DNA of 54,447 bases from Planctomycetota bacterium (GCA_024279285.1 JAJRRR010000004.1:1-54447), one strand, 5' to 3'. Positions 1 to 54,447 are shown, counted from the first letter of the stretch. Numbers and translations are program-made. The notes: a model not told the origin generated them from the letters alone.

Positions 1-718
1 ACCGGTTGGCCACATAGTTGATCAAGGCTTCGTCAAAATCGTCTCCGCCCAGGTGGGTATCCCCACTGGTGGCGATGACCCGAAACACCCCTTCGGCCAC
101 TTCCAGGATAGAAACATCAAAGGTTCCTCCGCCCAGGTCAAACACGACGATTTTTTCTTCTTTCTTTTTGTCCAGGCCGTAGGCCATCGCGGCGGCGGTG
201 GGCTCGTTGATGATGCGCATCACTTCCAGTCCGGCGATCTGCCCGGCATCTTTGGTGGCCTGGCGCTGGGAATCGTTGAAGTAGGCCGGCACGGTGATCA
301 CCGCCTTGTTGACCCGATGACCCAAGTAGGCTTCGGCAGCTTCTTTGAGCTTGCGCAGCACATAGGCGGAGATTTGGGGCGGGGTGTAGTCTTTGCCACG
401 CACGCGGATTTTGACGAACTCATCCGGCCCCCCAACCACCTCGTAGGGCACCATCTTCTTTTCGGTTTCCACCTCCGAGCCGCGGCGGCCCATGAAGCGC
501 TTCACCGAGTAAATCGTGCTCTCCGGGTGCAGGACGGCCTGGCGCTTGGCTGGCTCACCCACCAATACCTCGCCTTTTTCTGTGAAGGCCACCACCGAGG
601 GAGTGATACGGTTTCCCTCCTGGTTGGGGATCACTTTCGGCTCCCCACCTTCCATGACGGCCACCACGGAGTTGGTCGTGCCCAGGTCAATGCCGATGAT
701 TTTTTCGCCTTGAGCCAT
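1..718 (-). CDS. dnaK: Molecular chaperone DnaK (Hsp70), N-terminal ~239 codons; the 3' part runs off the window
   Basis: Reverse-strand translation from ATG (718..716) reads [35 protein letters not shown]...[19 protein letters not shown]...[15 protein letters not shown]...[11 protein letters not shown], the canonical Hsp70 ATPase motifs. It is absent from the ORF track because there is no stop inside the window. Confidence 0.95.
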
Positions 719-1024
719 GTCCTTGCTCCTTTTGTTGCAACAGGTTCAGACAAATTTCGGTTCCAACTTGTCCTTGGAGGGGAAGGGAATCGCTCGGGAA
801 GGCAGGACACAAGATCACGAGTCGCCGATGGAAGCTGCAAACTGCATGCCAATGAGTGAAATGAAGGATATTGTTATAAGTGACTATAATAAAACACCTT
901 ACGAAAAATGCGCTCGGATGCTTCCGAGAAATGGCGACTGCCAATTTGGCAGGTGATTTGTCCAGGCAGTGATCAGTGGGGGTTGCGGCAGGGGAGAAGG
1001 AAGGGGTTATGAGGGGCAAATTGC

Positions 1025-1053
1025 TTGACAGTGCATCCCCGGAGCACTACAAG
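1025..1053 (+). promoter_or_regulatory. Candidate sigma70-like promoter upstream of pheA (TTGACA-17 nt-TACAAG)
   Basis: TTGACA at 1025-1030, a 17-nt spacer, then TACAAG at 1048-1053, about 68 nt upstream of the pheA ATG at 1121. Pattern match only; planctomycete promoter consensus is poorly defined. Confidence 0.25.
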
Positions 1054-1120
1054 AGTCGCAGCAGAACTCCGCCCCCGGCGGACACTTGCACGCACAGCCG
1101 CTTGTCCAAAGGACTCCGGC

Positions 1121-2215
1121 ATGGCCAAGGCCCGAAAATCCGCCCGATCCCCCAAACAGCTCCGCCGCCAAGTGGAGAAGCTCAGCCGGGAAATCCTCAA
1201 ACTGGCCAACGAGCGAACCCGGCTCCTCCAGCAAATTGATCAGGCGTTGGTGGAGCAAGGTGAGAGTCCCGGACCGCGATCTGAGGACGAGCAAGAGCTG
1301 GCTCAGCTCATCCAGGCCAACAAAGGCCCTTTGAGCGAACACGCCTTGCGGGTGGTGTTTCAGGAGCTCAACAGTGCCGCCCATGCCCTGACGCATCGCA
1401 CCCGGGTGGCCTATCTGGGTCCGGAGTATACCTACAGCCATCTGGCCGCCCTGGAGCGCTTCGGCACTTCAGCCGAACTGGTTCCGGTGGGCGGCATTGC
1501 GGCGGTGTTTGAGGAGGTGCATCGGGGGCAGTCGGACTATGGGATCGTCCCTCTGGAAAACTCCACCGACGGCCGCGTGGCCGACACGCTGGAGATGTTC
1601 ACCCGCGTGCCGGTCAAAATCTGTGGCGAGGTGCAGTTGCACATTCACCACTGCTTGCTGGCCAATTGCCAGCGGTGGGAAATCAGTGAAGTTTACAGCA
1701 AGCCGCAGGCCCTTTCCCAATGCCGCAATTGGCTTTCGCGTCATTTGGGCACCGCCCGGTTGATCGAAGTGACCAGCACGGCCGCAGCCGCCCAACTGGC
1801 GGCTCAAAAACCCGGTGCTGCGGCCATTGCCAGTCGTCGTGCGGCGGTGCAGCATGGGCTGAACATCGTTGCTGAAAACATTGAAGACAATCCCAACAAC
1901 ATCACCCGATTTGCCATCATCGGCCACCACTCCGCTCCCCGAACCGGAAAAGACAAAGTGGCTCTGATGTTCCAGATCGACCATCGCGTCGGCGCGCTGG
2001 CCGACACGCTGATGGTCTTCAAACGCAATCGGCTCAACATGACCTGGATTGAGTCGTTTCCTATCCCCGACGCCCCCGGCACTTATCTATTCTTTGTGGA
2101 GCTGGAAGGGCACGAGTCGGACCTGAAAGTGCGCCGGGCTCTCGGTGCTCTGGAGAAAAAGACGCTGCGGTTGGAAGTGCTGGGATCTTATCCGCAGACC
2201 GAGCCAGTGGAATAA
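1121..2215 (+). CDS. pheA: Bifunctional chorismate mutase / prephenate dehydratase (P-protein) with C-terminal ACT domain
   Basis: ORF 1025..2215. The N-terminal helical CM-like segment (QLRRQVEKLSREILKLANERTRLLQQI) is followed by PDT motifs (VAYLGPEYTYSHLAA, GIVPLENSTDGRV, NITRFAIIG) and an ACT-like tail (ESFPIPDAPGTYLFFVELEGH). The track start at 1025 is TTG; I prefer ATG 1121 (MAKARK). Confidence 0.9.
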   Translation: MAKARKSARSPKQLRRQVEKLSREILKLANERTRLLQQIDQALVEQGESPGPRSEDEQELAQLIQANKGPLSEHALRVVFQELNSAAHALTHRTRVAYLGPEYTYSHLAALERFGTSAELVPVGGIAAVFEEVHRGQSDYGIVPLENSTDGRVADTLEMFTRVPVKICGEVQLHIHHCLLANCQRWEISEVYSKPQALSQCRNWLSRHLGTARLIEVTSTAAAAQLAAQKPGAAAIASRRAAVQHGLNIVAENIEDNPNNITRFAIIGHHSAPRTGKDKVALMFQIDHRVGALADTLMVFKRNRLNMTWIESFPIPDAPGTYLFFVELEGHESDLKVRRALGALEKKTLRLEVLGSYPQTEPVE

Positions 2216-2326
2216 ACCGACCAGGAGGGAGGCAATTTCGGCTGCCCACTGGCAAGTCCCCGACCAAGGGTTAGAATACCCTCTGTGCCTTGGCCCAACC
2301 CCTGCTCTTTCAAAACCCGCTGGTTT

Positions 2327-3442
2327 ATGAGTTCCTTGTTGCACACCCCTTTGCACCCGTGGCATGTGTCCCAAGGGGCCCAAATGGTCCCCTTTGCCGG
2401 TTGGCACATGCCCCTGCGCTATACTTCCATCGTGGAAGAGCACCAAGCGGTCCGAACCGCCGTGGGAATGTTTGACATTTCCCACATGGGACGATTGCGA
2501 TTGGACGGGCCGGGAGTGGATCGAGCTCTGGATCGCTTGGTGACTCGCCGGGTGGTGGACATGCGTTTGGGCCAGGTGCGCTACAGCCTCGTCTGCGACG
2601 AAGATGGCCATCTGCTAGATGACATCCTCATCTATCGGCTCATGGATGCAGGAGGGCACGAGTACTTCCTGGTAGTGGCCAACGCGGCCAATCGCCAAAA
2701 GGTTTATCAGCACTTTCAACAACATCTGGACGAAGACATCTCGCTGATGGACCTGACTCAGCAGTGGGCCATGATCGCGGTGCAGGGGCCTCGGGCCCTG
2801 GAAGCCGTGGAACCTATGGTGGAGTTTCCAGTAAAAGAGCTTCGCTACTATCGTGCGGTGGAGACTGCGGTTTTAGGCCGGGGAGCCCTGGTGAGCCGAA
2901 CCGGCTACACCGGCGAAGACGGCGTGGAAATCCTTGTCGGCGCCGGAGCTGCCTCGGAAGTGTGGCAAGCCCTCTGGCAAAAAGTGACCGCCTTAGGCGG
3001 CAAAGCAGCCGGACTGGGAGCCCGAGACACCCTCCGGCTGGAAGCCGGCATGCCTCTTTTTGGACACGAGCTAACGGCCAACACCCATCCGTTCCAAGCG
3101 GGGCTGAGATTTGCAGTCAATCTGGATCGTCCGTTCCTGGGAAGCGATGCTTTGAAAGAGGCTGCCGTGGATTCTCTGGCACGGCTGGTCGGTCTGGAGC
3201 TTCGCACGCGGCGTGTCGCCCGACAGGGCTACTCTATCTTGCACCAAGGCCAAGTGGTGGGCCAGGTCACCAGTGGCACATTCTCTCCGACCTTGCAAAA
3301 ATCAATTGCCATGGGCTATGTGCAGCCTGCTTTGGCCCAAGTGGGAACCGAGCTGGAAGTGGACCTCCGTGGTCGGCCCGAACCGGCCACCGTGGTCCCT
3401 TTGCCCTTTTACCATCGCCGCAAGAAAGGGTCTTCGCCGTGA
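2327..3442 (+). CDS. gcvT: Glycine cleavage system aminomethyltransferase (T protein)
   Basis: MSSLLHTPLHPWHVSQGAQMVPFAGWHMPLRYTSIVEEHQAVRTAVGMFDISHMGRL... is a typical GcvT N-terminus. Start taken at the internal ATG of ORF 2285..3442. Confidence 0.93.
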   Translation: MSSLLHTPLHPWHVSQGAQMVPFAGWHMPLRYTSIVEEHQAVRTAVGMFDISHMGRLRLDGPGVDRALDRLVTRRVVDMRLGQVRYSLVCDEDGHLLDDILIYRLMDAGGHEYFLVVANAANRQKVYQHFQQHLDEDISLMDLTQQWAMIAVQGPRALEAVEPMVEFPVKELRYYRAVETAVLGRGALVSRTGYTGEDGVEILVGAGAASEVWQALWQKVTALGGKAAGLGARDTLRLEAGMPLFGHELTANTHPFQAGLRFAVNLDRPFLGSDALKEAAVDSLARLVGLELRTRRVARQGYSILHQGQVVGQVTSGTFSPTLQKSIAMGYVQPALAQVGTELEVDLRGRPEPATVVPLPFYHRRKKGSSP

Positions 3443-3834
3443 ATCCCGAACAACTCCGCTTTACCGACACGCACGAATGGGTCCATCTGGAGACCACTCC
3501 CGAGGGCCAAACCCTGGCCACGGTGGGCCTGACCGACTTTGCCATCGAGCAGCTCAACGATCTGGTTTATATCCAGTTGCCTGAGGTGGGTCAGCAAGTG
3601 CGCCGAGGCGAAGCCTTTGGGGAGGTGGAGTCGGTCAAGGCCGTCAGCGATCTCTATAGCCCCCTGGACGGTGAAGTGGAAGAGGTGAACACATCGTTGA
3701 CCCAGGATTTGGACCCCTTGAGTCAGGATCCCTTCGGAGCCGGATGGCTCATCAAAGTCCGGCCTTCCAACCCGGCTCAGGTGGAGGAGCTGATGGACTA
3801 TCAAGCCTATCGCAAAATGTGCCAAGAGGGCTGA
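3439..3834 (+). CDS. gcvH: Glycine cleavage system H protein (lipoyl carrier)
   Basis: GTG start overlaps the gcvT stop (GTGA at 3439-3442). The sequence ...GEAFGEVESVKAVSDLYSPLDGEV contains the lipoyl-lysine motif ESVK. The long N-terminal extension of ORF 2764..3834 is an out-of-frame overlap with gcvT. Confidence 0.93.
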   Translation: MNPEQLRFTDTHEWVHLETTPEGQTLATVGLTDFAIEQLNDLVYIQLPEVGQQVRRGEAFGEVESVKAVSDLYSPLDGEVEEVNTSLTQDLDPLSQDPFGAGWLIKVRPSNPAQVEELMDYQAYRKMCQEG

Positions 3835-3861
3835 ACGCGTTTTCCCACACAGCAAGCAGCG

Positions 3862-5208
3862 ATGGCCTACTTTCCCAACACCCCTGAGGATCGCCGGGCG
3901 ATGCTTCAGGCCATCGGCCTGGAGAGCGTGGAGGAGTTGTTCGCCCAGGTGCCCGAGGATCTTAAGCTCCGCAAGCCGTTGGATCTGCCTCCGGCCATGA
4001 GCGAGCTGGAGCTGGAGGATCACATGAACCGGTTGGCCCAGGCCAATGAAGCGATGGACCGTTGGGTGTGTTTCCTGGGCGCAGGAAGCTACGACCACTT
4101 TGTGCCGGCCGTGGTGGATTACATCGCTTCCCGAGGCGAGTTCTACACCTCTTACACCCCCTACCAGCCCGAAGTAAGCCAAGGCAACCTTCAGGCTTTC
4201 TTCGAATACCAAACGATGATTACCCAGTTGACCGGCATGGATGTCTCCAACGCCAGCTTGTACGACGGGGGTTCGGCCACGGCCGAAGCGGTGCTGATGA
4301 GCTTCTCCGGGACGGGGCGTTCCGGGGCCGTGGTCCTAAGCCAAGCGGTGCACCCGGAGTATCGCAACATCATCCGCACTTATCTGGAAAACCTGGACAC
4401 CCAGATTCGCACGGTGCCTTGTCCTCAAGGCACCACCGCCCCAGAGGAGTTGGCCCGGCTTCTGGACGACCAGTGCTCGTGTGTGGTGGTGCAGCATCCC
4501 AACTTCTGGGGACAGTTGGAGCCGGTGGAACAGTTGGCCCAAGTGGCCCATGAGCACGGCGCACTGTTTATCGTAGTGGTGGACTTGGTGAGCTTGGGAT
4601 TGCTGAAACGACCAAGTCAGTACGGTGCCGACATCGTGGTGGCCGAAGGGCAGTGCTTGGGCTCGCCGATGAGTTTTGGAGGGCCTTACCTGGGGGTGAT
4701 GGCCTGCCGGGAGGAGTTTTTGCGTCGGTTGCCGGGACGGATAGCGGGCCAGACGGTGGATCGCCGAGGACGACGCTGTTGGGTGCTGACCCTTCAGACC
4801 CGGGAACAACACATCCGACGCCAAAAGGCCACCAGCAACATCTGCACCAATCAGGGTTTGCTGGCCATTCGGGCAGCAGTGCATTTAGCCTTGCTGGGGC
4901 CGCAGGGACTTCGGGAACAAGCTCAGCTTTGTCTGTGGAAAGCCCATTTTGCCGCCCAACAGATCACCGCCCTGGAGCGGTTTGAACTGGCTTTTCCCGG
5001 TCCGTTTTTCAAAGAGTTCCTCGTGCGAGATCGCCAAGGGCGCGTGGCAGATGTGCTCCATTGGGCCTGGAAGCAGGGGATTGCGGCCGGAGTGCCCTTG
5101 GGCCGCTGGTTTCCCCAGTTGCAAGATTGCTTCCTGGTGGCCGTGACCGAAAAACGCACTGCCGAGCAAATCCGCCGCCTGGCCCAAGTGTTGGCTCAAG
5201 CTCCTTGA
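3862..5208 (+). CDS. gcvPA: Glycine dehydrogenase (decarboxylating) subunit 1
   Basis: MAYFPNTPEDRRAMLQAIGLESVEELF...TSYTPYQPEVSQGNLQAFFEYQTMI is a typical P-protein alpha subunit. ATG at 3862. Confidence 0.93.
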   Translation: MAYFPNTPEDRRAMLQAIGLESVEELFAQVPEDLKLRKPLDLPPAMSELELEDHMNRLAQANEAMDRWVCFLGAGSYDHFVPAVVDYIASRGEFYTSYTPYQPEVSQGNLQAFFEYQTMITQLTGMDVSNASLYDGGSATAEAVLMSFSGTGRSGAVVLSQAVHPEYRNIIRTYLENLDTQIRTVPCPQGTTAPEELARLLDDQCSCVVVQHPNFWGQLEPVEQLAQVAHEHGALFIVVVDLVSLGLLKRPSQYGADIVVAEGQCLGSPMSFGGPYLGVMACREEFLRRLPGRIAGQTVDRRGRRCWVLTLQTREQHIRRQKATSNICTNQGLLAIRAAVHLALLGPQGLREQAQLCLWKAHFAAQQITALERFELAFPGPFFKEFLVRDRQGRVADVLHWAWKQGIAAGVPLGRWFPQLQDCFLVAVTEKRTAEQIRRLAQVLAQAP

Positions 5209-5326
5209 GAGCAGAGGCCGAAACTGCTCCTTCCGGCTCTCCGACCCTGGGGAGTTCCGGCTGCCGAATTGGGCCGGTGAGGACTGTGTCGGACAAGGAA
5301 ATCCTTTGGGAGCAAAGAGACCGAAG

Positions 5327-6805
5327 ATGCGAAACAGCCGAGCCACACGGTTGTTGTTTGAGTTGTCCAAGCCGGGGCTGCGAGCCGTGCGGTTCCCGGA
5401 GCCGGATGTGCCGACTCCTCCTCCGCAGGAGCTTTTGCCTTCCGAGCAGCTTGCCGCGGACCCGCCTCCCCTGCCAGAGCTTTCCGAACCGGATGTAGTG
5501 CGCCACTTCGTCAACCTCTCCACGATGAACATGGCGGTGGACACGCACACTTATCCGCTGGGCTCTTGTACGATGAAGTACAATCCCAAGCGGAATGACC
5601 GTTGGGCCGGCTTGCCCGGGTTCGCTCAGTTGCACCCTTATCAGCCAGAGCAATCGGTGCAGGGTCTGTTGCAATTGCTCTACGAGTTGCAACAATACCT
5701 GGCTCAAATCAGCGGCCTGGATGCCGTTTCGCTCCAACCGGCGGCAGGGGCCCAAGGAGAGTTGGCGGCACTGTTGATTGCGGCGGCTTACTTTCGGCAG
5801 CGGAAGGCGGAGCTTGGCCCTCGCACTAGAGTGCTCATTCCCGACTCGGCCCACGGCACCAACCCCGCCAGCGCCGCCATGGCCGGATTTGAAGCAGTCA
5901 CCATCCGCAGCAACTCCCAAGGTCTGGTGGACCTGGAAGACTTACAGCAAAAACTGGACCCCCAAGTGGCCGTGTTCATGATTACCAATCCCAACACCTT
6001 GGGACTTTTTGAAACCCAGATTGAGCGCATTGCCCAAATGGTCCACGACAAAGGGGGCTTGCTTTACTTGGACGGGGCCAACATGAACGCCATCTTGGGT
6101 GTGGTTCGCCCTGGGGATTTTGGGGCTGACATGATGCACTTCAACCCGCACAAAACTTTCAGTGGCCCTCATGGGGCCGGTGGGCCTGGAGCCGGACCCA
6201 TCGCCGTCAAAAAACACCTGGACCCCTACTTGCCGGTTCCTGTGGTGGTTCGGGACGAGGAAGGCCGCTTCCGCCTGGATTATGATCGGCCTCACAGCAT
6301 CGGCCAGGTGCGGAGCTTTTTTGGCAATGTGGGTGTGTTGATTCGGGCTTATGCGTACATTCGCACCTTGGGTCCTCAGGGACTGCGCCAGGTGGCCGAA
6401 GATGCAGTGCTGAATGCCAACTATCTGCTTTCGCTGGTGAAGCCCTTTTTGCCGGTGCCCTTTGGCTCCCGGTGCATGCACGAGTTTGTGGCCACCGCCC
6501 AGGAACTGCGTCGCCAACGGGGGATTACGGCCATGGACCTGGCCAAACGTCTTTTGGATTTCGGATTCCACGCTCCCACGGTCTATTTTCCTATCACGGT
6601 GCGCGAAGCCTTGATGATTGAGCCCACCGAAACCGAAAGCAAACAATCCCTGGACGCCATGGCCCAGGCGCTGTTTCGCATCACGGAGGAGAGTCCGGAG
6701 CTGTTGCGTCAGGCGCCACACAGCACCTGGATCAGCCGCCCCGACGAAGTGCAAGCGGCTCGTCGCCCGATGCTCAAGTGGACTCCCCAGGAGGACCGTT
6801 CGTGA
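5327..6805 (+). CDS. gcvPB: Glycine dehydrogenase (decarboxylating) subunit 2 (PLP-binding)
   Basis: LLFELSKPG...LGSCTMKYNPK...MHFNPHKTFSGPHGAGGPG contains the PLP-lysine region. The track start 5306 is TTG; the first ATG is 5327. Confidence 0.93.
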   Translation: MRNSRATRLLFELSKPGLRAVRFPEPDVPTPPPQELLPSEQLAADPPPLPELSEPDVVRHFVNLSTMNMAVDTHTYPLGSCTMKYNPKRNDRWAGLPGFAQLHPYQPEQSVQGLLQLLYELQQYLAQISGLDAVSLQPAAGAQGELAALLIAAAYFRQRKAELGPRTRVLIPDSAHGTNPASAAMAGFEAVTIRSNSQGLVDLEDLQQKLDPQVAVFMITNPNTLGLFETQIERIAQMVHDKGGLLYLDGANMNAILGVVRPGDFGADMMHFNPHKTFSGPHGAGGPGAGPIAVKKHLDPYLPVPVVVRDEEGRFRLDYDRPHSIGQVRSFFGNVGVLIRAYAYIRTLGPQGLRQVAEDAVLNANYLLSLVKPFLPVPFGSRCMHEFVATAQELRRQRGITAMDLAKRLLDFGFHAPTVYFPITVREALMIEPTETESKQSLDAMAQALFRITEESPELLRQAPHSTWISRPDEVQAARRPMLKWTPQEDRS

Positions 6806-7560
6806 GTCGGCCGTGGCGACTGATCCGGCATGGTCCCTCCGGGCCGGGGTGGAACATGGCTGTGGACGAAGCCTTGTTGCACCAGGCAGCCCAGGCCCAA
6901 CAGATCGTCCTGCGCGTCTATCAATGGTGCCGTCCGACGGTTTCGTTGGGATACTTTCAAAGTTCCCAGGGCTTGAAGGAGCACCCGCTGGTGCGGTCCG
7001 GCCAGGTGGCCGTGATCCGTCGGCCCAGTGGAGGTGGAGCCATCGTGCATCAGCACGAATGGACCTACGCCTTGGCCGTGCCGGGAACGCATCCGTTGGC
7101 CGCCGATCATGTGGAACTCTACTATCGCGTGCATCGGTGTTGGGCCCTGGTGTTGGCCGAGTTGGGCTTGAACCCTTCGGTGGTGGAGGAGGTGCCGCCA
7201 TCGCAAGGGGAGCCGTGGCTTTGTTTTCAGCGCCAGGGTCCGGCTGATGTGATCGTGCCGGGTTCTCACGGTCCGGTGAAGCTTCTGGGCAGTGCTCAGC
7301 GGCGGCGTCGTGGGGGGGTGCTTCAGCACGGGTCTATGATCCTGGATCGCCCCTGCTGGCCTGATCATCCCCCGGCTCTGACCCAACTGGTCCCCAGCCC
7401 CCTCGATCCCGAGGCTTTGCTGCAAAAGTGGCTAGAGTTTCTTCAACAAGAGTTTCAAATCACCCTCCAGCCCGATGGGTTGCAGCCCCAGGAAAAACAA
7501 CAAGCCCTGGTGCTTTATCACACCCGATACTTGAACCCGCAGTGGACTTGGCGGCGGTAG
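6802..7560 (+). CDS. Lipoate-protein ligase A family / BPL-LPL catalytic-domain protein (short form, ~252 aa)
   Basis: GTG start overlaps the gcvPB stop (GTGA at 6802-6805). Motifs: WRLIRHGPSGPGWNMAVDEALL, RPTVSLGYFQ, VIRRPSGGGAIVH, KLLGSAQRR. It is the last gene of the gcv operon. Confidence 0.8.
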   Translation: MSRPWRLIRHGPSGPGWNMAVDEALLHQAAQAQQIVLRVYQWCRPTVSLGYFQSSQGLKEHPLVRSGQVAVIRRPSGGGAIVHQHEWTYALAVPGTHPLAADHVELYYRVHRCWALVLAELGLNPSVVEEVPPSQGEPWLCFQRQGPADVIVPGSHGPVKLLGSAQRRRRGGVLQHGSMILDRPCWPDHPPALTQLVPSPLDPEALLQKWLEFLQQEFQITLQPDGLQPQEKQQALVLYHTRYLNPQWTWRR

Positions 7561-7828
7561 GGCCAAGCGAGTTTGCCAAAAACCCGATGTGGGATTTTCA
7601 GTTCAGGATTGCAAAGCGAAATAGCCTATAGGAGCTTTCGCTCCAGATGGAAAAAAGTGGCTCGGGGCCGGATTACAAGTCCCCTCTCTGGAGCCGTATT
7701 CTGGAAGTTTGATTTTCCGTCCAAAGAGCAGTATTTTGGCCACAGCAGCGGCAGATTGGGGGAGAATGGAAGCAGCCGACAGAGGATCGCAAGTACCTTT
7801 GCTCAGACTCCAAGCAGGAGGCCCGATC

Positions 7829-9163
7829 ATGGCCAAGCACCTGACGCGGCGAGGGTTTGTCAAAGGGCTGTGTGTGGCAGGTTCGGGGTTGTGGATGCCT
7901 TACTTCGTGCGCCCCCGGCGAGCCACCGCAGGAGCTCAGTCGGCCAATGACCGGCCAGGGGTGGGAGCGATTGGCTTGGGCTGGCGTGGGAACGACATCA
8001 CCGCTCAGGCCCGACGCTTCGGCGACATCGTAGCCCTGGCCGATGTGGACCGCAAGCACCTGGAAGCCGCTAACCAAAAACACGCCCAAGGAAAAGCCGC
8101 CCTCTATGACGATTATCGCCGCCTGCTGGAACGCAAGGATGTGGATGTGGTGTTGATCGCCACCCCCGACCACTGGCACACCAAAATCTGCGTGGATGCC
8201 CTTCGGGCAGGCAAGGATGTCTATTGCGAAAAACCACTCACCCTCACCATTGAAGAAGGGCAGATTCTCTGCCGGGTGGTGAAAGAAACTGGCCGAGTGT
8301 TCCAAGTGGGCACGCAGCAACGCAGTGAATACAACAACATGTTCCTCAAAGCCGTGGCCTTGGTCCAACAGGGGCGCATTGGCCGCGTGCGTCGCGTCAC
8401 TTGTGCCATTGGTGGGGCTCCCAAAGGAGGGCCTTTCAAAAAGCAAAAGCCCCCGGCTCATCTGAACTGGGAACGATGGTTGGGTCAGGCCCCGTTGGTG
8501 GACTACATCCCTCAGCGTTGCCACATTGAGTTCCGCTGGTGGTACGAATACTCCGGCGGCAAGATGACCGACTGGGGTGCCCATCATGTGGACATTGCTC
8601 AATGGGCCATTGGCCAGCACGAGAGTGGACCGCTGGAGATTCGGGTTTTGATGGCCGAGCACCCGGTGCCCTTGAAAAACGGCTACCCCTCCCGAGACGA
8701 TTCCTACAACACCGCCACGCGATTCCATGTGCGGTGCGTGTTTGCAAACTCCGTGGAACTGGACATCCGCGACTCGGCTCCCGAGCTAGGTTTTGGCAAC
8801 GGGATTTTGTTCCAGGGCGAGCGAGGGCGGTTCTTTGTCAACCGAGGTCGGCTCACCGGACGACCCGTGGAACAACTCCGCGAAGACCCCCTGCCCGAGC
8901 AGGTGCTGGTCAAGCTCCGCAAAGGGCGAGGACCGTGCTCGCACATGCAAAACTTCTTTGACTGCGTTCGGGATCGCGGAGTGCCCATCTCAGATGTCTG
9001 GTCGCACCATCGGGCACTGACTACTTGCCACCTGGCCAACATTGCCATTCGGCTGGGCCGCGATCTGCGGTGGGACCCCAAGGAGGAAAAAATCCTGGGC
9101 GACGAGGAAGCCCAGGCGTGGCTTAGTCGCCCTCAGCGCAAAGGCTATGAAATCCTGGGCTGA
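7829..9163 (+). CDS. Gfo/Idh/MocA-family oxidoreductase with twin-arginine (Tat) signal
   Basis: AGGAGG lies 8 nt upstream of ATG 7829. MAKHLTRRGFVKGLCVAGSG is a Tat motif. Rossmann segment VGAIGLGWRGN...DVVLIATPDHWH and the typical C-terminal dimerisation region are present. Confidence 0.85.
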   Translation: MAKHLTRRGFVKGLCVAGSGLWMPYFVRPRRATAGAQSANDRPGVGAIGLGWRGNDITAQARRFGDIVALADVDRKHLEAANQKHAQGKAALYDDYRRLLERKDVDVVLIATPDHWHTKICVDALRAGKDVYCEKPLTLTIEEGQILCRVVKETGRVFQVGTQQRSEYNNMFLKAVALVQQGRIGRVRRVTCAIGGAPKGGPFKKQKPPAHLNWERWLGQAPLVDYIPQRCHIEFRWWYEYSGGKMTDWGAHHVDIAQWAIGQHESGPLEIRVLMAEHPVPLKNGYPSRDDSYNTATRFHVRCVFANSVELDIRDSAPELGFGNGILFQGERGRFFVNRGRLTGRPVEQLREDPLPEQVLVKLRKGRGPCSHMQNFFDCVRDRGVPISDVWSHHRALTTCHLANIAIRLGRDLRWDPKEEKILGDEEAQAWLSRPQRKGYEILG

Positions 9164-10321
9164 TTATTCCACCGGATCGCCGGCAAACAGGTGGCAGTAG
9201 CTTTCATAACGCCGTGTGTCGATCAAATAGTCGGCCACGGCGTTTTTCACCGCGCAGTGGTCTTCGTTGATGTGGGTACAGTCCGGATAGCGGCAGTGAT
9301 TGACAAAGGGCCTCAGGTCGCGGAAATAACCGGCGATTTCTTCCGGGGCGATGTCCCAAAGCTCAAACTGACGCACCCCGGGGGTGTCCACCACCCAGCC
9401 TCCAAACTGCAAGGGATACAATCGGGTGGCGGTAGTGGTGTGGCGGCCTTTTTGGGTTTCGGGGCTAACGGGCTGCACGCGGATGTTGAGCCGTGGGTCG
9501 ATGGCGTTCAGCAGCGAGGATTTGCCCACGCCGCTTTGCCCAGCCAGCACGGTTTGCTTGTCGCGCATCAGCTCCATCAGCCGCTGAAGACCAAACCCGG
9601 TGGTGGCCGAAACCAGCAGCACCTCATAGCCCAACTGGGCGTACAGTCCCACCAGCGGTTGCAACTCCGCAGGATCAACCAGGTCGACTTTGTTGATGAG
9701 GACCACGGGCTGGATGTCGGCTTTTTCGGCGGCTACCAGGAGGCGATCAATGAGATTGGGTTTCAGGGGCGGCAGGGCAGCACTTGTGACGATGAGCAAC
9801 TGGTCCACATTGGCCACGATCACCTGTTCCCGACCGCGGCTGGCCCGACTCAACACCCCCCGACGCGGTTCCACACGCACGATCAACCCTTCCGGCTGGG
9901 TTCCAGAGGCGGGCAGGGGCTTGAACAACACCCGATCCCCAGCGGCCAGAATGTTGCGCTCATGGGTGCCCAGGGTCTTCAGAAGCCGCCGGACCATGCA
10001 GCGATAAATGGTTCCATCGGGGCCCTGAACATCGCTGACTAGCCCTCCTACGCGCAACACCCGACCTTGCAGACACTGGGACTCGTCCACATCCAGAAGG
10101 ACCGGCACAGGTGAGTCTTGCTCGGACAGTTCCTGGCCCACTACGGTGCGCTTGCGGCTCACTTCGCCTTTGCCGGAGAGTCGTTCTTGGGCCAGCAGAT
10201 CATCGGCTTGTTCAAACTCGCCGGGGTCCAAGTCCCGAAACCGCTCCCGATGACGAGCCCGAGTGGTCCGATTCTTGCGAAACTCCACACGGAGTTTTTT
10301 CTTCTTTTTTTTCTTGCCCAT
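9164..10321 (-). CDS. rsgA: Ribosome small-subunit biogenesis GTPase RsgA with a basic poly-Lys N-terminal extension
   Basis: Circularly permuted GTPase motifs (INKVDL...; LAGQSGVGKSSLLN; VDTPG) and the C-terminal zinc motif (CRYPDCTHINEDHCAV). ATG at 10321 gives MGKKKKKKKLRVEF. Confidence 0.9.
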   Translation of the reverse strand: MGKKKKKKKLRVEFRKNRTTRARHRERFRDLDPGEFEQADDLLAQERLSGKGEVSRKRTVVGQELSEQDSPVPVLLDVDESQCLQGRVLRVGGLVSDVQGPDGTIYRCMVRRLLKTLGTHERNILAAGDRVLFKPLPASGTQPEGLIVRVEPRRGVLSRASRGREQVIVANVDQLLIVTSAALPPLKPNLIDRLLVAAEKADIQPVVLINKVDLVDPAELQPLVGLYAQLGYEVLLVSATTGFGLQRLMELMRDKQTVLAGQSGVGKSSLLNAIDPRLNIRVQPVSPETQKGRHTTTATRLYPLQFGGWVVDTPGVRQFELWDIAPEEIAGYFRDLRPFVNHCRYPDCTHINEDHCAVKNAVADYLIDTRRYESYCHLFAGDPVE

Positions 10322-10444
10322 GGTGCAGCTTGGATTCAGGGCGCAACTTGCCAATGGGGCAGAGCCCAGGCCAGTGTACACAATTCTCTCCTAGCCCGGG
10401 AGCTGTGCGCGTATTGCACCCGGAGGGAAATCGCTTTTTTGTTT

Positions 10445-10966
10445 TTACAGGGGGCGTTGGCTGTGTTGCCGGGAAATGAAACTTTCGTCCAGTTCTTCAT
10501 CAGGACGGATGCGTCGGGGTTGATCTTCTTCGTAGGGGGCGGGCTCTTGGCCCCGACGACGCTTCTTAACCAACCCGGCTCGCTCCAACAAAGACTGGCG
10601 AAACACACTGGTAACCTCGTCGTCGGGAGGTGGGCCCACGGCCCCTAGCTTCTGCGGATCATATTGCACCCGATACTTGTGTCGGGCAATGGACAGAACA
10701 TCGTCCGGATCAATCCGCTTTTCGCCCACCTTGACCCGTTTGCCGTTGACCTTCACCCCGTTGCGGCTGTTCAGGTCGCGCACATACCAATAACCTTCGC
10801 GAAGGAAAAGCTCGCAGTGATGGGCCGAGACATTGGGAAAGCGCAACACAATGTCGCAGCTTTCACGCCGGCCGACGAGGAGCTTTTTTTTCAGCAACGG
10901 GATGGGATCTCCACCACCCAAGGGGATGAGCATCCCCAAGACTTGCCGCTTCTCTTGTTCCGCCAT
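10445..10966 (-). CDS. FHA-domain protein
   Basis: LLVGRRESCDIVLRFPNVSAHHCELFLREGYWYVRDLNSRNGVKVNGKRV is a canonical FHA core. AAGGAG lies 6 nt upstream of ATG 10966. The longer track ORF starts at a TTG. Confidence 0.8.
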   Translation of the reverse strand: MAEQEKRQVLGMLIPLGGGDPIPLLKKKLLVGRRESCDIVLRFPNVSAHHCELFLREGYWYVRDLNSRNGVKVNGKRVKVGEKRIDPDDVLSIARHKYRVQYDPQKLGAVGPPPDDEVTSVFRQSLLERAGLVKKRRRGQEPAPYEEDQPRRIRPDEELDESFISRQHSQRPL

Positions 10967-11095
10967 GGACGCTCCTTGTATGATTTCCATGAAGACGCTA
11001 CCCCTGCCTTCAGGCCCGAGTACCGGCCTCCTTGGGGGTAAGAGGAATGAAATAAGTCCAGAATAATAACGCCTCTTTTGTAGTCTAAGAATCCG

Positions 11096-12085
11096 GTGGC
11101 TGATCGTCAATTGTCCGTTTGTGGCTCAAGTGCTGAAGTGCCTGCGTGGCGGCAGGCAGGGCTGCGGTATTATGCTTACAACTTCTACCTTCAGCAGCGG
11201 TTCGGTCAGCGAGTGCAGCGGATAAGTTTGGACGGGGGATTTACCTGCCCGAATGTGGACGGCACGGTGGCCGTGGGTGGGTGCGTGTTTTGCGACAATC
11301 GGTCCTTCAGCCCCAGTCGTCGCCTCCCCAGACGCACCATCCGGGAGCAATTGGAAGAAGGCATCCGCCGCTTGCAACGACGCTACCCGGGCGTGAAACG
11401 CTTCATTGCCTATTTCCAGCCGGCCACCAACACCTATGCCCCGGTGGAACGGCTGCGCCGGCTTTACTACGAAGCATTGGACCATCCCCAAGTGGTGGGC
11501 TTGGCCATCGGCACCCGGCCCGACTGCGTGCCCGAGGATGTGCTCCAACTGCTGGAAGAAATCGCCTCGCAAACCTACCTGTCGGTGGAATACGGCTTGC
11601 AGACCATTCACGATCGCACGCTGCGGTGGATGAACCGAGGACACGACTATGCCGCGTTTGTGGACGCCGTGCAGCGAAGCCGCCACCGGGGATTTGAAAT
11701 CTGTGCTCATGTGATTTTGGGCCTGCCCGGCGAGTCCCACCAGGACATGATGGCCACGGCGGACGAAGTGGCCCGATTGGGCCTGGATGCCGTGAAAATC
11801 CACAACCTCTATGTGGTGCCCAACACTCCCTTGGCCGAACAATACGCCCAAGGGGAAGTGCAACTGCTCACCCGAGAACAATACATCCACGCAGTGGTGG
11901 AGTTTCTGGAACGCTTGCCGCCGGAGTGCGTTGTGGAGCGGGTCAGTGGGGACGCCCCCCCTCAGTATCTCATCGCTCCCCAGTGGTGCCTGGAGAAAAA
12001 CGCCTTGAGAGACGCCGTGGTGGAAGAGCTTCGGCACCGCGACAGTTGGCAAGGCAAACGCTGCCGCTACTTGCGCAGCTTGTAG
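11096..12085 (+). CDS. Radical SAM protein, TIGR01212-like family
   Basis: FTCPNVDGTVAVGGCVFCDNRSF cysteine cluster, then ...YFQPATNTYAP...EYGLQTIHDRTLRWMNRGH..., typical of the TIGR01212 / YhcC-like group. GTG start. Confidence 0.85.
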   Translation: MADRQLSVCGSSAEVPAWRQAGLRYYAYNFYLQQRFGQRVQRISLDGGFTCPNVDGTVAVGGCVFCDNRSFSPSRRLPRRTIREQLEEGIRRLQRRYPGVKRFIAYFQPATNTYAPVERLRRLYYEALDHPQVVGLAIGTRPDCVPEDVLQLLEEIASQTYLSVEYGLQTIHDRTLRWMNRGHDYAAFVDAVQRSRHRGFEICAHVILGLPGESHQDMMATADEVARLGLDAVKIHNLYVVPNTPLAEQYAQGEVQLLTREQYIHAVVEFLERLPPECVVERVSGDAPPQYLIAPQWCLEKNALRDAVVEELRHRDSWQGKRCRYLRSL

Positions 12086-12555
12086 CGACGGCGCCGGAGC
12101 TGGGAAAACCGCTCCATGTCCATCGGATCTGCATTCTGAGCTGAGGCCGAGGAAGCCTTGAACCGGGGGTAGGCAACTTTTGGACTAAAGAACATCACAT
12201 CCTGGGGAGCATGCCCTTCCCAAGCACAAGCCCGGCATCGCCCCCGGTGCCATGGTGCCCGCAGGTGAAAAGGATCCGGATGAGCCAGCCCTCCTAGCCA
12301 ACGAAACGGAATCCACTCTAGCCACTTTGGCCTGGGAGTCCAAGGCACCTGATTGCTCCACATCACAGGCTTGGCTTCTCCATAGCGGGCGTCGTACTTG
12401 TCCACATTCAACGCATAAGACTGGCTGCCCAAGTACCATTGGGCTCGAGCTTCTTTGCTTCCAATCAACCATACAAGGCCAAACATCGCACAAAGCACCA
12501 GCGCCCGGTTCAGACCACCCAGGCGTTGCTGCGTCGTTGAGGATGGAACAAACAT
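12067..12555 (-). CDS. Hypothetical Trp/Arg-rich protein with an N-terminal membrane anchor
   Basis: ORF 12067..12576 (TTG); the first ATG is 12555. It has a hydrophobic segment ALVLCAMFGLVWLIGS, and I recognise no family. It is the most protein-like of three overlapping ORFs here. Its 3' end overlaps the radical SAM gene by 19 nt. Confidence 0.4.
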   Translation of the reverse strand: MFVPSSTTQQRLGGLNRALVLCAMFGLVWLIGSKEARAQWYLGSQSYALNVDKYDARYGEAKPVMWSNQVPWTPRPKWLEWIPFRWLGGLAHPDPFHLRAPWHRGRCRACAWEGHAPQDVMFFSPKVAYPRFKASSASAQNADPMDMERFSQLRRRRYKLRK

Positions 12556-12823
12556 GGTTGGTCTCAACTTGTTCAAAAAAGGATTTTCCTTTTCCCTGGA
12601 GATCGAAGCTCTTGTTGTCTTTTTCGGTTTTCACAGGGCGAAGAATCTGCACAAAAAGCAAACTCGGTTTAATTGGCTTCGTGGTCGGTGTTGAAACCTG
12701 CTGGAAGTCAAGGCGTTCAGGCTTTCTGGCTTGCTTTTGCATGGTTCTGATGCCGTCGGTACACTCAGAAACGCTTGCTTGGCTTGCATTGCTTGTTTTC
12801 CCACGGGAGGTTTCCCTTTACAG

Positions 12824-13972
12824 ATGGTTCAGCGATGTGAGGTGGCGGTGGTTGGCTTGGGCGGGGTGGGCTCGGCCACCTTGGCCCATCTGGCCCAGCA
12901 GGGGGTGCGCGCACTGGGCCTGGAACAGTTTGATCCGCAGCGTTTGGGCAGTTCCTCACGCGGGCGCACCCGAATGATCCGATTGGCTTACTTTGAACAT
13001 CCGGACTATGTGCCGCTTTGTCGGGCCAGTTTTCGGTTTTGGGAACAACTGCAAGAGCAATCCGGCACGCGGCTGCTGGTGCTCACCGGATTGCTTCAGG
13101 TGGGGGAACCGGACTCGGAAGTGATCCAAGGAGTGCGACGCAGTGCCCAACAACACCGCTTGTCTGTTGAGCAGCTTGACCGCGAGGAGATTCATCGTCG
13201 GTGGCCAGGGTTTCGGGTGCCCGAGGGATGCCTGGGCCTGTACGAAACCCAAGCCGGATTCCTCTATGTGGAACGGTGCGTGCAGACTATGATACGACAA
13301 GCTCTCGCCCACGAAGCTCAGGTGCTCTGGAAAACCCAGGTAAAAAGCTGGCAGGTCCGCTCCGGCCAGGTGGTTCTGCACACCACGGCCGGAACGGTGG
13401 AAGCCGAGCAAGTCGTCTTCTGCGCCGGAGCCTGGCTCCAGCAGTTGGTGCCGCAATGGGCAGCCAGGGTTCGCGTGGTGCGGAAACCCCAATACTGGTT
13501 CAGTGCTCCTGGTGAGCTTTACGGACACCATCGGGGGTTTCCGGGTTTTTTGTTTCAGCTCCCGCAGGGGGTGTTTTACGGATTTCCGCAGGAGAATGCG
13601 GTTTGGGGGCTGAAGGTGGCCCAGCATTCCCACGGTCGCCAGCTCCCTTCGGCCCAACAGCAGTTTGACCACCTGGACCCTGATGATCTGTCCTCAGTGG
13701 TTCAATTCGTGCGGCAGTGTTTGCCTGAGGTCGGAAGGCACCTTCGGGCCCATGTACCGTGCATGTACACACTCAGCCCCGATGGGCACTTTTTGCTGGG
13801 TCAGGTGCCGCAGGCACAGGGACGGGTTTGGGTCATAGGGGGGCTTTCCGGACATGGGTTCAAGTTCGTCGGCGTGTTGGCCCAAGCTGTGGCCCAACTC
13901 GCCTTGAAACAAAAAACCCACCTCCCGGTGGGTTTTCTTAGTCCGAGGCGGTTAGGTCCGCTTAGCGGTTGA
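12824..13972 (+). CDS. FAD-dependent N-methyl amino-acid oxidase (monomeric sarcosine oxidase / N-methyltryptophan oxidase-like)
   Basis: CEVAVVGLGGVGSATLAHLAQQG is a dinucleotide-binding GxGxxG motif. The C-terminal GLSGHGFKF motif is typical of the SolA/MSOX family. Confidence 0.8.
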   Translation: MVQRCEVAVVGLGGVGSATLAHLAQQGVRALGLEQFDPQRLGSSSRGRTRMIRLAYFEHPDYVPLCRASFRFWEQLQEQSGTRLLVLTGLLQVGEPDSEVIQGVRRSAQQHRLSVEQLDREEIHRRWPGFRVPEGCLGLYETQAGFLYVERCVQTMIRQALAHEAQVLWKTQVKSWQVRSGQVVLHTTAGTVEAEQVVFCAGAWLQQLVPQWAARVRVVRKPQYWFSAPGELYGHHRGFPGFLFQLPQGVFYGFPQENAVWGLKVAQHSHGRQLPSAQQQFDHLDPDDLSSVVQFVRQCLPEVGRHLRAHVPCMYTLSPDGHFLLGQVPQAQGRVWVIGGLSGHGFKFVGVLAQAVAQLALKQKTHLPVGFLSPRRLGPLSG

Positions 13973-15239
13973 TATCAAACCCAAAGGTCAAACCGTGAGC
14001 AAACAGATACTGCCGATTGTTGTCCCGAAGAATGCCAAAGTAAGGGAAGGTGTAATTGATCATGCTGGTGGGCCGAGCCACCCCGTCCAGGATGAACCCT
14101 CGCCAACCGGCACGAATGCTTATAGAGCGCGTTAATTGATAAGAGTACAAAAACCCGAACTCAAACATCGGCACAAACTCCACCTTGGCCCAAGTGTCGC
14201 TGACCGTATCCGAGGAGATGCCCACCAGCGAGGTGCCGATGTCTGGAGGAGTATCGGCGTTCTGGTTGGGAACGACGAACCGGATGGACTGGTCCATGAA
14301 GGTCACCCGTTGGCGGATTCGCTGGAAGTTAAGAGCAAACACGAATCGGCCGTCCATGCGGAATCGCCACCGTCGGGCTTGACGCATCCAGCTTGCTCCG
14401 AATTGCAAAGCGACCATGTTGTTCTCGGCGGCGTTGGAGATTTTCAGTTTGGACAACGGGCCTCCGATCCCCTCCACGATGAACTCCTCGTCCAAGTTCA
14501 AATACCTCAGCCCCCAGAAGGTTTCCCAAAAACCTCCATAGTGGGCCCGAGGATGCCGCGTAATCCAGTTAAACTCCGCTGTCCAAAACTCAGTTTCCAA
14601 AGTGGCCGTCAGGGAGTTGAACACGATCACTGGACGAATCGTGTCGTCAAAGTCCGGTTGTACCTGCGTATCCGGCTCTCCGTCCGCGTCGGAGTCAAAC
14701 CCATGGCGACCAAAGATTCCATCCCCGTCCAGATCGTCATCAAACCCGTCGCCGTTGAAGTCCACAAAAGTGCTGATAAATCCTTGAGGATCGGCCAAAG
14801 ACATTTCGGTGGAACCGTTCACGATGGACTGCTTGACATTGTTCAGGTCCAAGGTGCGGACCACCCAGCCGTGAGAACCTTCAATGTAGCCAAACTGGAT
14901 CAACTGCCCGCTGTGCCGAGGGTTTTCAAAAAAGCTGGTGTCCAGGGAGTTAATAGCTGGGCGCAAAATGCCGCCGGGGAACGGAGGGTCTTGTACCAAA
15001 GGATTCACATTCGGATTGCCAATCACGGCGCTTTCCGGGGAACTCATCCACCATTCCAAATAGTCCAGCGTGAGAAAGAACCCTTCGTTGTTCCACGGGT
15101 GGCGGTCAAAGACGCTGATTTCGGCCTGGGCAAAGGGTTGCACTTCGCCAATGTAATACTGTTGGGCAGCAACGGGAGCAGTTCCCGCTAGCACAATGGC
15201 CATCAGGCCCCAGCCAATCCAATTGCGCTTGTTCAACAT
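13962..15239 (-). CDS. Exported outer-membrane beta-barrel candidate (BBP7/DUF1551-like) with an acidic Asp-rich insertion
   Basis: Signal peptide MLNKRNWIGWGLMAIVLAGTAPVAAQQ. The second half shows alternating aromatic/hydrophilic beta-strand patterning (FVFALNF, FEFGFLYSYQL, LTFGFDINR). The track start 15248 is GTG; ATG is at 15239. Family assignment is from memory of the PVC BBP7 family and is not verified. Confidence 0.6.
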   Translation of the reverse strand: MLNKRNWIGWGLMAIVLAGTAPVAAQQYYIGEVQPFAQAEISVFDRHPWNNEGFFLTLDYLEWWMSSPESAVIGNPNVNPLVQDPPFPGGILRPAINSLDTSFFENPRHSGQLIQFGYIEGSHGWVVRTLDLNNVKQSIVNGSTEMSLADPQGFISTFVDFNGDGFDDDLDGDGIFGRHGFDSDADGEPDTQVQPDFDDTIRPVIVFNSLTATLETEFWTAEFNWITRHPRAHYGGFWETFWGLRYLNLDEEFIVEGIGGPLSKLKISNAAENNMVALQFGASWMRQARRWRFRMDGRFVFALNFQRIRQRVTFMDQSIRFVVPNQNADTPPDIGTSLVGISSDTVSDTWAKVEFVPMFEFGFLYSYQLTRSISIRAGWRGFILDGVARPTSMINYTFPYFGILRDNNRQYLFAHGLTFGFDINR

Positions 15240-15418
15240 GGACAGCACTCCGCTGCGTGCGGTTCCTCATCTCCGGATGGAAACAGCGGTTTTTCTCTCT
15301 GTGCGGATAGTATCGGTCATTCCTGCCGCAGCAGTTGAACCAGAAAAGCCGCCAGGGGGGATTGCTCCGCCACTTCAGATCAATCGGCTCAGGCTCTCAA
15401 GAAGGCATTCGTCCGGCC

Positions 15419-16030
15419 TTAGCTGTCTTTGCCAGCAATCAGGACTTTCGCTGGCGGATAAGTGCGAACCTGCCAAGCAAACTCCTGGGGAAGCTCCGCA
15501 GGTGGGAATCCTTGGGGAGCTTCCACCACCAGCACGCTACCCTGAGGAGCCCGAGCCCCAGTCCCAGCTATCAACTCCACCAGTTCGCGGCGTTTTTCTT
15601 CAAAGAGCCGATAGGGGGGGCAGAAGAACACCATCCACCCACACTGGGGCAAGCGGAGCTTGGGCAGCAAGGCAAAGGCATCACCAAAGAGGATGTGTTC
15701 TTGGGCGTATTGTTCCCCGGCCAGTTGGCCAACATTTTCCCGAAGTACCGCTAGCACTCCCGGATGACTTTCAATCCAAGTGGCCCCGGCAGCTCCACGG
15801 CTCAGGGCTTCCAGGCCCAATGCCCCCGTGCCAGCAAACGCATCCACGGCCCAACTTCCCGGGACCCAAGGAGCCAGGATGTTAAAGAGGGCTTCTCGGG
15901 TGCGGTCTTTCATGGGCCGCACCTCCAGCCCTTGGGGAACTTTCAACCGCCGACTGCGCCACCGTCCGGCGATGATTCGCACCCAAGCCGGCCCCGAGGA
16001 GGGCCTTTTCTTCCTCACGCGGCTTGCCAT
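15419..16030 (-). CDS. rsmD: 16S rRNA (guanine966-N2)-methyltransferase RsmD
   Basis: RIIAGRWRSRRLKVPQGLEVRPMKDRTREALFNIL...VDAFAGTGALGLEALSRGA...FCPPY contains the characteristic RsmD motifs, including the (D/F)PPY-type motif. Confidence 0.85.
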   Translation of the reverse strand: MASRVRKKRPSSGPAWVRIIAGRWRSRRLKVPQGLEVRPMKDRTREALFNILAPWVPGSWAVDAFAGTGALGLEALSRGAAGATWIESHPGVLAVLRENVGQLAGEQYAQEHILFGDAFALLPKLRLPQCGWMVFFCPPYRLFEEKRRELVELIAGTGARAPQGSVLVVEAPQGFPPAELPQEFAWQVRTYPPAKVLIAGKDS

Positions 16031-16080
16031 GATGGTCTCCAGGAAGCAGGACCGTTGGCCACGCTGTTGGCAGGAGGGCG

Positions 16081-17121
16081 ATGGTGTCCAATTCTGTCAT
16101 TGTACTGGACGGTTCCCAAGGGGAGGGGGGAGGGCAGGTGCTTCGCACCGCCGTGGCATTGGCGGCGTTGACGGGCCAGGCGGTTCGGGTGGAGAACATC
16201 CGCGCGCGGCGAAAAAACCCCGGCTTGCAACGCCAGCATCTGGTGGCTATCCAAGCCGCCGCTCAACTGTGTTGCGCTGAGCTTTCCGGAGCCCAACTCC
16301 ACAGCCGCTCCTTGGAGTTCCGCCCGGGAAAAATCCAGTGCGGGAAATTCCGCTTCCAAATCGGCACGGCCGGAAGCTGCTCGCTGGTGCTGCAAACACT
16401 GCTGCCGCCGCTGTGGCATGCCCCAGGAAACACCCAAGTGGAAGTGCACGGTGGGACCCATAACCCCCTGGCCCCGCCGTTTGAGTTCCTCCGCGATACC
16501 TTCGCCGCCACGCTGGCACGACTTGGAGTCCAACTCGGCTTGGAACTGGTGCGTCCGGGGTTCTATCCGGCCGGAGGGGGATGCATCCGGGCAAATGTGC
16601 AGCCGGTCAAACGCTGGACACCTCTGAAGCTCACCCAACCTGGAGAGCCTCAGATTGAAAAGGCCCTGGTGTTGATCTCGCGCCTGCCCAGCCACATTGC
16701 CCAACGGGAAAAACGCCGCCTGGTGGAGCGACTCTCCTTGGAACCGGAGCAGGTGGAGATAGTCCGTCGGGACGACTCGCTCGGGCCAGGCAATGCCGTG
16801 CTGGTTTATGTCAACACAGGACTGGTGATGGAAGTGTTTACCGGATTTGGCCAACGCGGCAAACCAGCTCCCCAAGTGGCCGACGAAGCCGCCGGGCAGG
16901 CGCTGGAGTTTCTGGAAGCCCAGGTGCCCGTGGGCCCCTGGCTGGCCGACCAACTCCTCATCCCCTTGGCCCTTTGTGGCCAGGGGGAGTTCCTCACTTG
17001 CCAGCCCAGCTTGCACACCAAAACCAATGCCCAAGTGATTCAGCGCTTTCTGCCTGTGGAGTTCCAGTTCCAGCAGCGTGGTTCCAACCAGTGGCTCATT
17101 CGGGCCCAAGCCCGAGCGTGA
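16081..17121 (+). CDS. rtcA: RNA 3'-terminal phosphate cyclase
   Basis: VIVLDGSQGEGGGQVLRTAVALAALTGQAVRVENIRARRKNPGLQRQH... plus the later ...GPWLADQLLIPLAL motif, typical of RtcA. Confidence 0.9.
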   Translation: MVSNSVIVLDGSQGEGGGQVLRTAVALAALTGQAVRVENIRARRKNPGLQRQHLVAIQAAAQLCCAELSGAQLHSRSLEFRPGKIQCGKFRFQIGTAGSCSLVLQTLLPPLWHAPGNTQVEVHGGTHNPLAPPFEFLRDTFAATLARLGVQLGLELVRPGFYPAGGGCIRANVQPVKRWTPLKLTQPGEPQIEKALVLISRLPSHIAQREKRRLVERLSLEPEQVEIVRRDDSLGPGNAVLVYVNTGLVMEVFTGFGQRGKPAPQVADEAAGQALEFLEAQVPVGPWLADQLLIPLALCGQGEFLTCQPSLHTKTNAQVIQRFLPVEFQFQQRGSNQWLIRAQARA

Positions 17122-17220
17122 ACCCACCAGGCCCTTTAACCAGGGAGAGTTTCCGAATACCCTCTGGGAAAAGGGCTGTTTGCCAATGGGGTGCCCTGAC
17201 ACCACAGGAAGGAGTGTGTC

Positions 17221-18435
17221 ATGCCTCGGTGTGTGTTGGCTTATTCGGGCGGATTGGACACCACGGTCATTCTGCGGTGGCTGATTGAGCAGGGCTATGA
17301 GGTACACGCGGTTTATGTGGACTTGGGCCAGCCGTGCGAAGACCCTCAGCAGTTGCTTCAAAAGGCCCGATCTTTGGGCGCCGCGGGGGCTTATCATGTG
17401 GACGCTCGGGAGGAGTTGTGTCGGGACTTTGCTTTTCCGGTGATGCAGTGGCAGGCCCGATACGAAGGCGTTTACCTGCTGGGCACCTCCATTGCCCGAC
17501 CTTTGATTACCAAAAAATGCCTGGAAGTGGCCCGAGAGGTCCAAGCCGACACCTTTGCCCACGGTGCCACCGGCAAGGGAAACGACCAGTGCCGGTTTCA
17601 ACTGGCCGCCGATGCTTTGGCCCCCGGCATGCGCGTGCTGGCTCCGTGGCGCATGGCCTCGTTTCGCCAGCGGTTTCCCGGACGAAGCGAAATGATCCAA
17701 TACTGCCAACAGCAAGGAATTCCCATCAAAGCCACCGCCGAAAAGCCCTACAGCTCTGACGAGAACTGCCTGCACATCTCTTACGAGGCCGGAAAGCTGG
17801 AGGAGCTGGAAACCGACGGACTTGAGCTGGTGGAGTTTGGCATGACCACTTCCCCTCAACAAGCTCCCGATGAGCCTGAATTGGTCAAAATTGAGTTTCG
17901 CCAAGGGATGCCGGTGGCACTCAACGGTGAACCCAAATCCCCCCTGGAGATGGTCCAAGCTCTCAACCGCATCGGAGGACGCCACGGGGTGGGACGAATT
18001 GACATTGTGGAGAACCGCTTCGTGGGCATGAAAAGCCGCGGCGTTTACGAGGCACCCGGCATGACCATCCTCTACGAAGCCCACCGGCTTGTGGAACAGC
18101 TTACGCTGGATCGGGATGTGATGCACCTTCGGGACCGACTAGCTCCCGAAGTGGCCGAAATGGTCTATTACGGGTTCTGGTTCCATCCCAAAATGGACGC
18201 CCTGATGGCTTTCATTCGCCAGGTGCAACAGGTGGTCACAGGCACGGTGGAGCTGAAGCTCTACAAAGGCAACATCCTGGTCCACCGCCGCTCCAGTCCC
18301 GAGAGTCTCTACAACGCTGCCTTGGCTACCATGGAAGCCGGTGGCGACTACAACCAGGACGATGCCGAAGGGTTTTTGCGCATCCAGGGGCTTCCGGTGC
18401 GGGTTTATAGTCGCGTGCATCCTCGCAACTATTGA
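17221..18435 (+). CDS. argG: Argininosuccinate synthase
   Basis: VLAYSGGLDTTVILRWL (ATP-binding), HGATGKGNDQCRF and SYDENCLHISYE-like motifs. Full length, 404 aa. Confidence 0.95.
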   Translation: MPRCVLAYSGGLDTTVILRWLIEQGYEVHAVYVDLGQPCEDPQQLLQKARSLGAAGAYHVDAREELCRDFAFPVMQWQARYEGVYLLGTSIARPLITKKCLEVAREVQADTFAHGATGKGNDQCRFQLAADALAPGMRVLAPWRMASFRQRFPGRSEMIQYCQQQGIPIKATAEKPYSSDENCLHISYEAGKLEELETDGLELVEFGMTTSPQQAPDEPELVKIEFRQGMPVALNGEPKSPLEMVQALNRIGGRHGVGRIDIVENRFVGMKSRGVYEAPGMTILYEAHRLVEQLTLDRDVMHLRDRLAPEVAEMVYYGFWFHPKMDALMAFIRQVQQVVTGTVELKLYKGNILVHRRSSPESLYNAALATMEAGGDYNQDDAEGFLRIQGLPVRVYSRVHPRNY

Positions 18436-18505
18436 GCCCAACTGCACCCTCTGACACACTAGAAAAAGGCAAAACAGGCGTCTAGGAATCCAGTCGGTCC
18501 GGTTC

Positions 18506-19384
18506 ATGTCCAGTCAGTTGCTTTCGGCCGAATTGATCCGGCGTCTGGAACAGCTTCAACTGCACACACGCAAGCTGTTCTATGGACGCTTCAAAGGGGA
18601 GCGCCTGACCCGACGCAAAGGGCAAAGCGTGGAGTTTGCCGACTATCGGGACTATGTGCCCGGGGACGATCTGCGGTTTATCGACTGGAACACTTTTGCT
18701 CGCCTGGACCGGCTCTACTTGAAGCTGTTTCTGGAAGAGGAGGACATCCATCTGCATCTGCTCCTGGACGCCAGCCGGTCCATGGACTTCGGCCAGCCCA
18801 GCAAGCTGCGTTGGGCATGCCAGTTGGCGGCGGCGTTGGGCTATGTGGGCCTGGTGGGCGGAAATCGGGTTTCGGTGCAGGTGCTTCGGGACCAGAGGTG
18901 CCAGGCAGGGCCGGTGCTCCGAGGCCGCGTGGCCCTGAGGCGGCTCCTTCAATTCCTGGAAAAAATCCACCCAGAAGGACAAACCCACCTGGCTCCTGCT
19001 GTGAAACAATTCGTGCTGCAAAGCAGCACCCGCGGAATTGTCGTACTCATCTCCGATCTGTTGGACAAAAACGGCTACGAACAACCCCTGCGCACCTTGT
19101 TGGCCCAGGAAACCGATCTCTACATAGTCCATGTGCTCAGCCAGGAAGAGCTGGACCCGGAGCTAAGCGGCGATCTGCGACTGCTGGATTGCGAAGATGA
19201 AGACATCACCGAGTTGACGGTCAGTGAGCCGTTGCTTCAGCGCTATCGGCAAACGGTGGCGAACTTTCGTGGGGGGCTTCGGGCCTTTTGCAATCGCCGT
19301 GGGATCGCCTATCTGGCCGTGGACAACACCACACCGGTGGAGCAAGTGGTGCTTCGTCAACTCCGAGGAACGCTGGTGCGATGA
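18506..19384 (+). CDS. DUF58 domain protein (MoxR-system associated, VWA-like fold)
   Basis: GERLTRRKGQSVEFADYRDYVPGDDLRFIDWNTFARLDRLYLKLF...LLLDASRSMDFG is the hallmark DUF58 sequence. Confidence 0.85.
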   Translation: MSSQLLSAELIRRLEQLQLHTRKLFYGRFKGERLTRRKGQSVEFADYRDYVPGDDLRFIDWNTFARLDRLYLKLFLEEEDIHLHLLLDASRSMDFGQPSKLRWACQLAAALGYVGLVGGNRVSVQVLRDQRCQAGPVLRGRVALRRLLQFLEKIHPEGQTHLAPAVKQFVLQSSTRGIVVLISDLLDKNGYEQPLRTLLAQETDLYIVHVLSQEELDPELSGDLRLLDCEDEDITELTVSEPLLQRYRQTVANFRGGLRAFCNRRGIAYLAVDNTTPVEQVVLRQLRGTLVR

Positions 19385-21378
19385 TCGACACCCCGTTGAA
19401 CGGATGGCAATGGGCGGTGGCTTTGGCCGTGCCGGTGGCCATCTTGCTTTTGTACTTTCTCAAACTCCGGCGCCGCACGGTGGAAGTGCCCAGCACCTAT
19501 CTGTGGGTGCGCACCTTGGAAGAAATGCATGTCAATGCCTTGTGGCAGCGGCTGCGGCAGAACTTGCTGCTGTTTTTGCAACTGCTGACAGCCGCCTTGG
19601 TGTTGCTGGCCCTGTTGGGCATTTCGTGGAGTGGGGCTCGGGTGGTGGGCAAGCGGTTCGTGATCCTGGTGGATGTGTCGGCCAGCATGTCGGCCACGGA
19701 TGAAGGGACCAGCCGTCTGGATCGGGCCAAACGGGAAGCTCTGGCCACGGTGGAGCAGATGGACTCGGATGCGGTGGCCATGGTGATCGCTTTTTCGGAC
19801 CGTGCCCAGGTGGTGCAGTCGTTTACAGACAATCGGGCGGCGTTGCGGGAAGCTATCATTGGGCTTCGTCCCAGTGCACGGAGAACTGATCTTCGGGAAG
19901 CGTTGTTGGCGGCCTCGGGGCTGGCCAACCCGGGCCGCACCGCCTCCGATCCCACCGATGTGCCCGTCCCGGACCCCATGCCGGCCACTTTAGTGCTGCT
20001 CAGCGATGGAGGGTTCCCCGTGCCGGATGTGGCCCTGGGGAACCTTACTCCGCGCTATTTTCCTATCGGCTCCCCGGAGGCTCAAAATCTGGCCATCACG
20101 GCTTTCCAAGTGGCCCAAAGCCCAGATCAAGCCGGCTCCTGGCAGGCTTTTGCTCAGGTGGAAAACTTCGGTTCTCAAACCACCACCACTTTGGCCCAAC
20201 TGTTCTACAACGACCAGCTTCTGGATGCTCAGCAAATCACCCTGGAAGCAGGAGAGGCCAGGGCTTTGGTGTTTGACTTGGGCCCGATGGACCCTGGCGT
20301 GCTGAAGTTGCAGCTCCAGGTGCAGGATGCATTGGGTTTGGACAACGAGGCCTGGGCCTTGATTGCCCAAGGGCGTCCTGCCCGAGTGTTGCTTCTCACC
20401 CCGGGGAACCCTCCTTTGCAGGCGGCATTGCAAACTTCCCAAGCCCAACGACTGTGCCGCCTGACGGTTAAAAAACCCCAGTTTTTGCAGTCTTCCCAGT
20501 ATCGCCAAGCGGCTCTAGGGGGCCAGTACGACTTGGTGATTTTTGATCGGTGTTTGCCTCCGGTGGATGGGAAGACCGGGCATGTGATGGTGCCGCAGTG
20601 CAACTGTTGGTTCATTGCTCAAGTGCCTCAGCACCCGCCGTGGCGACAGCCGGGAAAAGCCTCCAAGCCCCAATGGAAAGAGTTGCCCCAGATCATCGAT
20701 GTGGACGATGCCCACCCGTTGATGCAGTTTGTGGATCCTTCGGGAGTGGACATTGTGCAGGGATTTCCGGTTCCTGTGCCCCCGGGAGGTCAGGTGCTCC
20801 TGGAAGCAGACGCTGGCCCCTTGCTAGTGGTGGCGCCCCGAGATGGCTTTCTGGATGTGGTTCAAGGGTTCGCTTTGGTCCAAGCTGACCAGCAAGGGCA
20901 AACGATGGTTCAGACCAATTGGCCGATTCGGGCCAGTTTTCCGGTGTTTATTCTGAATGTGCTTCAGGTGCTTGGAGAGGCCCAGTTGGGTCAGCAAGCG
21001 CCCAATTTCCGACCAGGCGAGGTGGCCCGATTGCGATTTGCTTCCCAAGGAGCAGAAGCGGAGGTGATCACCCCCTCGGGCCATCGCCTTCCGGTTCAGC
21101 AGCAAGGTGGCTCCTTGGTCTTTTTCCAGACTGAAGAGTTGGGCGTGTATGAGGTGCGGCAAGGGGAGAAGTTGTTGGGCCGGTTCACGGTCAATTTGTT
21201 TGACTCTCAGGAAAGTAACATCCGCCCACGCCCGGAGGTGCAAATCAAGCATCAGACGGTGGCCGGGTCCAAAGTGCGGCAACGAGTACGACGCCCCTTG
21301 TGGCGCTGGGCGGTGGCTTTGGCTCTAGTGGTTCTGGTTGTCGAATGGATCCTCTATAATCGCCGTGTGTATTTTTAG
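19381..21378 (+). CDS. BatA-like membrane protein: N-terminal double-TM aerotolerance domain + von Willebrand A domain + long C-terminal region with a terminal TM
   Basis: ATGA overlap with the DUF58 stop. LLLYFLKLRRRTVEVPSTYLW (BatA_N-type), VILVDVSASMSATD (VWA MIDAS DxSxS), C-terminal WRWAVALALVVLVVEWILY. Confidence 0.8.
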   Translation: MIDTPLNGWQWAVALAVPVAILLLYFLKLRRRTVEVPSTYLWVRTLEEMHVNALWQRLRQNLLLFLQLLTAALVLLALLGISWSGARVVGKRFVILVDVSASMSATDEGTSRLDRAKREALATVEQMDSDAVAMVIAFSDRAQVVQSFTDNRAALREAIIGLRPSARRTDLREALLAASGLANPGRTASDPTDVPVPDPMPATLVLLSDGGFPVPDVALGNLTPRYFPIGSPEAQNLAITAFQVAQSPDQAGSWQAFAQVENFGSQTTTTLAQLFYNDQLLDAQQITLEAGEARALVFDLGPMDPGVLKLQLQVQDALGLDNEAWALIAQGRPARVLLLTPGNPPLQAALQTSQAQRLCRLTVKKPQFLQSSQYRQAALGGQYDLVIFDRCLPPVDGKTGHVMVPQCNCWFIAQVPQHPPWRQPGKASKPQWKELPQIIDVDDAHPLMQFVDPSGVDIVQGFPVPVPPGGQVLLEADAGPLLVVAPRDGFLDVVQGFALVQADQQGQTMVQTNWPIRASFPVFILNVLQVLGEAQLGQQAPNFRPGEVARLRFASQGAEAEVITPSGHRLPVQQQGGSLVFFQTEELGVYEVRQGEKLLGRFTVNLFDSQESNIRPRPEVQIKHQTVAGSKVRQRVRRPLWRWAVALALVVLVVEWILYNRRVYF

Positions 21379-21457
21379 TGCCGATAGGTTATCATGGAGC
21401 CTGTGGCCAGAAGTTGGGCTGACCGTGCAATTCCCTTTCTCATAAACCAGGCCAGCT

Positions 21458-22216
21458 ATGAGTCCCAAAGGTGTTCGTTTACCGCTGCTTCGTCCGCGTT
21501 TGAGACAGCGGGCGGGGGGAACTCGTCCCCGAAAAAAAACCCTCAATCGCCTTCTGGAAGACCGGACCATTGAACAGCTCAGCTACGACCAGTACCGCCA
21601 GAGGGTGCGCCATGTGTACGACGGGCCTCAGGGAGCTATTTTGGCTCTGTGTAGTTTCTTGTCGTTACACACCCCTTTGGGCGAGCGGCTGCTTCGCACG
21701 CGGCGGTTTGATCTTCGGGGGTGCAAGCGGATATTGGATGTAGGGTGTGGGGCGGGGCAGATATTGGGCCACCTGCTCAAGTATGCAGACCCCGATGCCC
21801 AAATCTTCTGCTTTGACATCTCCCCGGCCATGGTACGCCGTGCCCGACGACGCATCCGAAACCCTCGGCCCCAGTTCCTGGTGGCCGATCTGACCCGGCT
21901 CCCCTTCGCCACAGAAACCTTTGACTGCATCACTTGCGGCTATGTGTTGGAACACCTACCAGATGCCCGATTGGGATTGCAGGAGTTGGCTCGGGTGATG
22001 ACCCCTGGGGCCAAAATGCTCCTGCTGACTACCGAAGACAACTTCGGCGGTGCCTGGACCAGTCGCGTGTGGCACTGCCGCACTTACAACCGCCAAGAGC
22101 TTCAGCAAATGTGCCACGAACTTGGGCTGGAGTGGGTCCAAGAGCTGTGGTACACCCGAATCCACAAGCTGCTCCGAGCAGGTGGAATCTGTGTGGAGTT
22201 GCGCAAAAAGGACTGA
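21458..22216 (+). CDS. Class I SAM-dependent methyltransferase
   Basis: Motif I ILDVGCGAGQ, then CFDISPAMV and FDCITCGYVLEHL (Methyltransf_11-like). Confidence 0.8.
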   Translation: MSPKGVRLPLLRPRLRQRAGGTRPRKKTLNRLLEDRTIEQLSYDQYRQRVRHVYDGPQGAILALCSFLSLHTPLGERLLRTRRFDLRGCKRILDVGCGAGQILGHLLKYADPDAQIFCFDISPAMVRRARRRIRNPRPQFLVADLTRLPFATETFDCITCGYVLEHLPDARLGLQELARVMTPGAKMLLLTTEDNFGGAWTSRVWHCRTYNRQELQQMCHELGLEWVQELWYTRIHKLLRAGGICVELRKKD

Positions 22217-22237
22217 GTTTCCTGTTCCCTTTCATCT

Positions 22238-22852
22238 ATGAACGAAACCCAACCAGCAGACACTCTCCCTCGTTCTCAGGCTTCGCCTTGGCCGTTTCTG
22301 ATTGTGGCGGCGTTGTTGGCCGCTGCCGTGGGGGTGTTGGTCGGGCTGCAAGGACGCGAAGTTTCTCAAACTCGCCACAGCCCCCCACTCCAAGGAGTGC
22401 ATCTCCAACCCTTGCTGGGAACTGACAAGGTGCTTGGAGATCAAGACTTGCGTGGGAAAGTGGTGCTGATGAACTTTTGGGGAACCTGGTGCCAACCCTG
22501 TCTGGAAGAGTTCCCGCATCTGCATGCCTTGTATCGCCAGCTTCAAGATCGTCGGGAGTTTCAGCTTGTGTTCGTGGTGTGCTTGCCTCCCGGAGAACCG
22601 TATGACGAGGAGTTTCTTCGGGAACAGACGCAAGCGTTCCTGGACCAGTACAATGCCCAAGTGCCTGTGTTTACCGACCCGGACCAAAAGACCCGACAAG
22701 CTCTGGCCCGATACGGCGCCTGGCAAGGTGCTTATCCGACCACGGTCTTGTTGGACCGGCAAGGACGGCTGAGGCATCTTTGGGTAGGCTATCGCCCGGG
22801 CACCGAAGTGGAAATGCTCAACCGGGTGCTGGAACTTCTCAACGCCCCTTGA
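22238..22852 (+). CDS. TlpA-family thiol:disulfide oxidoreductase (membrane-anchored thioredoxin fold)
   Basis: TM anchor WPFLIVAALLAAAVGVLVGL. Active site VVLMNFWGTWCQPCLEEFP (WCxxC). Confidence 0.85.
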   Translation: MNETQPADTLPRSQASPWPFLIVAALLAAAVGVLVGLQGREVSQTRHSPPLQGVHLQPLLGTDKVLGDQDLRGKVVLMNFWGTWCQPCLEEFPHLHALYRQLQDRREFQLVFVVCLPPGEPYDEEFLREQTQAFLDQYNAQVPVFTDPDQKTRQALARYGAWQGAYPTTVLLDRQGRLRHLWVGYRPGTEVEMLNRVLELLNAP

Positions 22853-22873
22853 AACCTTCCTCCCACCTGCGCC

Positions 22874-23116
22874 ATGTTGGAAGCCACCCTGTTCACCCGA
22901 CGCGGATGCCACTTGTGCCAGGAAGCCAAGGAACTGCTCCTGAGCCGAGGGCTCCAGGTGCACGAGGTGGACATTGACCAGCATCCCCAGTGGCTCCAAA
23001 AGTACGACACTTGTGTGCCGGTGGTGCATATCGCCGGGAAGGAGCGATTTCGGGGGCGAGTTTCACCGGTTCTGCTGGATCGGTTGCTTCGGGCCTTGAA
23101 GACTCAACGGGATTGA
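22874..23116 (+). CDS. Glutaredoxin-like small protein (DUF836-type)
   Basis: 80 aa. LFTRRGCHLCQEAKELL (CxxC) ...VDIDQHP...YDTCVPVVHI. Confidence 0.75.
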   Translation: MLEATLFTRRGCHLCQEAKELLLSRGLQVHEVDIDQHPQWLQKYDTCVPVVHIAGKERFRGRVSPVLLDRLLRALKTQRD

Positions 23117-23127
23117 ACCTTTTGCCA

Positions 23128-23820
23128 ATGGCCTGTGCTGCCCGTGGCCAAAGAGGAAATGCCCTGGGCCTGATGGCCAAGCATTGGACGCCAGGGGAAG
23201 TGAAGACCCGGCTGGCCACGGTCCTGGGGGCTGAAAAAGCGGCAGAGATTCAGCGCTGGTTCGTGCTGACTTTGTTGGAGCGACTTGCTCCCGGACCGGA
23301 TTGGGATGGCTTTCTGGTGCTGTGGCCCCCGGAGGCCCGACCCCTGGTAGAACCCCTCCCTCAAGCCCAATCCTGGCAGGTGGTAGAGCAGCAACCGGGC
23401 CACTTGGGCCAGAAGATGCTTGGGTTTGTGCGTTGGGCGTTTCGGGAAGGCTACGATCGGGTGGTGCTGCTGGGTTCCGATGCTCCCGATGTTCCCCGGG
23501 CTTGGGTCTGTCAGGGGCTGGACTGGCTGGATCAAGTGCCGGTAGTGCTGGGCCCGGCTCAGGACGGAGGGTATTGGTTCCTGGGACTTAGGCAAGAGGT
23601 GCCCCAGTTGTTTGAATCCATGCCCTGGAGCACCAACCGGCTTTGGGCCCAAACCGTCCAGTGCCTGGAACGGCTCGCCCTACCTTATGCCCGGCTTCCC
23701 TCCTGGAGCGATGTGGATCAGGTGGAAGACCTTCACCGACTCCTCCAACGATTGCAGCACGTGCATGAGCCTTCCTTGCTCCGCCTCAGAGAGCAACTGC
23801 GCCAGATGCTAGCCGGGTAG
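23128..23820 (+). CDS. DUF2064 / TIGR04282-family nucleotidyltransferase-fold protein
   Basis: ALGLMAKHWTPGEVKTRLA...GHLGQKM...VVLLGSDAPDV...VLGPAQDGGYWFLG...MPWSTNRL is the characteristic DUF2064 motif order. Start taken at the internal ATG 23128, after the preceding gene. Confidence 0.7.
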   Translation: MACAARGQRGNALGLMAKHWTPGEVKTRLATVLGAEKAAEIQRWFVLTLLERLAPGPDWDGFLVLWPPEARPLVEPLPQAQSWQVVEQQPGHLGQKMLGFVRWAFREGYDRVVLLGSDAPDVPRAWVCQGLDWLDQVPVVLGPAQDGGYWFLGLRQEVPQLFESMPWSTNRLWAQTVQCLERLALPYARLPSWSDVDQVEDLHRLLQRLQHVHEPSLLRLREQLRQMLAG

Positions 23821-24052
23821 TGGGGAGGGCAATAGCAAGTGGTAAATGGCACCCCCTCAGGCTTTAGTTGGGAAAGGCAGCCAAGCCGCCTATGGTGCTT
23901 CTGGACCGGTTGTGATTTCAAATTCGGAGCGGGAGCTCCCCTCGCAACTTGCAGGCCGCAAGCCACACACCGGCAGCAAGTGGCCCAAAGGGTGCTTTTG
24001 CCACTTCCGGACAAGTCGTAGAATGAGCCAAGAAGCCCAGGAGAAAACCACC

Positions 24053-24283
24053 ATGAACGACTTCCCCTCTGCTGAGTCGCAGATTGCCATTTATTGCAAC
24101 GGCCAGATGCGTCAGGTTCCGCCGGGAACCACCGTTCGGGAACTTCTGGACCAGTTGGATGTGGACCCACGCCGCGTGGCTGTGGAGATCAACTGTCAGC
24201 TTGTACCACGCACCCAGCACGATCAACATCAACTCCAGCCCGGCGATCGGGTGGAAATTGTCACTCTGGTAGGTGGGGGCTAG
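24053..24283 (+). CDS. thiS: Sulfur carrier protein ThiS
   Basis: 76 aa ending ...[13 protein letters not shown] (C-terminal GG). AGGAG lies ~9 nt upstream of ATG 24053. Immediately precedes thiG. Confidence 0.8.
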
Positions 24284-24287
24284 CGGA

Positions 24288-25118
24288 ATGGCTGTGGACC
24301 TTGGCACCCAAGACCTGCTGCAGTTGGGTAACCATGTGCTTCAAAGCCGGCTGATTGTCGGCACGGGAAAGTATCAGTCTTTTGAGCTGATGCAGCAGGC
24401 CCTGGAAGCCTCCGGCACTCAGTGCGTCACGGTGGCCGTACGCCGCGAACGACTTTACGACCAACAGGGACGCAATCTGCTGGACTACCTGGACCTGGAC
24501 CGCTACATCATCCTGCCCAACACCGCCGGTTGCTACACAGCCGACGAGGCGGTCCGTGTGGCCCGATTAGGACGCGAAATCCTTCAAGGGCTTGGCAACC
24601 CGGGAGCCGATTGGGTCAAGTTGGAAGTGCTCGGAGATCGCAAAACCCTGCTTCCTGACCCGGTAGCCACACTGGAAGCCACCCGACGCCTGGTGGACGA
24701 AGGCTTTCAGGTGCTTTGCTACACCACCGACGATCCCGTGGTGGCCCTGCGACTCAAACAAGCAGGGGCCCTGAGCGTGATGCCGGCCGGAAGCCCCATC
24801 GGATCAGGCCAGGGGATCCTCAACCCCAACAACATCCGCATCTGTCTGGAGTATCTCAAAGACGGCGATCCAGACTATCCGGTGATCGTGGACGCCGGGG
24901 TGGGCACAGCCAGCGATGTAACGATTGCGTTTGAGTTGGGCGTGGATGGTGTGTTGCTCAACACAGGCATAGCCGGAGCTCGGGACCCAGTGCGTATGGC
25001 CCAAGCCATGCGCGCTGCTGCCGAAGCCGGACGCTTGGCCTACCTGGCCGGAAGGATTCCCAAACGGCTCTACGCCTCCGCTTCCAGCCCCGAGGAAGGC
25101 AAAATCACCGGCACTTAA
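24288..25118 (+). CDS. thiG: Thiazole synthase
   Basis: LIVGTGKY...ILPNTAGC...WVKLEVLGD...[14 protein letters not shown]...[12 protein letters not shown] are the canonical ThiG motifs. Confidence 0.93.
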
Positions 25119-25285
25119 GCGGCGTGCGGCTTGCGCCATGCGGCGCATGAAATAAGTGCCGATTCCTGGCTCGGCGCTGGAGTGCAAGTGGAGGCGAGCT
25201 TTTTCAGCTCTGCTCCTGCGCCCAAAGCCGCAGGCTCGCCACGACCCAAGACCTTCATGTCCCCTCCTGGGCTGCTGCCAGGCGT

Positions 25286-26920
25286 CTAGGGGTTTTTGCG
25301 GCCCGATGGAAAGAGTTTTGATCCCAGGGCGGCCAGAGTGGCTCCCGCCAGCAAGATGGTCATGGTGCCCACCACGGTGGTCATTTGCGAGTGCAGGGGG
25401 CAGCGGAGCCAAGGGGGCATCCAGGGAGCCTGGGAAAAGCTCATCCAGGCGATCACGCTCACCCCCAGTGCCACGCTCACCGCAGCCACAGCTCCTGTGG
25501 CTCGACGGCACATCAGCCCTAGCAAAAACAGCCCTAGCATCGCTCCGGCAAACACTCCCGAGAGGTCCCACCAAATCTTCAAAATGTTCCGTTCATCGTA
25601 GCTCAGCACCACGGCCACCCCGGTGCCCACCGTGCCCCAGAACACCGTGGCTACACGGAGCACATGCATTTGGCTCCTTTCGGACCCGGCTGCGGCGATT
25701 TTGTGAAAGATGTCTTTGAGCGTGATCGTGGCAGAGCTGTTGAGACTACTGTCAATGGTGCTCATGGCGGCAGCAAACAACGCGGCCACGAGCAGTCCTC
25801 CCAGTCCAGGGGGCAAATGGTTGGCCATAAAGTGGGGCAGGGCGAAGTCTCCAACAGCTTGGGGTTTTCCGGCCTCTTGGGCCATGGCGGCCACGGCAGC
25901 CAGTTGATCAGGATGGGCCCGATAAAACCCAAACAACAGTGTTCCTATTAGAAAAAACAATGCCGAAACCGGAATATAAGTCAAAGCTCCCAACCACAAC
26001 GAGCGTCGGGCAGCCGCCAAAGAACGAGCCGTGTGATAACGCTGAATGTAGTTCTGATCTATCCCGAAGTTGGTCAAGTTGATGAACACCCCATAGGCAA
26101 AAATGACCCAAAAAGTGGAAGTGGTGAAATCCAGCTCAAAGCTGCCCAGGGAAAACTTGTCATGGGCCAGGGCGGTTTCCCACAGTTGGCCGGCTCCTGG
26201 GGCCCCCAAGAGCAGCACGCCAACCACGATCACGGCTCCCGCGCTGAGAACCAGACTTTGAATCACATCGGTCCAGATCACCGCTTCCATGCCACCCAGG
26301 AGCGTATAGAGCGTGACCAATACGCCCGTGGCCACGATGATTCCCTGGATATTCCAGCCTGTTACGGCGTGCATGCCGAGGGAAACTCCCAGCAGGATGG
26401 TTCCGGTTCGGGCCACTTGGGTCAGCAGATAGCAGAGGACGGTATAGACTCGGGCCCAACGACCAAAACGCCGCTGGAGGTGCTCATAGGCCGAGATTTC
26501 CCCCGTGTTGCGGTAAAACGGCACAAACCACTGCGAGGCGATCCACGCTCCCAGGGGCAAAGTGAGGCTAAAGACGAAGAAGTTCCAGTTGTCGTCAAAA
26601 GCCTTGCCCGGGTTGCCAATAAAAGTGTTGCTGGACAGATAGGTGCCAAAAAGCGACAGGCCCACCACCCAACCGGCCAAGCGCCCTCCGGCGATCATAA
26701 ACTGAGTGGTGGTTCCACTGCGTCGGGCAAACCAGCAACCCAGACCCACCACTGCTGCCAAGTAGGCAAACAATACTGCCGTGTCAATTGCGGAACCCAA
26801 GTCAGCCTCTCTTTTCGCACAAGGGGAGAACTGATCCGACCAAGCCGATTGTGCGTTCTGCTTTCCCAAATTTCGGGTTTCCCGGTCAAGGCCCGAACTC
26901 GGACGGGAGCTTGGGGCCAT
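25286..26920 (-). CDS. Sodium:solute symporter (SSS) family transporter
   Basis: About 13 hydrophobic segments. N-terminal region AYLAAVVGLGCWFARRSGTTTQFMIAGGRLAGWVVGLSLFGTYLSSNTFIGNPG is typical of the SSF family. The first ~45 codons are non-hydrophobic, so the true start could be internal. Confidence 0.85.
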   Translation of the reverse strand: MAPSSRPSSGLDRETRNLGKQNAQSAWSDQFSPCAKREADLGSAIDTAVLFAYLAAVVGLGCWFARRSGTTTQFMIAGGRLAGWVVGLSLFGTYLSSNTFIGNPGKAFDDNWNFFVFSLTLPLGAWIASQWFVPFYRNTGEISAYEHLQRRFGRWARVYTVLCYLLTQVARTGTILLGVSLGMHAVTGWNIQGIIVATGVLVTLYTLLGGMEAVIWTDVIQSLVLSAGAVIVVGVLLLGAPGAGQLWETALAHDKFSLGSFELDFTTSTFWVIFAYGVFINLTNFGIDQNYIQRYHTARSLAAARRSLWLGALTYIPVSALFFLIGTLLFGFYRAHPDQLAAVAAMAQEAGKPQAVGDFALPHFMANHLPPGLGGLLVAALFAAAMSTIDSSLNSSATITLKDIFHKIAAAGSERSQMHVLRVATVFWGTVGTGVAVVLSYDERNILKIWWDLSGVFAGAMLGLFLLGLMCRRATGAVAAVSVALGVSVIAWMSFSQAPWMPPWLRCPLHSQMTTVVGTMTILLAGATLAALGSKLFPSGRKNP

Positions 26921-27207
26921 GTGTACTTGATCTTTGTTGGTGGTTCAATGGGCCAGTTGTCTGATGGGTCGGGGCAGGTCTTGGCCGGGGCATTGCACGC
27001 GGCAGAAGCCGAAAAATCGCCCTTTTCGGCCAAACCCGGCCGGGGAACTTCTTTGCCCAACCCCTGTGGAAAGAACCAAGGTGGTGGGGAGAGGACGATT
27101 TTTGGTGTTCTTCGTAAAGCTTTAGCTAGACAGTTGTTCCCGTTGGGTCTAGAATCAAACTCAGAGGGCCGTGTTCTCACTTCCGCAGTTGCAAGGTGGT
27201 GGCAGTC

Positions 27208-29049
27208 ATGGGCCAGACAGTCAGTTCTGACGCCAACATCATTACCAAAGCGTTTGTTTACTCTCTGGTGGTTATTGTGGCTGCGTTGATAACTGGCGCA
27301 GGAGTGTGGTATTGGGCCACTTCGGCTTCTGGGGAAACAGATCACATTACTCAATTTTCCACCCCGGATGAGCCGGAAGTTTTTGACCCCCGAGCCAAAG
27401 TTCCTGTTCCTAAGGTTCGGTTTGTGGATGTGACCAAGGAGTGTGGAATTGACTTTGTCCACGAAAACGGCTCGGAAGAAGATACTCTGTTGCCGGAGAT
27501 CATGAACGCCGGGGTGGCGCTTTTTGACTACGACAACGACGGAGATCTGGACATCTTCTTTACAAACTTTGCCCCTTGGCCTTCGTCCAAACGGGCTCTG
27601 ACCGAGCGGCATGTGCAAGCCCTGTATCGCAACGAAGGCAATTGGCGTTTTACCAATGTGACGGAGGAAGCCGGACTGGATGTGACTTTGCACGCTTTTG
27701 GAGTGGCCGTGGGCGACTACGACAACGACGGCTGGGACGACCTGTATGTGTCGTGCATCCTGGGCGAGAGTCGACTGTTTCGTAACCTGGGCAACGGCAA
27801 GTTTGAAGATGTGACTGATCAGGTAGGGCTGCGTTCTCCGCCCGGGGCGTTCCACACCAGTTGTGGATTCTTTGACTACGACAACGACGGCGATCTGGAC
27901 TTGTTCGTGTGCAACTATGTGGTCTGGTCCGAACAAGTCAACAAAGCCCTGTTTTTCCGCATAGAGAACGGGATCCGAGGCGTGGTCAATCCTCGCAACT
28001 TCGCCGGAACCCACTGCTACTTGTATCGCAACGACGGGGGTGTGTTCAGCGATGTTTCCGAACAAGCCGGAATCCATGTCTTCAATGTGGACAACAAACC
28101 TTTAGGAAAAGCCCTGGGCGTGATCTTCGTAGATTTGAACCACGACGGATGGACCGACATTGTGGTGGCCAATGACACCGTGCGAAACTTCGCCTTTATC
28201 AACCAAGGGGACGGCACCTTCGTTGAACGCGGCCGGGAAATCCAAGTGGCTTTTGATTCCTACGGCAACGCCCGAAGCGGCATGGGTATTGATGTGGCCG
28301 ACTTTCGCAACAACGGCACCTGGGGCATTGCCATTGGAAACTTCTCCGGGGAGATGAGCGCCCTTTTTGTCTCCAGCCCTCGCCACCTGGTCTTCACCGA
28401 CGAGGCCCCTGTGGCTGGGATCGGAGCTCCTACGGCTAGGCCACTTACCTTCGGCGTGTGCTTCTTTGACTTTGACCTGGACGGATGGCTGGACTATGCC
28501 CAAGCCAACGGCCATGTGGAGCCGGAAATCGCCCGAAGCGAAGAGGACATGACCTATCCTCAACCTCCCCAGTTATTCTGGAACTGCGGAGCATACCTCA
28601 AAGAAACTCTGTGTGATTTCATTGAGCTGAAAGAGGAAGACATTGGTCCGGACTTCTTCAAGCCCATCGTGGGCCGAGGGCTGGCTTACGGCGATCTGGA
28701 CGGCGATGGGGACCTGGATCTGGTGATTGCCGGAGTGGGTTCAGCGCCTCGAATCCTGCGCAACGATCAGCAACTTGGTCATCACTGGCTGCGCATCCAT
28801 CTGGAAGGCACCCATTGCAACCGCAACGCCTATGGAGCTTTGGTCGTGGCTCAGGCGGGCAAGTTGCGAATGCGCCGCGTGGTTTCGGCCACCCGAAGCT
28901 ACCTGACCCAATGCGAGCCCACGGTTACCTTCGGGCTGGGCAAATACAACAAGCCGGTGGAGGTGGAAATCACCTGGCCTTGCGGCAAAAAACAAACTCT
29001 TGAATTGGAACCCGATCGGCTGCACACCATCCGAGAACCGCAGGAGTAA
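27208..29049 (+). CDS. CRTAC1-family protein: membrane anchor + FG-GAP/VCBS beta-propeller repeats + ASPIC/UnbV C-terminal domain
   Basis: Repeated FDYDNDGDLD / GDYDNDGWDD / DLNHDGWTD / GDLDGDGDLD motifs. UnbV-like tail WLRIHLEGTHCNRNAYGALV...EITWPCGK. ATG 27208 is preceded by AAGGTGG; the track start 27196 is GTG. Confidence 0.85.
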   Translation: MGQTVSSDANIITKAFVYSLVVIVAALITGAGVWYWATSASGETDHITQFSTPDEPEVFDPRAKVPVPKVRFVDVTKECGIDFVHENGSEEDTLLPEIMNAGVALFDYDNDGDLDIFFTNFAPWPSSKRALTERHVQALYRNEGNWRFTNVTEEAGLDVTLHAFGVAVGDYDNDGWDDLYVSCILGESRLFRNLGNGKFEDVTDQVGLRSPPGAFHTSCGFFDYDNDGDLDLFVCNYVVWSEQVNKALFFRIENGIRGVVNPRNFAGTHCYLYRNDGGVFSDVSEQAGIHVFNVDNKPLGKALGVIFVDLNHDGWTDIVVANDTVRNFAFINQGDGTFVERGREIQVAFDSYGNARSGMGIDVADFRNNGTWGIAIGNFSGEMSALFVSSPRHLVFTDEAPVAGIGAPTARPLTFGVCFFDFDLDGWLDYAQANGHVEPEIARSEEDMTYPQPPQLFWNCGAYLKETLCDFIELKEEDIGPDFFKPIVGRGLAYGDLDGDGDLDLVIAGVGSAPRILRNDQQLGHHWLRIHLEGTHCNRNAYGALVVAQAGKLRMRRVVSATRSYLTQCEPTVTFGLGKYNKPVEVEITWPCGKKQTLELEPDRLHTIREPQE

Positions 29050-29310
29050 AGGGCCGGGAAAGCAAAAGCTCCCGGGGAAAAGGGGCGCAAGAGCAACTTG
29101 CCCCAGGAGCTTGGGCTTCCATGCTCCACAGGTTTTACGCCAACTCTTGCTCCTTGCAACACCTTGTTGCCAGGACAAGTTTCGTCCCGCGCCACGAAAA
29201 ACGGCGTGCAGTTCGGGACTTGTCAAGCCATAATCAATCTTGTACCCCTTTTCCACCAGCCATCGGAACAGGACTTTCCAGAGGTCGGTTCTTCTCCTAG
29301 AGGGTGCGCT

Positions 29311-32300
29311 ATGTTCAGGGCAAGTCGGTGGTGTGCAGTGTTGGCGGCACTGATGTTGCTGGAGCTGCCGGTTTGGGCTCAGCAGGACGCTTCTTCCCAG
29401 GGGGCGCAGGCTCAATACAACGCGGCGGTGGCGTTGTTCAATCGTCGGGCCTATGACCTGGCCGCCGAACAGTTTGAAAAGTTCCTGCAAGAGTATCCCA
29501 AACACCCCCTTGTGCCCGATGCGCTTACCTATTTGGGCATCTGCTATATCAACACGGATCAGGCCGACAAGGCCGTGCCGGTGTTGCAACAGGTGTTGAA
29601 GCGGTTCCCTCAACACAAAATGCTGGAGACGGCCTGGTTTTTCCTGGCAATGGCCCGGTGGATGGACGCAGGAGAAGACGCCGCCAAGCTCCAACTGGCC
29701 GCCCGAAGCTTGGACCAGTTCCGGCGTCGGTTTCCCAAGAGCCGTTGGGCGGATCAGGCATTGTACTACCAGGGCGAGTGCTACATGAGTGCTCGACAGT
29801 GGCCCCAAGCCGTGGCTGTGTTTGAGCAACTGCTGCAACAGTTTCCCCAAAGTCGGCTGGTGGCCCCGGCCTTGTACAATTTGGGTGTGGCCCATCAGGA
29901 ACAGAAGCGTTGGGCCGCTGCGGAGAAGGTTTTTGATCGCTTTTTGCAAGCACACTCGCAGCATCCTTTGGCCCCCGAAGTGCAACTGCGTCGCGGCGAG
30001 GTGCGCCTGGAACAGAAAAACTACGCAGCGGCCCAAACTGACTTTGCCCAAGTGGCCCAGCACACCAAGTACCCTTTGGCCGACTATGCTCAGTTTCGTT
30101 TGGGCGAAGCTCTGGCCCGAGACGGCAAGCACCAGCAGGCCTTGCAAGCCTACCAGGAGTTGACGGAGCGGTTTCCCCGGTCCCAGTTTGTTCCGGCTGC
30201 CCTACTTGAGTCGGGCAAGCTCCACTTGCGATTGAAGCAACCCCGGGCGGCCGTGGAAGTGTTGGAAAAGATTGCTACCGAGGATGCGGAGCTTCGGGCT
30301 CAGGTACATCACTGGTTGTCCCGAGCCTGGCTCCAAGCTGGCGATTTCCAACGAGCTTACCAGGTGGCCCATCAGGGAGCCCAGGACGAAAAAGCCCCTC
30401 GCCGGTGGCAAGCCCAACTTTTGATGGACCAGGCCGACGCCCTTTATGAGCAGCCGGACCGCAAAGCCCAAGCCGCCTTGCTCTATCAAAGCCTGGTGAA
30501 TCAGTTTCCCCAAAGCCCTCTGGCTGCCGAAGCCCTGTACATGGCTGCTTTGGTCCATCTGGAGCTAAAGCAATATGAACGAGCTTTGGAGCTGGTGCGG
30601 CAGTTTCGGCAAAGTTTCCCGCAGCACGAGCTTCTAGCCGACACCGGGGTGGTGGAAGCGGAGGTGCTGTTGCTTAGCGGCCAACATCTTCAGGCTGCCC
30701 AACGCTTTGCCCAGTTGTTGGAAAACCACCCCCAGCATCCCGATCGGTCTTTGTGGATGCTGCGTCAAGGTGTGGCGTTGGAACTAGGAGGCCGCCATGC
30801 TCAAGCGCTCCAACTGCTTCAAGGGGTAGTGGAGAAGTTGGAAGATGCGCAGCGTCGGGCCGAGGCGTGGCATTGGTTGGGGCGCAGTGCCGTGGGGGTG
30901 AAGCGTTGGGACCTGGCTGCCCAAGCCCTCCAAAATGCCCTCCAACAGCCCCTGTGGTCCGGAGCTGACGAGAGTTTTCTGCTGCTGGCTCATGTCCAGG
31001 CCACCCAGGGAAATCTTCAAACGGCCCTGGGCACGGTGGAAAAAATGCTCCAGCTCCTGCCTCAGTCCCCCTTGGCCGACGAGGCTTACTACCGATTGGG
31101 CCAGTACGCTGCCCAATTGGGCCGGGATCAACAGGCTCTGGAAGCATATTCCCGAGTGCTTGCCCTGTGGCCCAAGAGTCGTTGGGTTCCTTACGCCCTG
31201 TTGGGCCGAGGGCTGTTGCACTTGAACGCAGATCACCCTGAACAAGCCTGTCAGGATTTTGCCGCCCTGTTGGAGCGTTTTCCCAAGCATCCCACGGCAC
31301 AGGATGCCCTGTTGGGGCGAGGGATGAGCCATTGGGTCCTGGGCCACTACGACCAGGCAGCCGAAGATTTCCAAAACTACCTGCTCCTGTATCCCCAAGC
31401 TCCCGGGCGACATCAGGCCCGGCTCCATCTAGCGCTCTGCTATGTGGAACAGAAGCGCTGGAACCAGGCCGTGCAGGAGCTGCGCCAACTGTTGGAGCAG
31501 TTTCCCCAACACGAGCAGAACGACCGGGTGCTTTATGAATTGGGTTGGGCCTATCGGGAACAAGGCAAAATGGACCAGGCCGCCCAGGCGTTTGCCCAAC
31601 TGGTCAAGCGGTTTCCTCAAAGCCCCCTTGCTCCTGAGGCCGCCTTGCACCTGGCTCAACGCCACTACGAAGCCAAACAGTACCTCCAAGCCTTGGCCGG
31701 ATATGAGCAGGCGCTCAAGCTCTTGCAAGCCAAGCACACCAGGCCGTTGGAGCCGTCCGTGGCGAGGGAATTGGCCGAACAAGCCCTGCACAAGAAGGCA
31801 TGGACCTTGTTTCATCTGAAGCGGTACGATCAGGCTCAAGCTACTTTGCAAGAGCTGCTGCAACGCTTCCCTCGGGGCAAAACGGTATCCATGGCCCGAT
31901 TTCTCCTGGGAGAATGTGCCTTTGCCCAAGGGGACTTTCGCCAGGCGTTGCAGCAGTACGAACAAGTCGGCCCTTTGAACGAGCGAACCAATCAAGTGGT
32001 GCTGGTCCTTCACGCAGCCCAAGCCGCCAACGCCTTGGAAGAGTACAAAAGGGCCCTGGAAGTGCTTGGCAACATGGACCAATGGAAGCAGGAAAAGCTC
32101 TACCCGGAGCTGCTGTTTGAAAGGGCCTATGCGTTGGACCTGTTGGGCCAGAAGGAGGAAGCCCGGAGACTTTATGAACAAGTGGCCCGAGCCACCCAGC
32201 GTGAAGTGGCAGCTCGGGCCCAATTCATGCTGGGCGAATACTATTTCGGCAAAAAACAGCACCGGGAAGCCATTCGTCACTTCTTCATGGCGGCTTACGG

Positions 32301-32493
32301 ATACAACTATCCCCGGTGGCAAGCCAATGCCCTGTTCGAAGCGGCCCGATGTTTTGAAGTCTTGCGGCGTATAGACCAGGCCAAAGAATGCTATCGGGAA
32401 CTCGTGGAGAAGTTTCCCCAGAGCAACAAAGCCCCGTTGGCCAGAAAACGGTTGCAAGCCCTGGATCAAACCCCCGCCGGACAGTCCCCGTAG
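29311..32493 (+). CDS. Exported giant TPR protein built from ~20 CpoB/YbgF-type TPR units
   Basis: Signal peptide MFRASRWCAVLAALMLLELPVWAQQ. One motif recurs throughout, e.g. FEKFLQEYPKHPLVPDALTYLGICY, FEQLLQQFPQSRLVAPALYNLGVAH, YQSLVNQFPQSPLAAEALYMAALVH, FAQLVKRFPQSPLAPEAALHLAQRH, YRELVEKFPQSNKAPLA. Confidence 0.85.
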   Translation: MFRASRWCAVLAALMLLELPVWAQQDASSQGAQAQYNAAVALFNRRAYDLAAEQFEKFLQEYPKHPLVPDALTYLGICYINTDQADKAVPVLQQVLKRFPQHKMLETAWFFLAMARWMDAGEDAAKLQLAARSLDQFRRRFPKSRWADQALYYQGECYMSARQWPQAVAVFEQLLQQFPQSRLVAPALYNLGVAHQEQKRWAAAEKVFDRFLQAHSQHPLAPEVQLRRGEVRLEQKNYAAAQTDFAQVAQHTKYPLADYAQFRLGEALARDGKHQQALQAYQELTERFPRSQFVPAALLESGKLHLRLKQPRAAVEVLEKIATEDAELRAQVHHWLSRAWLQAGDFQRAYQVAHQGAQDEKAPRRWQAQLLMDQADALYEQPDRKAQAALLYQSLVNQFPQSPLAAEALYMAALVHLELKQYERALELVRQFRQSFPQHELLADTGVVEAEVLLLSGQHLQAAQRFAQLLENHPQHPDRSLWMLRQGVALELGGRHAQALQLLQGVVEKLEDAQRRAEAWHWLGRSAVGVKRWDLAAQALQNALQQPLWSGADESFLLLAHVQATQGNLQTALGTVEKMLQLLPQSPLADEAYYRLGQYAAQLGRDQQALEAYSRVLALWPKSRWVPYALLGRGLLHLNADHPEQACQDFAALLERFPKHPTAQDALLGRGMSHWVLGHYDQAAEDFQNYLLLYPQAPGRHQARLHLALCYVEQKRWNQAVQELRQLLEQFPQHEQNDRVLYELGWAYREQGKMDQAAQAFAQLVKRFPQSPLAPEAALHLAQRHYEAKQYLQALAGYEQALKLLQAKHTRPLEPSVARELAEQALHKKAWTLFHLKRYDQAQATLQELLQRFPRGKTVSMARFLLGECAFAQGDFRQALQQYEQVGPLNERTNQVVLVLHAAQAANALEEYKRALEVLGNMDQWKQEKLYPELLFERAYALDLLGQKEEARRLYEQVARATQREVAARAQFMLGEYYFGKKQHREAIRHFFMAAYGYNYPRWQANALFEAARCFEVLRRIDQAKECYRELVEKFPQSNKAPLARKRLQALDQTPAGQSP

Positions 32494-32561
32494 CCTGGAC
32501 GACTTGTGGCCTGTTTGCAGGTGTGATTTCACAGAGGCGCTTTCAGGAGTCGGCAACTTCC

Positions 32562-33470
32562 ATGCACCAGAGAAGAAGCCTCGTAGTGATGTGGCTTTTG
32601 GCTGTGTGGCTAGGCACTGGTGGCTGGGTTTGGGCTCAACAGGAGCCGGGCCCTGGGGCCACTGAAGCTCAGCGGAGGTTTGAAGCTGCTTTTGCTGACC
32701 CGGGGCCGCAAGCCAAGGCCCAGACGCCTTCTCAGGCCGACTCTCCCCAGCGCCCCTCACCACGATTAAACATCCTGGAGTTGATGCTACGCGGAGGGTG
32801 GCTGATGCTGCCCATCGTGTTCATGTCATTGGTGGTGGCGGTATATGGGATTGAGCGCACGCTGGCTCTGAGACGGCGAAGGATTTTGCCCCAGGAGCTT
32901 GTGGATCAGTTGGCCCAAGTGGCCCAAAGCCCCGGAGGGCTGGACCCTCGGCGCGTGTACCGATTGTGTCAGCGGTTGCCTTCGGCGGCTTCCAATGTCA
33001 TTCGGGCAGTGATGCTCAAGGTGGGCCGCCCTCATGCCGAGGTGGAAATGGCCGTCAAAGATGCCATGCAACGCGAGGCCGACCGACTCTATGCCAATGT
33101 GCGTCCGTTGACTCTGGCCGCCGCAGTGACGCCTTTGCTGGGCCTGTTGGGCACGGTCTGGGGGATGATCAAGGCCTTCTTTCTTACCGCTTCTGGCTAT
33201 GCCCAGGTCAACAAAGCCGAACAACTGGCCGACGGCATCTACACGGCTTTGGTGACCACTTTTGCCGGTTTGGCGGTGGCGATTCCGGCGGCAGTGCTGG
33301 CTCATTGGCTAGAAGGACGCATCCAGAGTCTGCTTCGTGAAGTGGAAGAATTGCTGCTGAACATGCTGCCTCAGTTGGAGCGTTTTGAAGGGAAGCTGCG
33401 TTTGCGGCCTTCGGGCACTCCGGCTCGGGAGCCTGAACCGGCTACCACGCCGTCTGTGGAAAAAACCTGA
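32562..33470 (+). CDS. MotA/TolQ/ExbB-family proton channel protein with an N-terminal signal-like segment and periplasmic extension
   Basis: WLMLPIVFMSLVVAVYGIER..., LTLAAAVTPLLGLLGTVWGMIKAF, TALVTTFAGLAVAIPAAVLAHW are the canonical three-TM ExbB/TolQ core. Confidence 0.88.
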   Translation: MHQRRSLVVMWLLAVWLGTGGWVWAQQEPGPGATEAQRRFEAAFADPGPQAKAQTPSQADSPQRPSPRLNILELMLRGGWLMLPIVFMSLVVAVYGIERTLALRRRRILPQELVDQLAQVAQSPGGLDPRRVYRLCQRLPSAASNVIRAVMLKVGRPHAEVEMAVKDAMQREADRLYANVRPLTLAAAVTPLLGLLGTVWGMIKAFFLTASGYAQVNKAEQLADGIYTALVTTFAGLAVAIPAAVLAHWLEGRIQSLLREVEELLLNMLPQLERFEGKLRLRPSGTPAREPEPATTPSVEKT

Positions 33471-33523
33471 TCCATCGCGCCAAAGCCAACCGTACCTGCG
33501 GAAACCACTTTTCCCGTGCAGCC

Positions 33524-33946
33524 ATGAGTGTTCAGATACGCCGGAGTCGGGTCACTGGGGCGTTGAGCCTCACACCGCTTATTGATGTGGTGTTTTTGCT
33601 GTTGATTTTTTTCCTGGTGGCCACGCGATTTGAGGAGGAGGAACGGTGGCTGGATGTGGCGTTGCCCGAGGCGGCTCAGGCTGCCCCCTTGATCTCCCGG
33701 CCTAAGGAAATCCTGGTCAACATTGACCAGCAAGGGCGTTACTTTGTGGGCACGCGGCAGTATTCCTTGCACGAGCTGGAGAAGCTGCTTCGCCAGGCGG
33801 CGGCCAGCAATCCGGGGCGCCAGCAGGTTGGCATTCGGGCCGATCGCCGCTGCCGTTGGCAACCGATCGTTACCGTCATGGACTTGTGCAACAAGGTGGG
33901 AATCCGCGACTACTATGTGCTGGCCCAGGAACCACAAGGCCCTTAG
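33524..33946 (+). CDS. ExbD/TolR-family biopolymer transport protein
   Basis: 140 aa. LSLTPLIDVVFLLLIFFLV contains the conserved TM aspartate, followed by the periplasmic domain ...ILVNIDQQGRYFV...VGIRADRRCRWQPIVTVMDLC. Confidence 0.88.
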   Translation: MSVQIRRSRVTGALSLTPLIDVVFLLLIFFLVATRFEEEERWLDVALPEAAQAAPLISRPKEILVNIDQQGRYFVGTRQYSLHELEKLLRQAAASNPGRQQVGIRADRRCRWQPIVTVMDLCNKVGIRDYYVLAQEPQGP

Positions 33947-33949
33947 CCC

Positions 33950-36900
33950 ATGAAACGCCACCGAATTCGTCGGGTGCATTGGGAATGGGAAAGCGCCTGG
34001 GATGAGCAGCTTTGGCCGATCAACGGGCTGCTGGTCATCCTGGGTGGGTGTGTGGCCGGGCTGATCGGAGCCCTGGGCGAGTTTGACCATCCCGTGTGGT
34101 TCCGCAACGCCTGGTTCCATCTGGCTGTGGTGGGAGCCACGGTGTTGGCGTTGATCGTGGGTACCTTTTGGGTCAGCACCCGACGCGGTGCCCGAAGAAT
34201 GCAACTGGCCGTGTTGATGGCCTTGGGATTGCATTTGTTGTTGGCCGTGGTGCTTTATGTGGTGCCAATTTATTTGAAAACCATTCTGGCTCGCACCCGG
34301 TCCCCGACAACCAAACAGCCGCCCAAGATCACGCTGACCAATTATGGACGCCCTCGGCCTGAGGAGTCCCTGGACCCGGAAATCACCCACCCTCAAGCTC
34401 TGCCTCAGCAGCCCACTGCTTCGGTTCCAGTGGAGGTGGAGCGATCCGCAGTGCGACATTCGCCGGTTCAGGTGTCTGCGGTTCCCCAGGTGGCTGCTTC
34501 GTCAGCTCGCCCTCGGACCCTTTCCCCCCGACGCCCTCAACACCAGACGGACTTGGCCCCTGGGGCGTCTCTACGGTGGCAAAAACCTCAGGTGTCCGAG
34601 ACCCCAAGTGTTCAAGCCCCTTTGCGTCCTTCTGTGGCCCAGCAGAAAGCCGACCAGGTGCAGCTTCACACTCAAGTGAGCAAGCGCCCCTTGGAAGCTG
34701 TACCGCTTCGGATGAAAACAAGGCCGGAGCCCTTGACTTCGGCTCGGGTGCAGGCCCAATTGCCTTCTCGCCGGGAGGTTGCTCCGCCCCAAGGGGCCCA
34801 GGTAAAAATTCGTCGTCAACGACTTGCGGCGGTGGAGGCCTCGGTCCGCGCTTCGGCCCAAGCACCGGCCAGAGCCTCTAGGGGCCAGGTGGAGTTGGCG
34901 GATTCGGCTGGAGTGCAGCGTCGTCGGATTCGGGAAGCCCCCGTCATAGAGCTGCCGAGGCTTGCACTTCCAGGTGGCAATGCGTCCTCAGGTGCCGCGT
35001 CGGTTGGGAAGGTGGCCCAAGCTCGGACGGTTCCCCATGAGCCGCAGTTGAGTTCGTCGGTCTCAGCCACTCCTGCTCGTCAAAGGGCACCCGTGCCTCA
35101 GGTGGCTGCAACCACCGCTGCGGTTCCCTCAGCGGGATCGGCCCAAGTGGCCCCTGAACCTGTGGCTCCTGGGGGTCTTTTGAACCGAAAGGAGGCTTCG
35201 GCCCGGGGTGCCACCAGCGCTGAGGCTCCGCCACCTGGCACAGGGAGAGCTTCTGCCCTAGGCTCGCAGGTGGCTTCAGCCCGACGAAGCTTGAAAGGCA
35301 AGCAGCCACTGGGCTCAGGCTCTTTGTCGGGACAAGCTGTAGCTTTGGCTCGGCAGAAGGTCAGCCCAGGTCGCCTGGCTGTTCCGGCTCCTCAAGCTAT
35401 GGCTGCTGCGGCTCAGGCCAACGGTTCCGGGTCTGGCACGCTTACTCCCACAGCTTCTTCGGGAGAGACTTCATTGGGAGAAAAGCTAAGCCCTGTTTCC
35501 GACTCCAGGCTTGCCTTCTCTGGTCAAGGGCTGAGTAGTCCTTTGGGCAAAGGCAGTTCGTCCTTGTCCCAAACGATTGCTTCGGCCGCGCAGGGTAGAG
35601 CTTCCGGCAGCTTGCAAGAAAATCCTGGTGGAGCCCGATCCCAGCATGGTTCGCTTGTGCAGCGTTCCCGAGCGGTTGCTTCTCTCCCCGAGTCAGGAGC
35701 TGCAAGTGTGAATGCCCCCCTGGCAAAAAGCTCCGGCGACGAAACCAAAAGCTCCGCCTTGTCTGAGGGTGTGGCTTCAACCACGGCTCAGGGAACAGGT
35801 TCATTGCCTGGGCGGAATAAGGCGCCGGTTGCCCTTGACCAATCGGCCACGGCGGCTCCTGGCACCGTGGCGCAGGAGCTTCCAGGTTCGGAGCATGCGG
35901 CACGCCAGGGGATTGCCGCCCGAGGGCTCAGTCTCCAAGAACGCGGCTCTGCGGAAGCTCCGGCAAAGGAAGGCACTCTACCCCGAACCAAGCCAGGTGG
36001 ACCGCTTCTGTCAGCTCCCGTGGCTCCTGTTGCTCAAGCGGAAAAGGTTGCCGGTTCTCCCAAAGCAACCGTTGCCGAAGCGGAAGGCCCTGGAGAAGCA
36101 GCATCTGAGCGCAGCTTGGGCAAACAGCCTCTGGAAGTGGTGGCCCGATCTTCAGCCTCCCACCTGGGCAGATTGTCCGGTGGAGGGACAGGGTCCGTGG
36201 TGGTGCGTCCCCGAGGACATTCGGCGGCTGAAGCAGCCTCGACCACCCGGAGGTTTCGCTTGCCTCGGGCATCAGCTCCGGGGCTGGAGGAAGTGCCGGT
36301 TGCCCGTCGGGCCCGACCTGCCTTCCAAGCCCGAGACCCCCGACGCCGAGGCCAGGTGGCCCAAAGCCGAGGTGGCTCCCCAGAAACCGAAGCCGCCGTG
36401 GAAGCCGGACTGGCTTTCCTGGCTCGCCACCAGATGCCCGATGGAAGTTGGAGCTTGCACCGGTTTGCCGAAGGCAAAGGCTATGGCCCAGGCGTGGGTA
36501 TTGCTCAAATGCACTCCGACACCGCTGCCACGGGGCTGGCCCTGCTGGCTTTTCTAGGGGCCGGATATACCCACCTGGAAGGCAAATACCGCACTCAAGT
36601 GGCTGCCGGATTGCAATGGCTCATTCGCCACCAAAAACCCAACGGCGACTTGTTCACCGGAGGCTCGCGTTATGCGTGGCTTTATAGCCACGGGATCGCG
36701 GCCATTGCGTTGTGCGAAGCTTATGGAATGACCCAGGATCCCCAGCTTCGCCTCCCGGCTCAAAAAGCTTTGCAGTTCATCGTGGCCGCTCAACATCCCA
36801 CCTTGGGCGGATGGCGTTATCGGCCTGGGGTGGGCACGGACACTTCGGTCAGTGGTTGGCAACTCATGGCCCTGAAAAGTGGCGAGCTGGCCGGACTGGA

Positions 36901-37429
36901 AGTGCCCCGGCAGGTCTATGACCGGCTTCGCTCGTGGTTGGCTCGGGCTCAATGGCCCCAAAACCCCGGCCTTTATGTCTATCGTCCCTCGGCTCGCTAC
37001 CAGCACCAACGCACCCCCAGCCGAGCCATGACTGCCGAAGCGCTGCTGATGCAACTTTACCTGGGCCATTCGCCTCAAGGACCCATGCTCCAACAAGGAG
37101 CCCGATACCTGAGAAACCATCTCCCCCGCTACACCGCCCAAGGGGCTCAGCGAGATGCCTACTACTGGTACTACGCCACCCAGGTAATGTTCCATGTAGG
37201 CGGAGAGCATTGGCAGGTGTGGAATCGTCACCAACGCCAGGTGCTATTGGAAACCCAAGTGAAAGAAGGCCCTCTGGCTGGGAGTTGGGACCCCTTGGTT
37301 CCGGTGCCGGATCGTTGGGGACCCGCCGCAGGACGCATCTATGTCACTGCTTTGCATCTGTTGATCCTGGAAGTGTACTATCGTCATCTTCCCCTTTACG
37401 GACCGGATGTCGTGGCTCGCACTCCGTAG
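33950..37429 (+). CDS. Large envelope protein: 3 N-terminal TM helices + ~700-aa Ser/Ala/Pro/Gly/Gln-rich low-complexity spacer + C-terminal prenyltransferase/squalene-cyclase-like alpha/alpha-toroid domain
   Basis: Starts 3 nt after the exbD/tolR stop. TMs: LLVILGGCVAGLIGALG, WFHLAVVGATVLALIVGTFWV, LAVLMALGLHLLLAVVLYVV. C-terminus (about 36380-37426): AVEAGLAFLARHQMPDGSWS...ATGLALLAFLGAGY...GLQWLIRHQKPNGDL...YSHGIAAIALCEAY...ALQFIVAAQHPTLGGWRY...VSGWQLMALKSG, which is the repeat pattern of the toroid family. Confidence 0.8.
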   Translation: MKRHRIRRVHWEWESAWDEQLWPINGLLVILGGCVAGLIGALGEFDHPVWFRNAWFHLAVVGATVLALIVGTFWVSTRRGARRMQLAVLMALGLHLLLAVVLYVVPIYLKTILARTRSPTTKQPPKITLTNYGRPRPEESLDPEITHPQALPQQPTASVPVEVERSAVRHSPVQVSAVPQVAASSARPRTLSPRRPQHQTDLAPGASLRWQKPQVSETPSVQAPLRPSVAQQKADQVQLHTQVSKRPLEAVPLRMKTRPEPLTSARVQAQLPSRREVAPPQGAQVKIRRQRLAAVEASVRASAQAPARASRGQVELADSAGVQRRRIREAPVIELPRLALPGGNASSGAASVGKVAQARTVPHEPQLSSSVSATPARQRAPVPQVAATTAAVPSAGSAQVAPEPVAPGGLLNRKEASARGATSAEAPPPGTGRASALGSQVASARRSLKGKQPLGSGSLSGQAVALARQKVSPGRLAVPAPQAMAAAAQANGSGSGTLTPTASSGETSLGEKLSPVSDSRLAFSGQGLSSPLGKGSSSLSQTIASAAQGRASGSLQENPGGARSQHGSLVQRSRAVASLPESGAASVNAPLAKSSGDETKSSALSEGVASTTAQGTGSLPGRNKAPVALDQSATAAPGTVAQELPGSEHAARQGIAARGLSLQERGSAEAPAKEGTLPRTKPGGPLLSAPVAPVAQAEKVAGSPKATVAEAEGPGEAASERSLGKQPLEVVARSSASHLGRLSGGGTGSVVVRPRGHSAAEAASTTRRFRLPRASAPGLEEVPVARRARPAFQARDPRRRGQVAQSRGGSPETEAAVEAGLAFLARHQMPDGSWSLHRFAEGKGYGPGVGIAQMHSDTAATGLALLAFLGAGYTHLEGKYRTQVAAGLQWLIRHQKPNGDLFTGGSRYAWLYSHGIAAIALCEAYGMTQDPQLRLPAQKALQFIVAAQHPTLGGWRYRPGVGTDTSVSGWQLMALKSGELAGLEVPRQVYDRLRSWLARAQWPQNPGLYVYRPSARYQHQRTPSRAMTAEALLMQLYLGHSPQGPMLQQGARYLRNHLPRYTAQGAQRDAYYWYYATQVMFHVGGEHWQVWNRHQRQVLLETQVKEGPLAGSWDPLVPVPDRWGPAAGRIYVTALHLLILEVYYRHLPLYGPDVVARTP

Positions 37430-37438
37430 GTGTGCCCG

Positions 37439-40400
37439 ATGCATTCCCACACGCTTTGTCCCAAACGCTGCTTTTGGCATCTAGGGCTTGTGCTTTTGAG
37501 TTTGGGAGCCGTGGGGTTCCAAGTAGGAGTCTTGCTGGGGCAGGAGGGCGAGGAAGAGTCGGGATTTCGGGTGCCTCCAGGGTTTGAAATCCGCCTGTTC
37601 GCCCCTGACCAACTGGCCCACAACATCTTCAGCATGACCGTGGACCACCAGGGGCATGTGATCGTGGCAGGGCCCAAGTATGTCAAACGCCTGGTGGACG
37701 AAGACGGAGACGGTCGGGCGGATCGGGCGGTGCTGCTGTCCCAACAACCCGGAAGTGGTGCCCATGGCCTTTATCTGGACGACCAAGGACTGGTTTTCAC
37801 TGGGGACAATGTGGTGGGCTTTTTGCCTTGGGCCCCATCAGGCCAGAAGTTGCAAGGACCCGTGCAAGTGTGGACCCACTTGCGACATCCCGAACACGGA
37901 GCCAACGGCGTGCTTCGCGGTCCGGATGGCTGGTGGTATATCATCTGCGGAAACGATGCCCAAGTGGATGAGCGTCATGTGGGCACTCCCTTTTCCCCGG
38001 TTCGGCAAGTTCACAATGGGGCCATTGTGCGTATTGGTCCTGGGGGAAAACCCATAGAAGTGTTGGCCCATGGGTTCCGAAACCCCTACGACGCGGCGTT
38101 TTGGCCCTGGGGGGCGCTTCTGCTGGTGGACGCCGACGGGGAGCGCGATCATCACTTGCCCTGGTATGCCCCCAATCGGCTCTTTGATGTGGCCTGGGGA
38201 GTCCACCACGGTTGGGTTCTCCAGGGATGGCGGCGCAGTTGGAATCGTCCGCCGTGGTTCCCCGATGTTGCACCCTGGACTTTTGCCATCGGGCGAGGTT
38301 CGCCCACGGGAGCAGTGGTTTATCGGCATTGGGCGTTTCCTCGGCGGTACCACAACGGACTGTTTACTTGTTGCTGGACCTTGGGTCGCGTGTACTTTTT
38401 CCGCCTGGAGGTGCAAGGGGCGGAGCTTCGGGCCAGGCGGGAAGTTTTTTTGGAATCGGTGGGCCACACGGGACTAGCTCCGGTGGATGTGGCGGTAGGT
38501 CCTCAGGGGGAAATGTATGTGGCTGTCGGGGGCCGAGGGACACGAGGCAGCGTGTTCGTCATCCGCTACCAAGGCCCCAAAGCTCCCGTCTCTGAACCCA
38601 AGCAACCCTCCGATCCTTTGGCCCTGGTGCTGCAAGCTCCACAGCCTTTGAGTGCGTGGAGTCGGGCTCGTTGGGTGCCGTTGGCTCGCCACCTGGGGCC
38701 TGCTCCTTTTGCCCAAGTGGTGCTTGATCCCAACTGGCCAGAGCTTTGTCGCGTTCGGGCGGTGGAGGTGCTGGTGGAGTGCTTTGCTGGAGTGCCGCTC
38801 CAACTACGCAAGAAGCTGGCCGGATGGAAGCCGGACAGCCCTCGGGTGCAAGCCCGGTTGGCTTGGGCCCTGGGCTTGTGTCATCCCCAGGATCGCCAGG
38901 CTGTGGAACTTCTGTGTCGCTGGAGCGAGACGCACCAGCCCTGGGTGGCCCGATGGACCTGGGAAGCTCTCCTGCGATGCGATCCCCAGGTGGCCCAAAA
39001 CCTGAGAGTGCAACCGCGTTGGGACTTGGGCCTGGCCAGTCCTTGGCGGCGAGTGCGGCTAGTGGCTCGCACGGTGGCCAGGCGTTGGGGCGTGGATCAC
39101 TTCCCGGCTCCTGCTGACTCCCCCTATCACTTGGCCCGAACCCTGGCCAACTTCTACCTCCAAGCGTGGCGACTAACCCGAGTGGACGAGCGATTTTTGC
39201 GAAGCCTGTTGGAACTTTGGCAAAGCCACAAAGATGTGCCGACCCAATTGGAACTGGTGCGCTTGGTTCAGTTGGGCTGTGGGGACATAGACCCCAGCGT
39301 GCAAAAACCGGATGTGCTTGCCGGCTACACTTTCCGCTGGCACGAACAGCTCTCGGAGCAAATGAAACGGGAGATTGCCACTTTGGTGGCGGAGCGTTTT
39401 CCCTCAGGGGATCGGGCGTTGGACTACGAACTGGCCCGAGTGGCCTGTGCCCTCCGCCATCCGGTTCCCCAGATGCTGGACCTGCTGGCCCGAAAGTGGA
39501 CCAATGAAAGCTCTCCGGTGGATGATGTGCACTGGCTGATATGTGCAGCAGGGATTCCGGGTTCTCGCAGTGGGTTTTTCCGTCGCCGGTGCGCCGAGGC
39601 CGTCTTGCGTTTGCCGGAAAAAATGTCCGCCCGAGGAATGCACCCCAGCCGCAACTGGCCGCTTCGGGTGGGCGAAGCCGTGAAGGAGCTTTTGCGACAC
39701 GATGAGCAGTTGGGCCCGGAGCTAATCCGCAACCCCCTGTTCCGACTGCCGGAGCAGGCGGGGTTTGCTCTCCTGCTGCCTAAAAAGCTGCGTGCTCAGG
39801 CGGCTCGAGTTCTGCTTGGCCGATGGTCTGACCGGGACGACCCCCAACAATGGACCGCCGAGTTGATCCTGTTGGTAAGCCACCTGCCGCCTGAGGAAGC
39901 CTTGCCAGTGCTTCGCCCGTTGGCTCAGGAACCGGCCCTTCGGGACCTGGTGGTGGTTCAAATGGCCCGATGGCCTCGCCCAGAAGACCGTCAGGTGTTC
40001 GTTCAGGCCCTGAGTTCTCCTCAGCCGCATGTGGTTCAAGCGGCGGCGGAAGCTTTGACTTCTCTTTCTGCTCAGGTGAAAGAGTCAGAGCTTGCTGCGG
40101 CTCTCGGGGCCCTGGGGCGCTCGGCCCCCTATCGGGAGCTTGCCCAAGTGCGTCAGGCACTTCATCGCTTGCTTTGGCACTGGGTTTTTCAGGATCGTTC
40201 CCCGGACTCTCCGGCTCCTGTGCGAGATGGCAAAGCGTTGCTTGGATGGTGGCTTGAGCAGATTAAACCTCGTTGGCCGCAAGTGGCAACCCAAGTGGCT
40301 GCTTCTTCGGCTCGCAACCTGGACCAGTGGCGCAAGCGCCTCCGGCGGATTGAGTGGTCCTCGGGAGACGCAGATCGGGGCAAGGTGGTGTTTGAGCGGT

Positions 40401-40768
40401 TGCGATGTCATTTGTGTCATCGTGGGGTGCGTCGCTTGGGCCCTGACTTGGCCGGGGTGGCCCAACGCTTCGCCCCTCTGGACCTGATGATGGCCATCGT
40501 GGACCCCAGCCGCGATGTGGCCCCCTTGTATCGCACCAAGATGGTGTTGACCCGATCCGGCCAGGTGTTTTACGGACTGGTGGTCTATGAATCGCCCGAA
40601 GGAACGCTGCTACAAACCGGCCCAGAAACCACCGTGCGCTTTTCGGCCGATCAGGTGGAACAAATTGTGCCCAGCGCCCGATCGCTCATGCCCGAGGGAC
40701 TTCTGGATCAAGCCACCGACCAGGACCTGGCCGATTTGTACGCCTACTTGCGATCACTGAAAAAGTGA
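37439..40768 (+). CDS. PVC-type heme-binding protein: N-terminal anchor + membrane-bound-dehydrogenase-like beta-propeller region + HEAT-like helical repeats + C-terminal CxxCH cytochrome c domain
   Basis: Hydrophobic N-terminus CFWHLGLVLLSLGAVGFQVGVLLG. PPGFEIRLFA...VDHQGHVIVAG...DGDGRAD is typical of the TIGR02604-type domain. CHLCH is at 40406-40420, followed by GPDL...M...P...MPEG, typical of the TIGR02603-type heme domain. ATG 37439 (AGGTG upstream); alternative GTG 37430 directly abuts the upstream stop. Confidence 0.85.
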   Translation: MHSHTLCPKRCFWHLGLVLLSLGAVGFQVGVLLGQEGEEESGFRVPPGFEIRLFAPDQLAHNIFSMTVDHQGHVIVAGPKYVKRLVDEDGDGRADRAVLLSQQPGSGAHGLYLDDQGLVFTGDNVVGFLPWAPSGQKLQGPVQVWTHLRHPEHGANGVLRGPDGWWYIICGNDAQVDERHVGTPFSPVRQVHNGAIVRIGPGGKPIEVLAHGFRNPYDAAFWPWGALLLVDADGERDHHLPWYAPNRLFDVAWGVHHGWVLQGWRRSWNRPPWFPDVAPWTFAIGRGSPTGAVVYRHWAFPRRYHNGLFTCCWTLGRVYFFRLEVQGAELRARREVFLESVGHTGLAPVDVAVGPQGEMYVAVGGRGTRGSVFVIRYQGPKAPVSEPKQPSDPLALVLQAPQPLSAWSRARWVPLARHLGPAPFAQVVLDPNWPELCRVRAVEVLVECFAGVPLQLRKKLAGWKPDSPRVQARLAWALGLCHPQDRQAVELLCRWSETHQPWVARWTWEALLRCDPQVAQNLRVQPRWDLGLASPWRRVRLVARTVARRWGVDHFPAPADSPYHLARTLANFYLQAWRLTRVDERFLRSLLELWQSHKDVPTQLELVRLVQLGCGDIDPSVQKPDVLAGYTFRWHEQLSEQMKREIATLVAERFPSGDRALDYELARVACALRHPVPQMLDLLARKWTNESSPVDDVHWLICAAGIPGSRSGFFRRRCAEAVLRLPEKMSARGMHPSRNWPLRVGEAVKELLRHDEQLGPELIRNPLFRLPEQAGFALLLPKKLRAQAARVLLGRWSDRDDPQQWTAELILLVSHLPPEEALPVLRPLAQEPALRDLVVVQMARWPRPEDRQVFVQALSSPQPHVVQAAAEALTSLSAQVKESELAAALGALGRSAPYRELAQVRQALHRLLWHWVFQDRSPDSPAPVRDGKALLGWWLEQIKPRWPQVATQVAASSARNLDQWRKRLRRIEWSSGDADRGKVVFERLRCHLCHRGVRRLGPDLAGVAQRFAPLDLMMAIVDPSRDVAPLYRTKMVLTRSGQVFYGLVVYESPEGTLLQTGPETTVRFSADQVEQIVPSARSLMPEGLLDQATDQDLADLYAYLRSLKK

Positions 40769-40845
40769 GCCTGGCAATCTTGGCGAGCCGAAGATGGAAG
40801 GGGGGAGGCAGTTTCTCTTTCAAGACTCAGGGACCGCAGTGGGGT

Positions 40846-41637
40846 TCAAGCTGCCCTGGCTCGGCGTCGCCACCAGCGTCCTGCGGAAGCTTTCACCAAG
40901 GGCAATTCCCCTGCTCGGCGTCGTCCGCTGGCTGCCCAGGTTTCGGCTTCCCAGGTGAGGCGGTTGAGTAACTGTTCCACTTGCTGGCGATACTTTTCCA
41001 GGGTGGCTCGGTCTTTGGTGGGCGGGATGAACAGAGGCGGACCGATCACAGCTCGTGCCCTGGAGCCGGGCCGAGGAATGGCAAAGCGGTCCCAAGTGGG
41101 AAGCCGCCAGGGGCGATCATAGCCAAACCCCATCGCCACTAGCGGCATTCCGGTGCGGGCGGCCAGATACACGGCTCCCGGGGCCAGATGTCTCCGAGGT
41201 CCGCGTGGTCCATCGGGGGTGAGGGTAAGGTTCATCCGTTGGGCCCGACGCAACAACTGCACCAGCGCCTCCAACCCCCCTCGCCGACTGGAACCCCGAA
41301 CATGATCAAAGCCAAAGTACCCAGCCGCCACCGCCAGCAAGTCCGCATCCCGATGGCGACTCAATAGCATCGTCAGCCGACATCCGCCCCGAAGATAAAG
41401 CGGAAACAGGATGTATTCGTGCCAGAAAATATAAATTCCCCTGCGGTGAAATTCCTCTCGGGCCGGATCCACCGATGGATCGGCGTACCAGATGCGATAG
41501 TCCAGCGTGCTCATCCACCAGCGCACCAGAGCCGAAAGGCCCAAGGCGGTGGACTTCAGTCCCCAGGTGCGCAAGAGCCGTTTGCACGCCTGAGCCACTC
41601 CCCCTTGAAGGCTTGCCCTGTCCCGACTCGCCGGCAT
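40846..41637 (-). CDS. DUF374 / lysophospholipid acyltransferase-superfamily protein
   Basis: IYIFWHEYILFPLYL...MLLSRHRDADLLAVAAGYFGFDHVRGSSRRGG...LTLTPDGPRGPRR...GAVYLAARTGMPLV is the DUF374 pattern. ATG 41637 lies 10 nt after the dapF stop, with AAGGAAG upstream; the track start 41679 is TTG. Confidence 0.75.
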   Translation of the reverse strand: MPASRDRASLQGGVAQACKRLLRTWGLKSTALGLSALVRWWMSTLDYRIWYADPSVDPAREEFHRRGIYIFWHEYILFPLYLRGGCRLTMLLSRHRDADLLAVAAGYFGFDHVRGSSRRGGLEALVQLLRRAQRMNLTLTPDGPRGPRRHLAPGAVYLAARTGMPLVAMGFGYDRPWRLPTWDRFAIPRPGSRARAVIGPPLFIPPTKDRATLEKYRQQVEQLLNRLTWEAETWAASGRRRAGELPLVKASAGRWWRRRARAA

Positions 41638-41647
41638 CCGAGCTTCC

Positions 41648-42496
41648 TTACTCCAAGGGGAGGAGCCATGTGCCTTCAAACACCTCCACAGCCGGGCCGG
41701 TCATATATACATGATCATCCTGGGCGTTCCAAGACAGAAGAAGCTCTCCTCCGGGGAGCAGGGCAACGAGGTCCCGGTGGGTCCGTTGGGTCAGCACTCC
41801 GGCCACGCATACGGCACAGGCCCCAGTTCCGCAGGCCAGAGTTTCGCCCGTGCCTCGCTCCCACACACGCACCCGAACCCGATCCGGCGAAAGCACCTCC
41901 ACAAACTCCACATTGACCCGCTGAGGAAAGGCCTCGTGGTGTTCAATCTTAGGACCCCAGTGGTGGACCAACTCGTCGGTGATTTGAGGCACGAAGATCA
42001 CGCAGTGCGGGTTGCCCATCGAAACGCAAGTGACTTCAAAAGTGCGGTCTTCCACTTTCAAGGGGGCGTGGACGACCGGATCGCCGGGCAGGGTAGTGGG
42101 GATTTGTTGGGCTTGGAGACGCGGAGGGCCCATGTCCACCCGAACCCGGGCCACTTTGCCGTCTTCGCCCACCTGCACTTGCAGGGTCAGCACTCCTGCA
42201 CCGGTTTCCACGCGAATTTGCTCCTGACGGCACAAGCCGTGGTCGTAAACATACTTGGCCACGCAGCGGATTCCGTTGCCGCACATTTGGGCTTCCGATC
42301 CATCGGCGTTGAACATCCGCATGCGCACATCGGCCACTTGGGAAGGACAGATCAAAATCAGCCCATCGCTCCCAATGCCAAAATGACGGTCGGAAACCAG
42401 CTTGGCCACGCGAGCGGGATTTTCCGGCTGGGGCTGAGAAAAACAGTCCACATACACATAGTCATTCCCGGCCCCGTGCATTTTTACAAATCGCAT
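41648..42496 (-). CDS. dapF: Diaminopimelate epimerase
   Basis: [17 protein letters not shown]...[13 protein letters not shown]...[17 protein letters not shown]...SMGNPHCV...[16 protein letters not shown] contains both catalytic Cys motifs. The track ORF extension to 42634 runs into the tRNA and is rejected. Confidence 0.92.
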
Positions 42497-42607
42497 CGGA
42501 GCGCCCTTTGCTGGGAAAGTGGCTGCTACAACTTGCTTCGCTGCAAAAGGTTGGATTCTCAGAACACCAACAAAAAACCCGGCCACTTGGACCGGGCCTT
42601 CTGCCAG

Positions 42608-42682
42608 GGTGGCTGAGGGGACTCGAACCCCCAACCTCCAGATCCACAGTCTGGCGCTCTAACCAGTTGAGCTACAGCCACC
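42608..42682 (-). tRNA. tRNA-His (anticodon GUG) with genome-encoded G-1
   Basis: Hand-folded cloverleaf of the reverse strand: G(-1), acceptor GUGGCUG/CAGCCAC, D arm GCUC-AACUGGUUA-GAGC, anticodon arm CCAGA-CUGUGGA-UCUGG (GUG), variable AGGUU, T arm GGGGG-UUCGAGU-CCCCU, discriminator C73 opposite G-1. The 3' CCA is not fully encoded. Confidence 0.93.
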
Positions 42683-42855
42683 GTCTGCTTCCAAAGGCTT
42701 GACCTTGCCAAGTATAGCGCCGCCTCCTGGTCCGGTCAACGCAGCCCATCTTACCCCGTGGCGATCTGTTCCGCCGGGGATTCTGGCAAGACGATCCGGA
42801 AAGTTCTAAGCTCAAAAAGCCGCAAGCTATTGAGCCCTATTGTGTGGTCTGTTCC

Positions 42856-43542
42856 ATGATGAGCCAAGAGCTGCAATTTCCGTTGTCGCCGATCCGGCTG
42901 GGAGTGCTGCTCTCTGGGCGAGGCAGCACTCTGGAAAACCTGTTGGCCCGAATCCGGGCTGGACAATTGGATGCCCAAGTGGTGCATGTCCATTCCAGCC
43001 GTCCCGATGCCCGAGGGCTGCAAATCGCCGCCCAGGCAGGCGTGCCCACCTCGGTGTGCCTGCGCCGGGAGTTTGCTTCGGTGGAGCAGTTCAGCCAGCA
43101 GGTGTTTTCTCTGGTGGAGCAACACCAGCCCCATCTGATCGTCATGGCCGGTTATGTCAAACTGCTTCGCATTCCTCCGCGGTGGGAAAACCGGGTGATG
43201 AACATCCACCCTTCGCTCATTCCGGCTTTTTGTGGCAAGGGATACTACGGCCATCGGGTTCACGAGGCGGTGTTGCGCTATGGATGCAAGCTGACCGGCT
43301 GCACGGTGCACTTTGTGGACAACCAGTACGATCACGGTCCCATCGTGCTTCAGCGCGCTGTGCCGGTGCTGGAAGGCGACACGGTGGAAACCCTGGCTGC
43401 CCGAGTCCAAGCCGCCGAGCGCGAGTTGTATCCCCTGGCCATTGCCCTGTTTGCCGCCGGAGCGTTGGAAGTGCAAGGGCGCTGGGTGCACATCCGCCAG
43501 GATCGGGCCCCCTGGGTAGCGCAACTGCTGGATAGCGTGTAA
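42856..43542 (+). CDS. purN: Phosphoribosylglycinamide formyltransferase
   Basis: IRLGVLLSGRGSTLENLL...LIVMAGYVKLL...VMNIHPSLIPAFCG...GCTVHFVDNQYDHGPIV contains the PurN catalytic N-H-D motifs. The track start 42844 is GTG; ATGs are at 42856/42859. Confidence 0.9.
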   Translation: MMSQELQFPLSPIRLGVLLSGRGSTLENLLARIRAGQLDAQVVHVHSSRPDARGLQIAAQAGVPTSVCLRREFASVEQFSQQVFSLVEQHQPHLIVMAGYVKLLRIPPRWENRVMNIHPSLIPAFCGKGYYGHRVHEAVLRYGCKLTGCTVHFVDNQYDHGPIVLQRAVPVLEGDTVETLAARVQAAERELYPLAIALFAAGALEVQGRWVHIRQDRAPWVAQLLDSV

Positions 43543-43606
43543 GAATGGGAAAGATAACAAAAATGAGCAGCTTGCGATGAGTGGCCAAGGAAAAGCGCAA
43601 CAAAAA

Positions 43607-43691
43607 AGAGGGTCACTGACGGGTTGCCTCCTCAGCAACCAACGGAACCGCAGAGGGGCATCGGTTCCGCACCTTGCGTCAGGAACCCTCT
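43607..43691. other. Nested inverted repeats predicting an ~85-nt three-way-junction RNA structure (strand undetermined)
   Basis: P1: 43607-43621 pairs with 43677-43691 (13 Watson-Crick pairs around a 2x2 mismatch). P2: 43622-43627/43635-43640 (GGTTGC/GCAACC, 7-nt loop). P3: 43644-43650/43662-43668 (GGAACCG/CGGTTCC, 11-nt loop). Folded by eye only. Confidence 0.35.
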
Positions 43692-44034
43692 GGGCCGGCT
43701 GGGGATATGATGGGCAATCGGGTCATGATGAACGCTTCGGACGATGAATCTTTTTCAGCCGGCTTGTCCCTTCTTTGGGCAACCTGTGTGCCAAAACCCA
43801 AAACTTGCCCGTGCTCACTTGTGTAGAAGTCGGTAAGTTATTTCAAAACAACAGGTTGCGAAAAGGGCCCTTTTTTCCCCTATCACCCGTCCTCGTACAC
43901 CCAGATAGTGAAAAACAAAACACCTTGCAGCAATTTTGAGCGGCACTTTGCAGCAGGTGGTCAAAGGACCCGCGGCAGAACACGGCAAAAATCGCCAATT
44001 TGCCACCAGAAGCCTCTCCGGTGGCAAAGAGCCG

Positions 44035-45057
44035 CTAATTGTGTCGCACCAAGATCAGGTCGCCCGGCTGGACCTTGTAGGTTTTGGGTTCCAGGTGGAC
44101 GAGTCCTTGGGCTTTGGCTTCCCGGAGGCTCCCGCACCGCACAAGCTCCGGAGCCGGAACCACTTCCGCCCGAATGAACCCTCGGGCAAGGTCCGTGTGA
44201 ATCTTGGCCGCCGCTTCTAGGGCCGTCGCTCCCTGGGGCAACAGCCACGCCCGAACCTCTTTGGCATTGCCCGTGTAAAACACCATCTGGCCTGAGGCTT
44301 CCAGGATGGCCTCCAACACTTGTTGACGCTCCACGGGAACGATGCCGAACTCTTGGGCCAACTGCTCGCGTTGTGCGGTGGGCAAGGATTGAGTTTCCAC
44401 TTCAAAGCCCAGTGGGACCACCACAGCTTCGGGCAGTTGTTGTTGCCACCGCTGGTGATCTTCCTCTCCGGCCTGATCCTCGGCCACATTGAGGATCACC
44501 ACTTGAGGCTTTTCCGCAAAGAGGCGAAAGGAGCGCGTGGCCTGATACTGGGTCCGGCTCAGCTCCTCCACCACAATCGGCCGGCCCTGCTCCAGTTGGG
44601 CTTGGAGTTTCCGAAGGGCTTCCAATTCTTCAAGCTCTTGTTCTCGGTTGGGTTTTGGCTTTTTGACCGATTGTTCCAGCCGCTGAATGCGTCGGGAAAC
44701 AATCTCCAAATCGGCCAGCAACAAATCCTCGTGAAACTGCTTCAGATCTTGCTGAGGGTCGGCACCGGCAAACACAGGCACCACCACGGCCAAAGCGTCC
44801 ACTTCGCGCAGCGCAGCCAGGCGTGCTGCGTTGCCTTCGCCGGAGCGGTTCAGACCTGGAGTGTCCACCAGCTCCAAGGCAGCCGGAGTGGCGCGTCGGG
44901 CTTGGTAAATCTGCTGGAGCTGCTCCAGCAGGGGGTCTTCCAGTTGGGCCATGGCTTTTTGGCCTTGGTGGGCCCGAGGGTCCGGAGCCACTCCGGTGAG
45001 CCAACTAAACAGCGTGCTTTTGCCGCATCCTTGATAGCCCACCAGCCCCACTCGCAT
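44035..45057 (-). CDS. ychF: YchF/OLA1-family P-loop NTPase with C-terminal TGS-like domain
   Basis: MRVGLVGYQGCGKSTLF (G1), DTPGL (G3), ILNVAED (the YchF-type NxxE G4), C-terminal ...TDLARGFIRAEVV...EPKTYKVQPGDLILVRHN. The track start 45063 is GTG; ATG is at 45057. Confidence 0.85.
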   Translation of the reverse strand: MRVGLVGYQGCGKSTLFSWLTGVAPDPRAHQGQKAMAQLEDPLLEQLQQIYQARRATPAALELVDTPGLNRSGEGNAARLAALREVDALAVVVPVFAGADPQQDLKQFHEDLLLADLEIVSRRIQRLEQSVKKPKPNREQELEELEALRKLQAQLEQGRPIVVEELSRTQYQATRSFRLFAEKPQVVILNVAEDQAGEEDHQRWQQQLPEAVVVPLGFEVETQSLPTAQREQLAQEFGIVPVERQQVLEAILEASGQMVFYTGNAKEVRAWLLPQGATALEAAAKIHTDLARGFIRAEVVPAPELVRCGSLREAKAQGLVHLEPKTYKVQPGDLILVRHN

Positions 45058-45102
45058 CACCACCGCTCCGCAGCCGAGGAATAGGTTTCCAGAGAGGGGT
45101 TT

Positions 45103-48100
45103 TCATCGGGCCTGAGACGGAAGAGTGAAAATCAGCACCCGAGCATCCGAAGTGCCCAACACCAGTTCGCTTCCATCGGGCGTGTAGGCCAGGGCAAAGG
45201 CCGCTTTGACGGGCAATTTTTGCTTGTAAAGGGGCTTTCCTTCCAGGTCCCAGATGATCAACTGACCCGAATAGCCCAATGTGGCCACCCGGGTGCCTTG
45301 GGGATTGTAGCGCACCTGATAGATGTAGTCAGTGTGCCCCGCCGTGGAGCGCAAGGGAGCATCTTGCTCCACGGACCAAAGCAGCCACCGCTTGCCCAGC
45401 CCGGCTCCCAAAAAACGCTTGCCGTCTTGGGCAACATCCAGGCTGTAGAGCGGTTCATCAATTCCCTGTGTCCATTGACGAACGAGTTTCCCACTGGCGG
45501 CATTCCACAACCGCACGGTGCGATCTGCCGAGCAACTGAGCAGTTGCTCGGCCGAGGGCAGGAATACCACGGCGTAAACCGGCCCGTTGTGCCCCGAACA
45601 TGTGGCGTAGTTTTTCCCGGTGTTGGTGTCCCAGAGTCGCACCGTGTTGTCGGCCGCGGCCGAAGCGAGGCGTTTTCCATCGGGGCTGAAAGCCACGGCA
45701 TAGACCCGATCCCGATGTCCCCGAAGCACATGCCGAGCCACTGCCGAAGCTGCCACCCAACGCCTCAAGCTCTGATCCTCAGAGGCAGAGAACAGGCTTC
45801 GGCCATCTTCCAGCAATAGCAACGCCTGCACCGGCTTGGTATGTCCGGTCAACTGCTGACCCAGTTCCAGGCGACGCTGGTTGCCTTGCTCTCTGTAAGA
45901 AAAGTTGTAAATGCGGCCGTTGACCCCTCCCAGGAGGATCTTTTGCCCCTGGCCATCTACGACCAGAGCTTGGGCTTTGACCGGCAAGGTGGTTTGAGCC
46001 AGGGGCTGGCCGTTGATACGCCACACAAACAGGGCTTGTCCTGTAGTGGCCACGAGCAACTGCCCATTGCCACTAAAGGCCAGGCGATTCGCCACTCCAG
46101 AGTGCCCTTGGAACCGCCGCACCAGGGCCAGGCGGCCTGCGTCCCAAAGCTCCACCTGCCCGTCGGCAAAACTCAACGCAAATTGGTTCCGATTGGGCAA
46201 ACCCGCAGCGGCTACCAACGAAGCGGCCCGAGTGCGCACAGCTCGGGATACACCAGGGGTCCACTTCCAGGCTTGCTTTCCAGCCGCCAGCACCGTGGAC
46301 CCATCGGGCACAAAAACTGCCAGGACCGATGAGGTCGGCTGGGGCCAGGATTCCAGCACAAGCTTGGCTTGCACATCTATCACATACGCCCCTTGAGCCG
46401 TGCCCACCAACACACGACGATTGTCCGAAGCGAAGCTCAAAGTGTGCACCGCTTGGGGAAGCTCCAGTTGGCCTTCCAGTTGGCCGTTGGCCGGGTTCCA
46501 AATCCACAGCTTCTTCCCACTGGCGGCGATCAGGTAGCGAGCGTTGGGGCTCAAGGCCACCGCAGCAAGCGATCCTTGCGAGCCGGAAAAAGTACGCACC
46601 GGCTTGGCTTTCTCCGGCTGGCCAATATTCCAAGCGTGGAGCTTTCCGTCCGGGCCAATCAAAAACGCCTGAGTGCCTGAGCTGTGAAGGACCAGATTGC
46701 GCACGGGCCCGGCTTGAGCAGGCAGTTGAGCCACGAAGGCTTTTGGATGCAACTGGGCCTGACCAGTCCCGGCCAGGCTCAGCACCCCTGCTGACCCAGG
46801 AAGCAATCCGGCAGCCACCACCTTGGGGCCCAAGGCAAACCGTTGGGCCAATCGGGCAGAGGGCACATGCCACAACCAAGCCTGATCCCCCTGGAGTGCC
46901 AGTAGCCATTGCCCATCGGGAGTGAGGAACACCCTGGAGACGGCCCGAGTCAGTTTGAACTCCTGAGTGCGTTTTCCGTCAGCTAGTTGATAGATTTGGG
47001 CCACTCCGTCCTGGAGAACCACGGCGAGAAGTTTTCCGCCTGGGAGCAGAGAAGCAGCCTGAGCTACTCGGGGGAGTTTCAATTCGCGCACCGGCTGGTT
47101 TTTCCCTGCACTCCACCATTGGACAGCCCCGGAGGTGATGCTGATCAGGTGCTTTCCGTCGGCGGAGAATCCCAGAGCCAGAGCCGGACCGGGAAGTTGG
47201 ACTTCCAGGAGCACTTTGCCCTGGGGTTTGGCTTCCATTAGGCGTAGTTTGTTCTGGCCCCAGACGACCGCTGCCTGAGGCCCTTGTGCGGTCAAAGCCA
47301 CTTGTTGAATCTTCTGGCCCACCTCTTGGCTCCAAAGCAGCTTCCCATCGGAGCGTTGGAACCCATGCAACTTGCCGTCTTGGGTGGCCACGAGCACTTG
47401 CGTGGAGTCGTTGCGCCAGCTTAGAGCCACAGCGGGAGCCGAGAGCCCTTGCAGCTTGCCCTGAGCGCTCAGATCTTGGGCCCGCAGCAAAACCACCGTC
47501 TTGTCGGCCAAAGCGACGGCCAATTCGGACAAGTCGGGCTTCCAAGCTGCCAGAAGGGGGGGCTGAGGAAGTTTGCCACTTCGCCCAGGTGAAACACTCC
47601 GACTCCAGAACGCCACCCGACCATCAGCTCCGGCACTCACAAACCGTTGGTTGTCCGGATGAGGAGCCAGGGCCTGCACAGGGCCATGATGGCCCAGTAT
47701 CTCGGCCAGCAGGGAACCATCGGCCGCCTTCCACAACCTGATCGCTCCGCTTGGGTGTCCGGTGGCCACGGAGGCGTTGTCTCTTAGGAAGGTCAAAGCC
47801 GTGATGGGTTCCGGGGTGTTGATTTGCCGCAGAAGCTTGCCCTCGGCGCGGTTGAAAACCAGCAAGGTTCCGCTTTGCGTGCCCACGGCCACCAGGGCAC
47901 CGTTGGGCGAGAGAGCCAGGGCCGTAGCCGCAGCAGGCAATGCGGGGAGCGGTTTTCCCGGGATCGGAGGCCAACTCAACTGACGCACCACCCCCTGCGA
48001 GTCCACGGCCAGCACGGTCTTGTTGTCCGCCCGAATGAGCAAAAACCGGCAGTCCAGCACACCTACGGCTCCTTGGGGCTGGGACTGGTTGGGGCTCCAT

Positions 48101-48642
48101 CCGCGGATCACTCCTGTTTGATCCGCCGCCAGGAAAAACGCTCCATTGGCACTGGTGGAGAGAGCTTGCACGGGAGCCGCGTTGCCCGAGAAACTGCGGA
48201 CCGACTTTCCCGAGGCTACATCCCAAAGAAAGATTCTCCCGGTTGCGTCGGCTACTAGAAATTGCTTTCCTCCTGGCAAAGCAGCCAGTGCCACCGGAGC
48301 AGCCGACAAGGGCACCTCAGCCACCGGTGAAGAATGTGGCACCTCATAGACCCAAACCGTGTTGTCCAGTCCTCCGGTGGCCATCAAGCCCCCTTGGGCC
48401 GAAAAAGCTACGGTAAGCACCAGTCGCTGATGATCTCGCAACACGCGCACCGTTTGGCCAGTGTGTCGGTCCCACAATCGGGCCGTATTGTCAAAGCTGC
48501 CACTGAGGATGAACTTTCCGTCCGGAGAGACGGCCACGGCATAGACGCTGTCTTCGTGGCCTTGCAAGTAGCGGATTTGTTGAGCCCAAGCCGGGGCAAC
48601 CAGTACCAAAGAACTCAGCAGACACAACACCGCGCGTTGCAT
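45103..48642 (-). CDS. Exported 1179-aa multi-propeller WD40-repeat protein
   Basis: Signal peptide MQRAVLCLLSSLVLVAPAWAQQ. Canonical WD40 units sit at both ends (GHEDSVYAVAVSPDGKFILSGSFDNTARLWD; GHRDRVYAVAFSPDGKRLASAAADNTVRLWD; GHNGPVYAVVF...SCSADRTVRLWN), with degenerate blades between. Confidence 0.85.
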   Translation of the reverse strand: MQRAVLCLLSSLVLVAPAWAQQIRYLQGHEDSVYAVAVSPDGKFILSGSFDNTARLWDRHTGQTVRVLRDHQRLVLTVAFSAQGGLMATGGLDNTVWVYEVPHSSPVAEVPLSAAPVALAALPGGKQFLVADATGRIFLWDVASGKSVRSFSGNAAPVQALSTSANGAFFLAADQTGVIRGWSPNQSQPQGAVGVLDCRFLLIRADNKTVLAVDSQGVVRQLSWPPIPGKPLPALPAAATALALSPNGALVAVGTQSGTLLVFNRAEGKLLRQINTPEPITALTFLRDNASVATGHPSGAIRLWKAADGSLLAEILGHHGPVQALAPHPDNQRFVSAGADGRVAFWSRSVSPGRSGKLPQPPLLAAWKPDLSELAVALADKTVVLLRAQDLSAQGKLQGLSAPAVALSWRNDSTQVLVATQDGKLHGFQRSDGKLLWSQEVGQKIQQVALTAQGPQAAVVWGQNKLRLMEAKPQGKVLLEVQLPGPALALGFSADGKHLISITSGAVQWWSAGKNQPVRELKLPRVAQAASLLPGGKLLAVVLQDGVAQIYQLADGKRTQEFKLTRAVSRVFLTPDGQWLLALQGDQAWLWHVPSARLAQRFALGPKVVAAGLLPGSAGVLSLAGTGQAQLHPKAFVAQLPAQAGPVRNLVLHSSGTQAFLIGPDGKLHAWNIGQPEKAKPVRTFSGSQGSLAAVALSPNARYLIAASGKKLWIWNPANGQLEGQLELPQAVHTLSFASDNRRVLVGTAQGAYVIDVQAKLVLESWPQPTSSVLAVFVPDGSTVLAAGKQAWKWTPGVSRAVRTRAASLVAAAGLPNRNQFALSFADGQVELWDAGRLALVRRFQGHSGVANRLAFSGNGQLLVATTGQALFVWRINGQPLAQTTLPVKAQALVVDGQGQKILLGGVNGRIYNFSYREQGNQRRLELGQQLTGHTKPVQALLLLEDGRSLFSASEDQSLRRWVAASAVARHVLRGHRDRVYAVAFSPDGKRLASAAADNTVRLWDTNTGKNYATCSGHNGPVYAVVFLPSAEQLLSCSADRTVRLWNAASGKLVRQWTQGIDEPLYSLDVAQDGKRFLGAGLGKRWLLWSVEQDAPLRSTAGHTDYIYQVRYNPQGTRVATLGYSGQLIIWDLEGKPLYKQKLPVKAAFALAYTPDGSELVLGTSDARVLIFTLPSQAR

Positions 48643-48754
48643 AAGAGGCTCCTTTGAGCTTTACAGGAGGCGGGCAGGTGTGTGTACTAAAGGGGCAGCA
48701 GTTTCCTTGCTAAGTCTAATCCCTGCCTCCTGGGGGAGCAAACCACCGAGGCGC

Positions 48755-48791
48755 AAAGAAAAAGGCCGCCTGGGTTCTTCCCAAGCGGCCT
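48755..48791 (-). terminator. Rho-independent terminator downstream of the secretin gene
   Basis: Minus-strand RNA: AGGCCGCUUGGG-AAGAA-CCCAGGCGGCCU (12-bp stem with one G-U pair), followed by UUUUUCUUU. On the plus strand the same position is a C-A mismatch, so the hairpin is better on the strand of the genes. It begins 18 nt after the stop at 48809. Confidence 0.7.
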
Positions 48792-48808
48792 GCTGGACTG
48801 CCATCCTC

Positions 48809-51800
48809 TTACGGCTGGCCCAATCCGGTTTGAATCCGCTCTTCTTCCTCGTTGATGATGATCCGTGGGGTGACCAGCATCAGCAGACTTTGGGTTTCGC
48901 GTCCAATGCCCACATTGCGGAACAACCGGTTCACATAGGGGAGCTTGCTCAAGATGGGCACGCCGAATTCGTTGCGACCTTCGGCCAAGCGCTTGATGCC
49001 GCCCAGCAACACTGTTCCGCCATCGGGCACACTGACCGTGGTGGCTACATTGAAGATGGAGAAGCTGGGCAACTGCACCGTGGTGCCCTGTTGGCTTTGG
49101 ACTCGTTGAGTGGGCCGATTGGGCACCACTTCGCCCACTGGGCCGTAAGTCTCCGAAGTGCTCTGCGAGCCGCTGAAAGTGAACTCTTCCACATTACCGA
49201 TGGTGTTGAAGGTGGGCATCACCGTCAGCCGCACGAACCGCCGATCAGCCGACACCGCCGCCTGAACCGACAACTGCGTTCCTTCGTTCAGGACCATAAT
49301 GACCGGCTGTTGAGCAACGGCGAAGTCGCCCACCACCGGAATCACACTGATAACAAACGGGCTGAAGGTGAAGTCACTCACCGTGGCAGCCTGACCGTTC
49401 ATCAGTGTGACTTTGGGAGCCTGGAGCACATTGCTCCGCCGGTCGCCTTGGGAGGCCTCGATGAAGAAGTAGGCTTCCAAGTCGCTGAGGATGGCAAATC
49501 CCAACTGGGCACCTGCTCCCGGCTGGAATCCGCCAAACTGCGGCACGGCCAAGTCAAAGCTTCCTTGGGAGACCGGGATGTCCAAGTCGGCCGAGAACAG
49601 TCCGGGCGCCGACATACCGACCATGACGGTAGGCCCATGGTCCCGATCCTGAACATTGCGAGGCGGATTGCCCGCTCCCACCGCCATGGAACCCGGTGGT
49701 GCGAACAGCGTGGCCTGCTCCGCCGGACGACCAAACACCTGGAATGGACGATCAATGTCGTCGTCAATATCAAAGTCAAAGTCCACCCCGATCCGCTCAA
49801 AGAAATTGTCATTCAGCGTGATGAACCGCACTTCGATGGTCACCTGCAGGTCCATCAGCCGACGGAGTTGGTTGAGCAAGTCTTCAATCTGCTGATGCAC
49901 TTCCTCGGTTTGGCTGATGACCAGCGAGAAGTTTCCTTCAAAGGGGGCGATGGTACCGGGGCCGCCGTTTTCGGCCCAAGTGTCTGGAGCCACGGTGGAG
50001 GTGATCAATTGGATCAAGCTGTCAAAGTCAGGCTGAGCTCCTTGGTTGGTCCCACCAGGGCCGCCTGGGGTGGCAATACCGCCCAGATCGGGCATCGCTC
50101 CTGCATTTCCCCCACCAGGAGCAGCCAATTGGGCCAACACGGCTTTATCAATCACCACATTCGTGGCCGGGTCGCCATCCTTGCTGGCCAGGATGGACAC
50201 CGGAGCTGCCCGAGATGCCAATGGGAACAAGGCGTTCTGATAGGCGTTCCTCAACGCTCCGGCCAGCCCAGCGTTGGGATCGGGCAGGAAGTTGGGAATG
50301 GGCACCACCAGATCGGCCACATCATAGATGACCGTATAGACCTCGCCGCTTCGGGCACGCTCGCTGGTGATCTTGAGCACCTCGTCTTTGATCACATAGC
50401 CCAAGTGCAACGGCTCCAAAATCAGGTTCAAGGCACTCTTGAGCTGAATCTCCGAATTGAGCTCAATGGTGACCGGCACATCGGGATTCACCCCTTCTTC
50501 GGCTAGCCCTTGCGGGTCCAAGTGAATGTTCACATCGGCCAGACGGCTTAGGTAATCAATCACCTCGTGCAGTGGAGTGTCTTTGAACCGCAAGGAAACC
50601 GGAGTGCGGAGTTTTTGCTCAATCTCCAGTTCCTTGGGGCTTCGCTGACGAGTGCCGCGGAAGGGCTTGCGGCGTCGGGTCAGTTCTTCCCAAGTGGTGG
50701 GAAACTGAATCGGCTGGCGATCATCGAACGGAATGGCCGATTCCTGCACCGAAGCCAAGGCGTCGACAAACCCCTGTTCGGCTTCGTCTCGGATTTGGGC
50801 GTTTTGCATAATTCGCCGCACGAACCGGCTTTGCCACTTCAGTTGGGCAACGATGGGCTCATCGGGGGCCAACTCCTCGGCCTTGCGAGCCACCAGTTCG
50901 GCTTCGGCAAACCGCTGCTGGTCCATCAGTCGGTTGAACTCGTCCACCAACTCGGCCAGCCGCTGTTGCACCTCGACGCGATGGCGTCGCTGACGCTGAA
51001 GATCGGCCAGCACCTGTTGGTTGCGCTGCTGAAGCTCCAGCAAGGGAGCGTTCTCGGCCATGTAGCGGCGCAGTTGTTCAATGTCCCCATCAACCCGATA
51101 GAGCAGTTGTTGTTTGGCTTCAGGGTCCAAGGGGGAGTTCTGGACCATCACCCGGGCTTCTTCCAGGACCATCAAAGCGGCTTGGGGATTCTGGTCGCGC
51201 AGTTCTCGGGCGCGGCGTTGGGCGTCGGCCAGTCGGGCCGAGACTTGCTTGCGGAGCAAGGCTTGCTGCTGGCTCACTTGACGCAGTTCTTCAGGGCTTT
51301 GACGGCCCAAGTAGGCCAAACGCCCTTGGAGCTGTTGGCGAGTGGTGGGATCGAGTTGGTCTTGGTGTTTTTCGGCCTCCAGGAACAACCGGCGAGCCAG
51401 GTCCAATTGGCCGCGTTGCAAGGCCGCTTCGGCTTGTTGGAACAGGACGCGAGGATGTTGAGTGCCGGTGATGTGGGCCGCTGGAGTCGCAGCGGCGGAG
51501 TTTTGGCGTTTCATGGCTCGGGTCAGATCGCGTCGTACCAGCTCGGGCCGATCGTCCCGGGGGCCATATGCCGCCGCTGGCACTCCCAACGATTCGGCCT
51601 GACGCAGCAAGGCCGTGGCTTGGTCCCAACGCTTCTGACGGATCGCTTCCCGAGCTTGAGCCAGCAAACGCTGAACATGCTGCTTCTTTTGAGCCACTTC
51701 AGGAGAGATCGCCCCGGGGGCAAACCGGAGCACTGGCCCGGAAGTCGGTTGAGCCTGAGCACGACGGCGGATGCGGTCAATTTGGGCCAGAAGCCCTTGA

Positions 51801-52633
51801 GGGTTGAGTTCATAGGGGCTGTAGCTTACACCCAGCCGTTGAGCTTCGTGAGCCAAACGCTCGGCCTCGTCCAACTCTCCGGCTCGGAGCAACCATGACG
51901 CTTGGTCCAGCAAGAATTGAGCTTGTTGCCGTCGGAAAGCCAAGGTGGAGCCGCTGGTTTGCGCAGCTTGGCGCAGTTGCTGATAGGTGTTGATGGCATG
52001 CTGAACCCGATCCGGGTTATCGCCCAAGGGAGGAAAGCTGACCTGAAGGGCACGGGCTTGTTGGACCAGGGTTTGGGCTCGCCGGACATCGCCCACAGCC
52101 AGAGCTTTTCGGGCCTGGACCAATAAAGACTGAGCTTGTTGCAGTCGGGCAGCAGGCGTGGCCACTGTTGCCGCAGGGGCAGTGCCACCAGGCGGAGGAG
52201 TCAGGGGAGTGGAAGTAGCGCCGGCAAAGGGGTCCTGAGGCGGTTTTTGTTGCCCGGAGCCTAGTCGGGGCAGAAATCGGCTCAAGCCGCTTCCTTGTCC
52301 CTTTCGGCGCCGTTGCAGCTCACGGCGTACTTTTTCGGGGGTGTCGGCCAGAGGGTTCAATGGGTTGGGGCGCACGGGAATTTGCTCCGCCTGCTGGATT
52401 AACTGTTCGGCCACTTCCCATTGGCCCTGGCGGATGGCTTCCCGAGCCCGAGCCAGCAAATCGGCCTGTTGGGCCCTGAGGTCTTGTTGGCTTTGTGCCA
52501 GCAGGACAGGGGTCCACCACGATTCCCCACCAGGCCAACCGAAGGCCGAATCCTCTGCGGCCCAGGTGCCCACGGCCAATGCCCCTGCCAGCCACCAGGC
52601 CCAGGTCCGCTGTGCGTTTCGGTTGCTCCACAT
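48809..52633 (-). CDS. Giant secretin-family outer-membrane channel protein (GspD/PilQ-type C-terminal domain) with a long repeat/coiled-coil N-terminal region
   Basis: C-terminus ...VSVPDGGTVLLGGIKRLAEGRNEFGVPILSKLPYVNRLFRNVGIGRETQSLLMLVTPRII is the canonical secretin motif. N0-like segment SLRFKDTPLHEVIDYLSRLADVNIHLD...YVIKDEVLKITS. Signal peptide MWSNRNAQRTWAWWLAGALAVGTWA from ATG 52633, with GAGGA 6 nt upstream. The 75-codon extension to 52858 is rejected. Confidence 0.85.
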   Translation of the reverse strand: MWSNRNAQRTWAWWLAGALAVGTWAAEDSAFGWPGGESWWTPVLLAQSQQDLRAQQADLLARAREAIRQGQWEVAEQLIQQAEQIPVRPNPLNPLADTPEKVRRELQRRRKGQGSGLSRFLPRLGSGQQKPPQDPFAGATSTPLTPPPGGTAPAATVATPAARLQQAQSLLVQARKALAVGDVRRAQTLVQQARALQVSFPPLGDNPDRVQHAINTYQQLRQAAQTSGSTLAFRRQQAQFLLDQASWLLRAGELDEAERLAHEAQRLGVSYSPYELNPQGLLAQIDRIRRRAQAQPTSGPVLRFAPGAISPEVAQKKQHVQRLLAQAREAIRQKRWDQATALLRQAESLGVPAAAYGPRDDRPELVRRDLTRAMKRQNSAAATPAAHITGTQHPRVLFQQAEAALQRGQLDLARRLFLEAEKHQDQLDPTTRQQLQGRLAYLGRQSPEELRQVSQQQALLRKQVSARLADAQRRARELRDQNPQAALMVLEEARVMVQNSPLDPEAKQQLLYRVDGDIEQLRRYMAENAPLLELQQRNQQVLADLQRQRRHRVEVQQRLAELVDEFNRLMDQQRFAEAELVARKAEELAPDEPIVAQLKWQSRFVRRIMQNAQIRDEAEQGFVDALASVQESAIPFDDRQPIQFPTTWEELTRRRKPFRGTRQRSPKELEIEQKLRTPVSLRFKDTPLHEVIDYLSRLADVNIHLDPQGLAEEGVNPDVPVTIELNSEIQLKSALNLILEPLHLGYVIKDEVLKITSERARSGEVYTVIYDVADLVVPIPNFLPDPNAGLAGALRNAYQNALFPLASRAAPVSILASKDGDPATNVVIDKAVLAQLAAPGGGNAGAMPDLGGIATPGGPGGTNQGAQPDFDSLIQLITSTVAPDTWAENGGPGTIAPFEGNFSLVISQTEEVHQQIEDLLNQLRRLMDLQVTIEVRFITLNDNFFERIGVDFDFDIDDDIDRPFQVFGRPAEQATLFAPPGSMAVGAGNPPRNVQDRDHGPTVMVGMSAPGLFSADLDIPVSQGSFDLAVPQFGGFQPGAGAQLGFAILSDLEAYFFIEASQGDRRSNVLQAPKVTLMNGQAATVSDFTFSPFVISVIPVVGDFAVAQQPVIMVLNEGTQLSVQAAVSADRRFVRLTVMPTFNTIGNVEEFTFSGSQSTSETYGPVGEVVPNRPTQRVQSQQGTTVQLPSFSIFNVATTVSVPDGGTVLLGGIKRLAEGRNEFGVPILSKLPYVNRLFRNVGIGRETQSLLMLVTPRIIINEEEERIQTGLGQP
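51308..52483 (-). repeat. Five tandem, diverged ~55-60-aa protein repeats inside the secretin N-terminal region
   Basis: LLARAREAIRQGQWEVAEQLIQQAEQIPVRPNPLNPLADTPEKVRREL / LLVQARKALAVGDVRRAQTLVQQARALQVSFPPLGDNPDRVQHAI / FLLDQASWLLRAGELDEAERLAHEAQRLGVSYSPYELNPQGLLAQI / RLLAQAREAIRQKRWDQATALLRQAESLGVPAAAYGPRDDRPELVRRDL / VLFQQAEAALQRGQLDLARRLFLEAEKHQDQLDPTTRQQL. Repeats 1 and 4 also share DNA identity around GCTTCCCGAGC..GAGCCAGCAAA. Confidence 0.75.
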
Positions 52634-53040
52634 GGCGCGTCCTCGTCTCCCAAATGAGGAACAAAGGATCATCGGCTTGATGGTTTCCAGTTGTTTGTTC
52701 TGGACTGTTTGGACACCAAAAATCTTGGACAGCACACACTTTTCGTGGCGTTGGCGTTCCAAGGCGGGCGGGAAATTAGTGCTGGGGGACCAAGTGGTCA
52801 AGGGCAGTTGGGCCGTTTTTTGACCGCTTTTTTTCAACTTCCTGGGAAAGCTTCTCATGCCCTCCTTGCGTTGGCTTCAACGATGGCAACAGTGGCGCAG
52901 CTAAGGCAGTGGTGGAAGCAATCCTGCAGCGAAAAGGGGGATTTCTCCAGGTTGCTTTTCCCCCGGTGAGGAAGACCTAAAATGAATCACAACTTGTCCG
53001 GCCTTTTCTCGGATCGCCAGCCCAGGCAAAGGAGTCCAGA

Positions 53041-53577
53041 GTGCGAGAGTTGATTTCGGCTCGGGCCATTCAGCAAGGAGTGGCCCAACTGGCTCAGCAC
53101 ATCAATCACTACTATCAAGACAAGCCCCTGACCCTCTTGGGCGTGATGACCGGATCGCTGGTGCTGGTGGCAGATGTGATCCGGCAACTGGAAATCCCTT
53201 TGCGAGTGGGAGTCATTCAAGCCCGAAGCTACCGAGGGCCCAGCACCGAACCAGGGGACCTGGACATTTGGGACTCCTATTTGCCCGATGTCCAAGGACG
53301 CCATGTGTTGGTGCTGGACGACATATTTGACACCGGACGCACTCTAGCCGCCTTGCAACAGCGACTCCAAAGGTTGGAACCGGCCTCATTGCGCTTTGCC
53401 GTGCTGCTGCGCAAAAAGGGGCGCCAACAGGTGGACTTGGAACCGGATTATGTGGTGTTTGAAATCCCGGATGTGTTCGTCGTCGGCTACGGACTGGACT
53501 ATCAAGACATGTATCGCCAACTGGACTATGTAGCCGCATTGGAGCCTGAGGATCTTCAAGCTCTGGAGGAGTGCTAA
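53041..53577 (+). CDS. hpt: Hypoxanthine(-guanine) phosphoribosyltransferase
   Basis: PLTLLGVMTGSLVLVADVIRQL...VLVLDDIFDTGRTL (PRPP-binding motif) ...FVVGYGLDYQDMYRQL. GTG start with AAGGAG 6 nt upstream. Confidence 0.9.
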   Translation: MRELISARAIQQGVAQLAQHINHYYQDKPLTLLGVMTGSLVLVADVIRQLEIPLRVGVIQARSYRGPSTEPGDLDIWDSYLPDVQGRHVLVLDDIFDTGRTLAALQQRLQRLEPASLRFAVLLRKKGRQQVDLEPDYVVFEIPDVFVVGYGLDYQDMYRQLDYVAALEPEDLQALEEC

Positions 53578-53580
53578 GCG

Positions 53581-54447
53581 TTGCGAATCGGGGTGGTGGC
53601 TCAGCAGTGTTGGCCTTTACCCAGTGCCGAGGCGGTCGCAGCGTGGCATCTGGCTGTGGCCCTGGTCCGAGTCGGGGTGGAGGTGGAACTGGTAGGTTGG
53701 AAACGCTGGAGTTGGGAGCCCGACCAAACCCATCTCCAGGGAATTCGTTGCTTTCGTCTCACTCCGCCCCGAGGGTTTCTTGCTCCGTGGCGAAAGGTGC
53801 GCACGTTGGCTCAATTTCTGCGAACCGCCTTGGCTCGGTACGAAGCCGTGGTGGTGTTGGCTGGCTCGGACCAGATGGTTGCGGTGGATCTGGCGGTGGC
53901 TCACAAGGTGCCTTGCTTGATCTGGCACACACAAGCTCAATGGCCTTCTCAACTTCTCCGACACTCCCTAGTGCATCATGCCACCTGTGTGCATTGGTTG
54001 TCGGAGTGCCAAGGGACCTTGTCGGTGCTTTTGCCAGGAGTGCAGGTGCAGATGCCGATTTCCCAGTGGGATGAGCCTTGCCGGATTCGCTCGCGGTGGC
54101 GGAAAGCCCGGCCGGGTTTGGCTGTGCCGGTGCAGAGGCCATTGGTATTGTTTGGGCCTCACGAGTCGGTTTTGCGGCACATCCGGTGGTTGGAGCAACT
54201 TCTGGCCCGAGTGCAACGACAAGCCCCCGGCACTTGGACTCCTGCGGTGCTGTGGCCCTGGTGGCACGCCGAGCCTCCCCAGTGGTTTTCTCGCTGGGGC
54301 GTAGTGCCCTTGGGGGGATTTGAGCCGTGGGAGGAGTTGATCGGAGCATGTGATCTTTGCGTGTGGTTGCCCGGGGAGGAAGCCGTACCCTGCTTTGTGA
54401 TCTACGCGTTGGCCTTAGGGCGCTTGGTGGTGGCTCCTTCCAGCCCG
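53581..54447 (+). CDS. Probable GT-B glycosyltransferase (family 1/4-like), 5' part only; runs off the window end
   Basis: My own translation of frame 1 is open from TTG 53581 (3 nt after the hpt stop) to the window end: LRIGVVAQQCWPLPSAEAVAAWHLAVALVRVGVEVELVGW...VLFGPHESVLRHIRWLEQLL...CDLCVWLPGEEAVPCFVIYALALGRLVVAPSSP. The N-terminal pattern and the late E-x7-like region resemble GT1/GT4 enzymes. Not in the ORF track because there is no stop. Confidence 0.5.
   Translation, partial: MRIGVVAQQCWPLPSAEAVAAWHLAVALVRVGVEVELVGWKRWSWEPDQTHLQGIRCFRLTPPRGFLAPWRKVRTLAQFLRTALARYEAVVVLAGSDQMVAVDLAVAHKVPCLIWHTQAQWPSQLLRHSLVHHATCVHWLSECQGTLSVLLPGVQVQMPISQWDEPCRIRSRWRKARPGLAVPVQRPLVLFGPHESVLRHIRWLEQLLARVQRQAPGTWTPAVLWPWWHAEPPQWFSRWGVVPLGGFEPWEELIGACDLCVWLPGEEAVPCFVIYALALGRLVVAPSSP

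What the first reader, a model, noticed from the sequence alone, without database searches (positions are those of the whole stretch)
29311..40768. Candidate non-canonical Tol-Pal/TonB-like energised envelope system
Five co-directional genes make up the cluster. (1) An exported protein built from ~20 CpoB/YbgF-type TPR units. (2) A TolQ/ExbB channel. (3) TolR/ExbD with the conserved TM Asp. (4) Three nt later, a 1159-aa protein with a membrane anchor, a ~700-aa extended low-complexity spacer and a globular C-terminal head. (5) Within 10 nt, an anchored beta-propeller-like/HEAT/cytochrome c protein. The logic of stator, stator, anchor-spacer-head transducer and propeller protein, with a CpoB-like TPR partner, mirrors tolQ-tolR-tolA-tolB-(pal)-cpoB. 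It also mirrors exbB-exbD-tonB. However, none of the non-stator parts is canonical. There is no TolA-III or TonB C-terminal domain, no TolB and no OmpA-like Pal. The head domain is a prenyltransferase/squalene-cyclase-like alpha/alpha toroid. Classical Tol-Pal components are hard to recognise in many planctomycetes, whose envelope and division biology is unusual. A proton-motive-force-driven module with substituted periplasmic partners would therefore be a plausible undescribed system.
Basis: partly seen in the sequence, partly recalled or inferred. Interest (0 to 1): 0.7.

Follow-up and report, generated by a model that had tools for sequence, protein, structure and literature searches.

The report
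TonB-like force transducer with toroid head
Planctomycete bacteria carry a conserved four-gene cassette in which a proton-driven membrane motor sits next to a very long TonB/TolA-like tether that ends in an unusual ring-shaped (alpha/alpha toroid) head; this looks like an undescribed way for them to send energy across their cell envelope.

Summary
Only four of them form a conserved unit.

**Conserved cassette.** In 80 genome loci from Pirellulales and Planctomycetales, the order giant TPR - ExbB/TolQ - ExbD/TolR - anchor/spacer/toroid protein recurs. ExbD lies directly upstream of the transducer in about 59 of 60 evaluable loci. The TPR gene is present in 46 of 54.

**Fifth gene.** The PVC-type heme, propeller and HEAT protein is a neighbour specific to this lineage, not a TolB analogue.

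**TonB/TolA-like features of the 1159-aa protein.**
- Its third membrane helix carries a TonB/TolA-style Ser-x3-His-x6-Leu motif. His is present in 56 of 60 sequences, and the only variant is Asn.
- A D-box-like strand motif follows the helix.
- Next comes a disordered spacer of 283-1753 residues.
- The protein ends in a confidently modelled (alpha/alpha)6 toroid (pLDDT 92). The toroid has no DxDD cyclase motif and no close solved relative.

**Paralogues.** A family of about 520-590-aa proteins has one SxxxH membrane helix and the same head. These genes are not linked to a motor and often lie in tandem, like orphan TonB paralogues.

**Verdict.** This is a new variant of a known kind, the TonB/TolA-type force transducer with a substituted head; vWA-headed ones were described in 2025. 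Its target and physiological role are unknown.

The parts
29311..32493 (+). Giant exported TPR protein (1060 aa) built of YbgF/CpoB-type TPR units. It is a frequent but not universal first gene of the cassette.
   Evidence: TIGR02795 scores 407 bits in 12 stretches; PF13174 and PF13432 match. A homologue lies upstream of ExbB in 46 of 54 loci with enough flank.
32562..33470 (+). ExbB/TolQ-family stator subunit (302 aa). It has an N-terminal signal-like segment, a short extension and three membrane helices.
   Evidence: PF01618 matches at E = 5e-25. The best solved relatives are TolQ chains 9kpz and 8odt at E = 3e-11. Conservation across 59 orthologues: Thr198 58/58, Thr232/233 58-59/59, Pro242 51/59, Ser89 in TM1 56/57. 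The protein scores below both the TolQ and the ExbB equivalog cut-offs.
33524..33946 (+). ExbD/TolR-family stator subunit (140 aa) with the membrane-helix Asp21.
   Evidence: PF02472 matches at E = 3.5e-26. It aligns to ExbD chain 7ajq_F at E = 3e-8, with TPLIDV on TPFIDV. Asp21 is conserved in at least 95% of 61 orthologues. There is a single copy, not a pair.
33950..37429 (+). The transducer (1159 aa): three-helix anchor, spacer, toroid head. It starts 3 nt after the ExbD stop codon.
   Evidence: A single ORF of 800-2280 aa runs from ExbD to the head in nearly all loci. In a search of 1.84 billion representative proteins, 89 of 91 long proteins with this anchor carry this head.
34196..34297 (+). 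TM3 of the transducer, RRMQLAVLMALGLHLLLAVVL. It is a TonB/TolA-like helix, and His95 is encoded at 34232-34234.
   Evidence: Counts in 60 orthologues relative to the His: R/K at -13 in 57, Gln at -10 in 54, Ser at -4 in 43 (the rest are Ala, Cys or Gly; the window has Ala), His in 56 (the other 4 are Asn), Leu or Met at +7 in 43. The motif definition comes from PMC12215075.
34328..34345 (+). Candidate D-box / motor-box strand, ITLTNY. The family consensus is hydrophobic-T-hydrophobic-P-D/E-Y.
   Evidence: Pro is present in 52 of 60 sequences and Tyr in 53 of 60, about 34-39 residues after the His. It is compared with the TonB D-box QPISVTMVTPAD (PMC10907165). Binding to ExbD is inferred, not tested.
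34355..36019 (+). Low-complexity periplasmic spacer, residues about 136-690. Composition: Ala 17%, Ser 13%, Pro 10.5%, Gly 9%.
   Evidence: Composition is. Spacer length in orthologues ranges from 283 to 1753 aa with a median of 664, all rich in Ala, Pro, Ser and Gly.
36020..36295 (+). Conserved but disordered pre-head segment. The family consensus is LPVxIAAxxGPGGL..VGxPSRRARxES..V..RF, and the window's version is degenerate.
   Evidence: The head profile matches from residue 691. The consensus comes from alignment A5. AlphaFold2 gives pLDDT below 50 for residues 660-780.
36296..37402 (+). C-terminal (alpha/alpha)6 toroid head, residues about 783-1151.
   Evidence: The AlphaFold2 model has pLDDT 92.3 and pTM 0.91. 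The best Foldseek matches in the PDB are single-domain class II terpene cyclases, AprG, GH76, GH8 and epimerases, at TM-score 0.5-0.6 and at most 18% identity. The profile matches squalene-hopene cyclase at E = 3e-8 through QW-like repeats only. No DxDD motif occurs in 0 of 60 heads. Identity across the loci is 49-78%, making it the most conserved part.
37430..40768 (+). PVC-type heme-binding protein (DUF7133 propeller, HEAT, one CxxCH site). It is adjacent in this genome only and is not part of the conserved cassette.
   Evidence: Domain hits are, and the CHLCH site at residue 993 is. No homologue lies downstream of the head in L001-L003 or most other loci. No gene family is conserved downstream, and about half of the next genes are on the opposite strand.

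Best explanation
Genes 29311-37429 form a four-gene cassette conserved in Planctomycetia. It encodes an ExbB/ExbD-type motor driven by the proton-motive force, together with its own TonB/TolA-like force transducer.

**Steps resting on motor family membership and conserved residues**
- ExbB and ExbD keep the residues needed for proton-driven motion. These are Asp21 in the ExbD membrane helix and the Thr ring and Pro in ExbB TM2 and TM3.

**Inferred steps**
- The 1159-aa protein docks on the rim of the ExbB pentamer through its third membrane helix. This helix carries the Ser/Ala-x3-His-x6-Leu face that TonB and TolA use.
- A short strand just outside the membrane (ITLTNY; family consensus hydrophobic-T-hydrophobic-P-D-Y) is captured by the periplasmic domains of the ExbD dimer, as the TonB D-box is.
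- The disordered spacer of about 550 residues, rich in Ala, Ser, Pro and Gly, spans the wide planctomycetal periplasm.
- The highly conserved alpha/alpha toroid head grips a conserved target at or near the outer membrane or cell wall, so that motor action pulls on it.
- The giant YbgF-type TPR protein acts as a periplasmic scaffold or partner, in the way CpoB binds TolA. The conserved disordered pre-head motif is a plausible TPR or target-binding peptide.

**Paralogues and neighbours**
- Short paralogues with one membrane helix and the same head, encoded elsewhere, probably share the same motor, as orphan TonB paralogues do.
- The downstream heme/propeller gene is an unrelated neighbour.

The target and the physiological role are not known. 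Tol-Pal-like envelope tethering and TonB-like import are both possible.
For: **Synteny.** TPR-ExbB-ExbD-transducer recurs in Pirellulales and Planctomycetales. ExbD lies immediately upstream of the transducer ORF in 55 of 60 evaluable loci. Four of the five exceptions are ORF-calling or frameshift artefacts. Clustering of all ORFs finds only these four conserved families.

**Anchor.** The His is conserved in 56 of 60 sequences. Ser or another small residue sits at -4, Leu or Met at +7, and Arg or Lys at -13, the same register as TonB R7/S16/H20/L27 (PMC12215075). The only natural replacement of the His is Asn. Asn is reported to substitute fully for TonB His20 (Swayne & Postle 2011; only the title was seen, in the reference list of PMC8928145).

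**Strand motif.** A conserved strand motif follows the helix. The D-box concept comes from PMC10907165.

**Anchor-head coupling.** 89 of 91 long proteins with this anchor carry the toroid head.

**Independent support from paralogues.** The short paralogues are 490-600 aa. 89 of 94 have a single membrane helix, and 93 of 94 have SxxxH-x6-hydrophobic in it. A hydrophobic strand lies 22-28 residues after the His, and the head is the same. They are not linked to a motor and often lie in tandem.

**Motor.** The essential motor residues are conserved.

**Precedent.** vWA-headed transducers with an SHLS helix lie downstream of TPR-tolQ-tolR genes in PVC bacteria (PMC12204202, section 8).
Against: - The anchor shows no statistically significant sequence similarity to TonB or TolA. 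A profile search against the PDB does not retrieve them, so the resemblance is at motif level only.
- The last Ser of the SHLS motif is absent, and the window itself has Ala instead of the first Ser.
- The long form has two extra membrane helices that TonB and TolA lack.
- The ExbB TM1 Trp that contacts the TonB/TolA His has no clear equivalent. The TM1 alignment is ambiguous by about 6 residues, although Ser89 is nearly invariant.
- The head has no TonB_C fold. Seventy-three of its positions, including His, Cys, Glu, Asp and Arg, are at least 95% conserved across the long and short forms. That pattern fits an enzyme or small-ligand site as well as it fits a docking surface.
- No complex modelling, expression data or genetics could be run or found.
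- Whether these genomes also encode canonical TonB could not be checked.
Confidence: 0.68

Rival explanations
1. The toroid protein is mainly a membrane-tethered periplasmic enzyme or ligand carrier that acts on a glycan, the cell wall or an isoprenoid lipid. It sits on a long leash. Its linkage to ExbB/ExbD reflects energised catalysis, gating or transport of its substrate, not mechanical pulling on an outer-membrane partner.
For: - The fold is shared with glycoside hydrolases (GH8, GH76), epimerases, lyases and class II cyclases, all of which are enzymes with a central pocket.
- The head is the most conserved part of the system, at 49-78% identity.
- Seventy-three positions, including His875, Cys922, Glu923, Asp930, Asp964, Arg956 and Arg1129, are at least 95% conserved across the long and short paralogues.
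- PF09492 (which I recall as the pectic acid lyase family, cf. TIGR02474 pec_lyase) and PF05147 (which I recall as LanC-like) appear among the precomputed hits of homologues.
Against: - No catalytic motif of any of these families is recognisable. DxDD occurs in 0 of 60 heads, and no Pfam or NCBIfam family is matched above its cut-off.
- The TonB-like membrane helix, the strand motif and the strict motor linkage are not explained by an enzyme role alone.
- This rival is compatible with force transduction and does not exclude it.
Confidence: 0.17
2. The propeller/HEAT/cytochrome c protein (37430-40768) is an integral TolB-like periplasmic partner of the transducer.
For: The gap to the transducer gene is 0-9 nt on the same strand. 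In 2 of the 10 loci examined, the next gene is also a planctomycete cytochrome-c-domain protein (PSCyt1/PSCyt2/PSD1 in L018 and L031).
Against: - No homologue lies downstream in the closest relatives L001-L003 or in most of the 65 loci with downstream sequence.
- About half of the next genes are on the opposite strand.
- No downstream gene family is shared by more than 7 loci.
- Domain families of this kind are, from my own knowledge, highly multiplied in these genomes, so adjacency by chance is likely.
Confidence: 0.05
3. The ExbB/ExbD pair serves a canonical TonB or TolA encoded elsewhere, and the toroid protein and the TPR protein are functionally unrelated neighbours.
For: ExbB/ExbD pairs without an adjacent tonB gene are common in bacteria (established knowledge). 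The rest of these genomes could not be inspected.
Against: - Adjacency holds in about 59 of 60 loci across two orders, with gaps of a few nucleotides.
- The anchor and the head are coupled in 89 of 91 proteins.
- The anchor carries a conserved TonB-type His helix.
- The Tol-Pal system is described as largely reduced in Planctomycetes (PMC8871954).
Confidence: 0.05
4. The cassette powers a surface machine rather than envelope maintenance or import. Candidates are a gliding, adhesion, holdfast or fibre apparatus, in the manner of the Myxococcus AglRQS-Glt system.
For: TolQ/TolR-like motors drive such machines in other phyla, and Williams-Jones et al. raise this idea for the vWA-headed transducers (PMC12204202). 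A giant secretin gene lies 8 kb away in the window.
Against: No Glt-like, pilus or adhesin genes are conserved next to the cassette. The secretin is not part of the conserved neighbourhood.
Confidence: 0.05

Closest known systems
TonB (ExbB-ExbD-TonB) and TolA (TolQ-TolR-TolA) periplasmic force transducers
   Same: - The gene lies immediately after an exbB/tolQ-exbD/tolR pair.
- The membrane helix runs N-in, C-out and carries Ser-x3-His-x6-Leu in the same register as TonB S16/H20/L27, with basic residues at the cytoplasmic end.
- A conserved short strand-like motif follows the helix.
- A long disordered, proline-containing periplasmic region comes next, followed by a globular C-terminal domain.
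- Extra paralogues are encoded away from the motor.
   Different: - The C-terminal domain is a toroid of about 370 residues, not the TonB_C/TolA_III fold of about 90 residues.
- The motor-linked form has three membrane helices instead of one.
- The spacer is 283-1753 residues, against roughly 100-300.
- The last Ser of SHLS is absent.
- There is no detectable sequence homology to TonB or TolA.
- No TonB-dependent receptor, TolB or Pal partner was identified.
vWA-headed force transducers of PVC, Bacteroidota and Proteobacteria (Williams-Jones et al. 2025, PMC12204202)
   Same: The logic is the same: a TonB/TolA-like helix with the conserved His, a disordered linker and a non-TonB globular head. 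In PVC bacteria these genes lie downstream of a TPR gene and tolQ/tolR-like genes. Their function is also unknown.
   Different: The head is an alpha/alpha toroid, not a vWA fold; the transducer has no VWA match. There is one tolR/exbD-like gene rather than a heterologous pair. The spacer is far longer than the reported domain II of about 100 residues. The anchor has two extra membrane helices.
Tol-Pal system with CpoB (YbgF)
   Same: The stator is closest to TolQ and TolR among solved structures and NCBIfam models. A YbgF-type TPR protein is encoded in the same cluster.
   Different: - There is no TolB, no Pal or OmpA-like lipoprotein, and no TolA domain III.
- The TPR protein is about four times the length of CpoB (E. 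coli CpoB is about 260 aa; the NF008068 profile is 263 positions), has no CpoB-style N-terminal coiled coil that I could see, and falls below the CpoB equivalog cut-off (182 against 383 bits).
- The TPR gene comes first in the cluster, not last.
Single-domain class II terpene cyclases (MstE, the 8paj 'SHC') and other (alpha/alpha)6 toroid proteins
   Same: The fold matches: six inner and six outer helices, QW-like repeats (L..Q..DGSW), and conserved polar residues at the N-terminal ends of the inner helices.
   Different: TM-scores are only 0.5-0.6 and identity is at most 18%. There is no DxDD or DxD acid motif. The head is predicted to be periplasmic and tethered. It is distinct from the two-domain 'SHC-like' PVC clade of 550-700 aa discussed in PMC12324236.

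Membership tests
MotA/TolQ/ExbB and ExbD/TolR stator families | Pfam PF01618 and PF02472 matched above the gathering score | tested here: met
   88.1 bits against a cut-off of 22.9, and 92.2 bits against 25.4.
MotA/TolQ/ExbB and ExbD/TolR stator families | Proton-binding Asp in the ExbD/TolR membrane helix; Thr ring and Pro in ExbB/TolQ TM2 and TM3 | tested here: met
   Asp21 aligns with the ExbD TPFIDV motif and is conserved in at least 95% of 61 orthologues. Thr198 is conserved in 58/58, Thr232/233 in 58-59/59 and Pro242 in 51/59.
TolQ or ExbB equivalogs (NCBIfam) | Score above the equivalog cut-off | tested here: not met
   TolQ TIGR02796 scores 62.5 against 221, ExbB TIGR02797 40.9 against 206, TolR TIGR02801 59 against 127, and ExbD models score 37-40 against 123-153. 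These are divergent members assignable to neither named system.
TonB/TolA-type force transducer | Encoded with, and dependent on, an ExbB/ExbD-type motor | tested here: met
   Adjacency is met: a 3-nt gap in the window and conservation in about 59 of 60 loci. Dependence on the motor cannot be tested with these tools.
TonB/TolA-type force transducer | [quoted passage not shown] | tested here: inconclusive
   His is present in 56 of 60 sequences (4 have Asn). Ser at -4 is present in 43 of 60 (the window has Ala). Leu or Met at +7 is present in 43 of 60. There is no Ser at +11. Short paralogues have SxxxH-x6-hydrophobic in 93 of 94. The match is at motif level only; a profile search does not retrieve TonB or TolA.
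TonB/TolA-type force transducer | D-box / motor-box strand just after the membrane helix that binds the ExbD/TolR dimer | tested here: inconclusive
   A conserved hydrophobic-T-hydrophobic-P-D/E-Y motif is present (Pro 52/60, Tyr 53/60). Short forms have a hydrophobic strand 22-28 residues after the His. Binding was not tested.
TonB/TolA-type force transducer | Periplasm-spanning proline-rich or helical domain II | tested here: met
   The spacer is 283-1753 aa and rich in Ala, Pro, Ser and Gly. The part modelled is disordered.
TonB/TolA-type force transducer | C-terminal TonB_C / TolA domain III fold that binds its target by strand addition | tested here: not met
   PF03544 and PF06519 are not matched. 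The C-terminal domain is an (alpha/alpha)6 toroid.
Tol-Pal system | TolB (PD40 propeller with N-terminal domain) and Pal (OmpA-like lipoprotein) encoded with the motor | tested here: not met
   The five proteins have no PD40 or OmpA matches. No such family is conserved in the neighbourhood. Gene 5 is a DUF7133/heme protein and is not conserved.
Tol-Pal system | CpoB/YbgF TPR protein | tested here: inconclusive
   TIGR02795 is matched above its cut-off, but through 12 repeated stretches (407 bits). The CpoB equivalog NF008068 is below its cut-off (182 against 383). The TPR type is the same, but the protein is not an orthologue.
vWA force transducers (PMC12204202) | vWA C-terminal domain on an SHLS membrane helix | tested here: not met
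   The transducer has no VWA family match. The head is a toroid.
Class II terpene cyclase / squalene-hopene cyclase | DxDD general-acid motif | tested here: not met
   The motif occurs in 0 of 60 heads. The profile alignment to squalene-hopene cyclase covers residues 398-590, i.e. QW repeats, not D374-D377.
Class II terpene cyclase / squalene-hopene cyclase | Family model matched above its cut-off | tested here: not met
   PF13243 scores 21.3 against 26.1, and TIGR01787 scores 29.8 against 322.7.
Zorya or other anti-phage systems with MotAB-like stators | ZorA/ZorB or other PADLOC models | tested here: not met
   The only match is a marginal ZorA hit to ExbB at E = 0.0065. The other four proteins have none.

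The most novel reading that the evidence does not exclude
Toroid-headed proteins are the planctomycetal counterpart of the TonB/TolA family. The motor-linked long form, together with the giant TPR protein, would do the Tol-Pal-like job: energised tethering or remodelling of the outer membrane or cell wall across a very wide periplasm, in bacteria with a largely reduced Tol-Pal system. The multiple short forms would act as TonB-like adaptors. All would use a conserved toroid pocket to grip a common motif or envelope molecule, instead of the strand addition used by TonB_C.
Probability: 0.3. Interest if true: 0.85.

Novelty: new variant of a known kind. Interest (0 to 1): 0.64.

Why it matters
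A published survey describes the Tol-Pal system as largely reduced in Planctomycetes (PMC8871954), and these bacteria have an unusually wide periplasm (my own background knowledge). How they couple inner-membrane energy to the outer envelope is open.

This cassette is conserved across Pirellulales and Planctomycetales. Together with its family of short paralogues it gives a concrete, testable candidate. It also extends the recent finding that the TonB/TolA design can carry quite different heads (PMC12204202).

Specific experimental handles exist: His95, ExbD Asp21, the ITLTNY strand, the pre-head motif and the toroid pocket. The cassette also occurs in cultured strains such as Blastopirellula marina DSM 3645, Bremerella cremea, Roseimaritima sediminicola and Anatilimnocola sp. 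NA78.

Tried and rejected
- **Word-index search with the anchor profile.** It gave only four fragments and was uninformative. The exhaustive representative search replaced it.
- **Anchor profile against the PDB.** It found no TonB or TolA, only chance hits to membrane proteins. Homology to TonB/TolA cannot be claimed.
- **Exact look-up of the window protein in assemblies.** The nearest relative is a Planctomycetota MAG at 78% identity in the head (L001).
- **Cluster-member look-up for taxonomy.** It returned no organism names.
- **Promoter and terminator scan.** It found nothing above the shuffled expectation, so it says nothing about operon structure.
- **PADLOC scan.** No defence system was found.
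- **Terpene cyclase activity.** Rejected: no DxDD motif, all family scores below cut-off, and low TM-scores.
- **Gene 5 as a TolB analogue.** Rejected on lack of conservation.
- **ExbB TM1 Ser/Trp network that contacts the TonB/TolA His.** Ser89 is nearly invariant, but the alignment to TolQ TM1 is ambiguous and no Trp equivalent is evident. This is left as inconclusive.
- **Second structure model, residues 660-1159.** The conserved pre-head segment does not fold on its own.
- **Literature searches.** No description of a toroid-headed transducer was found. The searches cover open-access papers only.

Full report
**What is in the window**

- Gene 1 (29311-32493) is a 1060-aa protein with a signal-like N-terminus, made almost entirely of TPR units of the YbgF/BamD type. 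TIGR02795 scores 407 bits in 12 stretches, and PF13174 and PF13432 match.
- Gene 2 (32562-33470) is a MotA/TolQ/ExbB protein (PF01618, E = 5e-25).
- Gene 3 (33524-33946) is an ExbD/TolR protein (PF02472, E = 3.5e-26).
- Gene 4 (33950-37429) starts 3 nt after gene 3 and encodes 1159 aa. It has three hydrophobic segments at residues 21-46, 53-78 and 83-116, a spacer rich in Ala, Ser, Pro and Gly, and a C-terminal domain with only a weak squalene-cyclase repeat match.
- Gene 5 (37430-40768) follows with no gap. It combines a DUF7133 propeller, HEAT repeats and the PVC-type heme domain, with one CHLCH site.

None of the five matches TonB_C, TolA_C, OmpA or PD40. None matches an anti-phage model, apart from a marginal ZorA hit to ExbB. 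The surrounding genes are ordinary chromosomal genes: the glycine cleavage system, RsgA, ThiG, YchF and tRNA-His.

**Which genes belong together**

The head domain has thousands of relatives at 49-78% identity. I fetched 80 genome loci, each with up to 10 kb of flank on both sides. They come from Pirellulales (Blastopirellula, Bremerella, Roseimaritima, Rubripirellula, Anatilimnocola, Thermoguttaceae) and Planctomycetales (Fuerstiella and Planctomycetaceae MAGs).
- In nearly every locus with enough upstream sequence, the head is the end of one long ORF of 800-2280 aa that begins right after an ExbD gene. That gene is preceded by ExbB and usually by a TPR gene of about 1000 aa.
- ExbD is immediately upstream in 55 of 60 evaluable loci. 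Four of the five exceptions are split ORFs or start-calling artefacts that still carry ExbD. One locus, L014, lacks the motor.
- All three upstream genes are present in 46 of 54 loci.
- Unsupervised clustering of all ORFs in the loci recovers only these four families. The other recurrent clusters are antisense shadow ORFs.
- Nothing is conserved downstream. About half of the next genes are on the other strand, and those on the same strand are of unrelated kinds.
- Gene 5 has no counterpart downstream in the closest relatives.

The unit is therefore four genes. Gene 5 is a neighbour specific to this lineage.

**The anchor looks like TonB/TolA**

I aligned the N-termini of 60 orthologues. The third membrane helix is the most conserved part. 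Counted from the His:
- R/K at -13 in 57 of 60
- Gln at -10 in 54
- Ser at -4 in 43 (otherwise Ala, Cys or Gly; the window has Ala)
- His in 56, with Asn in the other four
- Leu or Met at +7 in 43

This is the Ser-x3-His-x6-Leu part of the SHLS motif, through which TonB and TolA bind ExbB and TolQ. In the cryo-EM structures the Ser and His are the structurally conserved contacts, and the Leu and the second Ser are less conserved (PMC12215075). The spacing from the basic residues to the His also matches TonB (R7 to H20).

The only natural variant of the His is Asn. Asn is reported to substitute fully for TonB His20 (Swayne & Postle 2011; only the title was seen, in the reference list of PMC8928145).

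About 34-39 residues after the His lies a conserved motif, hydrophobic-T-hydrophobic-P-D/E-Y (Pro in 52 of 60, Tyr in 53 of 60; ITLTNY in the window). Its position and alternating pattern recall the TonB D-box QPISVTMVTPAD, which the ExbD dimer captures as a strand (PMC10907165). Williams-Jones et al. call the equivalent element the motor box (PMC12204202).

Two limits apply. A profile of the anchor does not retrieve TonB or TolA from the PDB, so this is a motif-level resemblance and not demonstrated homology. The long form also has two extra helices.

**The motor is intact**
- ExbD Asp21 aligns with the proton-binding Asp of ExbD and is conserved.
- ExbB aligns best with TolQ. It keeps the TM2 Thr (58/58), the TM3 Thr pair and Pro242.
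- A TM1 Ser (Ser89, 56/57) may correspond to the Ser that contacts the TonB/TolA His. The alignment there is ambiguous, and no equivalent of the Trp is evident.
- Both proteins score far below the TolQ, TolR, ExbB and ExbD equivalog cut-offs, so they belong to neither named system.

**Spacer, pre-head segment and head**
- The spacer ranges from 283 to 1753 residues (median 664) and is always rich in Ala, Pro, Ser and Gly.
- About 100 residues before the head there is a conserved linear segment, LPVxIAAxxGPGGL..VGxPSRRARxES..V..RF. It is modelled as disordered, so it is a candidate binding peptide.
- The head itself is modelled with high confidence as an (alpha/alpha)6 toroid (pLDDT 92.3, pTM 0.91).
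- Its nearest solved structures are single-domain class II terpene cyclases, AprG, GH76 and GH8 enzymes and sugar epimerases. All match at TM-score 0.5-0.6 and at most 18% identity.
- The profile match to squalene-hopene cyclase (E = 3e-8) runs through the QW-type repeats, not the catalytic region. No head has a DxDD motif (0 of 60).
- The head is the most conserved component, with median identity to the window of 55%. The medians for ExbB, ExbD and the TPR protein are 52%, 51% and 32%.

**A second, shorter family**

One locus (L015) carries a 525-aa paralogue 1 kb downstream of the cassette. It has a single membrane helix (ASFLFHFALILSLAL), a short linker and the same head, 41% identical to the window's. 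A search with this paralogue gave the following.
- It has at least 2766 relatives.
- Of the 94 top hits that are 490-600 aa long, 89 have one membrane helix and 93 have SxxxH-x6-hydrophobic in it.
- A hydrophobic, strand-like stretch lies 22-28 residues after the His, close to where the TonB D-box sits.
- These genes are not next to ExbB/ExbD and often lie in tandem. Four lie in a row on an 8.76-Mb contig, and two on a Pirellulales MAG contig.

This is the canonical three-part TonB layout with a toroid in place of TonB_C. The genomic pattern recalls orphan TonB paralogues that share a motor. Seventy-three head positions are at least 95% conserved across both forms, which argues for a common ligand or partner motif.

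In the exhaustive search with the long-form anchor, 89 of 91 long hits carry the toroid. No other head type was found attached to this anchor.

**Comparison with what is known**

Williams-Jones et al. (2025, PMC12204202) described TonB/TolA-like proteins with vWA heads. [quoted passage not shown] The present cassette follows the same plan, but with a different head, one tolR-like gene, a much longer spacer and a three-helix anchor.

My searches of open-access literature found no description of a toroid-headed transducer. The PVC 'SHC-like' clade in the cyclase literature consists of two-domain proteins of 550-700 aa and is a different group. Tol-Pal is reported as largely reduced in Planctomycetes (PMC8871954).

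**Most likely mechanism and its limits**

I read the cassette as a proton-driven ExbB/ExbD-type motor with a dedicated TonB/TolA-like transducer. The transducer's toroid head engages a conserved envelope target across a wide periplasm, and the giant TPR protein is a periplasmic partner.

Shown here:
- the gene content
- the conservation of the four-gene order
- the motor residues
- the motif register in the anchor
- the fold of the head
- the existence of the short paralogues

Inferred:
- docking of TM3 on ExbB
- capture of the strand by ExbD
- force transmission
- any role of the TPR protein
- the nature of the target

An enzymatic or ligand-carrying role for the head remains a serious alternative or addition. 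I could not run multimer modelling, scan whole genomes for canonical TonB, or find expression or mutant data.

Noticed in passing
L015:12192-13766 (-); L081:3882-11564 (+); L083:6099-9632 (+): A large family of short (about 490-600 aa) proteins has one SxxxH membrane helix and the same toroid head. They are not linked to ExbB/ExbD and often lie in tandem: four in a row on an 8.76-Mb contig and two in a Pirellulales MAG.
   Followed up: partly
window 36020-36295 (transducer residues 691-782): A conserved linear segment before the head (consensus LPVxIAAxxGPGGL..VGxPSRRARxES..V..RF) is modelled as disordered. It may be a binding peptide, for example for the TPR protein. The window's copy is degenerate.
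   Followed up: partly
window 48809-52858 (-) and 45103-48642 (-): An unusually large secretin-domain protein (1349 aa; PF00263 matches only in the last 200 residues) lies next to an 1179-aa protein built of many WD40 repeats.
   Followed up: no
window 19288-21378 (+): A BatA/VWA protein (PF07584 plus PF13519) lies 8 kb upstream. It is not adjacent to any motor genes, so it is not one of the published vWA transducers by context.
   Followed up: no
window 13962-15248 (-): A putative beta-barrel porin (PF07585, BBP7).
   Followed up: no
L018:11269-14055 (+) and L031:11165-14641 (+): In two loci the gene after the transducer is a PSCyt1/PSCyt2/PSD1 cytochrome-c-domain protein. Like the window's heme protein, it carries a cytochrome-c-type domain from a planctomycete family, so the resemblance may be chance or may be a weak trend.
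   Followed up: no
L014, L006, L077: L014 has the full-length transducer without an adjacent ExbB/ExbD pair. In L006 and L077 the transducer reading frame is interrupted within the spacer, either by a frameshift or by an assembly error in low-complexity sequence.
   Followed up: no
window 32562-32770 (ExbB residues 1-70): This ExbB has an N-terminal signal-like hydrophobic segment and a proline-rich extension of about 45 residues before TM1. The extension is poorly conserved among orthologues.
   Followed up: no
L023 (JAYVNW010000119.1): One locus is binned as Candidatus Kuenenia, an anammox planctomycete. The contig is only 7.8 kb, so this could be mis-binning or a sign of wider distribution.
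   Followed up: no
window 27196-29049 (+): The gene upstream of the cassette is an FG-GAP/ASPIC (UnbV) repeat protein, 260 nt before the TPR gene. It is not conserved with the cassette.
   Followed up: partly
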